Shown here in pieces: positions 1-64,000 of a DNA stretch of 64,000 nucleotides. The DNA is taken from the NCBI GenBank assembly GCA_024679065.1, contig JAGIQG010000009.1, positions 55,552,001 to 55,616,000 of the forward strand. Reading direction: 5' to 3'. The notes beneath the pieces were generated by a model. The model was given only the letters and a program-made list of their open reading frames with translations, did no database searches and had not been told where the DNA came from. Every line of letters starts with the position of its first letter. Within the stretch, counting starts at the first letter, position 1. The translations under genes and the position numbers were made by a program. The stretch comes from Sphyrna mokarran. Lineage: Eukaryota.

Positions 1-156
1 AAAAATTGTCCGATGTGTAAATACTTTACAAAAAATGTTTTTGATTTGCAACAAAACCCTGTTCTTAAAAAAACTTAAAAAAATTACTTGTGCATTAATC
101 TCCTTCCAATTTTCATGTGTAATGAAATGATTTAAAGTAACAGATTCATAACTAAC

Positions 157-294
157 CAGTGGCAAACTCGACTTGTGTCTCCCGTCTGAATACCCCTTCT
201 GTAAGAGAGTATCCATTAACTGCTTCCCCAATTTCTTTTGCAGTTGTCCAATAAATGGGATTTAGGATTGAGATGAGTTTCCTCATGGCAGGGC
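157..294 (-). CDS. HMCN1: HMCN1 exon, G2 domain part 2 (138 bp)
   Basis: ttctag|GC CCT GCC ATG AGG AAA...GAG TTT GCC ACT G|gttagt; [45 protein letters not shown]. Confidence 0.93.
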
Positions 295-3200
295 CTAGAA
301 AAAAAAACAATGAAGTACTCAATACTTGTCATAAAACAATCTATACTTGGAAGTTATAAAGCACCAACCATGTCAACAGTTTTTTCATTATATATTTTGT
401 GAACCCAATAATCCAGAATATTTAGATATGGGGACAGATCAGTGAATGCACACTGCAAGCCTTTGAGCTGTAAACAAAAGATTCAGCTCATTTGGCTCAT
501 GAGAGAATTACAAAGTAAGAGGTTATGACACTCCCTGCATGCCCAAATACATTATAAAATAATTAAGGAGTTCTCTGGCATTGTTAGAATAGTAAGATGA
601 CTTCCTGCACCTGGTAGCTCAAGAAAAGTGTTAAAATTACAAGCTTAGGTGCTATCCCCTTCCCATGGCTACTGATGAAAATTAAGCATTTCTGTCCCTC
701 ATTTCTTTATTTCCTAATTTCTTCTATTTTCAAGGTTTTTCTGTTTTAATAACATTTCACTTTTTATTAAAACCCAGATTCTGAAGATGAAGCCCACAGA
801 GAAGCCCACACGCTTCAGTCATGTATATGTCTGGAAAAGGTTGAGTTGATGAATCAAGTACTAAGCACTTACCAATGCTCCTTGGTATATTTGAGATTTG
901 TGCTTTTATAACTTGCGTACCAGTTTCTGGGCTGTCAAACACTGTAGCATTCAGTAAAGCAATACCAAATTCCACATTGTTAATATTTCCTATAACACTT
1001 CCTCTGGCACGCTGAGGACCACCTGAAAAAAAGACAGATACTGCAAATTTCCTGCTACTTTGAAAAGAAAATTCAAGAGCATAGATTAGCGCTTGTTAAC
1101 CAGTCACTTCCCTATGAGAAGATACGTTCGCACTGTGTACCTTGACATCCTGAACTATCCATGGCATTGGCATGCAATGTATTAAAACAACTTTCTGCTG
1201 AAAATGAAATGCTTTGTGTAAGTGAACCTCAGTAAAATGTATCTTCTTAAGATTAATAGACTGATGAAATGTATGAAATTCATTCAGTACATTTCTGGTT
1301 ATCTAGAAGATTCTGAAAGGCTTGAGAGCTTTATGATCAATTAAGCTTAAATAAATGATACTGGAATGGTAACAGAATGATTGGAAGTTATTGAAAAGTG
1401 TTAAGTGCATTTTTCTGGGTTCATTATGATTTTCTGGTATAATTTTAATGCAACCTTGATGTACTGTGACTTGTGAAGAAATGCAGAGAACAAAAGTAGA
1501 ATTGGTATAAAATTTGAGTGAACTGCTGTATGCTATACTCACATTGGATTGCAAAGTGTGGTGTACTACAATTATAGTAATGCAATTGATATAGTTATTT
1601 ATATATTTTATGTGTAAGGGAAATGTTTAAATTCAATTTTATTCTACAGGTAGTTGTTATGTCTGGGAAACATTTAGCTAAAGGGTTGTGAAAGCAAGTT
1701 AAGTACTCATTTCAGCTAGGAATTTGTTATGTTGATATGCTGATGGATTTCTGTTGACTTAAAGGATTCCTTGGGAAGTTGATTGATAAGGTCATGTAAC
1801 AATGTGGCTAATGTGCAGAGCTGAGTCTGTAGCAGAGAGAAAGAAGCTTTTGCAGTTTAGAGTTGGGATTTTAGATGGAAATTGAAAATAGAGTTTCTTC
1901 AAGCACCTTAGGAACTCATCCCTCTCTCAGAAAACTCCAAACCTGTGTACAATTGTTATAGCAAGTAGACATGAGTATTAACTGTATTTAAAGTGGCCTT
2001 TAAGTCTGTAAGAGGAATGTTGCCTGCTTGGAACTGGAAGTTTAAAATTAACATGGTTAACGTCAGCAAAAATAGAAGATAGGAATGATGTTAATGAAAA
2101 AGGTCATGTCTCACAAAGCTTTTTTCTTGATGGTAGGACTTCTTTGAAGTGGTTTTTGTTGAATTATGAAGATTGTATCGAATTCAAAACTGAAGCTCTT
2201 TTCAATTATTCAACAAAGCAGCTGACAAACCTGGACATGGCTGGATTTTACATCTAGACACCTGTGAACCATCGCCTGGGCATGAACGGCCTCCATTAGA
2301 GGGCACTGGGTTGTTACACAGACGAAGACGCCTCTGTTCACCACCTCCACAAGATGCTGAACAATCATTCCAGGTTTGCCAAGGTCCCCAATTTCCATCC
2401 ACTGGACATAAATTTAGAAGGAATAAATAAGAACAATTACTAAATAGCATTATTTGTATCACCAAGGAAGAGTCTGAGGAAACATTAGAGCTTTACCACA
2501 CCTTAGACTATTTCATTAGGTTTTACATTAAATTAATTGCCTTTCTGGTGAGTAAAATCATACTTTTATAAACATTCCCCTCTTGTTCCTTGTAAATTCC
2601 ATTCTTTCTTACATGTCCCTTTACATCCCAACCTTACTGAAATCAAGGCTTGTCTTAATAGCCTATTTTAGCTCATTCTTTCCCAGGACTTTTAATCTGT
2701 GGATTGCTTCACCTCCTTCAATCATTCCTTTCTTTTTTTTTAAGCAACACAGCACGGGAAACAGGCCCTTCAGCCCAACGAGCCCGCGCCGCCGTCATAC
2801 TATATAGTAGCAAATCCATTATCCTATTTTAATATTCCTATATAATATATATATTATTCCTAATATGGAAAATTCTCACCATAGGGACAATTTGTTTCCC
2901 AATCAGCCTAAGAGCGAATTTTTGGGTTGTGGGAGGAAACCGGAGCGCCCGGAGAAAACCCACGCAACCACGGGGAGAACGCGCAAACTCCCGCAGACAC
3001 CGGCCCAATTCCAAGTGTCTGCACAGCCACATCGATAGTCTCTGAGCTGTCATGGTGCCCTTCAGATGGTCCACATAAAGCACTCATTTACGACATGAGG
3101 TACCAGGCAACCCATGAATCAACATCCAAGAGCTGTACCCGCACCACCTGCCGAATGCATGCTCAATGTTGGTCAAGTATGGACCGAATTACCTGTGGAA

Positions 3201-6200
3201 AAAAGCCGTAGTTAAACAGTCCTACTATATCCCTCTATCTGCATACCGCTCATGTGGCTGTCCAAGAGACCCTTAAACAGCCCCAGCGTGCCTGCTCCCA
3301 CCACCTTACTCGGCAGTGCATTCCACACCCCCACTACCCTTTGTGTGAAAAACTGCCCTCTAATATTCGTCCTATACATAGCCCCCCTCACCCTATGGCC
3401 ATGACCCCTCGTCCTATCCATTTCTAAAGGTGGAAAAAGTTTACCTCCATTTACTCTATCTATACCCCTTATAATCTTATACACCTCTATGAGATCCCCT
3501 CTAAGCCGACGTCTTTCAAGGGAAAACAACCCCAGTCTATCTAATCGTTCCTCATAAGACAGTCCTTCCATACCAGGCAGCATCCTGGTAAACCTCCTCT
3601 GCACTCTCTCCAAGGACTCCACATCCTTCCGATAGTACGGCGACCAGAACTGGACGCAGTATTCCAAGTGAGGCCTAACCAAAGTTCTATACAACTGCAA
3701 CATCAAACTCCTACTCTTGTATTCTATACCCTTTTCTATGAAAGCTAACATACTATACGCCTTCTTTATCACCTTCTCCACCTGTGAGGACACCTTCAGA
3801 GACTTGTGAACCTGCACCCCCAAGTCTCTCTGCGTCTCTATGCTCCGTATAGTTTTACCTTTTATCCTATAACTCTCTTCTACATTTTTCCGGCCAAAAT
3901 GCATCACCTCGCATTTATCCGGATTAAATTCCATTTGCCATCTATCTGCCCAGTCTACCAACCTGTCTATGTCCTGTTGTATTGCCTGACACTGCTCTTC
4001 TGTACCCGCCAATCCAAGCATCTTGGTGTCATCAGCAAATTTGCTGATCTCACCACCTACCCCTACTTCCAAGTCGTTTATGTAGACCACAAATAGAAGA
4101 GGACCTAGTACTGAGCCTTGTGGCACTCCACTAGTGACAGGCTTCCAGCCGGAAAAAGAGCCTTCCACTACTACCCTCTGTCTCCTCCTCCCGAGCCAGT
4201 TCTCGACCCATCTACATACCCGACCCTGTATCCCATGCGCCTTCACCTTCTCTATCAGTCTACCATGAGGAACCTTGTCAAACGCCTTACTGAAATCCAT
4301 GTAGACGACATCAACAGCCTGTCCTTCATCAACTGTTTTTGTCACTTCTTCAAAAAATTCCACTAGATTTGTAAGACAAGACTTCCCCTTGACGAAGCCA
4401 TGCTGCGTATCCCTGATCAGATCGCAGCGCTCCAGATGCTCATACATCCTGTCCCTAAGGATCCTCTCCATTAGCTTACCTATAACTGAAGTCAAGCTCA
4501 CCGGCCTATAGTTCCCTGGGTGATCCCTCTGACCTTTTTTAAACAACGGTACTACGTTTGCTATCCTCCAGTCCTCTGGGACCTCACCTGTGTCCAAGGA
4601 AGAGACAAAGATTTGCGTCAGAGGCCCAGCCAAGTCTTCCCTCAACTCCCTTAGCAGCCTGGGGTAAATGCCATCAGGCCCCGGAGCTTTATATGTCTTT
4701 AAGCTGCCTAACAGCCCCAACACCTCTTTCCTCGTAATCCTTATTTCCCTCAACCGATCCTCAACTTTGTCAACATCAGGCACAGACATCTGTCCAGTCT
4801 CCTGCGTGAATACCGACGCAAAGTATTCATTCAGGATCTCCCCCATTCCCTCAGGCTCTAAGCATAGATCCCCTCCTCTGTCCCTAACAGGTCCAATCTT
4901 GCCTCTAACCATCCTTTTGCTCCCTACATAGGTGTAAAATGTCTTTGGATTTTCCTTTATCCTGCCTGCCAGAGCCACCTCGTGGCCCCTTTTTGCCTTT
5001 CTAATACCCCTTTTAAGATCCCGTCTACACTCTCTATAAGCTTCCAGCGCTGTCTCAGTCCCTAGTTGCCTAGATCTAATGTAAGCCTCTCGCTTTTTCT
5101 TGATCAAGTCCTCAATCTCCCTGGTAAGCCAAGGTTCTCTAATCCTACCTTTCCCATCCTTCCTCCTTGCCGGCACGTATCTTTCCTGCAGAGAGTTTAG
5201 TTTTCCCTTGAAAGACTCCCACATGTACCTCGTCGACCTGCCCTCAAAAAGCTTATCCCAGTCGGTATCTTTAAGATCTTGCCTAATCTGGCCATATCTA
5301 GCCCTTCCCCAGTTAAATACCTTCCCTTTTGGGCCAGTCTCGTCCTTTTCCATTAATATCCTAAAACAGACAGAGTTGTGATCACTATTTGACACCTGCT
5401 CTCCTACCTTGACGCCAACCACCTGGCCTGGCTCATTTCCCAGAACCAAATCCAGTATAGCCCCATCTCTAGTCGGGCCATCCACATACTGCTCCAAGGA
5501 CCCTTCCAAAACACACTGTACAAATTCCTCCCCATCCACTCCTACAGCCCTGGGCACACTCCAATCTACTCCAGGAAAATTGAAATCTCCCACTACTACC
5601 ACCCTATTTTTTCTACACTTATCTAAAATGTCCCTGCATATCCCTTCTTCCACGGCCCGCGGGCTGTTGGGCGGTCTGTAGTAAACACCCAACAGAGTAA
5701 CCACTCCCTTCCTATTCCTCAACTCCACCCATAGAGACTCCATCTCCAATCTACAGACTTTTAAAATACATGTTAGTGTCAACTAATCAACATAACTTGA
5801 TCTACTCTGACTTCTCTCTTGGGTGAGATTGGTCTTGTGATAGCACGCAATGGGCAATAGTAAATGTATTGGCCATTTACACTCAGTCTGACTGACTTCA
5901 GAGGAAGAGCAAACTGAATAGAATATAGATTTATTATTGTGTATTTAAAACACTTGCCTATTTTCAGCCTCTTAATCTGCACATCAACATCCCTCAAATT
6001 TAAAATGTTGTAAAATATATAATTTTAAGATCAACAATGTTTACATATCTTATCCATCTTTGATTCATTTGAAGTGTTCAAATTAAAGCATGGGCATTTG
6101 GAATCAATTGTACAAAGCATTATATTCATGAAAAAAAATGTTCAACGAATCTCTTTGAAGGGCAGACTCAAGAACCAGCCTGACAAGACTCACCTTTGTA

Positions 6201-9200
6201 CCAATGGTTCAGTAAAGGAGACATAATGATACTTTTTTTCCTTTTATTATTTTAATTTTCACTTTTTAAAAAATATATTTTTATTAGAGATTTTTCATTT
6301 TTACAAATAACGCAACACATTCTCAAACTTGTACAACACAGCATAATCATTTCTCCATTTATAAATATAAAAAGAGACAGGAGGAAACCAACTTAGCTGG
6401 TTTGATAGATTCAATATACCTGGTGCTTCCATATATACAAAAGAAAATAGAGAGGATAAGTAAAAAGATGTGGGAAAAGCAGATAAAGCTGTGGAACCAT
6501 GATAAGATGGTGTACACTCTCTTGCACAGTATGTTAGAGGCAATGCTACGTAGCTTACGGAAAGACTTGAAGGACTAAGCCAGACATTATGGAACCTGTA
6601 TATTCTAGATATACAAGATAAAGGATTAGTACAGAATGTCCTTTCTGCATCAAATCCTTCCTATTAAAACTTAAGACACACACCCACCTACCAACAGTGA
6701 CCCTACACAGTTTATCATGATCAAAGCAAAAGAGACCATAAAACATAAACCATATTATAAGCATATGGATGAAAAAAAAGGAAGAATATTTTTTACACAG
6801 CCCTAGTGTTGTACAATCTGCACAGTGTTTCCTTAACCAGAAGGAGCGCTCTGAGTAATGTTTTCCAGAAAAGACAAACGGAAGTCCCTGCCAATCTTAA
6901 GGATTAAAACGCACCAAGGTGCTCAATTACTTGAATGATATATACCAACACAGAATCTGGAAGGAGTTACAATGACAAGGGATAGAGTCCAGATCTTACA
7001 TTTGAACTACAATCTGCTATTCCAAATTATTGCCTTCTACGAAGTTCACAAAAGCTGGACTGTTGAACGTCTTGGTAGAGTTGTTGAATGTATCCTCAAC
7101 GTAGCAGGATACAGTAGGGCATATTGCACTCCAATGCTTTTCAGTTATCTTCCATTTTAATTGATGCCTTGCCCCTCTGTTGCACCGCTACCAAGAAATC
7201 TAGAAAAAACAGAGACCTTTGCTCAACCATTGAGCAAGGCTCCATTGTGCTTAATCCAATATTGTTTAATGATCCTTGAAGTTATGAAAATGCATAATTA
7301 TGGGCTGGGGTCATTGATTGTCCCTAAGCCTCAGAGACAGGGTATGAGGGGCCCCTTCCTAACTTAGTATGCCTAGCTTCTGTTTCTAAATTTAAAAAAA
7401 ATATGGCCATCAGCTCTCAAAGAATTTAACTGGGAGCTCATCCTCAGCCCCTTCTGACAAACTGACAATCTGGACAATTTTCCTCCACCTTCAGTTCTCC
7501 AGATTGCCAAGGAATTCTGACATACCACATAGCTGTTTTTTCAAGGATTGTAAGCAGGCTTCAGCCAACGCTGTTGCATTTTCAACAGTAACAATTCTCT
7601 CCTCCATTTCACCAAGCCCTTTGCCAGTTTTCTGCATTTCCATAGCTCGAGCACAGATATTTGTGCCAAGATTCTCATTAATGACCTTAATAATAGGAGC
7701 AGTTGTCAATTATAATGTCTTTGAGAATTTCAGATTGAGAGGATGTTTGTTCACTAAGTCACTGTTTTGAGGAGTCAGCCCCATCTTCTGACTGTTACTT
7801 TTGTTGACAGTTTTCTTACTATTTCTCAGCACTCTATCACCATTGTTTAATCAGAAATCTTCCAGGGACATAATATGGAGTTCTCACTCCCAGATTAGCT
7901 AAGTATGAGCTATGGCAGTGTGATAAATAAAAGGGTCACAGGCTAAGTAGTGCCAAAGCTCATGGAAAGACATCTATTCCTGCACTCAAATTATGTGACC
8001 CCAATTTTCATTTTTTTAAAAAGTCAAGTGCCTCTGTGTATTTTATGAATTCTCTATATAGTTTGTACCGTGGTACTTTCAGAGAAATAGTGCAAAGTTG
8101 ACAGTATGTTGTGTATATGTTGGGAACAATACAGTACTTGTGAGGAAGGTAGTGTTCTATCATTGAGAAATGCACCACCTGCGCATAGTGGGTGGTAATT
8201 GCATGTGTCAGTGTATTGCTATGGGTTTCGCCTCTTAGTGGGGTATACTAAATAAGCAAAAGTTTGCATCTGATCACAAGACTGGTCAATTCCCTAATGG
8301 TTCCCCAGATTGTTGCAATGAAAGTTGCAAATAAGTGCAGCAGTAATTATCTCTGATAACAGCTCCTTACTGGTATTATCCCCCACCTCTCAGGCAGAGG
8401 TGTTTGCAAGTCAAGGGTGGAATCAGGTATAGTCAATTTTTGCGAGATACCCTTTAAGTATTCTACTGCAGAATGTAGTAAAGATGAATTTCAATAAAAA
8501 CATCACCACTTCATGAAGAAACAGAACTCTTTCTCCAGAAGCCATGTATTAATTTAATTAATATAAAAAAGACTGCCAATTCTCACAGCTGCTGCAATAT
8601 TGGTTCTGATATTGCATCTTCTGCCATGTTTGCACCCTGATCAGCATCTTATGTTACGTCATCCTACATATGGCCTGGAATTCACTGTAAATTTGAGTTT
8701 CATCTGATATCTCATATTGCATAAATGACAGGAGGAACATCATATAAGATTTTGAGAAGACTTTGCTAGTTCTTTTATATATGTTCACAGTTATGCTATG
8801 CAAAGTAACTGGAAAATGGATATGTTGATCACTATTTTCAGCTCTGATCTGTTGGCAGTTACACCAAAAATTCCTGGCCCATAATGTTGCTCCAAAATAC
8901 AAATGTAAAATCAACCAGCTCACCTGGGCAAACATCAATACTACATCGCTGAACCTGTGTATCAGCTCCAGCACAAGCCCTTCCACCACTTGCCGGCCGG
9001 GGATTGTCACAGGTACGGTATCGTCGCATTTGTCCTCCATTGCATGTTCGACTGCAGGTTCCCCAGCTGCTCCATGGACCCCAGTTTCCATGGACTAAAG
9101 ATAGTGCAAACAAAAAAAATGCTAGTGTTATTCAATATGTTATAACTTGTGGACCGTAACTTCAAAATACAAATAGAACAAACAAGTCCTCCTGCTGCAA

Positions 9201-12200
9201 ACCTGAGAACACAAACTAATAGATGTGGGGAATTCATTAATTAGCTAAATGAGCTAACCAATTGCTTGTTCTTTATAGCCTTCAGGCAGGTTCTCTTTTG
9301 TTGGTACATTAACCATTTATTGTGATTTAAAAAACAACATGAATATAGTACATTTTAAGTCACATCTTAATATGTTTCTTGCTTCAAATCCTTTCAGTGA
9401 CAAAAGTCAAAAAAATCAAAGATCAGGAGGAATTTCTTCACACGAGTTATCAACAACAGGAATTCATTTTTCAAGCAGGATAATGGTGAAAATATTGGAA
9501 TTGTTCAAGTCAGTGGGAAGATGAGAAGGAAACTCTTTTTTCTGGGCGAAAAGATTAAAGAGTTGACTAGCTCCTTCTTCTGCATTTATCTTGTAATTCT
9601 GTGAATGAAGAATAAAATAACTGACAACTTGGCTGTGCTGCAGCAGCATAGGTGTATAATATTCATACAGAGGGTGGTGGCAAAAAAACAGTAAAACTAA
9701 GCCACCATGGCACATTTGTCTAACATGATGGAAATACTGCCAATTCCAGAGAGAATTTGAACCTAAATTCAAAGAATTGAAGCACAAGTTGGTAATATCA
9801 AAAGATTTCCAAGTTTATGTCAAGATACTGCTGGAGTTCAATTAGTTATGAATGTGCACTGTTTCAGCACAGAACATTTAGGCAACAGCTAGGAGGCTTA
9901 CACTATGGAAAGTCAATCTTCCCTTATGGAGAAAACGGAAAATTACGAATAAGCACTAGTATCCAAATGGCAATATTTCAGGTTGAGACTATGAACCAGA
10001 CCACTGCCTTAAGGCTTCAAGATGCTAATTTTCCTTTTGGGTGCTGATGGACCAGTCGTGTATTTCTAGAAAATTCTGATTGTATCATATCTTAATCTAT
10101 TATATGACCTTTATTTTAAATCCCAATTTTTTTGTTTAAAGATGCGTACACTGCAATGGTTTAATCAGCTAATGGATGGAAGTAACTGAACTAGCAACCA
10201 ATTACCATTTTTTAATGAAGATCTGCAATCACCTTTCCATACTCACCTGGACACGGATCACTGTTGCAGAAATCAATCTGTACATCATTGCCTTCACAGT
10301 AGCGCCCTCCATACTGTGGCGTTGGATCTGAACATGTTCTGGCCCTTTGGCGTGTGCCTCCTCCACAGGACACACTACATGCTGTCCAGCTGATCCAGGA
10401 TGTCCATTTTCCATCCACTTAAAACAGTGAAATGCCAAATAATTAGAATTTGATTATATAATTAGAACAATTATATTAGTTAGCCTAAAAAGATTCATGG
10501 TACTCATGATATTCATGAACAGAGGCTCTTGGTCCAGTCAATTGGGCAAAGAACACATTTATGATCCTCTCTTACTCATCAAACAGGCTGTGTTAATATA
10601 CTGGGCTGCAGTGAATAATGACTAGCTTTGTAATTGATTTCACATAGTTTTCCATTTCAATTTACTTAAGATTGAGGCTCAGAAAGTTAGCATTTATATA
10701 AGATCTTTCATGCTTTCATAATGCTCCAAAGCACTTCAAAACTAATGAATCATTTTTATAGTTCCATTAACTGTAGCCATGACAATTTAAACAAAACAAA
10801 CTCTGGTTGAGTATAGGAGGCTGGTCCTGGGAGACAGATTGAAGGAAGAAAGGTGTCCAGGTTCCTTTTAAATATTGTGCCCAGACATTAGGGTGCAAAT
10901 GGGCTGATGGTGGGGAGTTGGACTTCCTTCCACGCCAACTACAAAATTCATGGTGCTCAGCACGGATCCATAAGTAATGAGCTGAACAGCATGAGATTGC
11001 ATGTGGTCAGCCGCCCCACATTCCAGCTGGAATCGCTCCCACTCCTGCACCCGTCATCAAACTTAGACTCTAGAGAGAAGATTCTGCCTACAGGTGGAAA
11101 CAAAGCTGCCTAGAGATGACTGAGAAACAGCACTGAAGGAAACTGAAATAAAAAGTTAATGGTTTCAAACATCTGTGCCTTTGTCAGTGCGGCGTAATGC
11201 AGCATCTTACAGACAGCTGCACACAGGTGCATCACCCAGGTGATAGATGTTCTCTTCATGGAAGCTACATAACACATCAAATCCAAAACCTCTAGAGCAT
11301 CGCAGACTCAGGGAACATTGGGTTTGGTGTCTGGACCAGACAATGGTTCACTTCTGCAAGGGATTTGATTATTATGATGATCTGCTATGCTGTCCATAAC
11401 AAGGCTTCCAGAGAGATATGGACTTCGAAGATGATGAAACCCTAGAAGACAATAATTCATTGAGGGAGGAGCAGGCAGTGAGACCAGAAGTATTGGAAGG
11501 AAAGGGAAATGATGCTGAATAGAAAGATGTTCCTCCTGCTTGATAAGGTAATCTCCTCCTGCAACCTCTGGGAAGTGAACCTCCATCCTCTCCTTCATGG
11601 ATGCTAAGAATCCAGCTGCTCTGGAATTTGAAAGGTTTTGATACAAACATTCACCCGTAGGTGAAAGCTGCCTTTATTCCTGCTCCTCACATGCTCTAAT
11701 CAGTTGTATAACAGCGTAATTACAGGCTCACCCCTGCAAAAATCTGAATTTCAGTCAGTTTTCTAGTGAGACAGGTTTCTGTCACAAAAAATGATGTGGT
11801 TCCTGTATCCTTCCTCCTTGTCATTTCATGCTATTCAGTTCATCTATGGTATGACTCCCATCAAAAAGGCAGATCTGAAAAAAACCTTCCTACACAGAAC
11901 TTCAATGCAAAATCTACCTGGACATATGAATGAGAATCATTGGACACAACAGCAAATACTTAATTTCAAACCCAACAGCTGCCTGGTTTCAACCTTCCAA
12001 GTAAAGAGTGGTCCACCCTCAACACATTCAGGACTGACCACAGCCTCTCTTGTCCAACTTCCACAGATGGGCAGTAGTGCCAGCCCCATTATGTGTCTGT
12101 GGAAGACAGCAAACTCTGCACCACATCATAGAAGAGTATCATATAGATTCAGCAGAGGCCTATCCACACACAACACAGCAGGACAGAATGAAACTGCTTG

Positions 12201-15200
12201 ACTTAGGGACTTTACATTTGTAATATAAATACAATGATAAAAATCTAGCTGATAGTATCTAATTGCTTACCTGGACACAACCTGTTCTTACAAACCCGTG
12301 TTTGTGCATCCTGTCCCTCACAGTGGGCCCCATCAAATGATGGCGGAGGATTATTGCACAGTCTTAGTCTAGTTTGAGTCCCTTTACCACAGGTCTCAGT
12401 GCATGGTCCCCAGGGCAACCAGGAGCTCCAGCCACCAACAACTGAAGAAAGATTGATAAAGAGGTACAGGAACATTTCAGTATATAAAAGTATAAAAATT
12501 GGAAGAGGCCTTATAAAGAAGATTAAAATAGTAAACAGGATAGAAAGCGATAAATCTTTAACATTTTATTAAATAGAAATAAAAGATCACAGGTTCACAT
12601 TAGCAATGGCAAATTTATGTCTCTTATAAAGAAAGTAATAAAAAAGTGCAGTGGGCTTCTAAGTCTTTTTTGTTCCTTCCCAGGACATGGGAATTGCTGG
12701 CTAGCCCAATATTTTTATCGTCATTTCTGACTGGCCACTTTCTTGAACTACCAGAGTCCAGGTAGGAGCCTTGATGAGTTGCTGCAGTGCATCTTATAGA
12801 TTATATACACAATTGCCACTGTATATTGATAATGAAAGGGGTGGATGTTAGAAATGATGGAAGGGGTGCTCATCAAGTTGGCTTCTTTGTCCTGGATGGT
12901 GTTGAGCTTCTAGATTGTTGTTGGAGCTGCACCCATCCAAGCAAGTGGAGAGTACTCCACCATACTCCTGATTTGCAGATGATAAGCAACCTTTCAAGAA
13001 TCAATAGCAAGAAAAATCTTGGAAAACTGAAAAGGAACACAGAAGGCAGGAGACTGAATGACTGAACATAGTTTGGAAATGAAGTTTTCCCTTCATACCC
13101 ATCTTGTGAAAAATGACAGATCTAAACTGGGAATATGCAGCGCCATGCAAGGGAGAGACAATATACCATTTTTCTTTCTCTATCACTGAAGATAGGAAGA
13201 GATGCATGATCATATCATTTAAGGTGCACTTGTTTTCAGGAGAATATATTTGTCTGACCTTTTTCTCACTGGTAACAAGCAAGCGACATGATGATGTAGA
13301 GTGTTCTGAATACAACATTATAATGTGGTGCCAATGAGAAAAATGATATGCTGCAAGCTCTGATTATCCTGCTTTCTTTCTCTTCAAAACATGATTTTAC
13401 TAAAAGTGTACATCTTTAAGCACTTGAAGTCAGGGAGGATACTTGATACATGGATGTCTTATTGTTCTGCTTGTGTTTTTGTTAGGAGTTAAGGGAGTTT
13501 AAACATTGAAGCAATTTGCCTTTCTTGCTTTATGGAATTCAGTTAGATCAGGGCATGGGATAGGTGGGTGTCCATCAAATTAGTGCTCTTGTTGATTATT
13601 AGTGCTCTAGTTGCTGTATTTTTTTTGTGTTAGTTATTGATATTAGCTTGTTGTCACTGCTCCCTTTTATAGAACCATAACAGGAGCAGGACTAAAAAGT
13701 TCATTTCAATTCTGAGCCAAATAACCATGAAAACCAACCCCAACACCTCCCACCCGCAATGCAATAGGATCAAGAGATTTTAATTCCTTGGCATTTATTG
13801 CATGTTCCTGAATCTGGCTTGACAGGGAATCAGCAGGAATTATGTCACTGCCAGAGAGTTAGGGTCAAAATTGGTGGTGTGGTGAGGGAGGATTACCCAT
13901 TAAAAAAGTACCTTCCAAAACAAATAGGGACTGGGAGATGGGAAGGCAGAGGTTGGAAGCTTCAAAGGTCTAAGTTATCCTTGTTCAGGCCAGTGAAGTA
14001 GCCTGGTCTTGCGTAGAAGAGGACATATTTTAGAGAAAAAAAAGTACTCTACTCCTGTGTAAGAAAGGCAACGGAAGAGTAAATAAACTGAAATTCAATA
14101 CACTTTTTCAGATATTTCTTGGAGACATCCCTCTGAGTAGGAGTCCTAAGTAATGGAAGTTATATTCAAAGTCTTTGTGTAAGATAGAAAGTTACAGTGA
14201 GACAGTGAACATTAGACTGTTCAAATTGTCTCTGATACCTGGACAAGGCCGAATGTTGCACATGATAGCCTCCACAGCTTTGCCTTCACATCTTTTCCCC
14301 CCATTTTGCACTGATGGATTAGTGCACGTCCTGGTCCTTGTCTTGTTGCCCTGGCCACAGGTACGAGAACATTCCTCCCACTGGCCCCACTCTGACCAGC
14401 TGCCATCCACTAAAGGCATAAAATATTCATTCATAGTGTTTTTCAGCAGTTAATGTTAATTTATTCTTTTAGCAACATTTCATCAAAATAACATATACAA
14501 AATCTTTACCTGTTCTATGTCAAAGAGTTACTCCAAAGCGAGCAGTTTAGATCAAGCAAAGCATAGGCAACAATTAAATCTCAAAATTAAAATTAATTTC
14601 CCTCTTCTGATATGTTGCATTCCTTTCCTGAAGGTATTGACTCATACTGCAGTATGATTGTACAGATTCACCTTGCTCTCTGGTACTTGCGGTGAGTTTA
14701 GAAAGACAATTCATTGATTTTCAAATTTTGATCCCTGAATATTAGGAAGGGCAAGCTAATCTTGGAAGCCCATTAGGTCACACCTCTCTGTTTGTCACCC
14801 GATTTCTTTATCTTTGTATATTTCTAAACAAAAATGACATAATTTTCTGTTGCTGTACACTAATGAAGATTTCAACACTATTAGCAATGTTTATCTTTAG
14901 GTGAATGTCACTTACTTTCTTTTAGAAGCAAGGGCATAGGGTCCTATGAGAGTGAGTCAGTCAAATGTTTCAGGAATTCCCAAGAATGTGCCAGTCAATA
15001 TTTGCTGGGCTCTCTAATAGCATGCTGGTCAATATTTACAGTGTACCTTGATAGCATGTTGATCAATATTTGCAGCGTTCCCTAACAGTATGGTAATCGA
15101 TATTTGCATTTTTCCATGACAGGTGTTCGTTTATATTAGCAATGTTCCCTGAAAGCTAATTGATGTTTACAGGTTCCCTGATGTTTGTTAGTCAATTATG

Positions 15201-18200
15201 GCAGGGTTTCCTGACCGCACATTAGTTGATATTTGCAGTATTCCCTGATGGGTGTTGGTCAATGTTAACAGGGTTTCCTGACAGTGTCGGTCAATATTTG
15301 CAGTGTTTCCTTGTATTTGTTATAACTTCAAATAAATAGATTTGTATCTGTCAGTCTGACCGTAAAACTTAAAGTGGTTCCAATTAAATATGTAAAGGAT
15401 CCAGGAGTTTTATATGATAACCCGAGCAAATACATATTCCATGAGCAGTTCTGACTGAAGCACAACTTGATTATTGAATCTAGCATGGTTACAGAAGAGA
15501 AGGAAGCTATTTAACCTGACATACATGATGGTGTTGAATGAATCAGACTCCTACACATTCTCAGGAAATGTATTCCAGAGTCTAATCATCCACTGCATAA
15601 AAAAAAAAGTTCTATCATTTCTTTGACATGGTGTTAATGACCATAGAAACCCTACAGTGCAGAAAGAGGCTCTTCAGCCCATCGAGTCTGCACCGATCAC
15701 AATCCCACCCAGGCCCTACTCCCATATCCCTCTATCCTACGCACCTCAGGATACTAAGGGGTAATTTTAGCATGGCCAATCAACCTAACCTGCACATCTT
15801 TGGACTATGGGAGGAAACCGGAGCACCCGAAGGAAACCCACACAGACATGAGGAGAATGTGCAAACCGCACACAGGCAGTGACCCGAGCCAGGAATCGAA
15901 CGCAGATCCCTGCAACTACGAAGAAGCAGTGCTAACCACTGTGCTACCGCGCCACCCACGTATATTTGCAATGTTTCCTGAAAACATGTTGGTCATTGTT
16001 TGCTGTGTTCCCCAAGCATATTAGTTGGTATTAACAGGGTTCTCTGTGCATTAGCCAATTATTGCAGGGTTCCCTGACTCCATGATAGTTGATATTTACG
16101 GTGTTCCCTGACAGGGATTTAAAGTTTCATAATATTGTATGGTGATATTTTCCGTACCCAAAAATGTTAATTTTGTTTTACTTTCATGTGTATTCAATTA
16201 CAATGTGCTGTCAATAGTTTTAATTTGGAATGAATTTTTAACTATGCATTCAAAGTTATCCTACACACTCAAAACTATCCTATTGCACTTAGCAATCCGT
16301 ATTGAATAATACACAGTATTTAATTACTTAAGTAATACTTGAATTTGTTCAGTTTCTCATTTAATCCATAAATATTGTTTTGCTATATACTAAAAGCTTG
16401 AGAGAGCCACCTGATCCCATAAATCACAGAGATTATACTTCCTACCCATTCATTCTCCAGGACTCAGGTCTAAACTGCCTTAGGATGCAAATTCTTCCCA
16501 TGGCCACTGTCTCCATACTCTCAAATTCTCCACCTCCAAGACATGCTTCTCCCTCTCTCCAGTCTCTCTTCCCTCCTCATTCCACCATCCTCTCCTTCTG
16601 GTCTCCAGACCTTGGGACCTCCAAACTTGCTCCTCTGACTTTTCAAGGCTTATTACCACGATGCTGCTCCTGCAATGATTTTTATGTTTAAAGAACCTCT
16701 CCAAAAATCATCACTTCCTGTTTTCAGCCAGCCTTGTAAGCAGAGGTCTTTAATTGAGAGGAGGGATGGGAAGGTGGAGAGAAGAGAAGAGAGCAGGGGA
16801 GAAGAGCGAGGTGGAAGGGAAAGAAAGAAGTAGGAGATAAATAAGAAGTGTTTGGATGGGGCATAAGAGTGTATCAGCAGGGAGGGAAAAGAAGAGGAGG
16901 GAGAAAAAGAGAGTTGGGTGAAAGCAAAATGTGTGATTTTTTTTTATGCAACACAGCACGGGAAACAGGCCCTTCAGCCCAACGAGCCCGCGCCGCCGTC
17001 ATACTATATAGTAGCAAATCCATTATCCTATTTTAATATTCCTATATAATAATATATATTATTCCTAATATGGAAAATTCTCACCATAGGGACAATTTGT
17101 TTCCCAATCAGCCTAAGAGCGAATTTTTGGGTTGTGGGAGGAAACCGGAGTGCCCGGAGAAAACCCACGCAACCACGGGGAGAACGCGCAAACTCCCGCA
17201 GACACCGGCCCAATTCCAAGTGTCTGCACAGCCACATCGATAGTCTCTGAGCTGTCATGGTGCCCTTCAGATGGTCCACATAAAGCACTCATTTACGACA
17301 TGAGGTACCAGGCAACCCATGAATCAACATCCAAGAGCTGTACCCGCACCACCTGCCGAATGCATGCTCAATTTCAAGTATGGACCGAATTACCTGTGGA
17401 AAAAAGCCGTAGTTAAACAGTCCTACTATATCCCTCTATCTGCATACCGCTCATGTGGCTGTCCAAGAGACCCTTAAACAGCCCCAGCGTGCCTGCTCCC
17501 ACCACCTTACTCGGCAGTGCATTCCACACCCCCACTACCCTTTGTGTGAAAAACTGCCCTCTAATATTCGTCCTATACATAGCCCCCCTCACCCTATGGC
17601 CATGACCCCTCGTCCTATCCATTTCTAAAGGTGGAAAAAGTTTACCTCCATTTACTCTATCTATACCCCTTATAATCTTATACACCTCTATGAGATCCCC
17701 TCTAAGCCGACGTCTTTCAAGGGAAAACAACCCCAGTCTATCTATTCTTCACACTGCAGCATAATCAACTGAGACTTTGGAAAATTCTGGCTGTATATGC
17801 AGTCATATTTTGTCGTGAACACTGCAGGACAATAATGTCAGCTGATAAACTGTCTTTAGGTATCACCAGTCTGGTTCTGAGGGAAAATGATAATTAAATG
17901 GTCAGTTTGGAATGGAAATGAAATAGAATGATAGCCAGATGATTCTTGTGAGTGAAAGTGATACCAAATGACAAAATAATTGCAATCAAGTGCAGCTGAC
18001 ATGAAATGAAAGCTGTTGAACAACAAAGAACATAGAACAGTACAGCGCAGGAACAGGCCCTTTGGCCCTCCAAGCCTATGATGGTCATGCACTCAGATAG
18101 ACCATTTGTTTGTATCCCTCTATTCCCAGTCTGTTCATATAGTTATCTAGATAAGTCTTAAATGATCCCAGCGTGTCTGCCTCAACCACCTTGCTTGGCA

Positions 18201-21200
18201 GTGCATTCCAGGCCCCCGCCACTCTCTGTGTAAAATGTGTCCCCCGGACATCTACGTTGAACCTTGATCCCCTCATCTTGAACTTGTGACCCCTTGTGTT
18301 CGTCACCTCCGACCTGGGAAAAAGCTTCCCATCGTTCACCCTATCCATACCCCTCATAATTGTATACACCTTTATTAAGTCGCCCTTCATCCTCTGTCTT
18401 TCCAGGAAGAACAACCCCAGTTTACCCAATCTCTCCTCATATCTAAGACTCTCCATATCAGGCAATATCCTGGTAAACATTTTCCATACTGTCTCCAAAG
18501 CCTCCACATCCTTCTGGTAATGTGATGAGCAGAACTGGATGCAGTATTCCAAATGTGGCCTAACCAACTTTCTACGTAGCTGCAACATCACATGCCAACT
18601 TTTATACTCTTATGCTCTGTCCAATAAAGGCAAGCATGTCATATATTGCCTTCACTACCCTCTCCACTGTGCTGCCACTTTTAAGGATCTGTGGATTTGT
18701 ACACCCAGGTCCCTCTGTGTATCTATAATCCTGATGGTTCTGCCATTTGTTGTATAGCTCCCCCTGCTACATTAGATCTACTGAAATGCATCACTTCGCA
18801 TTTATCTGAATTAAATTCCATCTGCCATTTCTCCACCCAATTTTCCAGCCTATCTATATCCTGCTGTATTCTCTGACAATGTTCATCACTATCCGCAGCT
18901 CCAACAATCTTTGTGTCATCCGCAAACTTACTGATCACACCAGCTACATTTTCTTCCAAATCATTTATATAAAAGCAAAATTTGTCAAATAATATGAAAA
19001 ATATCTGGACAGGGAAATATTAACAGGTAAAATGATTTATTAGTTTGCTTTTTCCAGGTGTAGGCATGAAATCTTAAATATAAACTACAAATTAAAACGA
19101 TGAACTATTAAGTAGCATTAGTCTGTAAAGTAGAAATGTACCTGGGCAAGGTTTGGACTGGCATCTGCGTGATTCTAAATGAGTGCCCGTGCAATGCCGT
19201 CCTCCATTTGCAGGCATTGGATTGTTACAAAGTCGCAGTCGTTTCTGCATGCCCTGTCCACAGGTAACGCTACATGGCTCCCACTTCAACCATTCAGAAT
19301 ATCCACCATGCACTGAGGGAGAAACATAGACAATGTTTGTATTGCCAATCCTTGGTATGATTTTTAATTGCATTCTGCAGCAAAGTGAAAAGGCTACAGC
19401 AAATGTTTATAGTGGTTTCAGTTAAAATAATTAATTCTCTCTTACCTTTGAATGTGTTCAATTCACAGCTTTTGATCATAGGATCATAAGAAATAGAAGT
19501 AGAAATAGAGATAGATCATATAGTCCCTTGAGCCTTTCCACTATTCAGTATAATTAAGGTGAATTTTCTGTCTCAGTTCCATGTTTCTACCTACTCCTCT
19601 TTGCCCTGAGAGAAGAAATATTTATCCCAGCCTTGAATATACTCAATCCGCACTCATGACCCTCTGGGATAAAGAATTCCAAAGATTCACAATCCTTTGA
19701 GTGATGGATGTCTTCTCATTTCAGTCCTAACTGATTGGCACCTTATCCTGCCATTATGCCATGTGATCTATAATCTCGGGCCTTTTCAAAATGGGGGTCA
19801 CAACCCACAGATGGGTCACAGGGATATTGAAACTGGGTTGCTGGGTAGGCAATTTAAAAAAAAAGGCATGTTCTATGGTCCTATCCAAAACATCATGAGA
19901 TGTTCTGTGATCCTGTTCAAAAGAAAAGTGGTATGTTCTATTTATAATGTGCATTTTGTAAAAGTTAGTACAGCAATTGAGAATCTCTGGACTCAAGACG
20001 GTGACACAGTCAGCATGCAGAGGAAAAGCTTAGCATTGCCTGATACAATTCCTTACATAAAGTACACATAACTTGAAAACATAAGGTGTATTTTTAAATG
20101 TATAGTAAATCCTGTTTAGATTGTGGCTCTGGCAACAATAATGCAGCTTTCTTGGTCAGTAGTTTGTGAGTTTCTATTTCTAGTGTGTTGAGACATTAGA
20201 TCAATTTGTGTGTCTAAGTGTATAACATTCATTTATATTAGTGAAGGCATTCAAGATCATCTGCACTCACCTTGCACTGTCAGAGTGATTTTGACAAGCA
20301 CAGAACCCATGAGATTCCTGGCCACACACTCATATTCTGATGTGTCCTCCTTCTGCACAGCAGCAAGCCGCAATGAGTTGTTAGATAAGATTGTGATCCT
20401 GTCGTTTCCTATTAACGGCTGACCTTGACGGGACCACTCAATGGTTGGAAGTGGCTCTCCACCTGCTTGACAGTTCAGCATCACTGTGGTGCCAGCATCA
20501 ACAACAGTATCCATGGGTTCAACAGTGAATACTGGGGGACCTAGGGAGAAAAGACTAACACTAACATAAAGCAAAACATAGAAAGGTCTCATCTGTTTTG
20601 CATTTTTTAAATGGAGAAACCTCTAGGAATGAGCCCAAGTTTTTACTGTAGTATACCACCAAGATTGAAAAAATACATCTGAGTATTAGTTAACAGAACT
20701 GCCAGAACTTCAGAGTACTGATGTTGAAGCATAATAAAAGTTGTTGGTAAATCAAAATAATGTGTCCAAGAAGAAGGAAGATGTGTAACAGACACATCAG
20801 AGACAGCATATAGGGAAGTACAAAGACATACTTTTTAGACAACAGTAGAGATACATTCCTCTATGAAATAATATTTGACAGCATTGCTGGTGATTACATT
20901 GCAAAATTTCAAAAACAAAATGATTCATGAACAGGATATGTTCAAAAAGAATTATGACTGAAATGTGATGCCAACGTAGATTAGCTTCACTTTAGCACAC
21001 ATTATGTATTCCTGTAGAACCGTCTGAAGGTCATTCTGATATCAACACTGCACCACTAGGTAACAAAATTCTACGTGAAAATCCCACATAGAAAGATTTC
21101 AAGGAAACAAATTATTATATCTATAAATATTCTGCTTAGGCAGTCTCTTGGGATTTAGGATGACTTGTTTCCACTCTGGTTCAGTGTGTTCTGTGATGGC

Positions 21201-24200
21201 TGATAAGTCAGATGCATGATCTGCAAACTCGACCATGTGGGACAACTGGCACTTTAAAGTCCAGATCGTATGGAGGCTTGTACACTCTCCCTGACTCATC
21301 AACTCCACCATTGCATGTTTCTGATTAAGTCGCTCAATGTGTTTGGTGCCACCTTCCTGAATGAATCTTCTTCATAATAATCAGTCACAGGCCAGGGATA
21401 TCTGACCACTTTAGGGATGTCCTCAAAGCATCTCTGATGTCTTCACTGTCCACCCAAGTGTCTCCAAATTCTGAGTAGTGTACGCTGGTGTCAGGCATAT
21501 GTGCAATATATCCAATTCATAAGAACTGGTTTTAAGTGATTAGTATTTGATGCTGGGTATATTGACTTGCAAGAAGACAATACTGTTGGACAGCCTTTCC
21601 CACTGATTTGGAGGAGCTTGTGCAGACACAATTGGTGATACTTCTTCAGTGTTTTGAGGAGTTTGCTATAGGTCATTTAAATCTCCAAAGCATGTAGAGT
21701 TTATCAGGCAGCAGGTCATTGATAACCTCTGACCTTTGTCTCAGGTTTGAGATTCTGGCCCTCAAATATTCTTTCCTTCAGTTGACCAAAGAATGAGCTA
21801 AAGGTGACGATTAAGTTGATGAAGGCAACATTGACAATAAAAAGGCTTCCAATTTGTAGAAAGGTGGAACAAAAATGCAAGATTTGATTACTGTGACTGA
21901 CCCTAAGAATAATCAGCACATTATGATTTGAGCAATCTTTCATTCATCCAGTTGTCCTCATAATACAGATATATCTCGTTAATATGTATTTTATGTATTC
22001 CCTGTATTCAAATTTAACTTTATAAATTCTTATCTCATTTATTATGCGAAGCACTTAAAATTGTAATTGAGAATATAACTGTTAATGCCTAGGCAAGACA
22101 GAAAAAGAATAGACTATCTGCATAATCCTTTTCCATACTAATTGCATTTAAAAAAAATGTTTAATTTAAAAGTAAACAAAACTTCTGGCAAGTTTTGAGT
22201 AGGAGAGAAGAATTCAAGGAGTGGAGGAAGAATGAATGGAGGAAGAATGAGCATACATCACTGCCAAGCACGTTGGGAGGGGAAAGAGGGATTGAATTCA
22301 AGCGTGAAGAGATAAGGTTATAGAAGAAATCAAAAGGGTCAGGGAAAGATAAAATTACTGCAGGCAGGAGATTGGGAGTTGCTGAAGGGACCTACTTGCC
22401 CTCTTCCACATTCTCATCATCTACCTTCTCAGATTTAATAATTAAAGGCCTGGCTTCTGCTCCTTTTGGTTGTAGACTCCTCTGCTGTTCCATATTGTGA
22501 AGCATGCCGCACTTGAAAATTATCCTGGGAATGCTATAGAGCTCCTCTAGAATGGTCAAGATACCTTATGTGTATTTAAGAATGCCAATAGCCTCCTCTG
22601 TTGTATTGCAGGTCAACACATGGCTGTTGTATTTTTGGCCTCTGTTTGCAATGAGGGTAATCAACCACTTTTTGTTCCCCATAAGTCAACCATGGATTTG
22701 TGTGATGTCTGAATAAAATGGAGGCAGTTGTAAACACACAGTATAAATGAATTGTGGCAATAGCCAAGGTACACTGCACTTATGTACTTGAACACTTTGG
22801 TGTGACTGCACACTACCTGCATATTCAGGTAGTAGAATGGTTTTCTGTTTATAAATATGTCAGGTTGATAACTTGATTCCCTTATGGTGACATGGGGTGC
22901 AGTCGCTAGCCCCCTTACTTGAGGAAAGCTGGCTAATCCCCGATCGTTTGGGTCTACAAGCCATATCGATCAGGGAGTTAATGTACTCCCTACATGAGCA
23001 AAGAGGACATCCATAACTGCCTTGATGTACCTTTGTGTAGCTGATTGTGAGATGCCACAGAGATCTCCAGCTGGGCACTGGAACAGCCAGTAGCATAAAA
23101 CTTCAGAGCATTTGTGATCTTAAGTGGGTAAGAATGTGAATTGGTACACTGTAGTACCAGTCCTTTTAGCTGCAAGATATATATCTCAGTCACCAATTCC
23201 TAGGTTAACCTGAGCTGCCTTTGGCATTCATTTACAATCATATCCAGATATAACCTCACCAAAAAGGTACTTAACCCCCTCCAAAAGGGTACTCAACGTC
23301 GCCAGAGAGCTCCACTAGTTAACACCTTTTGCTCAAAGTTGTAAGTCCCACGAAATCTTGAATAAAATTGCTTCTGATTGAAAACAGCTGCACTTCTAAA
23401 CTTTGAAACATCCACGCTGATGAGTTCTGTCCCAAATGGCAGGTAAGCTGCACGTGTGGGTAGCACGCTGCAGTCATCAGTCATGTCATCGGCTGAGAGT
23501 TCTTGTTGTCCAGTGGCTATCCTGCTGTTATTTTTTGTAATGGATCAAATGCAGCAGGCACAGTGATTGCTGCAAAGCAAAGGTTTCAGCACTTCTGTCA
23601 TTACAAGAGATATTAACCTGAATAATTCTCTGCCTATGATCAGACTCCAGTGAATGTTAAGAGAATGGAATGCTCTTCAATTCTGGTGAAGGCAGAATTC
23701 ATGTGCCGTGCCCACAAAATGATCAGTCTGCATTCAATGACACCTTGCACCAAGGGAAGCCTTGGCCTCACTTTTTCTATTTTTCTCTGGCAAGAGAAAA
23801 TTAAATCTAATTAGCTCTCAGTCAGAGCATAGCGACTTTCCTTAAACACCAGTGGATGACAAATAGCAGCATGCTGAAAATATTTCCAGCTGCAGGAGAA
23901 AAGCATAGAAGTTCATTGTCATAATTACTTTCACCACTACTGGTAGTCCATGCCTTTAATGAGGTTGCAGCTATGGCTGCATCTGGTGGCAGATTTAGGT
24001 GAGGACATCCTTATGGAAGTGCGTCTTCATTGTTTGTCACTGGGGGTCAGGAAGAGAAATCACTCCCTAAACATTTTTGCCCCTCTCCTTTCCTCAAACC
24101 AGCATTGCATGTTAATTGGCATCATAACCTGTCTATTTTGCATAGTTCTGGTGGTTTCAATGAAGATGCACTAATGCCCTCATCAACATTGTGTTTAGTG

Positions 24201-27200
24201 TGGCTCAGATGCCATTGTACCACTGCAGAACCTTTAAAGTGTCTACAGTGCAAACAATGACTCAACACAGGTGCAATACATGGAGTGTCTAGAATAAATT
24301 CCACCAACCCCCTCCCCCACACAATCCACATACCCTGCCTTTTGGAGCAAAAGGAATTTTTAAATTTTTTTTATATAGGAACAAAATATTACAGTCTACC
24401 TTTGACTGGTTAAAAAGGGACTTCATTTGAGGTTCGAACATAGGATGCATCAGGTCTCTGACTCTAACTTGCCATTGCTCCTAAACTCCTCAACAGTCAT
24501 TTCAGTGTCAGTTCACTGATTAGTGTTGCTCCTGCAGCCTCCAATCTAATCTGTCCTAATCTTAGTCATAGCTCAGTATACATTATAAATACTGAAAATG
24601 ATGGTAAAGCCAGCTAAGATTATTAGTCAGATCTCAGCCACTACAGAGAAGGACATCTTCAATAAAACAACATAAGATGAAGATAAACTGTTAGGTGGTG
24701 GGATGGAGGCTGTGGAAATTGTTGAAAGAAACCCTTATCAGGGAAAAAAAGAGAACTGACTGAATATTAGTGCTCAAAGTCTTTAAAGGGAGCTAGATGG
24801 TGTAAGGTGGGTAGCAGTTGTTGAAATTGTATTGGTTACAAAATCTGTCAAAGAAATCTTCCTAGCCTTCAGCAGGTTAACTTACAAAATTTTTCTTAAC
24901 CACTTATAACTATATAATAAAGGGCACAGGCAATGAGCTATTTCAATGTTTAGGTGTTAACATGTCGCTGCTCAACATTACATTGATCCTTGGTCTGAAT
25001 CATGTGCCTTCTTACATCATTTTATTGGTGGTACTGTACTCAAGCCCACATTAACTTTGTACTTGCCAGACCCCCTCTCCACCCACTGCCCCCAGTGTTT
25101 GTCCCATTAGACATAGGGTTATACTAGTTTATTTCATGTCTTGCATTGTTATGAATCCTAATGCTTTGCTACTATTATTGCTAATACTTCATTAATAACA
25201 ATCTCACTACCCAATCTCCCCCCTTCAAGTCCTTGAAATTAGAGATTCAGTCTGGAGTTCTTATAACCCTTTCATATCTCATTTGGTGTTCTGTCGGGAG
25301 AGTGGCAGACTCTGGAGATTCGATTTTTTATTGTTAGATCAGAGATTGGACTGGCATTTATGTATGCTTTTATTTTTTATTGCCATTGCTTTATGTTGAA
25401 CCATGCCTGGTCAGTTTAGCTGTTGCATTGATTCATAGTTGCTGTTATTCTCAATCATTTATTGCAGGGTGTGGAGACTTGGTGTTGTCACCTTGGCATT
25501 GTTTTTTCTTCTTTCGCTATGTGGGTTTTGTCAAACCCTTCTGAGGTTAAGGAGGAGTGTTCCTGTGGCAAGAAGAAGGCATCTTTGCACATCACCTCTG
25601 TGTTTTGTTGTCAATGGTGAGAGACTGGTGCCTCGTTCCAGTACCCTTTTGACAGTGGCATACTGTGGAAGTTGTAGCGAATGCACAGTGGTTATTGTAT
25701 CAACCATTTGTACTATTGTTGTAGTTGGAGGTAGGATTTTCTTAGACTGCTAACTATTTGTTGATTCTGCTTTCATTGAAGGTGTCATGATAATCTCATA
25801 GATGATAGGTTGGTCTGACTAATGGGGACTTTCCAGGACCTGAAATGATAATGAAAAAAACTTGCTCAGGAAGGAGAGGAGAGCGATTCATGTGAAATCC
25901 CAATCTTTAGTGTTTCAAGACTGATGTTGCTCTGGCTGTCTAACAATAATGGTAGTTTTGATATTCTCTGCCATTTGAAGGAGATCCAAGGCTATGCAGG
26001 CATCCCTGAGAGAAAGGCTGGTTATGGATGACAGCCATCAGCTTAAAGATCTGTTTGCTGCTTTACTTCAGAAGTCCCAGGCATTTGTCATAATGTTCAC
26101 TAGGGACATCTGTTGCTTAAAATTCATTGATTTTTTAATTGAAAATCTAGCTTTGTTTCTACAAGTTAACAATTTAAGTTTTTGGGGTCCTCTTTTAAGT
26201 GCTGTATTTCCTATGAGCAGCATGCCAGTGTTCTCATCAGCTGTTGCTTTTCCTTAATGAATTCAGCTTTGGTATGCAAAACCTGATTTTCTACACTGGT
26301 TAGCCTTTCCTTGACAGGGCATAATTTCTCCATGCTAATCTCAAGCTCACATTTTGTAATTGCATGCCTGTCAATTATTTTTGAAACATCTCACACCTCC
26401 TTTGTTTGCCATTCCATGTTTTGGATTTTTATCTCTTTGTATATCTACTTGAGAAAGTAATGTTTTTCTAAAGTTTCTTCCAAGTGTGCAACTGTTTCTT
26501 TCAGTGCCGTGGTCTCATTATTGTACTCCTCGGCTTCCTCTAGAGTACTGAAGATTCCTGTACCTTCTCTGAAAACTGAGTTCTCAGCTCTTTCGAAGTT
26601 TGCATTAAATTTATTTTATCCCACTTCAAAATGTGCCAGAGGACAAACTCTGACCTGAGAGATCCTTGCAGTGTGTGAAGGTCTGTTGTAATACTATCCT
26701 GTTGCTTAAGGTAGTCTTTATGTCTTCATGATGCTGAAGGGTTATTATGCACTGTGCTTGAACTCAATTTTGGAGGACAATTAGCTGCTCTTACTGTTTA
26801 TTTTCTTGTTTCACTCTGCATTTCAATGTATTTCTTTGTCACTACTGATAGCTCCAATGCAGCTTTTCCTGTAGTAGCATTCAACATCTGTTAAAAATAG
26901 TTTTAAATATATACATACCTACATAATGTAAGGGTTACAGAAAATGAGCTATCTCCATGTTTAGGTCTTAACACTTCACTGCTCAGCACCACACTGACCA
27001 CAAGTCTGGTCATGTGCCTTCTTACATCACTGTGTGAGCAATAAAATACTCAGTCCCACATTAACCCTGTGTCTGCCTTAACATGACGCTTCAGCTTAAG
27101 AAGGGCAGCTTTCCCTCAAGAATGAGGGGAGATCTTATAGAAATATATAAAATTATGAAAGGAATAGATAATACAGAAGCAGGGAAGTTGTTTCCACTGG

Positions 27201-30200
27201 CAGATGAAACTAGAACCAGGGGGCATAGCCTCAAAATAAGAGGAAGAAGATTTAGGATTGAATTGAGGAGGAACTTCTTCACCCAATGGGTTGTGAATCT
27301 GTGGAATTCCTTGCCCAGTGAAGCAGTTGAGGATACCTCATTGAATGTTTTTAAGATAAGGATAGATATTGAACAGTAAAGGAATTAAAGGTTGTGGTGA
27401 GCAGATAGGTAAGTGGAGCTGAGTCTACAAAAAGATCGGCCATGATCTTATTGAATGGCAGAACAGGCTCAAGGGGCCAGATGGGTGACTCCTGCTCCTA
27501 GTTCTTATGTTATGTTTAGTTTAGGAAGAATAGATTGAAACTTACCAGCCAAATAGTTGTAGGGGCAGTTAGCAGGAAACACCATCCACTAGGATGGAGA
27601 TTTAGCAATAGACTTCAGCTTTCCAGTATTCAAAATCAAACAAAACAACAAGAACTTCAAAAGGAAAGATGGATGACCAGGCTTCAAAAATGACCAGCAG
27701 ACTTTAGCATTAGGTTTATAGTACCACCATGATATGAAATAATTTTATACTGAATCTGAAAATGATTTATTTCATCCCAAAACTTAACCTAAAATAAAAC
27801 ATGCAGTTATGAAGAATAGGTTGACTAAGATGGATTGAGAAACTTAAAAAAAAGTTAAACAATCAATGATGAGTAATTAAAGGTAGATAAGTAATTTGCA
27901 ACAAATATAAATAAACCGCATTTAAAAATTTTATTCCTGTGTGCACCACATTCTTATTTGTGTCAACTTTCTGATGATTAATATCCCATGCTCACATTTT
28001 TGATAGAAAACCCCTATATAAATTGACTTGTCTGTTTGTGATTACAGTGTTGTATTCAATTCAGTGATAGATCCAGAGTCATAGATGAAAAAATCCAGAG
28101 TCATAGATGACTTAAGTATTGGTTCAATACACACAGAGACATTGGACAATGCATCATATGACCTGGATATTCTGTATCAGGGCTGAAAATATACCCTTCA
28201 GAATCATTTGGAAATACCCAAAAAATCTGCAAGAAGACCACTTAATCTCATGGACATGGAGAAGTCTTTTGCTGTTGGGAAGTCAACATTCAAAATAAAG
28301 CTGAAACAATTGAAGGATTTAGTCATATTTTAAACACTGTAGGAATGTCTCAAATCTAATGGAATTAATCTTGAACATAGTGAGATTTACTCACTGTGGC
28401 TCTGACTGATTTAAAATTGACCTAAACTATTAAGAGAAGTGCTTTTAACCAAAATAAATCAACATCCATTTTACAATAGCATTCCTTCATGATGGGAAAA
28501 CCACTGTTTCTTTTATGGTCATAATGAATGTTTTAGTGTACAAATTACTTGTTAAGTAAATGCAGTAACACAGACTTACTCTGGAGAGTCAAGGTCACAC
28601 TGCGCTCAACCACACCAGCATCATTCGTAGCAATACACTTATAATTCCCTGCATCTTCATTCTAGAGGTGGAACAGAAAATTACAAAGCACGGTAAATCC
28701 AAATTTATGCATTTTGAATGTACATTCAGGGCTGCTACTTTTCAAACACAAACACTTCCCTCTAAATCTTAATCTGAATCTAACAGCATTGATATCAGAT
28801 ACAACAGATTAACTATCCTATAAAGAATAATTTATTGCCAATTAACAAAGCTATTTTCTAGATAAACAAACTCTTGGGACAATATGTTCTGACTGAATGG
28901 TATCCATGAATAGTGCAATATCAAACCTGTCTTGTCATCATATTACAATGGAATTTGGCACTTGTGGACAGGGAAGGAATGACTGCAACAATGATTTTTA
29001 ACAACAATAACGGCAATATTGGTTTTAAAGAACAATTCTGGCAGAGTTAAACATGCTGGGATTTTCAGTCAAAAACAGATACAGGTCGTGAAGCTGCTGT
29101 TGCTATGGTCTGAGTTGTGAGCTGTGACTTGACACTTCCTGTGCTGACCACATATGGGAAATTGTTTACTTTGAGTTAGACCTGATGGTGCAGATGGGGA
29201 ATAAAGCGATGTGTCTTACATGCAGTCTTGAGCGAATGTTATGGAGTCATTTGCAAGTAAATCCATTGGCCTGATTGAGCAATGTGATCAGTTTCTAGTC
29301 ACAGCATTGGCTGGATGTCACAGAATGTTCTGAAGGTTAGACAGTATGGGGTTAAAGGCATATGTTCTGCCTTGTGTTTCCAGCAATAACTCAGAGATCA
29401 ACCATCGCAAGAATATCCTGAGGAACATCTTCAGAAAAAGACCATGAGCACAGAATTTATATTGGGAATGGACCTGGCCATTTTGTTCTAAACCGGTTAG
29501 TATCTATTTTTAGTTAAAAAATTAGAATTAATGTTTAGTTAAGAGTTAAAGTTCAGTAAAGAAGTTAAAATGCTGCAACTGTTATAAATTTGAGTTTGTT
29601 ATCTGAAGTTAAATAAAGGGAAGATTGTTAAGAGAATTTGAGTTGACTGCTGTCTTTGTTTTTCACACTTAGGTGGAAGGTTTGGAAAGAATTTAAATTA
29701 GTAGCCAAATAATACAGTAAAATATTGTGTTTACAATTTTAAGCAAAGGGTTTCATTCTGGTGGGTTAATTTCTGAAGTTACGTTAATACATGCAAGATC
29801 CTGTTTATAGTCAGTATCATGAAATTGTGCATGATTATTAGTTTTAAGATTGTCATGATATTAACTATTTGATACTGACTAAACAATCAATTCTATATCC
29901 CACTTTTCCAATATCTATTGACTGACTTACCACTGTGCCATAGATGGCTAGCGAGCCATTATGGAGCTGGCGAATCCTGTTGGTGATCTGGATATGGATT
30001 CCCTTTTTACTCCACTGGATAGTGGGAGGTGGATCACCACGGACCTCACAGTTAAGGATAGCATTGCCTCCAAGAGGCTCAATGCGATTTGGATTAAAAT
30101 CACCGTCAAAAATTGGAGGCTCTGCGGTGTTAACAGACAATGTTTAATTTTCAACAAAACCAATGATGGAATTAATCACTAAATGACAGACCATGAATTG

Positions 30201-33200
30201 AAAGCACCAAACGCAGAACTGATAAAATAAATTATCTGAGACGTGATGATTTTCTGTATACTTTTTCTTGAAAATATAATTTTACCAACTTCGTAGGTCT
30301 TTAAGGAGCTTGCTGGAAATTCAGGGCTGCTGTTTACAATTTGCTAACTAATAATTTAAATAGACAGGTTACCAATTTGTGTTTGCAATGCATGAGGAAG
30401 TGTGGAGTTGGAAATATATCCCTAAAATGTATACATATAAAATTATTGTTGAAGTAGTGCTGAGAATGTCAGTAAAACTTCTCTGACAACTCAATCAGCC
30501 TTTCTGCACACATTAAAAATGCTTACATATTTATACAAGAACTAATGAAAATTCCACCATGTGACCCCTTTTAACTTTGTTGCAATGGAATAATCTTGCA
30601 TTAATTGTACTGAGAAAGCAAAAGAAATAATAGCATCAGGTATAATGAGTTAATGACTTCAACACATCATTGTATTAAAGCACAGTTCCATATTTGCTTT
30701 TTAATTCTGTAACAGCTATTACCGGATACACTAGATGAACTAGTTTTTTCTTCTTGTATCATTATGAAAAGAGCCATTCTATTGTTTTACAGGTAACGCC
30801 CACATCAGGGATGGAAAGAAAAACAGCATTCACATGGTTCATAAGATAGCTTATCCGTCTTGGCAGGCACCCAATGATTCAGATGGACCAATTTTGACGT
30901 GTACCTGAAACTTTAATCTCTTTATAGATGCTTGTAACTTACTGCTGCATAACTTCAACATTTTCTGTGGACATTTCAATATTTAAGACGGCTTGGTCAG
31001 AAATTCCAATTCTGGAAACGTGGTTAAAACAAACTTCACTGGCGTGAATAGTACTTAAAAGGCCAACGTGTGCAAAAATAAAGGAATTTGCAGGTCTTCC
31101 TCAATTCACCTTTGACATATACAGATCCAATAGCCTTGATAGATCCCACTTTATTTTCTGCTGTGCAAACGTATGTGCCCGAGTCATCCTTTGATACCTT
31201 TTCAATGATCAATTTGCTGTGTCCATTGATATTGTCATATTGGGCTGTAGGAATAAAATATGTGTTTATTTATGAGAATGAAATTATCAGATCCGTTTCT
31301 CGATTACTGAATTTATAATTTCAACATTTATTACTCAATATATTTTCAGATTTGCTTTTTCATTCTGTAGAAATGGTAAATTATTGATGGATTTATTTTA
31401 ACACTGTATCTTCACAGAATCATAACATCTTACTATGGAGGCAAGTTGTCTAGTCCTGTTCTGGTTCTTTGAATGAGCAGTTGTGCTTAGTCCCACATCT
31501 CAGATTTTTGTCTGTGATCTTGTAAATTCCTCATCTTTTAAATGCCTGTCTAATTCTCTTTTAAAATTATCTGCGGAATCAACTTCCATTGAAAAAGAAG
31601 CCTCTTCTCCCCTCTAGATCTTTTGTTGATGACCTAAATTGCTGATCACTGACCCACTCATCAGCAAAAATAATTTTTCTCCATTTTTTCTATCAAAACT
31701 TGTCATCTTGAAACCTCTCTGTTCCAACTTCTTTTCATAACTGGAATCCCTAATCCCAGGCATCTTCCTGGGAAACATCCTTTGTACTCTTTTTAAGGAT
31801 TACATTCTTCATGAAGAGTGATACCCAGGGTTTTCCAGTTGAAGCCTAACCATATTGTAACTCATCTTTCCCTCTTTACCCAATTTTCTCTCCTCTTCAC
31901 CCAATTTTCTCTCCTCTTCTGCTAAAAATAGTGACTCATGCTTGAGCTTTCTTCCACAGGTGCCAGAGAAACTCTGGTTCCTCATTTAGGTGGTCATCTT
32001 TCGTGGGTCAGTGTATACAAGGAGGTGGTCACTATTTGTTTGACCTGGAGGTTTCACAACAGAGTCCTGTCCTATCTTTATCTGAAATCTTTAATCAGAT
32101 TACAGAAATAGTCCTCAGTGCAAAGAAATGTTTGCTAGTGTACATCCAATGTCTGAGAAAGAAGGGAAACCTAACAGGAAAGTTGAGATGAGTGGGTGGC
32201 TGGCTGGTTGGTTGGAAAAAATATTTAATAGTTTAACAAAAATTTGTCCAGAGAAAGAGAATAGGGACAAAAAGTAATTTTAAATGCTGTTTTTGGCAGG
32301 ACAAAGAAGCACATGAACAAACCACTAAATGGTAAATTTTAGAAAAGTGATCAACAATTGGAATTAGTTGCTAGAGAAAAAAATACCGTGGAGGCAAAAT
32401 CCCAGGAATCATTTAAAAACAACTGATTGCTGATTTGGGGAAGTGCAAAACTTTTTTGTATGGATTAGTGCTACATCTAAAGCATACATTCTTACCAGGT
32501 ATAATGTTGTTATTGAACATCCAAGTGATTTTGGGTGTGGGAATACCTCTCGCTGCACAGCTCAATGCAAGGTGTTCCCCTTTGTTTAAGGATATATCTC
32601 CAGGCAGTTCTGTAAAAGCTGGGTGGATGTAGACAGTCAGGCTGAAAGTCTTGGAGTCTTGACCAGCCACGCTCGTAGCTGTACATGTGTAACTACCAGT
32701 GTCATCAGGCTGATGGAAATAAGAGAAAATTACAATTATGTTTTTGGCACAAATAGAAAATCCTGGTTTCTCCTTATTTTTGCTCCACTGTTGTCTCTTT
32801 CAGACAAGAAAATGAGATGATCTGAGCTACTGCTATTTTCACACTGTCAGTGTTGGTTAATGATCAGCAGAACTGGAGACCTACTGTTTATTTCAGGTGG
32901 AACTCTGGTAAAATCTGATTTTGTATACATAGTATATTATTGTTAATACATTACACAATATAGACTTGGTATTATGTCATAAAAAAATTCCCAAGAATTG
33001 TCACTGTTGAAGGAATCAAAGGGTTACAAAGAGGATCTGGCTGTTGGGAGATGCTGAGCTGATGGTATCAATTAACTAAATTAACACACACAGTTGAAGT
33101 AATAAAGCTTATGAAAATAATCTGGTTTAATTTGTGGTACCTACAAATCTTTAGGTGGTTTCTAGTGCTTGGCTTAGTGTTTCCTCTGGTTATCTTTCTT

Positions 33201-36200
33201 GATAATTATTTCAATTATTACTCACAGTCAACAAAATGAATAATTACATGCATTGAAATTTTTAAAAAAATTTCATACTATAGACCATCTTGGTGAGGTT
33301 CTGACAGATTTGTGCTAAACATGTCATGGATAATGAATACTATTAGCACAGATCAATGGCAAAACCAGGTGGAATTATTTTTTATTCATTCATGAAATGT
33401 GGGCACCACTGGCTAGGCCAGCATTTATTGCCCATCATGAAGGGCATTTAATAGTCAACCACATTGCTGTGGATCTAGAGTCATGTGTAGACCACACCAG
33501 GTAAAGATGGAAGATTTCCTTCCCTAAAAGGAATTAATGAACCAGATGGAGTTTTACAATAATCAACAACGGTTTCACGGTCAATTTTTATTCCAGATTT
33601 TTACTGAATTCAAATTTCTCCATCTGGCTTGGTGGGATTCAGACCCGAATCTCTTGAGTGCCCAATTATCAGTCCAGTGACAGCACTATCATGCCATTGC
33701 CTCCTCATAAATATTAATACATGCTGGATATTTTCACAGTTCAATATTAAGATGAATCATAATCTTTTAAATGGGTTATATTATTATATATGAAATATTT
33801 ATATGAATACATACAGGTACTAGAAATTCTAAGTTTGTGTTTCTTGATGCAATTTCATATAAATGTCACAATTTTAAAGGTGTTGTGTGACTGGTGTAGG
33901 TTTTCTCCTTTTACTGGATCTTGTAGCTCTTCCATTATTGCTATTACACAACATCCTCAAAATTGCAAACACTTCTTTGGATTGCATCAGAAATTGAACT
34001 GGAAATAACCAATTCAGGTGAAAATTAAAATAATTATTTGCATTTATTGGTGCCTTTCATGATCACTGGACATCCCAAGGTGCTTCACAACTATTGAAAT
34101 ATTTTTGAAATGTAGTCATTGCTGCAAGTAGGAAAAACAGCAGCCAATTTGCACACAGCAAGTTCACAATGACCAGATAATCTATTTATGTGACACTGAC
34201 TGAGGATAAATATTGACTCGGAGTCCAGGATAAACGGCCTTGCTATTCTTTGAAAGTGATATGAGATCTTTTACAGATGGATGAGCACTTTAATATCTCA
34301 TTTGAAAAGAGCATCAACCTTGATTATTATGCTCAAATTCTGAGCTCCAGGATTTGAACACACAACTTTCTGACTCATAGATGAGAGTTCTACCAGCTAA
34401 GCTAAAGCTGAGATAGAGTCCTGCCCTTTACAGTCAATTACTCTCCAGTTAACTTTAAATAAAATATCAAAGATATCTCACAATTTCATTAAAACTCGGG
34501 TCTGAATCCCATTGTGGCAGATGATGAAATTTGAATTCAGTAAAAATCTACACTGGTGTGACTTTACATTTTAATCTGCAAATGTTAGCAAACATTTTTC
34601 TAACCATTCTCTAATCTTACCGTTGTATTTTCCACAATGAGTTCTCCTGACTGCATCAACATGTACTTTCTTGGTGTGTCATGCAGGTTTGTGCCATCTT
34701 TCTGCCAGGTAAGCACTGGCTCAGGAACACCATCAGCAATGCATGGCAAAGTTCCCTGAGATTCTTCAATCACAGTGTATTCAGTGTCTGCAGTGCGGAT
34801 GGATGGTGGAACTGTACAAGGCAGATTGAATAAATAGAAAGAATTTATTGCTTGCTCACAGCAGCAGGTACAAATCATGAATTCAGCACATGCAATATAT
34901 TGGGTGAAAATTATTGTGGTATGTATATTGGATCTCCAAATCTTTGATACCTTTCTCACATATAGTTTGTTTTCTTTTATTTGATAGAAGCCTACACTTT
35001 TCATCAAGACTGAAGGAAGCGCAGTTAGGTGAATAGTACTATATTAATATAATTTTCCGATAGTGAGTTGGAGACAGAAAACTGAGCAGTTTGTCTTCCA
35101 CTTTCATTCCTTGCTTTTTTGCAAATGTTTCGCTTTTCCTAGTGCCTCCCTCTTTGACATCATGCTTGCGATCTCCAAGTCTATGATGCAAGCCTATATC
35201 CACGTCAACTTGTAACATAGAACCACCTTAGCTAATAATTCTGAAATAAATTGCAAGACCTCCTAGTTGGAGTTGATCTGAGGCACAACCAAGGTTTTCC
35301 ATCATGTCTTGTTTCTACACAAGTTGCTTGTGCATTTCAAACAGCAGAGAAGGATAAAGATCTAATGGCTCTAGGGCAGAGCCCAGCCATGTAGGCAAGG
35401 TGAGGGGAAGGTACAGAAGAAGGAATCCTCAGAGAATTCCTCGGAGAGATTGACATAGGTTAGGGTCAATTTTTGTGTGGTTGAGGAGGAGGACTCATGT
35501 TCCTGTTACGAGAACAGAAATTGCTTCTTAAGTTATTTGTTTTTGGTTGGCTTGGCCAGCCTACAGTGATTTCTTCAAGGAGTGCTAATTAGGTCATTCA
35601 CAACGACAGAGCTTGCATGCTGCACAATCTGCACATTATGTGTTAAAAATGCAACAGTGATCGATTGATGTCATTACATTTCAACGAACAATAATAACGG
35701 TTCTGGTGTGCGTGGGAACAAAGTGTTAAGATTCTGCTTTTCTACTTTCCTTGCTTCACTACTTCATTCATGCCTGAAAACTGCCACAACAAATTGGACC
35801 AGGTGTCTCTTTTAACTTCATTTTATTAATAGTTGAAGACTTCTAAAGGCTCTAAAAGCAAAATATAATGTGAATAGTGGAACACAGAACAACACTCACT
35901 GTGAACAGTCAGAACCATGACTGAACTGCTGGAACCTGCAAGATTAGATGCTGTACATGTGTATCGTCCAGTGTCACTAGGTTGGACAAAGGCAATCTGT
36001 AGGGCACCAGTACTGAGGATTCTCTGACGAATGCTCTCGGTCAGTTGTTCTCCATCTTTGTTCCAGGTGACTTCAGGAATTGGATAACCCTTGGCCTCAC
36101 AGACCATGGTGACTGATTTATCCAAAGCAACAATGTAGTTCTTTGGATGGGCTGTTATAACTGGAGGCACTTAAAAAAAGAGAAAGTACTAACTTCAATT

Positions 36201-39200
36201 AAATTATAGAAATATTTAAGAAATGTTTAGGCACAGTATGCAAAATGTTATTATTGTATGTTGCAGATCAGGCTCATCTAAATTTTCTGCTGGGGGTGAG
36301 GGGTGGGTGGTGAGCACATTTGCAATTTTTCTCATTTAAAAAACAAATTTTGGAAGGATAACATTTGGCATGACACTGAACTGAATTTCTAAATAAATTA
36401 AGCTGTTAAAAAAATTGAATTCCTGGGTAAAATAAAGTGATGTCTCAATAATAAATTGTTAACGTTCAAAAAGTGTAAATAGTAAAGGTGACAAAGGGTG
36501 AGAATGTTATGCCCACTCGCTGTCTCAGGATGCTTACTTATTCACTCTCACCCAGTATAAGATGTGTGCGAATCAGTGAGAAGTCCAAGACAGGGAGTAT
36601 GGCAAAGGCTCATACTCTCTCTCACACACAAATACTCTCCCAATGCCACATGTGCAAACCTTCACTTCCATGTACGCACACACTCTCACTTCCACACAAA
36701 CACACACAGTCCCTTAATCAAGCATGCACACTCTCACTATATTGCATGCAAGAGGGCCTGCACACAAACACACGCACACACTCTCTTAATCCCATGTGCG
36801 TGCTCACTCTGTCTCAAACACACCACCTAGACACCATCAAACCCCCTTGCCCCATGTGCATTCAATCTCCATCCTGCTGTGCACACACATATACACACAC
36901 TCCAGTATGAATATTCAATCTCTTTCACTAATTCCTACCATGCGCGCACCTGGTCCCAGGCACTCACTTCTGCTCATGAACAAATTCTCCACCCTTTTGG
37001 GTATGTACACATACTTTCCCATGCACATTCTCTCACCTGCACACATACTGAATCCCCCGCATGTGCACTCTTTTTCATCTCCCCCGCGCGCTCACACTCA
37101 CTGGTTTACTCCCATATGCACATACATCTCCCTCTCCAGTGCACACTTGTGTGCACCCATGCACCCCCTCGCTATCACTCGCCCTCTCCATCTCTCTCAT
37201 TTACGTACCCTTTCACCTCCTCTCTCTTTCTCAAGTGTGCCCATCCATTGTCTTCCTCTCTTGTGTGTGCTTGCACACCACCTTCCTTTCTCAAATGTGC
37301 CCTCTCTTGCTTAGGCACTTCTTTCCTCATGTATGCCATCTCTCTCTGTATCTGCAACTTTTCTCTTTCAAGATCTATCACTTGCCTCTATGCCTCTTCT
37401 CTTGCTCTAGTGTGCCCAGCTTTATCTTCCCCCTCTTTTATATATTCCCTCCCGCTCTCTTGCCATCTTCTGTGTGCCCTCTGTTGGTCTTGGCATGTGT
37501 GCCTAGGCGCATCCTGACTGTTCTTTCAAAAAATGTGACACAATGTTATACATTTCTAGAATAATTAACAAAGGAGAGACTTGTATTTATGAAGGTCATT
37601 TTCATATTGTTCAGACACATTCTAAACGTTTTGAAATTCAGTCAGTCGTTGTTATATGCAACATTAGAAATATACTACTGATCAGTTAACTTTGATTAGG
37701 ATTGTAGAATGGTTACAGTGCTGAAGTGGGCCTCTTGAGCCCGTGTGGGCTTTCTATAAGAGGAGCTTAACTAGTCCCGCTCCCTGCCTTTCCCTGCATT
37801 TTGTTTCCCACCAGCCACATATATAATTCCATTTTGAAAGCCTTAGTTGAGTCTGCCTCCACCACACTCTCAGGCAGTGCATTCCAGATCATAACTATTC
37901 ACTGCATAAAATCATTTTCCTTGTGTTGCTTGCGATTCATTTATCAATCACTCCAAATCACTGTCCTCTGATTTTTGATCTGTTCATGATTGGGCCCCTT
38001 TCTCCTCATCTACACTATTTAGCCTCCTCATGACTTTGAATATCCCTATCAAATCTCCCTTTTCATCCGCAATTTCTCCAATCTACTCCTGCAGTTGAAG
38101 TCCTGCCTAACTGGAATACTATTTGCTAATCATAAGTTTGTGCCTGATGAAACCATATAATATGTCCCAGTGGTCAAGTCTGTTTGGCTCTCAGTTTGAC
38201 TTCCCCTCATTTCCAAACTTTGCATGCCAGAGAACACTACAATCTTTCCACAGCCACTGTGTGTCACTATAAAGAGAGCATCAAGAACAAACATTAACAC
38301 AAATAATCACCAAAGAAAATTAATAAAAACATTACTCTTGATTTTAATACTTTTAAAAATATTATAGATATTTTTTCAGATATCCTGCCACTTCTCAAAA
38401 TAAGCCACCTTAATAATTATATTTTTTGTAACTTACCCTGCACTCTCAGTTTTATCTTTCCCAAGGCTGTGCCAGCTGGGTTCTGTGCAACACATATGTA
38501 TGTTCCAGAATCCTTTACTGCAGCACGAGTAATCTGAAGACCTCCGTTGGGTAGAACAGTGTAATCCCCTCCTGTATAAACAAAAGCAGTGAGGCTTTAT
38601 CCTGAGTAGCACTGAGTTACAACACACAGAAAACAAAATTGAGCTTAGATTTGTGGAGAAATCTTATCAAATCATTGGCTTTATTGACTCTGGAACAATT
38701 ATCTAAGATAGGAACATGAACACCCTACAGTTTAAAAGAAGGCCATTTGACCATCGAGTCTGCACTGACTACAACCCATCAAGCCCCTATTCCTGTAACC
38801 TATTTATTTATCCTGCTAGTCCCCTTGACACTAAGGACCAATTTAGCATGGCAATCAACCTAACTCGCATGTCTTTGGACTGTGGAGGAAACCAGAGCAC
38901 CCAGAAGAGACCCATGCAGACATGAGGAGAATGTGCAAACTCCATACAGACAGTGCCCCAAGCTAGGAAATGGAACCTGGGTCCCTGGTACTGTGAGGCA
39001 GTAGTGCTAGTCATTGTGCCACTCTGAAAGATGAAAGGAAACATATCTAACTCTATTAGAAATGTAATGTAAATTTACCTGATCCAGCCAATCTACTGAA
39101 TATTCCCAGAACTCTTAGGTGCATGTTTTGGAAATGACAAAAGTTCTGACCATTTTACCTGCTGTGTAAATGCTGATGCCCTCCTTCTGCCAAGTAATAG

Positions 39201-42200
39201 TAGGGTTTGGTGTGCCAGTAGCCTCACATGGAAGAATAATGGGATTATTCAAAATCACATCCAGATTGCCAGGCTGAGTTTGAATGACAGGAGGTTCTGG
39301 GTGGTAAATAGAATCACAATTAAAAACACCACAAAATTAGTAATTTAATTTTTTTAAACTGCAAAGCCTCAATATAAGGCACCATCTTATTCTAATGTTC
39401 ACAGTTATCCTATGATCTGTTCTGATCGAAAAATCATTGTGTTACATAGTACATGATCCATAAATGCAGGTGCAACCTTTGGAAATTGTTGCCATATTAA
39501 ACACAAAGATGCTTCAAAGTAAAATATGGAGTTGTCCAAAGCCGTTTTCCAAAACTGAAATTTGAAAGTTTAGCTAAACGTGAGTATGGCTATGATTCAA
39601 GCACGCTGGGATAAAAATCTTCGGCTCTTCTGACACAATTCTGATGTGAATCTAGAGGAAGGGGTACCAATGAGGACAACAAAGTAACAAGGTTGCATCC
39701 TGGGAGGAAGTGCTGGTGGGTGCAGGTTAGTAGTGTATCTGAGCTTGCCTTGGTACGCCTGCTCTCCCAGATCCAACACCAATCTGCTGCAACTTGTGGC
39801 TTCTCTCTTCCAGTAAGGTGTGTCCCCTATGAATTATGAATCTGCTCAATTTATACAAAATAGATAATAATTCTTGACCCCAAATACTTTGGTGAGATCA
39901 CTGCTGTTACTCATTGGTTGGCAGTTCCTGGAATTTACACTAGAATCAAAGGTCTATGGGTTTTCAGAGCTTATATGGTTTGTTCCAGTTAAAACAATGA
40001 GTTTAAACAGCCCACATACAGCTACTAAGAGACATTTCCCATATCTATGTGTTCATTATTTGTGGAATAATAAGAATTCTACTTGACACAGGGTCTACAA
40101 GAACAATTTAGAAGGGGAAAATGGAATTTGCATAGAAAAGCCAGTATAATTCTCAAAACCTTCAAGTGAAGTTTTGATTTTTGTTTTCAGAAACAAAGAA
40201 AGAGGCCAAAGTCTATTTCCAAGACACAAAAGTATAAGAGACAACAATTAAATTATGAAATAGGATTCATATGATGCCAAAACAAAGAAAGGATCAAGAT
40301 TTTGAGAGATAAGTTTCGAGATTATGGAAAAATTCTTGATTTTAAGCATTAAGATATAGGAAGCTGAACGTGTTTGTGAATGCTGAAAAGGAGGTAGAAA
40401 GGAAGTTTAGAGGAGCAGCAACTTCAAATAAAGGCAGCATTGTTTAAATAAAGACAAGTTGAGGTTGGGAAATGAGAGAAGATTAACTATCAAATGGTAC
40501 GATGTGGAGATGCTGGTGTTGGACTAGGGTGAGCACAGTAAGAAGTCTTACAACACCAGCTTAAAGCCCGACAGGTTTACTTGGAATCACAAGCTTTCAG
40601 AGTGCTGCACTTTCATCACTCACCTGAAGAAAGAGCAGCACTCCGAAAGCTCTGATTCCAAATAAACCTGTTGAACTTTATCCTGGTGTTGTGAAGCTTT
40701 TACTGGAACATGAACATGTTTGGACAGTTACCGTGGGTTTGGGGAAATAAACATTCAAGTTTCAGTTAAACAATGGCTAATCTCGAGAATTAAACATTGT
40801 TGAGCATAAGAAAACATGTACTTGGCATAAAACAGAAAACTGGGCCTCTTGCAGTCAGCTCAATGCGAGTTCTAATTGAAGCCAAAGATGAGTAGATGAT
40901 TATTTTTCATTACAACTTGCCAGACTTGACTAAGCTTTATTTTTAAAGTGAGAAACAAAATCTTAATTTCCTCACTGGGGAAGATGCAAATCACCTCATA
41001 ACAAAAGGTTTGGATGTTCTGTGCATTGAAGATATGCAATCTACAAAAAAAAAATCGATCAATGTAAAGTGAAATGATCAGGAATTGACCAGGTATGGTT
41101 GGGAAATGACTGTAATTAGGTAAACAATATGAAGAAAATGATAAAGATGGTAAGACTAGGGAAGTCCTTTATCCCAGAGAAAATGTGTCAGAGATTCAAC
41201 TGTCAGTTGAACAATAAGCTGATATGAATGGAAACAACTGTGCAATTTACAAAGCCTGGATGAGAAACTACATGTTACAGAATATAAAATGTTAATAGCT
41301 ATTATGCTAATGGCTGATATGCAATACTAGTGATGTCAGATCACATGTCTCAAATTCAGTGATGCCTTTGGAAGGAGCCTGGTGCCTTTCTGTCCCTGTA
41401 CATAATTGTATATAGTTAATAAATGTTTGGAGATTCCAGGATGCGTAATTTTCAGTAATCTTTGTTAGCATATCTTGAGGCTGTTATTTTGATGATGCTC
41501 ATAATGGCATCAGTACACTAACCAAATTGCAAGAATACTTAATGAAACTGCAAATGGTGCAAAAGTGAAAGCCGTTGAGAATACAGCAGTAAGGGAACAA
41601 CTGCAGCTTGGAATCAGAAGGAAAAGCATCAAATTATCCCAACAGTTAATTAAAGTCATGGACTTCTCTGACCATGTGGAAGGCACCAGCCAAATCACAC
41701 AATCGAAAAACTGGCATCCCAGATTTAACAGGTAAATGACTGCTTCAGGGTCAGCTCAGAAGCCTGATAAAGACCAAATTAGTACATTCATCTATTCCAC
41801 TGAAATCAGTGTAGATGACATTCTATTAACACAGTGTGTTAATCAGAAAACACAAACCTGCAAGGACGTTGTTAAGGCCTTCATTTCATATTACAGTCTT
41901 CAGAAACATTATAAAATTAAGTGAGGTTTTACAGTCTCTCTCAAGTGTCCAAAGAAAATATTGATTCTTTCTTTAATGGCCTGTGTCTTTTGGCCGATAG
42001 TTGTGAGCAAGGAGGAATTCATCCAAAACAATAGAGCGATAGGTGTTCTTGATAAAAGCTTATGCGACTTCTTGCAGTTTTTGTCCAAAGAAGAATAATC
42101 CAAAGCAGTTCAATTAGTGAGACAGGCTAAGCCTCAGAAGCAGAATGGAATTCTAATCTGGGGTGAAGAAGAACCTTCCTGACATCAGACCTCTGATGAA

Positions 42201-45200
42201 AGCCAGTCTGTGAGCATTAGGGGTACCAGCACATCAACTAAAAGCAGACCTAGAATGAAGAGAGGGCACTACTTTCCAGTGCTCCTGTTGGGCTGTAAAG
42301 AATGTGTTTCTTGGGTGAGGTTGTGGAATCCAAGGAGACATTTTGGAGTGCAGATATCAGAGTCAATGGCCATGGAACCAATTTTATGTCGGACATGGAG
42401 CAGCAACATCCATTCTCTCTGGTACGGTACTGGAGCTGAAGCCTGAATTTCCTCAACCATCTATAACTTAACTTCATCGTCCAGGAGGAATCCATTTCAA
42501 GGTACGAGAGTAGATGACTGCCTCACTTTGAGGTAATGGAAGATAATTATAAATAATGTAGAAAGTGTCAAAAGTTAAGAGAGTTCTGCATAAGCCAGAA
42601 ATGTTTGTATAGCTTTTCAGCTTCTTTATTGAACAGTGGCAGGGCAAACCCATGTCAGCCTGGAATGGTTTGAACTAGGCACCACACAGAAAGCTCTACC
42701 CATGCAACCACAGAAGGACATTCTGGATCTTTCATTACTGTTTGAAGACAGATTGAATGAAGAAAAGACAAAACCACTATTGGCAGCAGTGATCAGCCAG
42801 AGGCAGAGACTCTGGACATTATATTACCAAGAAAGAGTGGATGATAATCACTAATGAGTATGACTAGACATTACTGACTGCTAATCCCTTTGACTATTTT
42901 GGTAAAAACCACCAATAACATAACACACTCTTACTTTCAAGAAGGAAAACCAGGAACAGAGCTCTGACAAATGACCAGTGAAACAAATGTAGAACATAAA
43001 GCTGCCTCCTCAAACTCTGAGGTCAAGGAGAAGAGGAAGTGACTGAAGCTGCTGATGTATTAGCTACTGATCTCACACACAATTCAGAGGTACAAGAAAG
43101 TGTAATTTCTCTGAATCTGATAGAGGTAGCAGTACAAAAACCTGACCCATTAAGACACAATATAATCTGGAACCCAAGGTGACATTCTGATCTATTCCAA
43201 ATGTTGCCTTGACTGCTGAAGCTCTCAAAATAATAATAGCTAGTGAACAATAAACTCAAACGACATGAAAGCAAAGGGTGCACAGGCCAAGTAACTGCAA
43301 GCAGAAAGACAAACCCAATACAATAATTTCAACTCTTTTATTTCTCCATCAGATTTACTTTCAAAATTAAACGTTGGGAGTGTACAACAGTTCATTCAGG
43401 GTACAGGAATCATTGAATGTACTTAAGTAATAGATCATTTAGTCAGGAAATGAAATTGTTGGGTCAGAAGATTGCAGACTCCTACATGTACAAATTTTAA
43501 TGGAAGCTGACTAAAAAAAGAGCAACTTGCAGCATGATCTCAAAAGGAAATATAAAGTCGAAGAAGAAAAAGAAAATGTTTGTTCACCATCTTTATGCTA
43601 CATACCAGAAACAGGAATCTCTGTCTTCTGATTCAGTTATGTTCCAAAAAGAATGTTGGGAACATACATCTTGTATGTCTTTTTAAGAGAGCCAAGAACA
43701 TAGTTGGAGACTGATGTCACTGTGCAAGAGACTATGAGGAGGGTGGTGGTGGTGGCGGCGGAGGCGTAAAGAGACAGAGAGAAAGAGAGCATGGAGTGGA
43801 AAGTAAGATGTGTATAAATTGTAGCATGAAAAGAATTAAAGTCATGGGAGGGAAATATAGTGGATGTAGTAGAAAGGATCAATAGCTATCCTACATCATT
43901 GGTGATATCAGATTACATGTCTCTAGAACTCAGAATCATGCCTCTGGAAAGAGTTTCATGCTTATTTGGCCTTGTACATAGTTGCATATAATTAATAAGC
44001 ATTTGGAAGTTTCTGGATGCCATATTTTCAATGGTCTCTGTTAACACATCCTGTGACCGTCTCTGATGATGCTTTATGCCAGATCCACCCAAAAGTATTC
44101 AAAGTAAGCTAACTGAGTAAGCAGAGTTCTCGAGGTGTGCTTGGAGATCATCAAGGAAATAGTTAATGCTCAACAGCATAATGGCAATTGTGCATCTGGG
44201 TAGAACGTTCAAGAGGGATAGATGGATAATTCTCTCTGTTAATGAGCTGACTGACATCAAAATATTCATATCAGCGGAGAAAACGTTTTCTGTTTCTAAT
44301 TGCAGTATGCTACATGTCACTGACTTGGTGTTCCTTGAACCACTCACATTCTGTACTGTTATTTAAACAATTAAATGATTTGGCATGATTGTGGTACTTT
44401 GCAAGGAAAAACAATGAGCAAACTTTATTTATCTCTTGCACCAAATTACAAATTATTCCCAATAACTTGAAATAAATATAAAATTACTGAATGCCTACCT
44501 TGTACTCTGAGGTTGACTTGCCTGTGTGCAGTGCCAGCAGCATTCTTTGCAATACATGTGTACCTTCCTGTATGACTGAGCTTGGCAGTACTGATATCGA
44601 TAGTTCCTGAATTAATGAGAAGTTGGAGCAAAATGGTGAATTGACAACACTCCTATAACTAGTTTCTGTATTTATCATGTAACAAGTAAACCATATAGAC
44701 ATTCCTGTTATAGCACACAGAGTACTAAAAAAACTAACATAATAACTAAAACACATTTAAATTTCCTGCAAATAGTTGGAAAGTAAAAAAATATCTTCCA
44801 GTAGGCTGTTTGATTTTTTTCTTGTAATTGTATCTATTCATGAACTATTAGGTCTGCAATGAAAATTTCATCCACTTGCATGTCATACTATGTCCTCAAC
44901 TTACTGATTAGCAAGACTAAACAATGCTAATAGTGTTACATTGGTACAGTCACTGTTAGATAGGATCTGTGTAGAAAGATCATCATACATAAACTTGAAT
45001 TGTGTAGTGACTTAGTATGCAGATTAAATTAAAGGCCCCACATTTTAAGATATAGAAATGTGTTGAAGCAAGTACACAGAACACTGGAAATCTGAAACAG
45101 AGAAGTACAAACTGTTCAGCATCTGAAAGAAAGAAGATAGGTTAATATTTTTGGCCTGACCCATTTATCAGTTCTGATAAATATTAAGACATATTTCTCT

Positions 45201-48200
45201 TTAGATACTGCTAGACTTGCTGTGCATCTCCAGAAATTCCTTCTCTTCTGGGAACGTATTTTACCAAATGCTACTACCTGTGGAGAGTATACGGTAGCCT
45301 TCCCCTCGAGGTGGCAGCCTGACTCCATTCTTGATCCAATGAATTGTTGGTTTTGGGACACCAGAGGCAGTGCATGTAATAACAGCTGACGACAATTTTG
45401 TTACCAATAGGTCAGTAGCTTCATCAGCAATTGAAGGGGGAACTAAATGGGGAAAAAATTGAAATGGAATAAACAGGTCAGAGTCAGGACTCCGTATAAT
45501 CAATTTATTCATAAAGTTATAGAAATGCACAGAATAGGATGCTGCCATTTGAGCTATTGGATAGGTACAGCCAAGGAAAAGGTATCTAGCCTTTTTACTT
45601 TCCAGTTCTTGGTCCATACCCTTGTAGCTACAATATTATGATGCATATCCATGTACTTCTTAAACACAATGAATGTTTCTGTCTCTACCACCCTCCTGCA
45701 CAGTGAGTTTCACAGTGAGTTTGTGAGGTTATGCACTTTAGGAGGAGGAATGGAGACATAGACTATTTTCTAAATGGAAAATGCTCAGGAAATCAGAAAT
45801 ACAAAGGGACTTGGGAGTCCTTGTTTAAGATTCTGTTAAGGTTAATGTGCAGGTTCAGTCGGCAGTTAGGAAGGCAAATGCAACGTTAGCATTCATGTCA
45901 AGAGGGCTAGAATACAAGTGGAGGGATGTACTTCTCAGGCTGTTATATAGCTCTGGTCAGACCCCATTGGGAGTATTGTGAGCAGTCCTTGGCCCCTTAT
46001 TTAAGGAAGGATGCGCTGGCCTTGGGAAAGAGTCCAGAGGAGATTCACAAGAATGATCCCTGGAATGAAGAGCTTGTCGTATGAAGAATGGTTGAGGATT
46101 CTAGGTCTGTACTTGTGGAATTTAGAAGTTGGGGTGGGGGGGTCCCTGGCGCTGCGAGGCAGCGGTGCCACCTCACATTTCACAGAATGGAATCCACTGA
46201 TTTCATTTAATAACTTGTCCACAGATTATTTTTGCACTCATTAAAGTAATGATCTGAGATATTTTATCAAAACTTCCTCTGCGCACTAAATTATTGTGTG
46301 GCTATTGTAATATAGTTATTAATCCCTTCTAAAATAGATGGGTTAAGACAGAGCTGTGTTAAAATGTCGCACAAAATAACAAAGCAAACAGCTCCCTGCA
46401 GGTATAGTATCGCTAGTCAGGTGTAGAAGATAGAATTAAATTCTAATTTTTACATACTTGTAAGCTTTTATTTACAGAGACACATGACAAACATGCATCT
46501 CCAAACCCAACAATCACAATTAGCCTTCTCCTATATGTAAGCACAATTTCTAGTTAATGCCCAAGAACAATTATACACTGAATTAATATACAATTAACAT
46601 TTGCCAGAGAAAACTGAACTATTGTGCCTTACAACATGAAGAATCCAGCCCATCATAATCTATCAGTACCTACCTTGTACAGTAAGTCTAATAGCTCTTT
46701 GATCTTCCCCAGCATAATTAGACACTTTACACTCATAGTATCCAGTGTCTTCTACAGTGGGTGAGATGATTACAAGAGAACCAGAGGAAAGCAGTCTGCA
46801 GAGAAAAACAAATCAGAAAATTAGCTCATTGTTTTAGTTCTCCTTACTGGATTCTTGTTTCAAATGATCAAAATGAAGTCCTAAGCTTTTTAAATTATTT
46901 TTCCCTTCACACAGGCCACTTAATACATTTAATTCTTAGAAAACTACATAAAGGTTGTTTATCTAGGGCAGTGTTAGTTACCCTTTTGCTCTGGCTAACA
47001 ACCTTATTCAAGGCCCACTCACTAACACAATACTTCCTTAATAACTGGCCATGACATGGTTAGCTCTTTTACTTGCAAAATGGCAAGGATGTCCTAGCTA
47101 CAGCCCATTAGCCATATGTTGTTCACAACCCTGGTAATCCACATTCCACAGGCAGTCAAAGAGTGAATGGTGACTGAGAGGAATAAAGATGTTTCCTCTT
47201 GTGGAAGAACTAGAGCTAGAGGTCACAGTGTAAAAATAAGACATTCTCAGATGAAGATGAGGATTTTTTTCTCTCTTGGAGGGCCAGGGGGAGGCAATGG
47301 CCTAGTGGTATGATCACAAGACTATTAATCCAGAAACTCAGCTAATTCTCAGTTCTGGGGACCCGGGTTTAAATCCGATATTCCACCATTCTCAGAGGGT
47401 GGAATTACAATTCAATAAAAAATACCTCGGATTAAGAATCTACTGATGACCATGAAACCATTGTTGATCATTGGAAAAAGCAATCTGATTCATTAATGTC
47501 CTTGAAGGAGGGAAATCTGCTGTCCTTACCTGATCTGGACTACAAGTGACTTCAAAGCCACAGTAATGTGGTTACCAACTGCCCTGGGACAATTAGAGAT
47601 GGGTAATAAATACTGGCCAGAGACGCCCATGTCCCAAGAATAAATTAAAAAAAAAATCTTTGGAACTCTCTTCCTGGACAGCAATGGAGGCACCATTTTT
47701 AAATGCTGGGAGTGTCATATGGACTGTGGGAAGTAATCCATGCAGATACATGGAGACTCCGTACAGGCAGTCACCCAAACCAGGAATGGAATCTGGGTTG
47801 CTAGTGTCGAGTGGCAGTAACGCTAACCACTGTACCATCGTGCCGCCCCAAGAGCGCCGGAGGCAGGGTCAATAAATATTTCTAAGTCAGAGTAAATAGA
47901 TTCTTGCCAAACAAGGCAATCAAACGTTAATAGGGTTAGGTGGAATGTGAAGTTGAGGCCACAGTTAGAACAGCCATGATCAGCTAGGACAAGCTCTAGG
48001 GCCAAATGGCCTACTCCTGCTCCTAATTCATATGTTTTTACATGGATCACCAGTCTGCTGAGGGCAGCAAATGAATGGGAAAGGGGTCATTTTATGAATA
48101 TAATCATATCAGACTTCTCCATTAATGGATTAATGGTGCCCAGCAATTAGCTGCAAGAAAATGTAATCAACTCATTGATTAGATGGTGTCGGTTTTCCCA

Positions 48201-51200
48201 CCTAATGAGCAGTCTGACAAAAACTGAAAGAGAAAGGTACTAGTGCGCAGGGGAGTTAGTATGATAGCTAAATCTATCCAATATTTTATAAGAAATCAAT
48301 GTTTTTTGTTCACTTTTGACATTCACAAAAACTTTGGAAAATGTAATTTTGTTGCATTTTATCTAACCGCAATTTAAAATCCCAATAAATAGTTTAAAAT
48401 AGTCAACACTGCATAGAGGTAAATATGGGTAAGATTCATTTTAAATTCACTTCGGTATCTAAAAGAAAATGCTCAGGAGACTTTCTCCGTGATAAGACCT
48501 GAATCTCACTTTTTAATGACATTGTCTCTGCTCCAAAAGGCATAGAGTTAAGGGTTCACAGGCACCTTTGCATAGCCTGTCTACATTCATGTGAACGTGG
48601 CCAGTGAGTGATTTGACTAATTCATCAGTTAAAGGAGGATGGGGAAAGTGGTGTAACAGCCAAGGGTTGAATCTGAATAATGCCTTTGTGTTGTTCACTT
48701 CATTAAACACAGGACCAGAACCGATATGTGGGATATCAGAAGTTATTTTGCAATAATTCACTGAGTTTATAGTGGAACCCCATTGTAACATTCATGTTAC
48801 TGCTAGGATACCAAAATGATTAGATTTTTAAAAAATAATTTTACCAACTGAGATAAAGAAATAGTGTGCAAAAACAGCCTCAGATGCAAGAATCTTTATA
48901 CTTGGGTGGTCTTGGCTGGATACAAATCAAGAACTTTACCAGTGTAGTATGCTGCTACATTAACTGACTTTAGATGGTTAGATTGTACATGTGCGTACCT
49001 CATTTTGGACTTTTGTCAACTCATGAATAATTTCTCTAGACATAGTAAACAGAGCATAAGGGACATTAAAGGGTAAATATGTTCTTTACTACCTCATATT
49101 GAATAAACAAGACACCCTAGTCGTGTGGATTATTCACCTGATTGGTTTGGAGACCCTTAAGACCAAATGATATGTTTAACTGCTAATTTGACCAAAGAAC
49201 AGTAATCCTGTAGTATAAGTGCAATGACCAATCTGAACTGTTGAGGTTAACTAGAGCACACAATAGAGTCAGTTTGGTTTAGTTCACAGCAATTTTGCTT
49301 CTGGTGAATCCATCAAGAGGTTGGCGACTGCCTGCGATGTGCTATGCTGATTTTTTTTTTTAGATACTTCATAACAAATCACTAAAGTTTGACATCAGTA
49401 TATTGAAACTGTTTGATAATGCAATAGCCCATGAGATTGAGTATTACAGGGACAAATACGTTCAAATATTTTGCTGGATGATGTCAGGAATCATTATATT
49501 TTCCAATAACAAGATATAATCACCTGTACATATTCTGATTTTGATCAGTGCTGAGTAGACGCCCGTTCTTACTCCAGCTGACTATAGGCTTTGGGATGCC
49601 AGTAGCTTCACATGCTAAAGTGGTCTGCACATTGACAAGAACTGTGATATTGTCGAGGTCAGCAGCAATAGATGAAGGAACTAGGAGAAATCAGAGAAAA
49701 CTTTGTTGTGCATTGGACAAATTGATTTCAGAAGTATTAAAAAGTAGAAGGAAACAACAGAGACAGATAACTCAGTTGTAGTTTGAGTTTCTGCAAAAAT
49801 ATGTAACAATAAATATTTGGGGAAATAGCATTTTTTCCTGATAATGAGAACGTATACTATGGAGGAAATATTCCCATCCCGCTGGCCACAGGAATCATTG
49901 TGGGCAGGAGAGGTGGTGACCACACAAAAGTCTGTTGACATTGGGCATGATTTTCCAGTTTTGGGATGAATGCAACTAGGAAATCCTGCCCTACATGTAT
50001 CATAGTATAAAGTCAGATATGAATTTTATTTCCTTATTCATCTGTAGATTGACATTTTATCAATTTTTTTATTTATGAATTGCTTGAACATTTACCTTGT
50101 TTATATTAAAGTAGATTTCTATACAGCTTTAATATAATTTGACCAAAGAACAGTAATCCTGTAGTATAAGTGCAATGACCAATCTGAACTGTTGAGGTTA
50201 ACTAGAGCACACAATAGAGTCAGTTTGGTTTAGTTCACAGCAATTTTGTTATTCGACAAAATTATTCACAGTTATTCAACAAAGGATGATATAAACAAAA
50301 TGGAGCATGGTTCTAAAACAGATAGAAGACACATAACACACAAAAATATGAAAAAAGGATTGCATCATTTGCAGTGCTTGCAAAACCCCCAACATTTAAG
50401 CTAGTATATTTCTTCTAAAGGACTAATCTTTTATATGTTTTAGTAGTTATTGTTAGTTTGAAAATGACAAGAATAGCATAAAACATTTAACGTTTGCCAC
50501 ACATTGCTAGGTCAAAAATCAGCTAAAGTCAAGATAGGAAATGTGTTGGAAGATTCCAGCTTGAGTTCCAAAATTTGCTTTGGTAACGATGAAAATTAAT
50601 TGAAAACCTTGACTGATGTCTCCACGTCAGATAAAATGGAGACAAATGGTATTCTGTTTGAAAATCAGAACCTCCTTTGTTCAAAAATGTTCAAATCACT
50701 CAGTAAGAAAGCAATTTAGTGTTGACCTCTTTAAAAAAAGATTCCTGGATGTATCAGTAATGGTAATTTATCTATAGGCTGTTGCTCTGCTCATTTCAAT
50801 GCAACCTGTAGTCTTGGGCTTTCCTCTTAGTTGCTTGTAGGAGCCTCCTAATTTCACTCTTCCAACAGCCATAAACAATATGACTAGGAAAACTGGTACA
50901 CGAGGTGTTTCCTAATGTCTTCCTCATGTGTGCTCAAGGGAAACACAGGTCCTCTTCTAAAATAATTCGATGCCTGAAAGTGGCATCGTCCCTCGAGATT
51001 CAAATTCTTCCACTATCACTACAGAAAATTAGCTGGTTCTGCCATTGGCCATAGTATACTATCCTGAGCAGGGCATTCTTACCTGGGTCTTTTTCTGCTA
51101 AAGAGAAGGCACGGCCATTCCTTGAAGTTTCAAATGACCCTGCTACCAAGTTGTGTCAGTAATTTGTGACTATCACATGAACAGTATTTACCGTAGACTT

Positions 51201-54200
51201 GAACATCAATTCGCTTCCGAGCGGTTCCAGCTATGTTTGTTGCCATGCACAGATAACGACCTGTATCTGTTACTTGAGCTGAGCCAATTTGCAAAGAACC
51301 ATCATCCAAGAATGAATACCTAGTGGGGGGAAAATATTAATTTCATATAGCACATTTTGCAGAAACATCTCAAAATCACATAATTAATTACTTTTGGATT
51401 GCAGCATCAATTCTAACAATGTTATTCACTAACATTTTGTTGAGGGCCAGAGGATCAGGATCCCTTGTATGTAAGTAATTAGCCATAGACCTTATGTATT
51501 ATCCAATGGCTGCTCTCAAGAATGAGAGCATCCAAAAATGATAGATACAGACTGGTACTTGACATTTCTCACACAATGAATATTTTATTTTAGTAATGCC
51601 ACTGTGGGATCTTGGGATTAATTGGTTTAGCAAAAAAAGTGTCATGCACTTCACAAAAGGAGCTTATGATATTTATATTGTATTTTCTACTTTAACAGAG
51701 GCATTGTGATGGGAAGATAGTGTAGTGGTTATATTGTTGAATTAGTCATTCAGTAAAATAAAAATAGAAAGTAGCCAATTTGATGGCATTGTGGAGAGAG
51801 AAACAGAATTAACATTTCAGATCAAGGACCTTTCTTCAGGACTGAAGGGAATAGAGATTGAATAAATTTTAAGGAAGTGGAAAGGAGGAGGAGCAGAAAA
51901 AGGACAAAAGGGAAGGTCTGTAATAGGGTGGAGCATGAAAGGGATTAACTAACAAAAGATTTTATGGTACAAAAAGCAAAGAAAATAGGTCATTGGCTGT
52001 AGTATAAAACAAAAGACTTGCCCACAGCAGATGTGAATTACCCAATAATGAACAACTGTCTCTGAAAGTAACATCATGAAAAATAAATTTGGTGGTGGTG
52101 GTGGTAGAGAAGGTGGAGATGGTACAGAAGCGACAGGCTGAAATTGTTGACCTCAGTGTTGAGTCCAGAATGCTATATAGTGACAAATTGAAAGATCAAG
52201 TGCTATTCATCAAAGTTGCATTAAGCCATTAATGAACAGGTTGTGATTCCAGTGAAATTCAATGCAAGCTCAAAGAACAATGCTTATTTCAATTTGATTC
52301 TCTGTATGAAACAAAATTCCCTCATTTTACTTTTGCTTTTTGTGCCAATTGCATTAAGTCTTTGCCCTTTTGTTCTTGATCCTTTCATGAGTAGGAACAG
52401 TTTCTCCCCATCAATTCTATGATTTTGAATAAAAATCTCCTCTCAACCTTCCCATCTCCAAGAAAAATAGTCCTAACCCCTCCAAGTTATCTTTATAACT
52501 GAAGTTGTTCATCGTAGAAGCCATTTTCATTAATCTAGTCTGCATTCTCTCCAATGCCTTCAGGTCTTCCCTAAAATACAGAACCCAGGACGGCACACAA
52601 TACTTCTGCTATGGCTGAACTGTTGTCTTGGCAAGGTCAACACAGTTTCCGTGTTTTTTTATGCCCCCGTTAATAAAGCAGGGATACCGTTTGCTTTATT
52701 AGCTATTCTTAATCGGTCCTGCCAACTTCAATGACTTCTACACATATAAAGCCAGGTCCTTCTGCCCTTGAGCCCCTTTCAAAGTTGTATTCTTTCTTTT
52801 TCTCACCCTGTTCCTATCAAAATGAATCACTTCACATTTCTCCATGTTGAACTTCATCTGTCACTCATCTGCCATTTCACCAAATTATCTATGTTCTTTT
52901 GAAGTTCCACTTTATCCTCCACACTGTTCACAATGCTCCCAAATTTTGTATCATCTTCAAATATTAAAATTGTGCTCTGTACACTAAGATCTAGGTTATT
53001 AATATACACCAGGAATGCAAAAAACAAGCTTCACTACAAAAGTTATCTCCAGCCCAACATACATCCATTAACCATTTGTATGTGTTCTGTCATGAAGCCA
53101 ATTTTGTATCCATGTGGCTACCTTCATGAGTTATAACTTTGCTTAAAAATGTTGTTTGGAATTATATCAACAGTATTGTCCTCATCAGCCCTCTCTGTTA
53201 TCTCTTCAAAAAACTCCAGCATGGAGTTAAACATGATTTTTCCTTAAGAAATCCATGCTGACTTTCCTTAACTGATCCATATTTGTCCCTGTGATCATTA
53301 GTTTTGTCTTGGATTACTATTTCTACAAATTTTCCCAACATTGAAATTAAACTGGTTGGCCTGTATTTGTATGCCTGTAGAAAGCTTTGAGATTTCCATT
53401 TATGTTTGTTCCCAGTCTTTTTTCATATCCCCGCTTCGTTTCTTTTATTCACTTTTTCATTTCCATTCTGAACTTCTATATTCAGCCTATTTCTTCATTC
53501 TATTATACACCTGACAACTGTCATAAGCAGATCTTTTCTTCTTCTCTTAAACTCTTTCTCTCTTGTCATCCAGGGAGTTCCAGATTTGTTTACCTTATCT
53601 TTCTGTTTCAAGTAACTGTACCTTATCTTTCTCTTTCAATTAACTATATCTTAACTGTGTTTGAACTCTTCCTTGAAGGTAACCTATTGTTGACCATGTT
53701 TCCTGTCAACCTTTGATTTCAATTTATTCAGTCTAGTTCCATTCTCAGTCCACTGAACTTAGCTTTCCCTTATTAATTACTCTTATTTTATACTGTTCTT
53801 TGTCTTTTTCATTAGTCAACCTAAACCTTCTGATACAATGATCACTGTTCTCTAAATATTCTCTGAATGCTATTTGATCCATTTGGTCTACCTCATTCCC
53901 AAGAACAAGGATCAGCAGTGCCTCTCCTCTCGTTGAATTAGAAACATACTGCTTTGGAAATATTTTATGAACGCATTCCAAGAATTCTTGCCCCTCCCTG
54001 CCCTTTAGCCCACTACTATTTCAGTCTATATTTGAATAATTGAACTCCCCATTATAACTATTCTATCGTTCTTCCTTGAAAATTCGTTTCTTTTCACCAT
54101 TTGGTGAAATTACATACAAAGCAATGTAATTGCACATTTTTTGTTCCTTAGTTCTAACCTAATAATTTCTGTCCTTGATCCCTGTGACATCCTTGCTCTC

Positions 54201-57200
54201 CAGCACCACAATGCTCTCCTTAATCAATACTTCGATACTGCCATTTAGCCCCTTCCTTCCTTTCCTACCATTCCTGAATATCTTGCATCTAAGAATATGT
54301 AACATCCAGTCCTGAGCATCTTTGAGCCAGTTACCTGTTGCAGCCACATCATATTTTCTGATGAAGAGAGAGTCATCCAGACATGAAACGTTAGCTCTGT
54401 TCTCTCTCCACAGATGCTATCCGATCTACTGAGATTTTCCAACATTTTTTGTTTTTGTTTCTGATTCCAGCATCCATAATAATTTACTTTAATCATATTT
54501 TCATGTGCCAAACTACATCCGTAACTTATAAATTTTATTAATCACACACTTGTGTATTCGCATACATGCTTGTTAGTCCTAATTTAGATTTTATTACTTT
54601 CTCCCTTACTCTGATCCCACGTAATAACTTACTATTCTAGTCTTGTGCTATCTATCTCTTCCCAGTATTTTGATGTCATCTCTGATAATTCTCCCTTGTT
54701 CCCACACCCCTATCAATTTAGTTTAAGCCCTTCCGAATGGCACTAGTAAATCGTCCCTTGAGCTATATTTAAGTACATATCAACTACGCAGATTCCATTT
54801 CCCCGAGAACAGGTCCCAGTATTGCAAAAATCTAAAACCCTCTATTCTACACCATCTCACCAGCGATGCATTCATCTACTTTATTCTCTGATTTAAGTGA
54901 GTTCTGGTTGGTCAATTTTTCTCAGCTAGCTCATAAACAGGAGTCATGAGACAAAAGAGCACTAAGTTTATCAAGCCAGGTCATGGCAGCATGGTGGCAC
55001 AGTGGTTAGCACTGCTGCCTCACAGCTCCAGGCCGGGTTCAAATCCAGCTTTGGGTCACCACTGTCTATGTGGAATCTGCACATTCTCCATGTGTCTACA
55101 TGGGTTTCCTCCAGGTGCTCTGGTTTCCTCCCACAGTCCAAGGATATATGGGTTAGGTTGATTGGCCATGCTGACTTGCCCCTTAGTGTCAGGTGGGTTG
55201 ACAGGGTGGATGCATGAGTTGCGGGAATGGGGCCTGGGTGGATTGTTGTCGGTGTGGACTCAATGGACCAAATGGTCTCCTTCTGCACTGCAGGGATTCT
55301 ATGTACCAGGATGTAAATAGTCCTTAGACTGTATGATGACCCCGTAGGGCCACCGAAAAAGCTTTTAAATCCTGTTACTTTAAGTTGAGAAAAACACATT
55401 ATTAGCATTTCTCTAAATTTCCTTGCTATGCCCACCCCAGAAAAATAAATTCAATTGTGTGTGAAAAGTGACTTCTGACCGCAGGTTGCTTGTTGAAAGA
55501 ACAGCACCATCCTTTCTCCAGGTAACTTGGGGAGCTGGTACCCCACCTACTGAACAATTGAGCTCCGCAGGCTGGTTCATGTGGACAGTCACCATCTGTG
55601 GACCTTCTTTTATTGTTGGAGCAACTGTATGTTCAAAACAACAGAGATTAGGACTAATTTAATGCGGTTATATCTACATTGTTTGTCAAAAATAAAAGGT
55701 CTTGTTGAAAAAAGAAAGTCTTTCATTGCTAACAAAAGAACATCAGTCACTCAAACTGCTAATTATACAATACAATTTTGATAGAATCCCTGCATTTGTT
55801 TGAACCTTTCATACACACAAATCATTGATTTCATAGTTCAGAAAATAAATTGATCCTGGCTTTCTTGTTGGATTCTGGTAGGAGTCTAGTCTGCATGTGC
55901 ACACACTGTATTTGGAAATCTCAAACAGTAAGTGTGTACAGGATATCTGCAATTTTCCAGCACATTCTTCTGACTTGTAAGGCTCTGAGTTGATATTACA
56001 AGCTTGAAATAATGGTGAAACTAAATGCATCCCGTGGCCTGGCAGAGAGTTTGGAGGCAAAGGGAACTTAATTGGATGGGAGGTTGTTTGCTGGGGATCC
56101 TGCCATCTTTTGGTTTATGCCTGACTAAGTCTGTGACCTGTGAATAGCTTTCCTACCTAAACTCTAATTGAGGCCTTTAAGTGGGCAATTAATTACCCCA
56201 CCACCACCACTGCTATTTGAGGGTGGGAAGGGAGTTGCCATACAGGGAGCCTGTGAAGCAAAACACTATTGGGTTTGCTTGCAGGTTTTTGGTGGGGTTC
56301 ACTTATGGGTACTTCATTCTAGTGGGCCTTTCTCAAAGGAGGTGACAAAGGACAGCTATTAGTTCTTCAGCCATATGATAAACATCAGTTACTTTGGGTC
56401 CCAATGTTCCAGCAGGTGCTGTCAATTGTTTAGTTAAACCTGGCGTCACATGCCTTTACTCTTCCTTTGAGGTCAATAATTCTATTATTTTGGCATTGAT
56501 TTTAAAATCCAAACAGTCATGCTTCACATTACCATACATTTTTTCCAGAAACAGTGACTATGTTAATAATCATTTCGCTGAGCCAGAGATGGGAAGATTT
56601 TGAATGTATACTTACCATTTACTGTTACAGTAAATTCTCTTGTCATTTTTCCTGCAATATTGCTTGCAACACAAGTGTATAGGGCTGTATCTGCAAGCTC
56701 AGCATTATTAATCTGAAGGTATCGTCCATTGGAGAGGATGCGTAAACGGGGGGTGGCCTGCAAATTTAATTAAAGGAGCATGAAGTCACAGCCATAACTT
56801 CAAAAACTAGTTGGGATGCAAATAGCAAAACAAGGGTTTGAGATGAGCAGGTGGCAACCAAATGCTTTGGCTGTTCTAAATTCTATCACAATGTGTAGTA
56901 AACTCTGCTATGTTCCAACTCACACAATGTCCTGTTCACTCATTACACTTGTGTTCATTGATTTATACTGGTTCCTTATTAAGCAATGCTTTTCTTATCC
57001 TTGGATTGGAATTTGCAGTCAAATAATTAAGTGTGTTTTTAGCGGCGGGAAGGCACATAAAATATGTTGGGTGTTAGACCACTACTTTGCCACCTACCCG
57101 TGACCTCTCCCATGATACTGTGGATGGGTAAAGCGCCATTAGCCAGCCTACCCTTAAGCGGTCCACTTCTCCTGCCTCTTCAGTCATAATGAACTGGGCA

Positions 57201-60200
57201 GTGGAAAGTAAGCAAATGTGGAAAGTGGACCACAGTGGAAAGAATATATTTTAATAAATTTGGTGAAGAATTGGGAAGAAAAGTGGAATATCCTGTATGC
57301 ACGTGAGACGCCATCTCCAAGTTACCCATATTCCAAAACCTGTTAATTGTCTTTCACCTTCTCCTTCGTCCCTTCCCTGGATCTCATGGGCCTATTGGTG
57401 CAACTAGGATTTCAAGAGCTTGCAAGGCAGGATGTTCTTCTGCTGAAGGGCAGAAATCTGACCCTCTATTTGCTAAGGTTGTGGACAGCTTGCTATTGTT
57501 GATGGATTACTGTGGGTGGGTTTCCTATCAACCTTTCTTCCACTGGTCAAGTAATAATGCCCTCCTCTAAAATTCTTTGTAACTTTCTCTAGTCCCAGAA
57601 CCCTGTGAGATATCTGCTATCCTCCAAATCTAGCCCCTTGAGTTTCCTTGATTTTAATTATTCCACCATTGATGTCCACTCCTTCAGCTGCCAAAGATCC
57701 TAATTTCTGGAATTCTATCTCTAAACCTTCTATCTCTCTTTTCTCCTTCAAGACACACCTTAAAAACTACCAGTTTGACCAAATTCATTAGGTGGCAGGT
57801 ATCAAATTTTGTTTCATCACGCTCCTGAGAAGCACCTTGGACCATTTAAGGGTGCCCAATAAGAGCACGTTATTCCAAGGTGGAGTTGCTCATTCTGCTA
57901 CAGATCTTTGGAAACCCACTATCAAAATTCGTTCAACCTCCATTTGGTTTTCAGGAATTCTTTCATCAATATTGGGAAATAGACAAGACAATAATTTTGC
58001 TGATACAAATTTGTTACAATATGGCTCTGTTATCCCAGTCATTGCATTCCAAAAGTAGTTGTGTGTGCATGAGATTGTTCAGCACTATGATAAAGTCCTA
58101 TGAAAATTTAATTATTATCCTCTTATAGTAGAATAATTATCCAATTTTTTTGTTTGCAATGCTGGCAGCGATTTTGTAAGTCACTTCTGGGTTAGAATGA
58201 GCCTCAAACTATTTAACCCATCACAATATAACACTCAATGTTAAAAAGTTTTGCAATATTCTCTAAATCCAGTTACTTTGTATTAACATGGAGATGGCTA
58301 TTTACCTGTAATGGCTTGCCATCCTTTAGCCAGGTTAAGGTTGGAGGTGGTACAGCATCAGACTTGCATTCCAGGATTACCTGTCCATTTTTTAACACAG
58401 CCATGTCCTGAGGCCCACTTTGACCAGCAATGTTTGGTGGGACTGAAAGAGAAACACAATAGCAATCAAGGTAAAACTAGACAACAATGTTTAAATTAAC
58501 TCCCCCTTCCTCATAAAACAGAGTCTTCTTGATCATTGAAAGGTGTTGCACAAACTTACATAGTGATATTTATGACTGGCTTCTCTAGCCTCTACTCTAT
58601 GAACACTGAGATGGCAAACCACACACACATTTTACAGACACATAAGAATAACTCAACATAGGACTTGTTTACACACTGGGCAATGTCACAGTTTGCAAGA
58701 TTTCCTATACAGATAAGACCCTAGAAATCACCCTCCCTAGCTGATAGATACTAATAGACCTGACTCCCAAAGCATTTGAGATGTGATTTTCACAGGGTAA
58801 GTGTCTTAATAGCCCTGATCTATCTCCACAATCATAATGCACCAGTTTTCCAGGCAACTAATGCCTGGGGCAATTGTTGGAAATGGAGACAAAATACCGG
58901 GGAAGTAGACTACATTCTAAACTGAATTGTCTGTGCATGGTCTCAAAACTAAAATGAAAGGTTCTTCATCTTCAAAGTGACCAAGGCAAATAGAGAGCTT
59001 ACAGCTATTTGGTTAGTAATATTTCATTGCTGGTAGATTATTGTCTAAACTTTCACTTTTTTCTCCCATTTCAAATAAAACTTTTCAGTGCTGCAACCCG
59101 TGCTTCCAGAGGTTGGAACTGGTCATAATCTTTTTGCAAATCTCAAAAATACACAATGCAAGCACTGAATTAATTCCCTAAAGACCAAAACATGTTTAAT
59201 TAATGAGGTGGGAGACTTTACTTTCCCACTTTTCTTTGTTCTCGGGAAAGTCAGCAGAACTGGGACTGGAGGCACCAAACTGGCATTCAGGTCGTTAGTG
59301 CTATTTATTTTGCCGTTCCATCCTGATTTGGGATGGGAAAATCCAGCCCAATGTGTCAATATATTTTACTTTAAATATGCTGCAACATGTATATCTGTAA
59401 ATAAGAAAATAAACTAAATCTGCAGTAAAAATACACACATCTATTTTTATGAAACATCTCTTTCATTAGAACAAGAAACCAGATAGAGGATCTATCTGTG
59501 GAAGATGTACAATGTAATCAGAAGTCGGAAATGTAAAAATGAATACAGTACTTTCAATGTCACCATATACAGGAATGGTTGTGGTCTGAAACTTTGCTCT
59601 CTATCTTCTTCTCTCAGAGGGTAGTGAATCTCTGGAATTCTCTGCCCACTGAAGTGGTGGAGGCTACCTTGTTGAATATGATTAAGTCACGGGTAGATAG
59701 ATTTCTGATTGATGAGGGAATTAAGAGTTATGAGGAGCAGGTGGGTAAGTGGAACTGATCTACTTCAGATCAGCCATGATCTTATTGAATGGCAAGGCAG
59801 GCTCGAGGGGTTAGATGATCTACTCCTGCTTCTATTTCTTATGTTCTTATGACCCTAGTCAAAATGGTTATAGAGGGACAATTCTGGAAGCCCTATCCCC
59901 GAATCTGACTCCTGCCATTTTCACAGAGGGAGGAATGAAGTCGCATTCCAAATAGTACATCTGTGTTTCATGGAGGCAACTGTACATGTTAAAGTACAGC
60001 TGCCTCAGTTAGATCTTATTTTCACTAATGGAATGGTTAAAACACGACTTGTACACTTTAGGCTTGCTTGGACAAGGTCTACATTTATCAGAGCTCTTTG
60101 GGGAGTATAATATCTTTTGTATATAGTCCTAGGAAAGCTTTGATAAAAGTCAGATACCTTTTCAGAGGGGTAAAGTGCCCTTTGTGAGAGATAAGTTGCC

Positions 60201-62398
60201 CTTTGAGATTGTTAAAAGTAGATATGAACGCGTGTTAAATAGTGCATAAACTCATTGGAATGGTTAAGAAAGCTGGTTCTCTTTAAATTGCTTGCCCTTT
60301 AAATATTTGAAAAAAACTGTCAGTGTTCAATAAAATTCCATGCTATTTTACTCTACCTGTTGACGTAAACCTGAGGTCTATCATTGCAGTCATGCTAACC
60401 TGTCATTATAATGGAGTGTCTGCCAGTTCACAGTTTGAATGACAGCTCCAAGTAATTATAAAGTTTTTGAAGCGGGACTATGAATGCAAATGCTTGTTTC
60501 TATAAGGGGTTAAATAAAATTAAATGTGATGTGTGGATTTTTATCAATTAAGATGTATTTTTTTGAAATTGTGAATTAATCAACTTATACTTAAGAAATT
60601 AACTTAAACTCAGCACGGACTTTGATGCTTGTCCTTGGTGGACCCTGGATGTGTTGGCATGGAGCATGAAAGGGAAAAAGGATGGTGGGGAGCCTGGGTT
60701 AGAAACTGGGTTTTCTCTGGACCAGATTCTGCAAGGCATTCACCATCCTCCCCATGGGGACCTTGATGCGAGCGCATGTTGCTACCACTTTACCAGCCAT
60801 CAGGTGGACAAACTCCTCCTCCTCACATACTACTTTGTTGGGCACATCTGACACCTCTGCTTGATGCACCCCACTTCTCACTGCACATCCAACATCTTTC
60901 CAGGACTACTCCCAGAAACTTGTCATCAGACTCTGACTTAGCAGGGGCCTTTTCCCCAATAGTTCCCCAGGTATTGGTGACCGTGGTGTCCTATCTCCTA
61001 CTGTGGACTCAAACATATGCTATGACCATGAATGCGACAGCCTGCCCGAACTCCTTTTAATATCTGCAGTAATGTGTCTCTCTGGGCTGGTGGATGCTGC
61101 AGGTGATTGCTGCGATGGCTCAATAGGTGCAATATCATGACTATCATCATCCTCCTCACTCCTCTGCAATGTGGGGCTGGAATAAGATTGAGGCTTCGTG
61201 TCTAAAGGCCTAAACTCTTTCTTGCTAGACCCTGAAATGGAAGGGGGAGAAAACAAATGACTGTATGGCCTGCCTCCAATATAGTACTGAACATTTAGGT
61301 TTCAGTATGAAGACATGAAGCGTGATTCTTTGCTGGATTATGGGCAGACACTGACCTCACTGTGTCCACATCCACAGCCTTGATCCTCATTGCTAGCTCA
61401 AAAGCGCACTCTTTGAATGATGTGAGAAGTTAGAGATTGGGCATGCCCTGTCTTGTCTTCTCTCTCTCACAACTGTTGTACATTAACTTGCCCTAAGCAA
61501 CAAAAAAAAGATGTTTTGACAGCATTTGGGATGCACATGACATTCACATGGTTGCCAATCTTCAGCGACACCCCATTGGCAAATGTGTGTCAATGTAAAG
61601 AATGCAATGCAACTAATCCCTGAGACATTAGCAGCACCCTTGGGGGCTGTGCTCTTGAGAGGAAAGTTGGCACTTGCCACTTTGAAGGAGTGTGGTGATG
61701 GGTGGGCCACCTCTGCTATTCTTTGAAAAAGGGGCATCCTTCTTATCTTCCACTGCATTTGTAGCCACTCATTACTGAATACGGGGGCCAGTCCATCATA
61801 GCTTCTGCACGCTATCTCCTGCTCTGTTATAAACAGTGAGATAAAAGTAACTGTCTGGGTGCCTTTTAAATATACACCTGGATAGGCCTGTAGAGGATGG
61901 TGAGAATGTCACATCTTACCCACTCTGCAATGAGATACATTGGAAAATCCTGTCTCTGTAATTAATGGGCCTAGTATTGTGTGTTTTAGTGCAATTTCTT
62001 GCTGGGCTCCATAACAGCAAACACACTCACTTTCCACCCTGATCATGGGACTTAGGTCCACAGCTGACAATTCCACCTCTGGTATGTGACAAAATTGCAT
62101 CTATTGCAGTATAAAGGAGGCGGTAAAACTTAGTGTGTTTATTAAGCTCACAGCAAGTGGTAATATGAAGATGGTAGCGGATTGATTCTGATCAAATACA
62201 CATAAAATTAAATCAAAAGCCTGTGCTACAAGGACAAACAATTGAGTTGCTTTATGTTTTTAGAATTTGCAATGAAACTGAAAAGTCAATTATACCTAAA
62301 TGTTATGTTGACTTACCATGTACCCTTACCAAATACTCTCGGTCATCATCCCCTGCTGTACTGGAAGCTAGGCAAGTATACCTGCCAGTATCTTGCAC
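157..62398 (-). CDS. HMCN1: Hemicentin-1 (fibulin-6), partial multi-exon gene; 26 coding exons in window (about Ig34 end to Ig44, TSP1 x6, start of G2/nidogen domain); extends beyond both window ends
   Basis: Spliced minus-strand translation gives tandem I-set Ig repeats, six TSP1 repeats, then [15 protein letters not shown]...[27 protein letters not shown], the HMCN1 G2 domain. All exons have GT-AG ends with matching phases. Six TSP1 repeats separate HMCN1 from HMCN2. Confidence 0.96.
873..1022 (-). CDS. HMCN1: HMCN1 exon, G2 domain start (150 bp)
   Basis: tttcag|GT GGT CCT CAG CGT...AGC ATT G|gtaagt; [27 protein letters not shown]. Confidence 0.94.
2231..2401 (-). CDS. HMCN1: HMCN1 exon, TSP1 repeat 6 (171 bp)
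   Basis: gtccag|TG GAT GGA AAT TGG...TGT CCA G|gtttgt; [20 protein letters not shown]. Confidence 0.94.
2600..2730 (+). mobile_element. Ancient CR1/L2-group LINE 3' relic
   Basis: Translates [15 protein letters not shown], matching the SFFPRTxxLWNSLP C-terminal motif. Confidence 0.5.
2733..5755 (-). mobile_element. Young 5'-truncated CR1-clade LINE with uninterrupted ORF2 and ~480-nt 3' UTR ending in A9
   Basis: ORF 3212-5782 has APE motifs (YYRPP, VVGDFN, LDLVL, SDH), RT motifs ([28 protein letters not shown]) and the CR1 C-terminus ([19 protein letters not shown]). 3' UTR 2733-3211 is shared with the copy at 16937. Confidence 0.95.
3212..5755 (-). CDS. CR1 ORF2 endonuclease-reverse transcriptase, N-terminally truncated
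   Basis: No stops or frameshifts over about 850 codons. Begins mid-APE domain (ESLWVELRN). The ORF-track start at 5782 is a TTG that appears to lie in flanking DNA. Confidence 0.88.
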   Translation of the reverse strand, partial: CRLEMESLWVELRNRKGVVTLLGVYYRPPNSPRAVEEGICRDILDKCRKNRVVVVGDFNFPGVDWSVPRAVGVDGEEFVQCVLEGSLEQYVDGPTRDGAILDLVLGNEPGQVVGVKVGEQVSNSDHNSVCFRILMEKDETGPKGKVFNWGRARYGQIRQDLKDTDWDKLFEGRSTRYMWESFKGKLNSLQERYVPARRKDGKGRIREPWLTREIEDLIKKKREAYIRSRQLGTETALEAYRECRRDLKRGIRKAKRGHEVALAGRIKENPKTFYTYVGSKRMVRGKIGPVRDRGGDLCLEPEGMGEILNEYFASVFTQETGQMSVPDVDKVEDRLREIRITRKEVLGLLGSLKTYKAPGPDGIYPRLLRELREDLAGPLTQIFVSSLDTGEVPEDWRIANVVPLFKKGQRDHPGNYRPVSLTSVIGKLMERILRDRMYEHLERCDLIRDTQHGFVKGKSCLTNLVEFFEEVTKTVDEGQAVDVVYMDFSKAFDKVPHGRLIEKVKAHGIQGRVCRWVENWLGRRRQRVVVEGSFSGWKPVTSGVPQGSVLGPLLFVVYINDLEVGVGGEISKFADDTKMLGLAGTEEQCQAIQQDIDRLVDWADRWQMEFNPDKCEVMHFGRKNVEESYRIKGKTIRSIETQRDLGVQVHKSLKVSSQVEKVIKKAYSMLAFIEKGIEYKSRSLMLQLYRTLVRPHLEYCVQFWSPYYRKDVESLERVQRRFTRMLPGMEGLSYEERLDRLGLFSLERRRLRGDLIEVYKIIRGIDRVNGGKLFPPLEMDRTRGHGHRVRGAMYRTNIRGQFFTQRVVGVWNALPSKVVGAGTLGLFKGLLDSHMSGMQIEGYSRTV
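6260..7990 (-). mobile_element. Decayed L1-clade LINE (ORF1 remnant and 3' fragments)
   Basis: Minus strand 7440-7710 reads MEERIVTVE...[22 protein letters not shown], matching L1 ORF1 LENRxRRxNIRIxGLPEG. T-rich 3' end near 6260-6300. Confidence 0.6.
8924..9094 (-). CDS. HMCN1: HMCN1 exon, TSP1 repeat 5 (171 bp)
   Basis: ctttag|TC CAT GGA AAC TGG...CCA G|gtgagc; [28 protein letters not shown]. Confidence 0.94.
10247..10417 (-). CDS. HMCN1: HMCN1 exon, TSP1 repeat 4 (171 bp)
   Basis: tttaag|TG GAT GGA AAA TGG...CCA G|gtgagt; [20 protein letters not shown]. Confidence 0.94.
10870..11700. mobile_element. Decayed PIF/Harbinger DNA transposon (nuclease on +, Myb/SANT on -)
   Basis: + strand 11198-11284 reads [20 protein letters not shown] (Harbinger nuclease CGISQSAAHRCIxxVTDALF). 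Minus strand ~11560-11620 reads [13 protein letters not shown] (Myb/SANT-like). Confidence 0.6.
12271..12441 (-). CDS. HMCN1: HMCN1 exon, TSP1 repeat 3 (171 bp)
   Basis: cttcag|TT GTT GGT GGC TGG...CCA G|gtaagc; [20 protein letters not shown]. Confidence 0.94.
12666..12977 (-). mobile_element. L2/CR1-group LINE 3' fragment sharing its tail with the second SINE family
   Basis: Minus strand reads [30 protein letters not shown]. 3' end ...AATATTGGGCTAGCCAGCAATTCCCATGTCCTGGGAAGG resembles the SINE tails at 47600-47656 and 33378-33440. Confidence 0.65.
14239..14409 (-). CDS. HMCN1: HMCN1 exon, TSP1 repeat 2 (171 bp)
   Basis: ctttag|TG GAT GGC AGC TGG...CCA G|gtatca; [20 protein letters not shown]. 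Confidence 0.94.
14989..15313. repeat. Degenerate ~34-bp tandem array, about 10 units
   Basis: Units such as catgctggtcaatatttacagtgtaccttgatag and catgttgatcaatatttgcagcgttccctaacag. Confidence 0.85.
15641..15957 (-). mobile_element. HE1-type V-SINE, full length
   Basis: tRNA-like head (GGCGCGGTAGCACAGTGGTTAGCACTG...GTTCGATTCC), V-domain (GGGTTTCCTTCGGGTGCTCCGGTTTCCTCCCA), CR1-like tail. Confidence 0.9.
15961..16115. repeat. Continuation of the ~34-bp array, about 5 units
   Basis: catgatagttgatatttacggtgttccctgacag and similar units, same consensus as 14989-15313. Confidence 0.8.
16470..16740 (+). mobile_element. L2-like LINE fragment
   Basis: Pyrimidine-rich decayed L2-type ORF2 sequence; no clean reading frame. 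Confidence 0.4.
16755..16925. repeat. Purine-rich (GA) low-complexity tract
   Basis: gagaggagggatgggaaggtggagagaagagaagagag... Confidence 0.6.
16937..17744 (-). mobile_element. Second, shorter 5'-truncated copy of the young CR1 (ORF2 C-terminus plus full 3' UTR)
   Basis: Near-identical to 2733-3543: same C-terminal peptide, same A9 tail; I saw only about four differences. Confidence 0.95.
18028..18972 (-). mobile_element. Older CR1 LINE 3' fragment with frameshifts and short 3' UTR
   Basis: [32 protein letters not shown]. Tail GGGCCTGTTCCTGCGCTGTACTGTTCTATGTTCT. Confidence 0.9.
19142..19312 (-). CDS. HMCN1: HMCN1 exon, TSP1 repeat 1 (171 bp)
   Basis: cctcag|TG CAT GGT GGA TAT...CCA G|gtacat; [20 protein letters not shown]. 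Confidence 0.94.
19476..19740 (-). mobile_element. Old CR1 3' end fragment
   Basis: Repetitive cataggatcataagaaatag tail and gaattccaaagattcacaatcctttgag (reverse of RVVNLWNSL region). Confidence 0.7.
20271..20540 (-). CDS. HMCN1: HMCN1 exon, last Ig domain (270 bp)
   Basis: ccctag|GT CCC CCA GTA TTC...GTG CAA G|gtgagt; [16 protein letters not shown]...[15 protein letters not shown]. Confidence 0.94.
21130..21960 (-). mobile_element. Decayed RTE-clade LINE 3' part
   Basis: [23 protein letters not shown] matches RTE TxYxRHLKxLExFHQRCLRKILxI. Confidence 0.65.
22860..23290 (-). mobile_element. Decayed PIF/Harbinger transposase (nuclease) fragment
   Basis: [13 protein letters not shown], frameshift, [28 protein letters not shown], then a decayed FPQVxGAIDCTHV motif. 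Confidence 0.75.
24880..27082 (-). mobile_element. Internally deleted LTR retrotransposon (probably Gypsy) with two diverged LTR-like direct repeats
   Basis: Direct repeats ~24905-25068 and ~26918-27082 share aatgagctat...tgtttagg...tcatgtgccttcttacatca...cccacattaac. Right repeat starts TG on the minus strand. Decayed coding-like interior. Confidence 0.6.
27112..27516 (+). mobile_element. CR1 3' fragment
   Basis: [15 protein letters not shown]...VVNLWNSLP; tail cctgctcctagttcttatgttatgtt. Confidence 0.9.
28580..28661 (-). CDS. HMCN1: HMCN1 exon, Ig C-terminal half (82 bp)
   Basis: ctctag|AAT GAA GAT GCA GGG AAT TAT AAG TGT...CTC CAG A|gtaagt; [27 protein letters not shown]. Confidence 0.92.
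29931..30121 (-). CDS. HMCN1: HMCN1 exon, Ig N-terminal half (191 bp)
   Basis: ccgcag|AG CCT CCA ATT TTT...ACA GTG|gtaagt; [28 protein letters not shown]. Confidence 0.93.
31110..31244 (-). CDS. HMCN1: HMCN1 exon, Ig C-terminal half (135 bp)
   Basis: ctacag|CC CAA TAT GAC...GTC AAA G|gtgaat; [33 protein letters not shown]. Confidence 0.92.
31418..31860 (-). mobile_element. Old CR1 3' fragment
   Basis: Decayed reverse-complement CR1 3' ORF and UTR motifs. Confidence 0.5.
32496..32709 (-). CDS. HMCN1: HMCN1 exon spanning an Ig/Ig junction (214 bp)
   Basis: catcag|CCT GAT GAC ACT GGT...ATA CCT G|gtaaga; [11 protein letters not shown]...[27 protein letters not shown]. Confidence 0.93.
33378..33704 (-). 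mobile_element. tRNA-derived SINE (second shark family), minus copy
   Basis: Homologous to 47287-47656 in reverse (GGAGGCAATGGCATG...GGTTCATTAATTCCTTTTAGGGAAGGAAATCT...AATAAATGCTGGCCTAGCCAG). Confidence 0.8.
34038..34411 (-). mobile_element. SacSINE1-like DeuSINE
   Basis: Head CTTAGCTGGTAGAACTCTC...GAGTCAGAAAGTTGTGTGTTCAAATCC; Deu-like TTTCAAATGAGATATTAAA...GTAAAAGATCTCAT; L2-type tail GAAGCACCTTGGGATG...AAAGGCACCAATAAATGCA. Confidence 0.75.
34621..34811 (-). CDS. HMCN1: HMCN1 exon, Ig N-terminal part (191 bp)
   Basis: gtacag|TT CCA CCA TCC ATC...ACA ACG|gtaaga; [27 protein letters not shown]. Confidence 0.93.
35900..36169 (-). CDS. HMCN1: HMCN1 exon, complete Ig (270 bp)
   Basis: tttaag|TG CCT CCA GTT...GTT CAC A|gtgagt; [11 protein letters not shown]...[14 protein letters not shown]. 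Confidence 0.94.
36550..37520. repeat. CA/CT-rich degenerate low-complexity region
   Basis: Runs of cacacac and ctctct; source of spurious His/Thr/Leu/Ser-rich ORFs. Confidence 0.8.
37700..38120 (-). mobile_element. Old CR1 3' fragment
   Basis: tctgcctccaccacactctcaggcagtgcattccagatc is the reverse of IWNALPExVVEA. Confidence 0.75.
38437..38571 (-). CDS. HMCN1: HMCN1 exon, Ig C-terminal half (135 bp)
   Basis: atacag|GA GGG GAT TAC...GTG CAG G|gtaagt; [33 protein letters not shown]. Confidence 0.92.
38715..39022 (-). mobile_element. HE1-type V-SINE
   Basis: Tail, V-domain (ggaggaaaccagagcacccagaagagacccatgcagacatgaggagaatgtgcaaactcc) and tRNA-like head, as at 15641. Confidence 0.88.
39159..39296 (-). 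CDS. HMCN1: HMCN1 exon, Ig N-terminal half (138 bp)
   Basis: acccag|AA CCT CCT GTC ATT...ACA GCA G|gtaaaa; [27 protein letters not shown]. Confidence 0.92.
40498..40704. mobile_element. Penelope-like element terminal fold-back with hammerhead-ribozyme motifs
   Basis: Arms 40537-40618 and 40624-40704 are imperfect reverse complements. Core CTGAAGA(40624)-stem II-GAAA(40645). Confidence 0.75.
41500..43380 (+). mobile_element. Decayed Gypsy LTR retrotransposon interior
   Basis: [25 protein letters not shown] near 41720-41800 matches Gypsy gag RFxRYRxASGLxxKxxxxQVxTLIY; heavily decayed downstream. Confidence 0.55.
44499..44606 (-). CDS. HMCN1: HMCN1 exon, Ig C-terminal half (108 bp)
   Basis: attcag|GA ACT ATC GAT...GTA CAA G|gtaggc; [24 protein letters not shown]. 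Confidence 0.92.
45075..45245. mobile_element. Decayed Penelope terminal fold-back relic
   Basis: ctggaaatctgaaac...cagcatctga...atttatcag/ctgataaat centre...agatactgctagacttgctgtg, related to 54358-54491. Confidence 0.5.
45278..45442 (-). CDS. HMCN1: HMCN1 exon, Ig N-terminal half (165 bp)
   Basis: atttag|TT CCC CCT TCA ATT...TCC ACA G|gtagta; [27 protein letters not shown]. Confidence 0.92.
45718..46128 (+). mobile_element. CR1 RT-region fragment
   Basis: CEVMHFRR...RDLGVLV...[21 protein letters not shown]. Confidence 0.85.
46674..46795 (-). CDS. HMCN1: HMCN1 exon, Ig C-terminal half (122 bp)
   Basis: ctgcag|A CTG CTT TCC TCT GGT...GTA CAA G|gtaggt; [29 protein letters not shown]. Confidence 0.92.
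47287..47656 (+). mobile_element. tRNA-derived SINE (second shark family), plus copy with A tail
   Basis: A-box-like GGCCTAGTGG, B-box-like GGGTTTAAATCCC, tail AATAAATACTGGCCAG...CCCAAGAATAAATT followed by A10. Confidence 0.85.
47720..47848 (-). mobile_element. HE1 V-SINE 5' fragment
   Basis: GGCGGCACGATGGTACAGTGGTTAGCG head plus partial V-domain. Confidence 0.75.
49184..49297. repeat. 114-bp perfect direct repeat, copy 1
   Basis: Identical to 50135-50248. Confidence 0.95.
49524..49680 (-). CDS. HMCN1: HMCN1 exon, Ig N-terminal half (157 bp)
   Basis: tcctag|TT CCT TCA TCT ATT...TAC AG|gtgatt; [27 protein letters not shown]. Confidence 0.92.
49860..49992. mobile_element. Short MITE-like relic, probably Harbinger-related
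   Basis: gggcatgattttcc...ggaaatcctgccc inverted termini; similar ends near 59335-59349 and 61942-61953. Confidence 0.45.
50135..50248. repeat. 114-bp perfect direct repeat, copy 2
   Basis: Identical to 49184-49297. Confidence 0.95.
51192..51319 (-). CDS. HMCN1: HMCN1 exon, Ig C-terminal half (128 bp)
   Basis: cactag|G TAT TCA TTC TTG...GTC TAC G|gtaaat; [31 protein letters not shown]. Confidence 0.92.
51784..52230 (-). mobile_element. Penelope-like element 3' fragment (decayed ORF C-terminus plus hammerhead-bearing terminus)
   Basis: Minus strand near 52150-52220 resembles the PLE C-terminal LIFRLGTLxPxGLNxE motif ([15 protein letters not shown]). CTGAAGA-AAGGTCCTTGATCT-GAAA at ~51813-51839. 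Confidence 0.65.
52330..54900 (-). mobile_element. Old, fragmented CR1 LINE
   Basis: Decayed [24 protein letters not shown] and QDWMLHI motifs across several frames. Confidence 0.75.
54358..54491 (+). mobile_element. 134-bp Penelope-derived hammerhead-bearing insert with 10-bp TSD
   Basis: atcatatttt at 54348-54357 and 54492-54501; insert starts CTGATGA...GAAACGTT. Confidence 0.75.
54985..55303 (+). mobile_element. HE1-type V-SINE, full length
   Basis: GGCAGCATGGTGGCACAGTGGTTAGCACTG head, GGTTCAAATCC B-box, V-domain, tail ...CTTCTGCACTGCAGGGATTCTATG. Confidence 0.9.
55480..55624 (-). CDS. HMCN1: HMCN1 exon, Ig N-terminal half (145 bp)
   Basis: atacag|TT GCT CCA ACA ATA...CTG CG|gtcaga; [27 protein letters not shown]. 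Confidence 0.91.
56616..56757 (-). CDS. HMCN1: HMCN1 exon, Ig C-terminal half (142 bp)
   Basis: ttgcag|GCC ACC CCC CGT...GTA AAT G|gtaagt; [36 protein letters not shown]. Confidence 0.92.
57590..57860 (+). mobile_element. L2 LINE 3' fragment
   Basis: ccttcagctgcc...ctggaattct...ctccttcaagacacaccttaaaaac...tttgaccaa...gaagcaccttggacc. Confidence 0.6.
58306..58442 (-). CDS. HMCN1: HMCN1 exon, Ig N-terminal half (137 bp)
   Basis: tttcag|TC CCA CCA AAC ATT...TTA CAG|gtaaat; [33 protein letters not shown]. Confidence 0.92.
59615..59851 (+). mobile_element. CR1 3' fragment
   Basis: [16 protein letters not shown]; tail ctactcctgcttctatttcttatgttcttatg. Confidence 0.88.
60650..61800 (-). mobile_element. 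Decayed Harbinger Myb/SANT gene remnant
   Basis: APVFSNE...[11 protein letters not shown] (61730-61790), [30 protein letters not shown] (61390-61485), then an acidic Ser/Pro-rich segment. Confidence 0.65.
62317..62398 (-). CDS. HMCN1: HMCN1 exon, Ig C-terminal part (82 bp)
   Basis: tggcag|GTG CAA GAT ACT GGC AGG TAT...GTA CAT G|gtaagt; [27 protein letters not shown]. Confidence 0.92.
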
Positions 62399-62879
62399 CT
62401 GCCAAGGAAAGAATACAAACATCTTAAACTAAACTGCACTTAATTTTTTATGATGTCATTCCTTTGTCACGATGCTTTTTGTTATGTTACAACAAAGCCC
62501 ATACTAACAGAAAAGGTTGCTGAAATGATAGTGCACTGAATTTTGCCAAGTGAATCGAGAGTACCTGAAAGAGATAATCTCATGTTACTTCAACACAACT
62601 GCCAATGAGAGAAACTCCTAATAATTTATAATGCTTTTAATCGTATTGAAGAACAAATTACTCGTTCAGGTACCATGAGGGAGCCTCTGTGTGGCTGACT
62701 GGAGAATGATGCTCAGCACTTGGTACTGAATCATAACACCAGTCATGCTTTTTCAGCTAAGCTGTAAAGAAGTAGTGGTCTCAAACTAATACCTACAGTA
62801 AAGAGTTCTCATATGTCTGAACTAAATCTTTCACTGCTCTCAACTCAAATTTAAACTCTGATCAGATTTGGTATGGTCA

Positions 62880-64000
62880 TGTTATAGAACATTTAAAGAG
62901 AAAAATCTAGCCATTGAGCCTGTTCCATCATTTAATATGATCATAGCTGATCTCATCTTGGCCGTGACTCTATTTTCCAGCCCGTTCACCACAGCCCTTC
63001 AAACCCTTCCTTACTAAAAAATCTATCTACCTCTTCCTTAAATTTATGCTAACTCCCAGCATCCATCACGCTATGAGGTACTGAATTTCTCAAATTCACA
63101 ATCCTTTGATAGCAATAACGGGCACCATTACCTCTACAATTCTCTGGGAGCCAGATTTCCAATGCCATCAGCTCCGCAGCAGAAATTGGTTTGGAGCTGC
63201 ATAAATTATGGTAATACACATCTGATTCTATTTTATATCCCATTAGCAAGTGCAGGATTGAAGTCTCTGGGCCCGCTAGTGTCTCACCCTGCCAGGAGTG
63301 GTTCGCTCCAACGGAGTTTAATATAGCTCTGCACTTGTGAGAAGCTGGCAGCTGGATCCTGCTGGAGTGAAGGGGAGAGGGGCAACTGAGACCTCCTCAG
63401 AGTGTTAAGGATAAGGGGATGCCCCCTAGGCATTGCCACCATGGCAGTGCCAGCCTGACCCCTTGGCACTGCTCAGGTGCATCTTGGCAATGCTTTCTGG
63501 GCATGTGGCAGTCCCAAGGGGGAGGGGCCTAAAGGGGAATTCCACTGCCACACTGCATAAGGAATGCGAGCAAAGGAGGGAGGTTGGCGACTGGGGCTGG
63601 GCATCGGGGTGGGAGTGTTGGGGTGAGGAGATCAAGGCAAGCCAGATTGGAGGGGGGAGGGAAGGCGGGTCGTAACTGGCCCAGATATGTTCTTGTGGTC
63701 AGCAATTGGGTTGTGGTGGACTCAGAGGGGCAATGATGGAGGGTGCCATGCCATAATTTCTCCTCATCTTTGTTTTAAATCTGCGTATTTTAGCCTAAAA
63801 CCATGACCTCTTGTTCTAGATTGTCCTCCACATCAACTTTGTCAATCCCCTTATCATCTTGTACACCTGAATTAGATGTCTTCTTATTCTTTTGAGCTCC
63901 ATGGACTATAGGCCTAAACTGCCATATCTGTCTTCATAAGTCAAACCCCTTAAACTCTGGAATCAGTCTATTGAACCACCTCTGAACTGCATCCCTCCTT
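62880..64000 (-). mobile_element. Old CR1 3' fragment split by a GC-rich insertion (~63110-63790)
   Basis: RIVNLRNSVPHSVMDAGS at 63049-63110; CR1 resumes at ~63795 (ccatgacctcttgttctag...tcatcttgtacacctg). Confidence 0.65.

What the first reader, a model, noticed from the sequence alone, without database searches (positions are those of the whole stretch)
2733..3211. Recently active CR1 LINE carrying the V-SINE V-domain inside its own 3' UTR, with no tRNA head
Seen: after the ORF2 stop (3212) the element runs ~480 nt. Its 2883-3000 segment (gggacaatttgtttcccaatcagccta...tgtgggaggaaaccggagcgcccggagaaaacccacgcaaccacggggagaacgcgcaaactcccgcagacac) aligns by eye with the body of the HE1 SINEs here (15757-15880, 38830-38952, 55060-55190). 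It has the same orientation and is followed by the shared 3' stem-loop tail. The SINE tRNA head is absent and replaced by unrelated sequence. The same architecture recurs at 16937-17412, so it was mobilised as a unit and is not a chance nested insertion. The older CR1 at 18028 has only a ~60-nt UTR. Established: V-SINEs share a conserved central V-domain of unclear origin and function, and shark HE1 SINEs borrow only the 3' tail of a CR1-type LINE. Inference: either an autonomous LINE captured its parasite's body and kept it, or this lineage preserves a LINE-borne source of the V-domain. I cannot confirm it is absent from repeat databases.
Basis: partly seen in the sequence, partly recalled or inferred. 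Interest (0 to 1): 0.8.

Follow-up and report, generated by a model that had tools for sequence, protein, structure and literature searches.

The report
LINE carrying a captured, folded SINE
A recently active jumping gene carries a whole captured parasite element at its tail end, with the parasite's promoter broken but its predicted RNA shape preserved, which hints that this long-unexplained conserved sequence works as a folded RNA.

Summary
The V-domain is really in the 3' UTR of a young CR1-type LINE. Two copies are 98.9% identical with unrelated flanks, and ORF2 is open for 856 codons.

The "no tRNA head" claim is wrong. Positions 3060-3019 are the first 42 nt of a V-SINE head (23/42 identity), followed by a ~19-nt deletion that removes the T-arm/B-box; the A-box is degenerate. 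Head-to-tail length is 319 nt against 318 nt for a local SINE. So the LINE captured a whole vertebrate-type V-SINE; it is not the source of the V-domain.

The head remnant was missed by sequence-only searches but found by a covariance model (87 bits, 57 without it). It keeps 20 of 23 head-involving pairs, 4-6 through two-sided changes. The fold is a head-V four-way junction plus the known Vhc hairpin. Two invertebrate V-SINEs fold the same way independently.

Likely reading: an RNA fold kept under selection without Pol III transcription. Whether that selection acted in the LINE or in an unsampled donor SINE is not settled. A 2016 paper says no such domains were known in LINEs; Repbase, Dfam and the host genome could not be checked.

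The parts
2733..5782 (-). Copy A: 5'-truncated CR1-type LINE with a captured V-SINE as its 3' end; true 5' junction at about 5750-5776
3212..5782 (-). ORF2, uninterrupted 856 aa (APE endonuclease lacking its first ~95-105 residues, plus RT); 61-67% identical to the closest proteins found
3061..3211 (-). 151-nt block of unknown origin; matches only copy B in the window; predicted long hairpin (z -2.46); no Rfam match
3019..3060 (-). Degenerate V-SINE tRNA head, positions 1-42 (A-box with 3 mismatches at 3049); supplies 5' strands of helices P1 and P3 and all of P2
3009..3018 (-). Site of a ~19-nt deletion that removed the T-arm/B-box; the remainder extends P3 into an 11-bp hairpin
2885..3008 (-). 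Vertebrate-type V-domain, 73/92 identical to the SINE consensus over the aligned part; 3' strands of P3 and P1, and P4
2929..2963 (-). Vhc hairpin (P5); 9 of 9 pairs intact
   Evidence: PMC4758252 section 11
2801..2884 (-). AT-rich spacer (GC 0.21), collinear with the SINE spacer; weak resemblance to the ORF2-end motif found in SINE S1 (p 0.07, not significant)
2733..2800 (-). CR1-type 3' tail stem-loop (2742-2800) and A9 (2733-2741)
16937..17747 (-). Copy B, same architecture (head remnant 17224-17265), truncated within the 3' part of ORF2
15632..15957 (-). V-SINE copy S1 (comparison)
38702..39028 (-). V-SINE copy S2 (comparison)
54981..55318 (+). V-SINE copy S3 (comparison)
47721..47848 (-).
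18027..18980 (-). Older CR1 of another family (71% nt identity to copy A in ORF2) with a short UTR and no V module

Best explanation
A CR1 lineage acquired an entire vertebrate-type V-SINE (head, V-domain, spacer, CR1-type tail) at its 3' end, 151 nt after the ORF2 stop. Because such SINEs carry a CR1-type stem-loop tail, the fused RNA stayed a substrate for ORF2 and became a new master element [inferred]. The simplest route is read-through into, or insertion of, a same-strand SINE; a template jump is also possible [inferred]. The Pol III promoter was then lost: B-box deleted, A-box degenerate [shown]. The module diverged by about 45% in the head and 20% in V, yet kept a four-way junction, in which the head 5' end pairs with V, plus the Vhc hairpin [shown computationally]. 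The family has recently made new copies [shown]. I infer that the fold is selected at the RNA level because it helps whichever retroposon RNA carries it, most likely by stabilising the RNA or aiding ORF2-RNP assembly upstream of the tail. Confidence is about 0.9 for capture and about 0.6 for selection inside the LINE lineage.
For: Head remnant in register at SINE position 1. CM from SINE copies only: 87.1 bits over positions 1-162, 56.9 bits when 3019 and above is cut off, 46 bits for the sequence-only model over positions 68-160. Of 124,684 non-SINE 42-mers in the window, only the two LINE copies reach 20 of 23 head-involving pairs; identity plus pairs is 43 against a next best of 37. Neutral simulation with the same substitution counts: p 0.0002-0.047 for head pairs and 0.0006-0.047 for two-sided compensations across 8 settings. 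LINE keeps 33 of 36 pairs, as many as or more than the decayed SINE copies (33/36, 25/31, 30/36, 21/28), although it is much further from the consensus. 31 of 36 pairs have probability 0.8 or more in the last 808 nt of the transcript. L001 and L002 fold on their own into the same topology, z -4.3 and -4.6. With all 8 sequences the covariation score is 0.414 against 0.206 shuffled, 0/500. Module length 319 vs 318 nt. No B-box match within 2 mismatches in the UTR, against 0-2 mismatches in S1-S4.
Against: Unanchored head alignment is not significant. With only the five window sequences, covariation does not beat shuffles (56-299 of 500). Alignment A5 was fitted to the structure and holds two near-identical pairs of sequences. 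RNAalifold on the unfitted 7-sequence alignment recovered only P2, the T-arm and P5, not P1, P3 or P4. I first saw the fold in the LINE itself, so the structure is partly post hoc; SINE-only alifold of S1-S3 gave P2, P3, P4 and P5 but not P1. The 104-nt junction alone folds only modestly better than shuffles (z -1.47). The donor SINE family is not sampled, so compensations may predate capture. No junction scar or old-tail remnant was found (p 0.24-0.85). No functional data exist.
Confidence: 0.6

Rival explanations
1. Capture is real but the module is a neutral passenger. The compensatory changes were inherited from a different, unsampled V-SINE family, and only the tail matters to the LINE.
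For: P1 covaries among V-SINE families generally (by eye), so a donor could have supplied many of the changes. The module branches outside S1-S4, weakly (support 54). Only two near-identical LINE copies are available. Only the tail is known to be needed by stringent LINEs (PMC4176376 abstract, L2-clade elements).
Against: Changes incompatible with Pol III transcription come with new pairs: the A-box T-to-C at 3049 pairs with G3024, and the B-box deletion is closed by an 11-bp hairpin. This is post hoc and concerns few pairs. All 13 V-internal pairs are intact although the module has a long branch (0.34).
Confidence: 0.3
2. This LINE lineage preserves the ancestral, LINE-borne source of the V-domain.
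For: A V-domain is present in a LINE UTR. Kojima 2018 (PMC5786205) shows that SINE bodies can derive from LINE UTRs. The tree does not nest the module inside S1-S4.
Against: A tRNA-derived head remnant lies upstream of V in SINE register. The module is vertebrate-type (support 100 against invertebrates), whereas V-SINEs span cnidarians, molluscs and insects. The S1 spacer carries a motif matching the ORF2 end (p 0.002; not seen in S2 or S3 with this query), which suggests the SINE tail came from a short-UTR CR1. The other CR1 3' ends in the window lack V: no further model hits.
Confidence: 0.03
3. A local artefact: a chance nested SINE in one LINE copy followed by segmental duplication or mis-assembly.
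For: Only two copies were seen, 13 kb apart; no target-site duplication was found.
Against: Similarity ends exactly at the A-tail and at B's own 5' truncation point, and the flanks are unrelated. The module is heavily diverged from SINEs while ORF2 is intact and the copies differ by 2 substitutions and 2 indels, so it was replicated inside an active lineage.
Confidence: 0.03
4. A cassette of about 425 nt (unique block, head, V, spacer) was inserted into the LINE's own 3' end with a 12-nt duplication, so the tail is the LINE's original one. This is a variant of the capture route.
For: An 11/12 direct repeat at 3230-3219 and 2805-2794, with only one other such site in the window. The tail is equally close to S1 (36/50) and to the older CR1 (33/49).
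Against: The repeat is not significant in a shuffle test (p 0.15). The head-to-tail length equals that of a whole SINE.
Confidence: 0.2

Closest known systems
CR1-clade LINE (HER1-like partner of shark and ray HE1; pairing listed in PMC3747384 table)
   Same: APE plus RT ORF2 whose hits are bird and turtle CR1-like proteins at 40-52% and four closer proteins at 64-69% in the C-terminal region; 3' stem-loop tail; 5' truncation.
   Different: 479-nt UTR holding a whole SINE-derived module instead of about 60 nt; ends in an A-run. Not compared with the HER1 sequence itself (not available).
V-SINE superfamily (HE1, DANA, Ac1, Lun1, BivaV; PMC4824008)
   Same: Head, V-domain, spacer and LINE-type tail in the same order and length; Vhc hairpin; head-V pairing.
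   Different: No functional Pol III promoter; lies inside a protein-coding LINE transcript.
MER6/MER6A (PMC6887750, sections read; supplement)
   Same: Another mobile element that captured a vertebrate V-SINE body and spread it; shows that V capture has happened before.
   Different: MER6 is a non-autonomous, extinct DNA MITE that took body and tail without the head and moves as DNA. Here an RT-encoding, recently active retroelement keeps the head half needed for the fold.
LINEs carrying small-RNA or SINE pieces: RTE-1_DAn with a tRNA-like sequence, Ingi-3_AC with a Ceph-like piece (PMC5786205); BovB with SINE fragments at its ends (recalled; paper not held)
   Same: SINE or small-RNA sequence carried within a LINE family.
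   Different: The Ingi-3_AC piece is in the 5' UTR and is RTE-like; none is reported as a complete V-SINE forming the LINE's 3' end with a conserved fold.
Vhc stem-loop (PMC4758252)
   Same: The 39-nt hairpin is P5 here.
   Different: That paper (sections 10 and 11 part 1 and passages read) describes only this hairpin and says it does not appear preserved in fish V-SINEs. The head-V junction (P1-P4) was not in the passages I read.

Membership tests
CR1-clade LINE | ORF2 with APE endonuclease and RT | tested here: met
   Pfam PF14529 E 1e-10 and PF00078 E 6e-34
CR1-clade LINE | RT phylogeny places it in the CR1 clade | tested here: inconclusive
   No tree was built. The 120 listed hits are mostly unlabelled bird and turtle RT proteins at 40-52%; their CR1 label is from my own knowledge.
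CR1-clade LINE | 3' tail stem-loop shared with other CR1 | tested here: met
   Hairpin at 2742-2800; 33/49 identity to the older CR1 tail
CR1-clade LINE | ORF1, 5' promoter, autonomy | not testable with these tools
   Both copies are 5'-truncated
V-SINE | Central V-domain | tested here: met
   73/92 to the local SINE consensus; matches published Ac1 and MER6 V alignments by eye
V-SINE | tRNA-derived head | tested here: met
   5' 42 nt present as a remnant; T-arm deleted
V-SINE | Functional Pol III A and B boxes | tested here: not met
   No B-box within 2 mismatches; A-box 3 mismatches (box patterns recalled)
V-SINE | Short, non-coding, independent unit | tested here: not met
   Both copies extend into ORF2; no stand-alone copy of this variant among the model hits in the window
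HE1 (label for S1-S4 and the donor) | Identity to the HE1 consensus; elasmobranch host | not testable with these tools
   HE1 consensus not available (not held; 0 occurrences). A host exon is 61-69% identical to amniote hemicentin-1, with no cartilaginous-fish hit.
Known Rfam RNA family | Match at gathering score | tested here: not met
   2 sub-threshold matches, E 6.5 and 8.2, in 2700-3300

The most novel reading that the evidence does not exclude
The V-SINE 'conserved domain' is really one half of a metazoan-wide structured RNA: a four-way junction formed with the tRNA head's 5' end, plus the Vhc hairpin. It acts in cis to promote retrotransposition independently of Pol III. An active CR1 lineage domesticated its own parasite to gain this element and kept the fold through compensatory change after the promoter died. 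This would be a first case of a SINE conserved domain working inside a LINE, and a natural cis-assay for V-domain function.
Probability: 0.35. Interest if true: 0.8.

Novelty: new variant of a known kind. Interest (0 to 1): 0.58.

Why it matters
Why SINE central domains stay conserved for over 600 million years is an open question. [quoted passage not shown] This family is a counter-example, with sequence flowing from SINE to LINE.

The remnant separates the RNA fold from the Pol III promoter. If the fold was maintained after promoter loss, the V module has a function in the RNA of the element itself. Because the module sits on the same RNA as an intact ORF2, a standard cis retrotransposition reporter with helix-breaking and rescue mutations could test this directly.

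The head-V covariation also gives a concrete structural model for all V-SINEs.

Tried and rejected
Unanchored local alignment of SINE heads to the UTR: not significant in 12 of 12 tests; rejected as a test because it ignores position and pairing.

ARAGORN: no tRNA in the window or in L001/L002. Rfam: nothing.

Old-tail remnant in the unique block: none (3 of 3 tests, p 0.24-0.85). Second ORF2-end motif in the spacer: weak (p 0.03-0.9 across 4 tests involving the module). Target-site duplications: none evident for A or B.

Tree of the module: uninformative on nested versus sister to S1-S4 (support 54-67).

Scan of bacterial and archaeal genome contigs for the Vhc motif: 2 loci, both SINEs with no ORF2 match within 1.5 kb. 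This says nothing about animal genomes.

Protein search for close relatives: none above 69%, and no DNA context. Host taxon search: hemicentin-1, taxon unresolved. Supplement searches for the unique block: no hit in 2 of 3 files of PMC4824008; none readable for PMC5499810.

An HDV-like ribozyme reading of the junction was considered by eye and dropped: no pseudoknot elements, no Rfam hit.

Literature: 10 searches found no report of a V-domain in a LINE or of the head-V junction. Ogiwara 1999 and 2002, Sun 2007, Repbase and Dfam were not seen.
Full report
1. Setting. The window is intronic and exonic DNA of a hemicentin-1-like gene on the minus strand. One exon is 61-69% identical to bird and mammal hemicentin-1; no cartilaginous-fish protein was among the 59 hits, so 'shark' is an inference from a V-SINE with a CR1-type tail (PMC3747384 table). 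Copy A has an uninterrupted 856-aa frame at 3212-5782 with endonuclease and RT domains. It lacks the first ~95-105 residues of related ORF2s, so it is 5'-truncated near 5750-5776. Copy B (16937-17747) matches A at 98.9% over 815 nt, with 2 substitutions and 2 indels inside the element. Similarity stops at the A-tail and at B's own truncation point. These are independent, recent insertions. Two copies in 64 kb is 4-113 per Mb if random, a crude and selection-biased figure.

2. The V-domain is there. A profile from SINE copies S1-S3 hits both UTRs (E 5e-24 and 6e-23) from the end of the head onward and finds a fourth SINE, S4. Identity to the four-copy consensus is 73/92. The sequence matches published Ac1 and MER6 V alignments by eye, including the 3' part seen in vertebrate V-SINEs.

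3. The head is not absent. MAFFT places 3060-3019 ungapped on head positions 1-42, then opens a ~19-nt gap over the T-arm. Unanchored local alignment was not significant (12 of 12 tests), which explains why it was missed. In register, identity is 23/42 (shuffle p 1e-4); 3 of 124,682 other 42-mers reach that identity. Folding the UTR showed a four-way junction that pairs this segment with V. I mapped 36 pairs onto the SINE consensus: P1 (head 5' end with V), P2, P3, P4 and the Vhc hairpin P5. The LINE keeps 33 of 36, including 20 of 23 that involve the head. Only the two LINE copies reach 20 among 124,684 non-SINE 42-mers. A covariance model trained on S1-S4 alone scores 3060-2918 at 87.1 bits over its full length, 56.9 bits with the head cut away; the sequence-only model gives 46 bits over positions 68-160. 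No B-box is found within 2 mismatches and the A-box has 3 (patterns recalled). Head-to-tail length is 319 nt against 318 for S1. The UTR is therefore 151 nt of unknown sequence followed by one whole, promoter-dead V-SINE.

4. The fold has been maintained. Simulating the observed substitution counts at random keeps 12-16 head pairs on average against 20 observed (p 0.0002-0.047), and gives 1.1-2.0 two-sided compensations against 4-6 observed (p 0.0006-0.047), over two ancestor reconstructions and four transition biases. 31 of 36 pairs have probability 0.8 or more in an 808-nt context. A motif scan of prokaryotic genome contigs returned 2 loci, both apparently invertebrate V-SINEs in a bacterial MAG. 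Each folds unaided into the same junction plus hairpin (z -4.6 and -4.3) and scores 62.5 and 57 bits. On the 8-sequence model-fitted alignment, 15 of 36 pairs (7 of 9 in P1) show two-sided changes; covariation is 0.414 against 0.206, 0/500 shuffles. By eye, in 23 published V-SINE consensuses (19 complete entries, 4), 2 lack a head and 1 lacks the P1 partner. Of the other 20, 14 pair 7/7, 1 pairs 7/7 with a one-base shift, 1 pairs 5/5, 3 pair 6/7 and 1 pairs 5/6; 9 show two-sided changes. Results against: the five window sequences alone do not beat shuffles; RNAalifold on the unfitted alignment recovers only P2, the T-arm and P5; SINE-only alifold misses P1; the junction alone has z -1.47, and junction plus P5 has z -2.32; the structure was first seen in the LINE.

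5. Direction and route. A tRNA-derived remnant in SINE register, SINE length, and grouping with vertebrate copies (support 100; position relative to S1-S4 unresolved, support 54) indicate flow from SINE to LINE. The tail does not discriminate (36/50 to S1, 33/49 to the older CR1). No old-tail remnant was found. An 11/12 direct repeat at 3230-3219 and 2805-2794 could mark an insertion into the LINE's own end, but is not significant (p 0.15). Read-through, nested insertion and template jump cannot be separated here.

6. Mechanism. Shown: capture of a full SINE, promoter loss, retained pairing, recent mobility. From established knowledge: stringent LINE ORF2 binds the 3' stem-loop (PMC4176376, abstract only; L2-clade elements), so a SINE bearing a CR1-type tail can serve as a LINE 3' end. 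Inferred: the fold is selected on the element's RNA (0.6), versus a passenger whose compensations came from an unsampled donor (0.3). Pairs gained at promoter-destroying changes (the pair at 3049-3024 and the hairpin closing the deletion) favour selection in the LINE but are few and post hoc.

7. Comparison and novelty. PMC5804259 (passages; supplement) states that no conserved SINE domains had been found in LINEs. PMC5786205 (parts 1-4 of 5; supplement search) screened Repbase LINEs against SINEs and reports no V case. It set aside 3'-terminal similarities, so it could have missed this one. PMC6887750 (parts 1-2 of 5; supplement) gives the closest precedent: MER6 captured a V-SINE body and tail without the head. 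PMC4758252 (sections 10 and 11 part 1, passages) describes only the Vhc hairpin. PMC4824008, PMC3747384, PMC5499810, PMC11481361, PMC7245038 and PMC10468316 were seen as passages only. Ten searches found no report of this architecture or of the junction. The original HE1 and V-SINE papers, Repbase, Dfam, the supplement of PMC5499810 and one supplement file of PMC4824008 were not seen and could hold either. A family this young may well exist as an undescribed de novo consensus.

8. Verdict. The feature is real. The headline needs correcting from 'V-domain without a head' to 'whole V-SINE with a broken promoter and a conserved fold'. The origin-of-V reading falls, while the function-of-V question becomes more testable. 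New variant of a known kind; interest 0.58.

Noticed in passing
window S1-S4; L001:1492-1648; L002:1387-1544; published consensuses: V-SINEs from insects, molluscs, fish and frogs pair the 7 nt before the A-box with the segment just upstream of the Vhc hairpin, with two-sided changes. This conserved head-V helix was not found described in the papers read.
   Followed up: partly
window 3061-3211: The unique block folds into one long hairpin (z -2.46, 5 of 200 shuffles as good); origin unknown, no Rfam hit.
   Followed up: partly
window 3230-3219 and 2805-2794: An 11/12 direct repeat brackets the unique block plus module; possible insertion scar, not significant.
   Followed up: partly
window 2885-3018 and 2742-2800: CpG is undepleted in the LINE's V-domain and tail (o/e 0.95 and 1.05) against 0.23 for the window and 0.00-0.71 in SINE copies, fitting young copies.
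   Followed up: no
window 49184-49297 and 50135-50248: A 114-nt direct repeat, 100% identical.
   Followed up: no
window 46140-46171 (-) and 47339-47378 (+): Short weak matches to the SINE head (E 0.02-0.03); the first abuts a CR1 fragment on the opposite strand.
   Followed up: no
window 27119-27511, 59561-59845, 47900-48040, 37700-37910, 52296-54169, 45722-46112: Several older RT-related LINE fragments; those at 27k, 59k and 47.9k share a different tail type. None carries a V module.
   Followed up: partly
P0055: A protein labelled Carnobacterium maltaromaticum on a 3-kb contig is 67% identical to this ORF2 over 853 aa; probably vertebrate host DNA in a bacterial assembly.
   Followed up: no
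L001, L002: Contigs of Sedimenticola MAG records carry animal V-SINE copies (88% identical over 248 nt); probably host contamination.
   Followed up: partly
window, minus strand (e.g. 12245-12565, 19092-19406, 20257-20622, 35826-36170): Exons of a hemicentin-1-like gene; both LINE copies lie in the sense orientation of this gene.
   Followed up: partly
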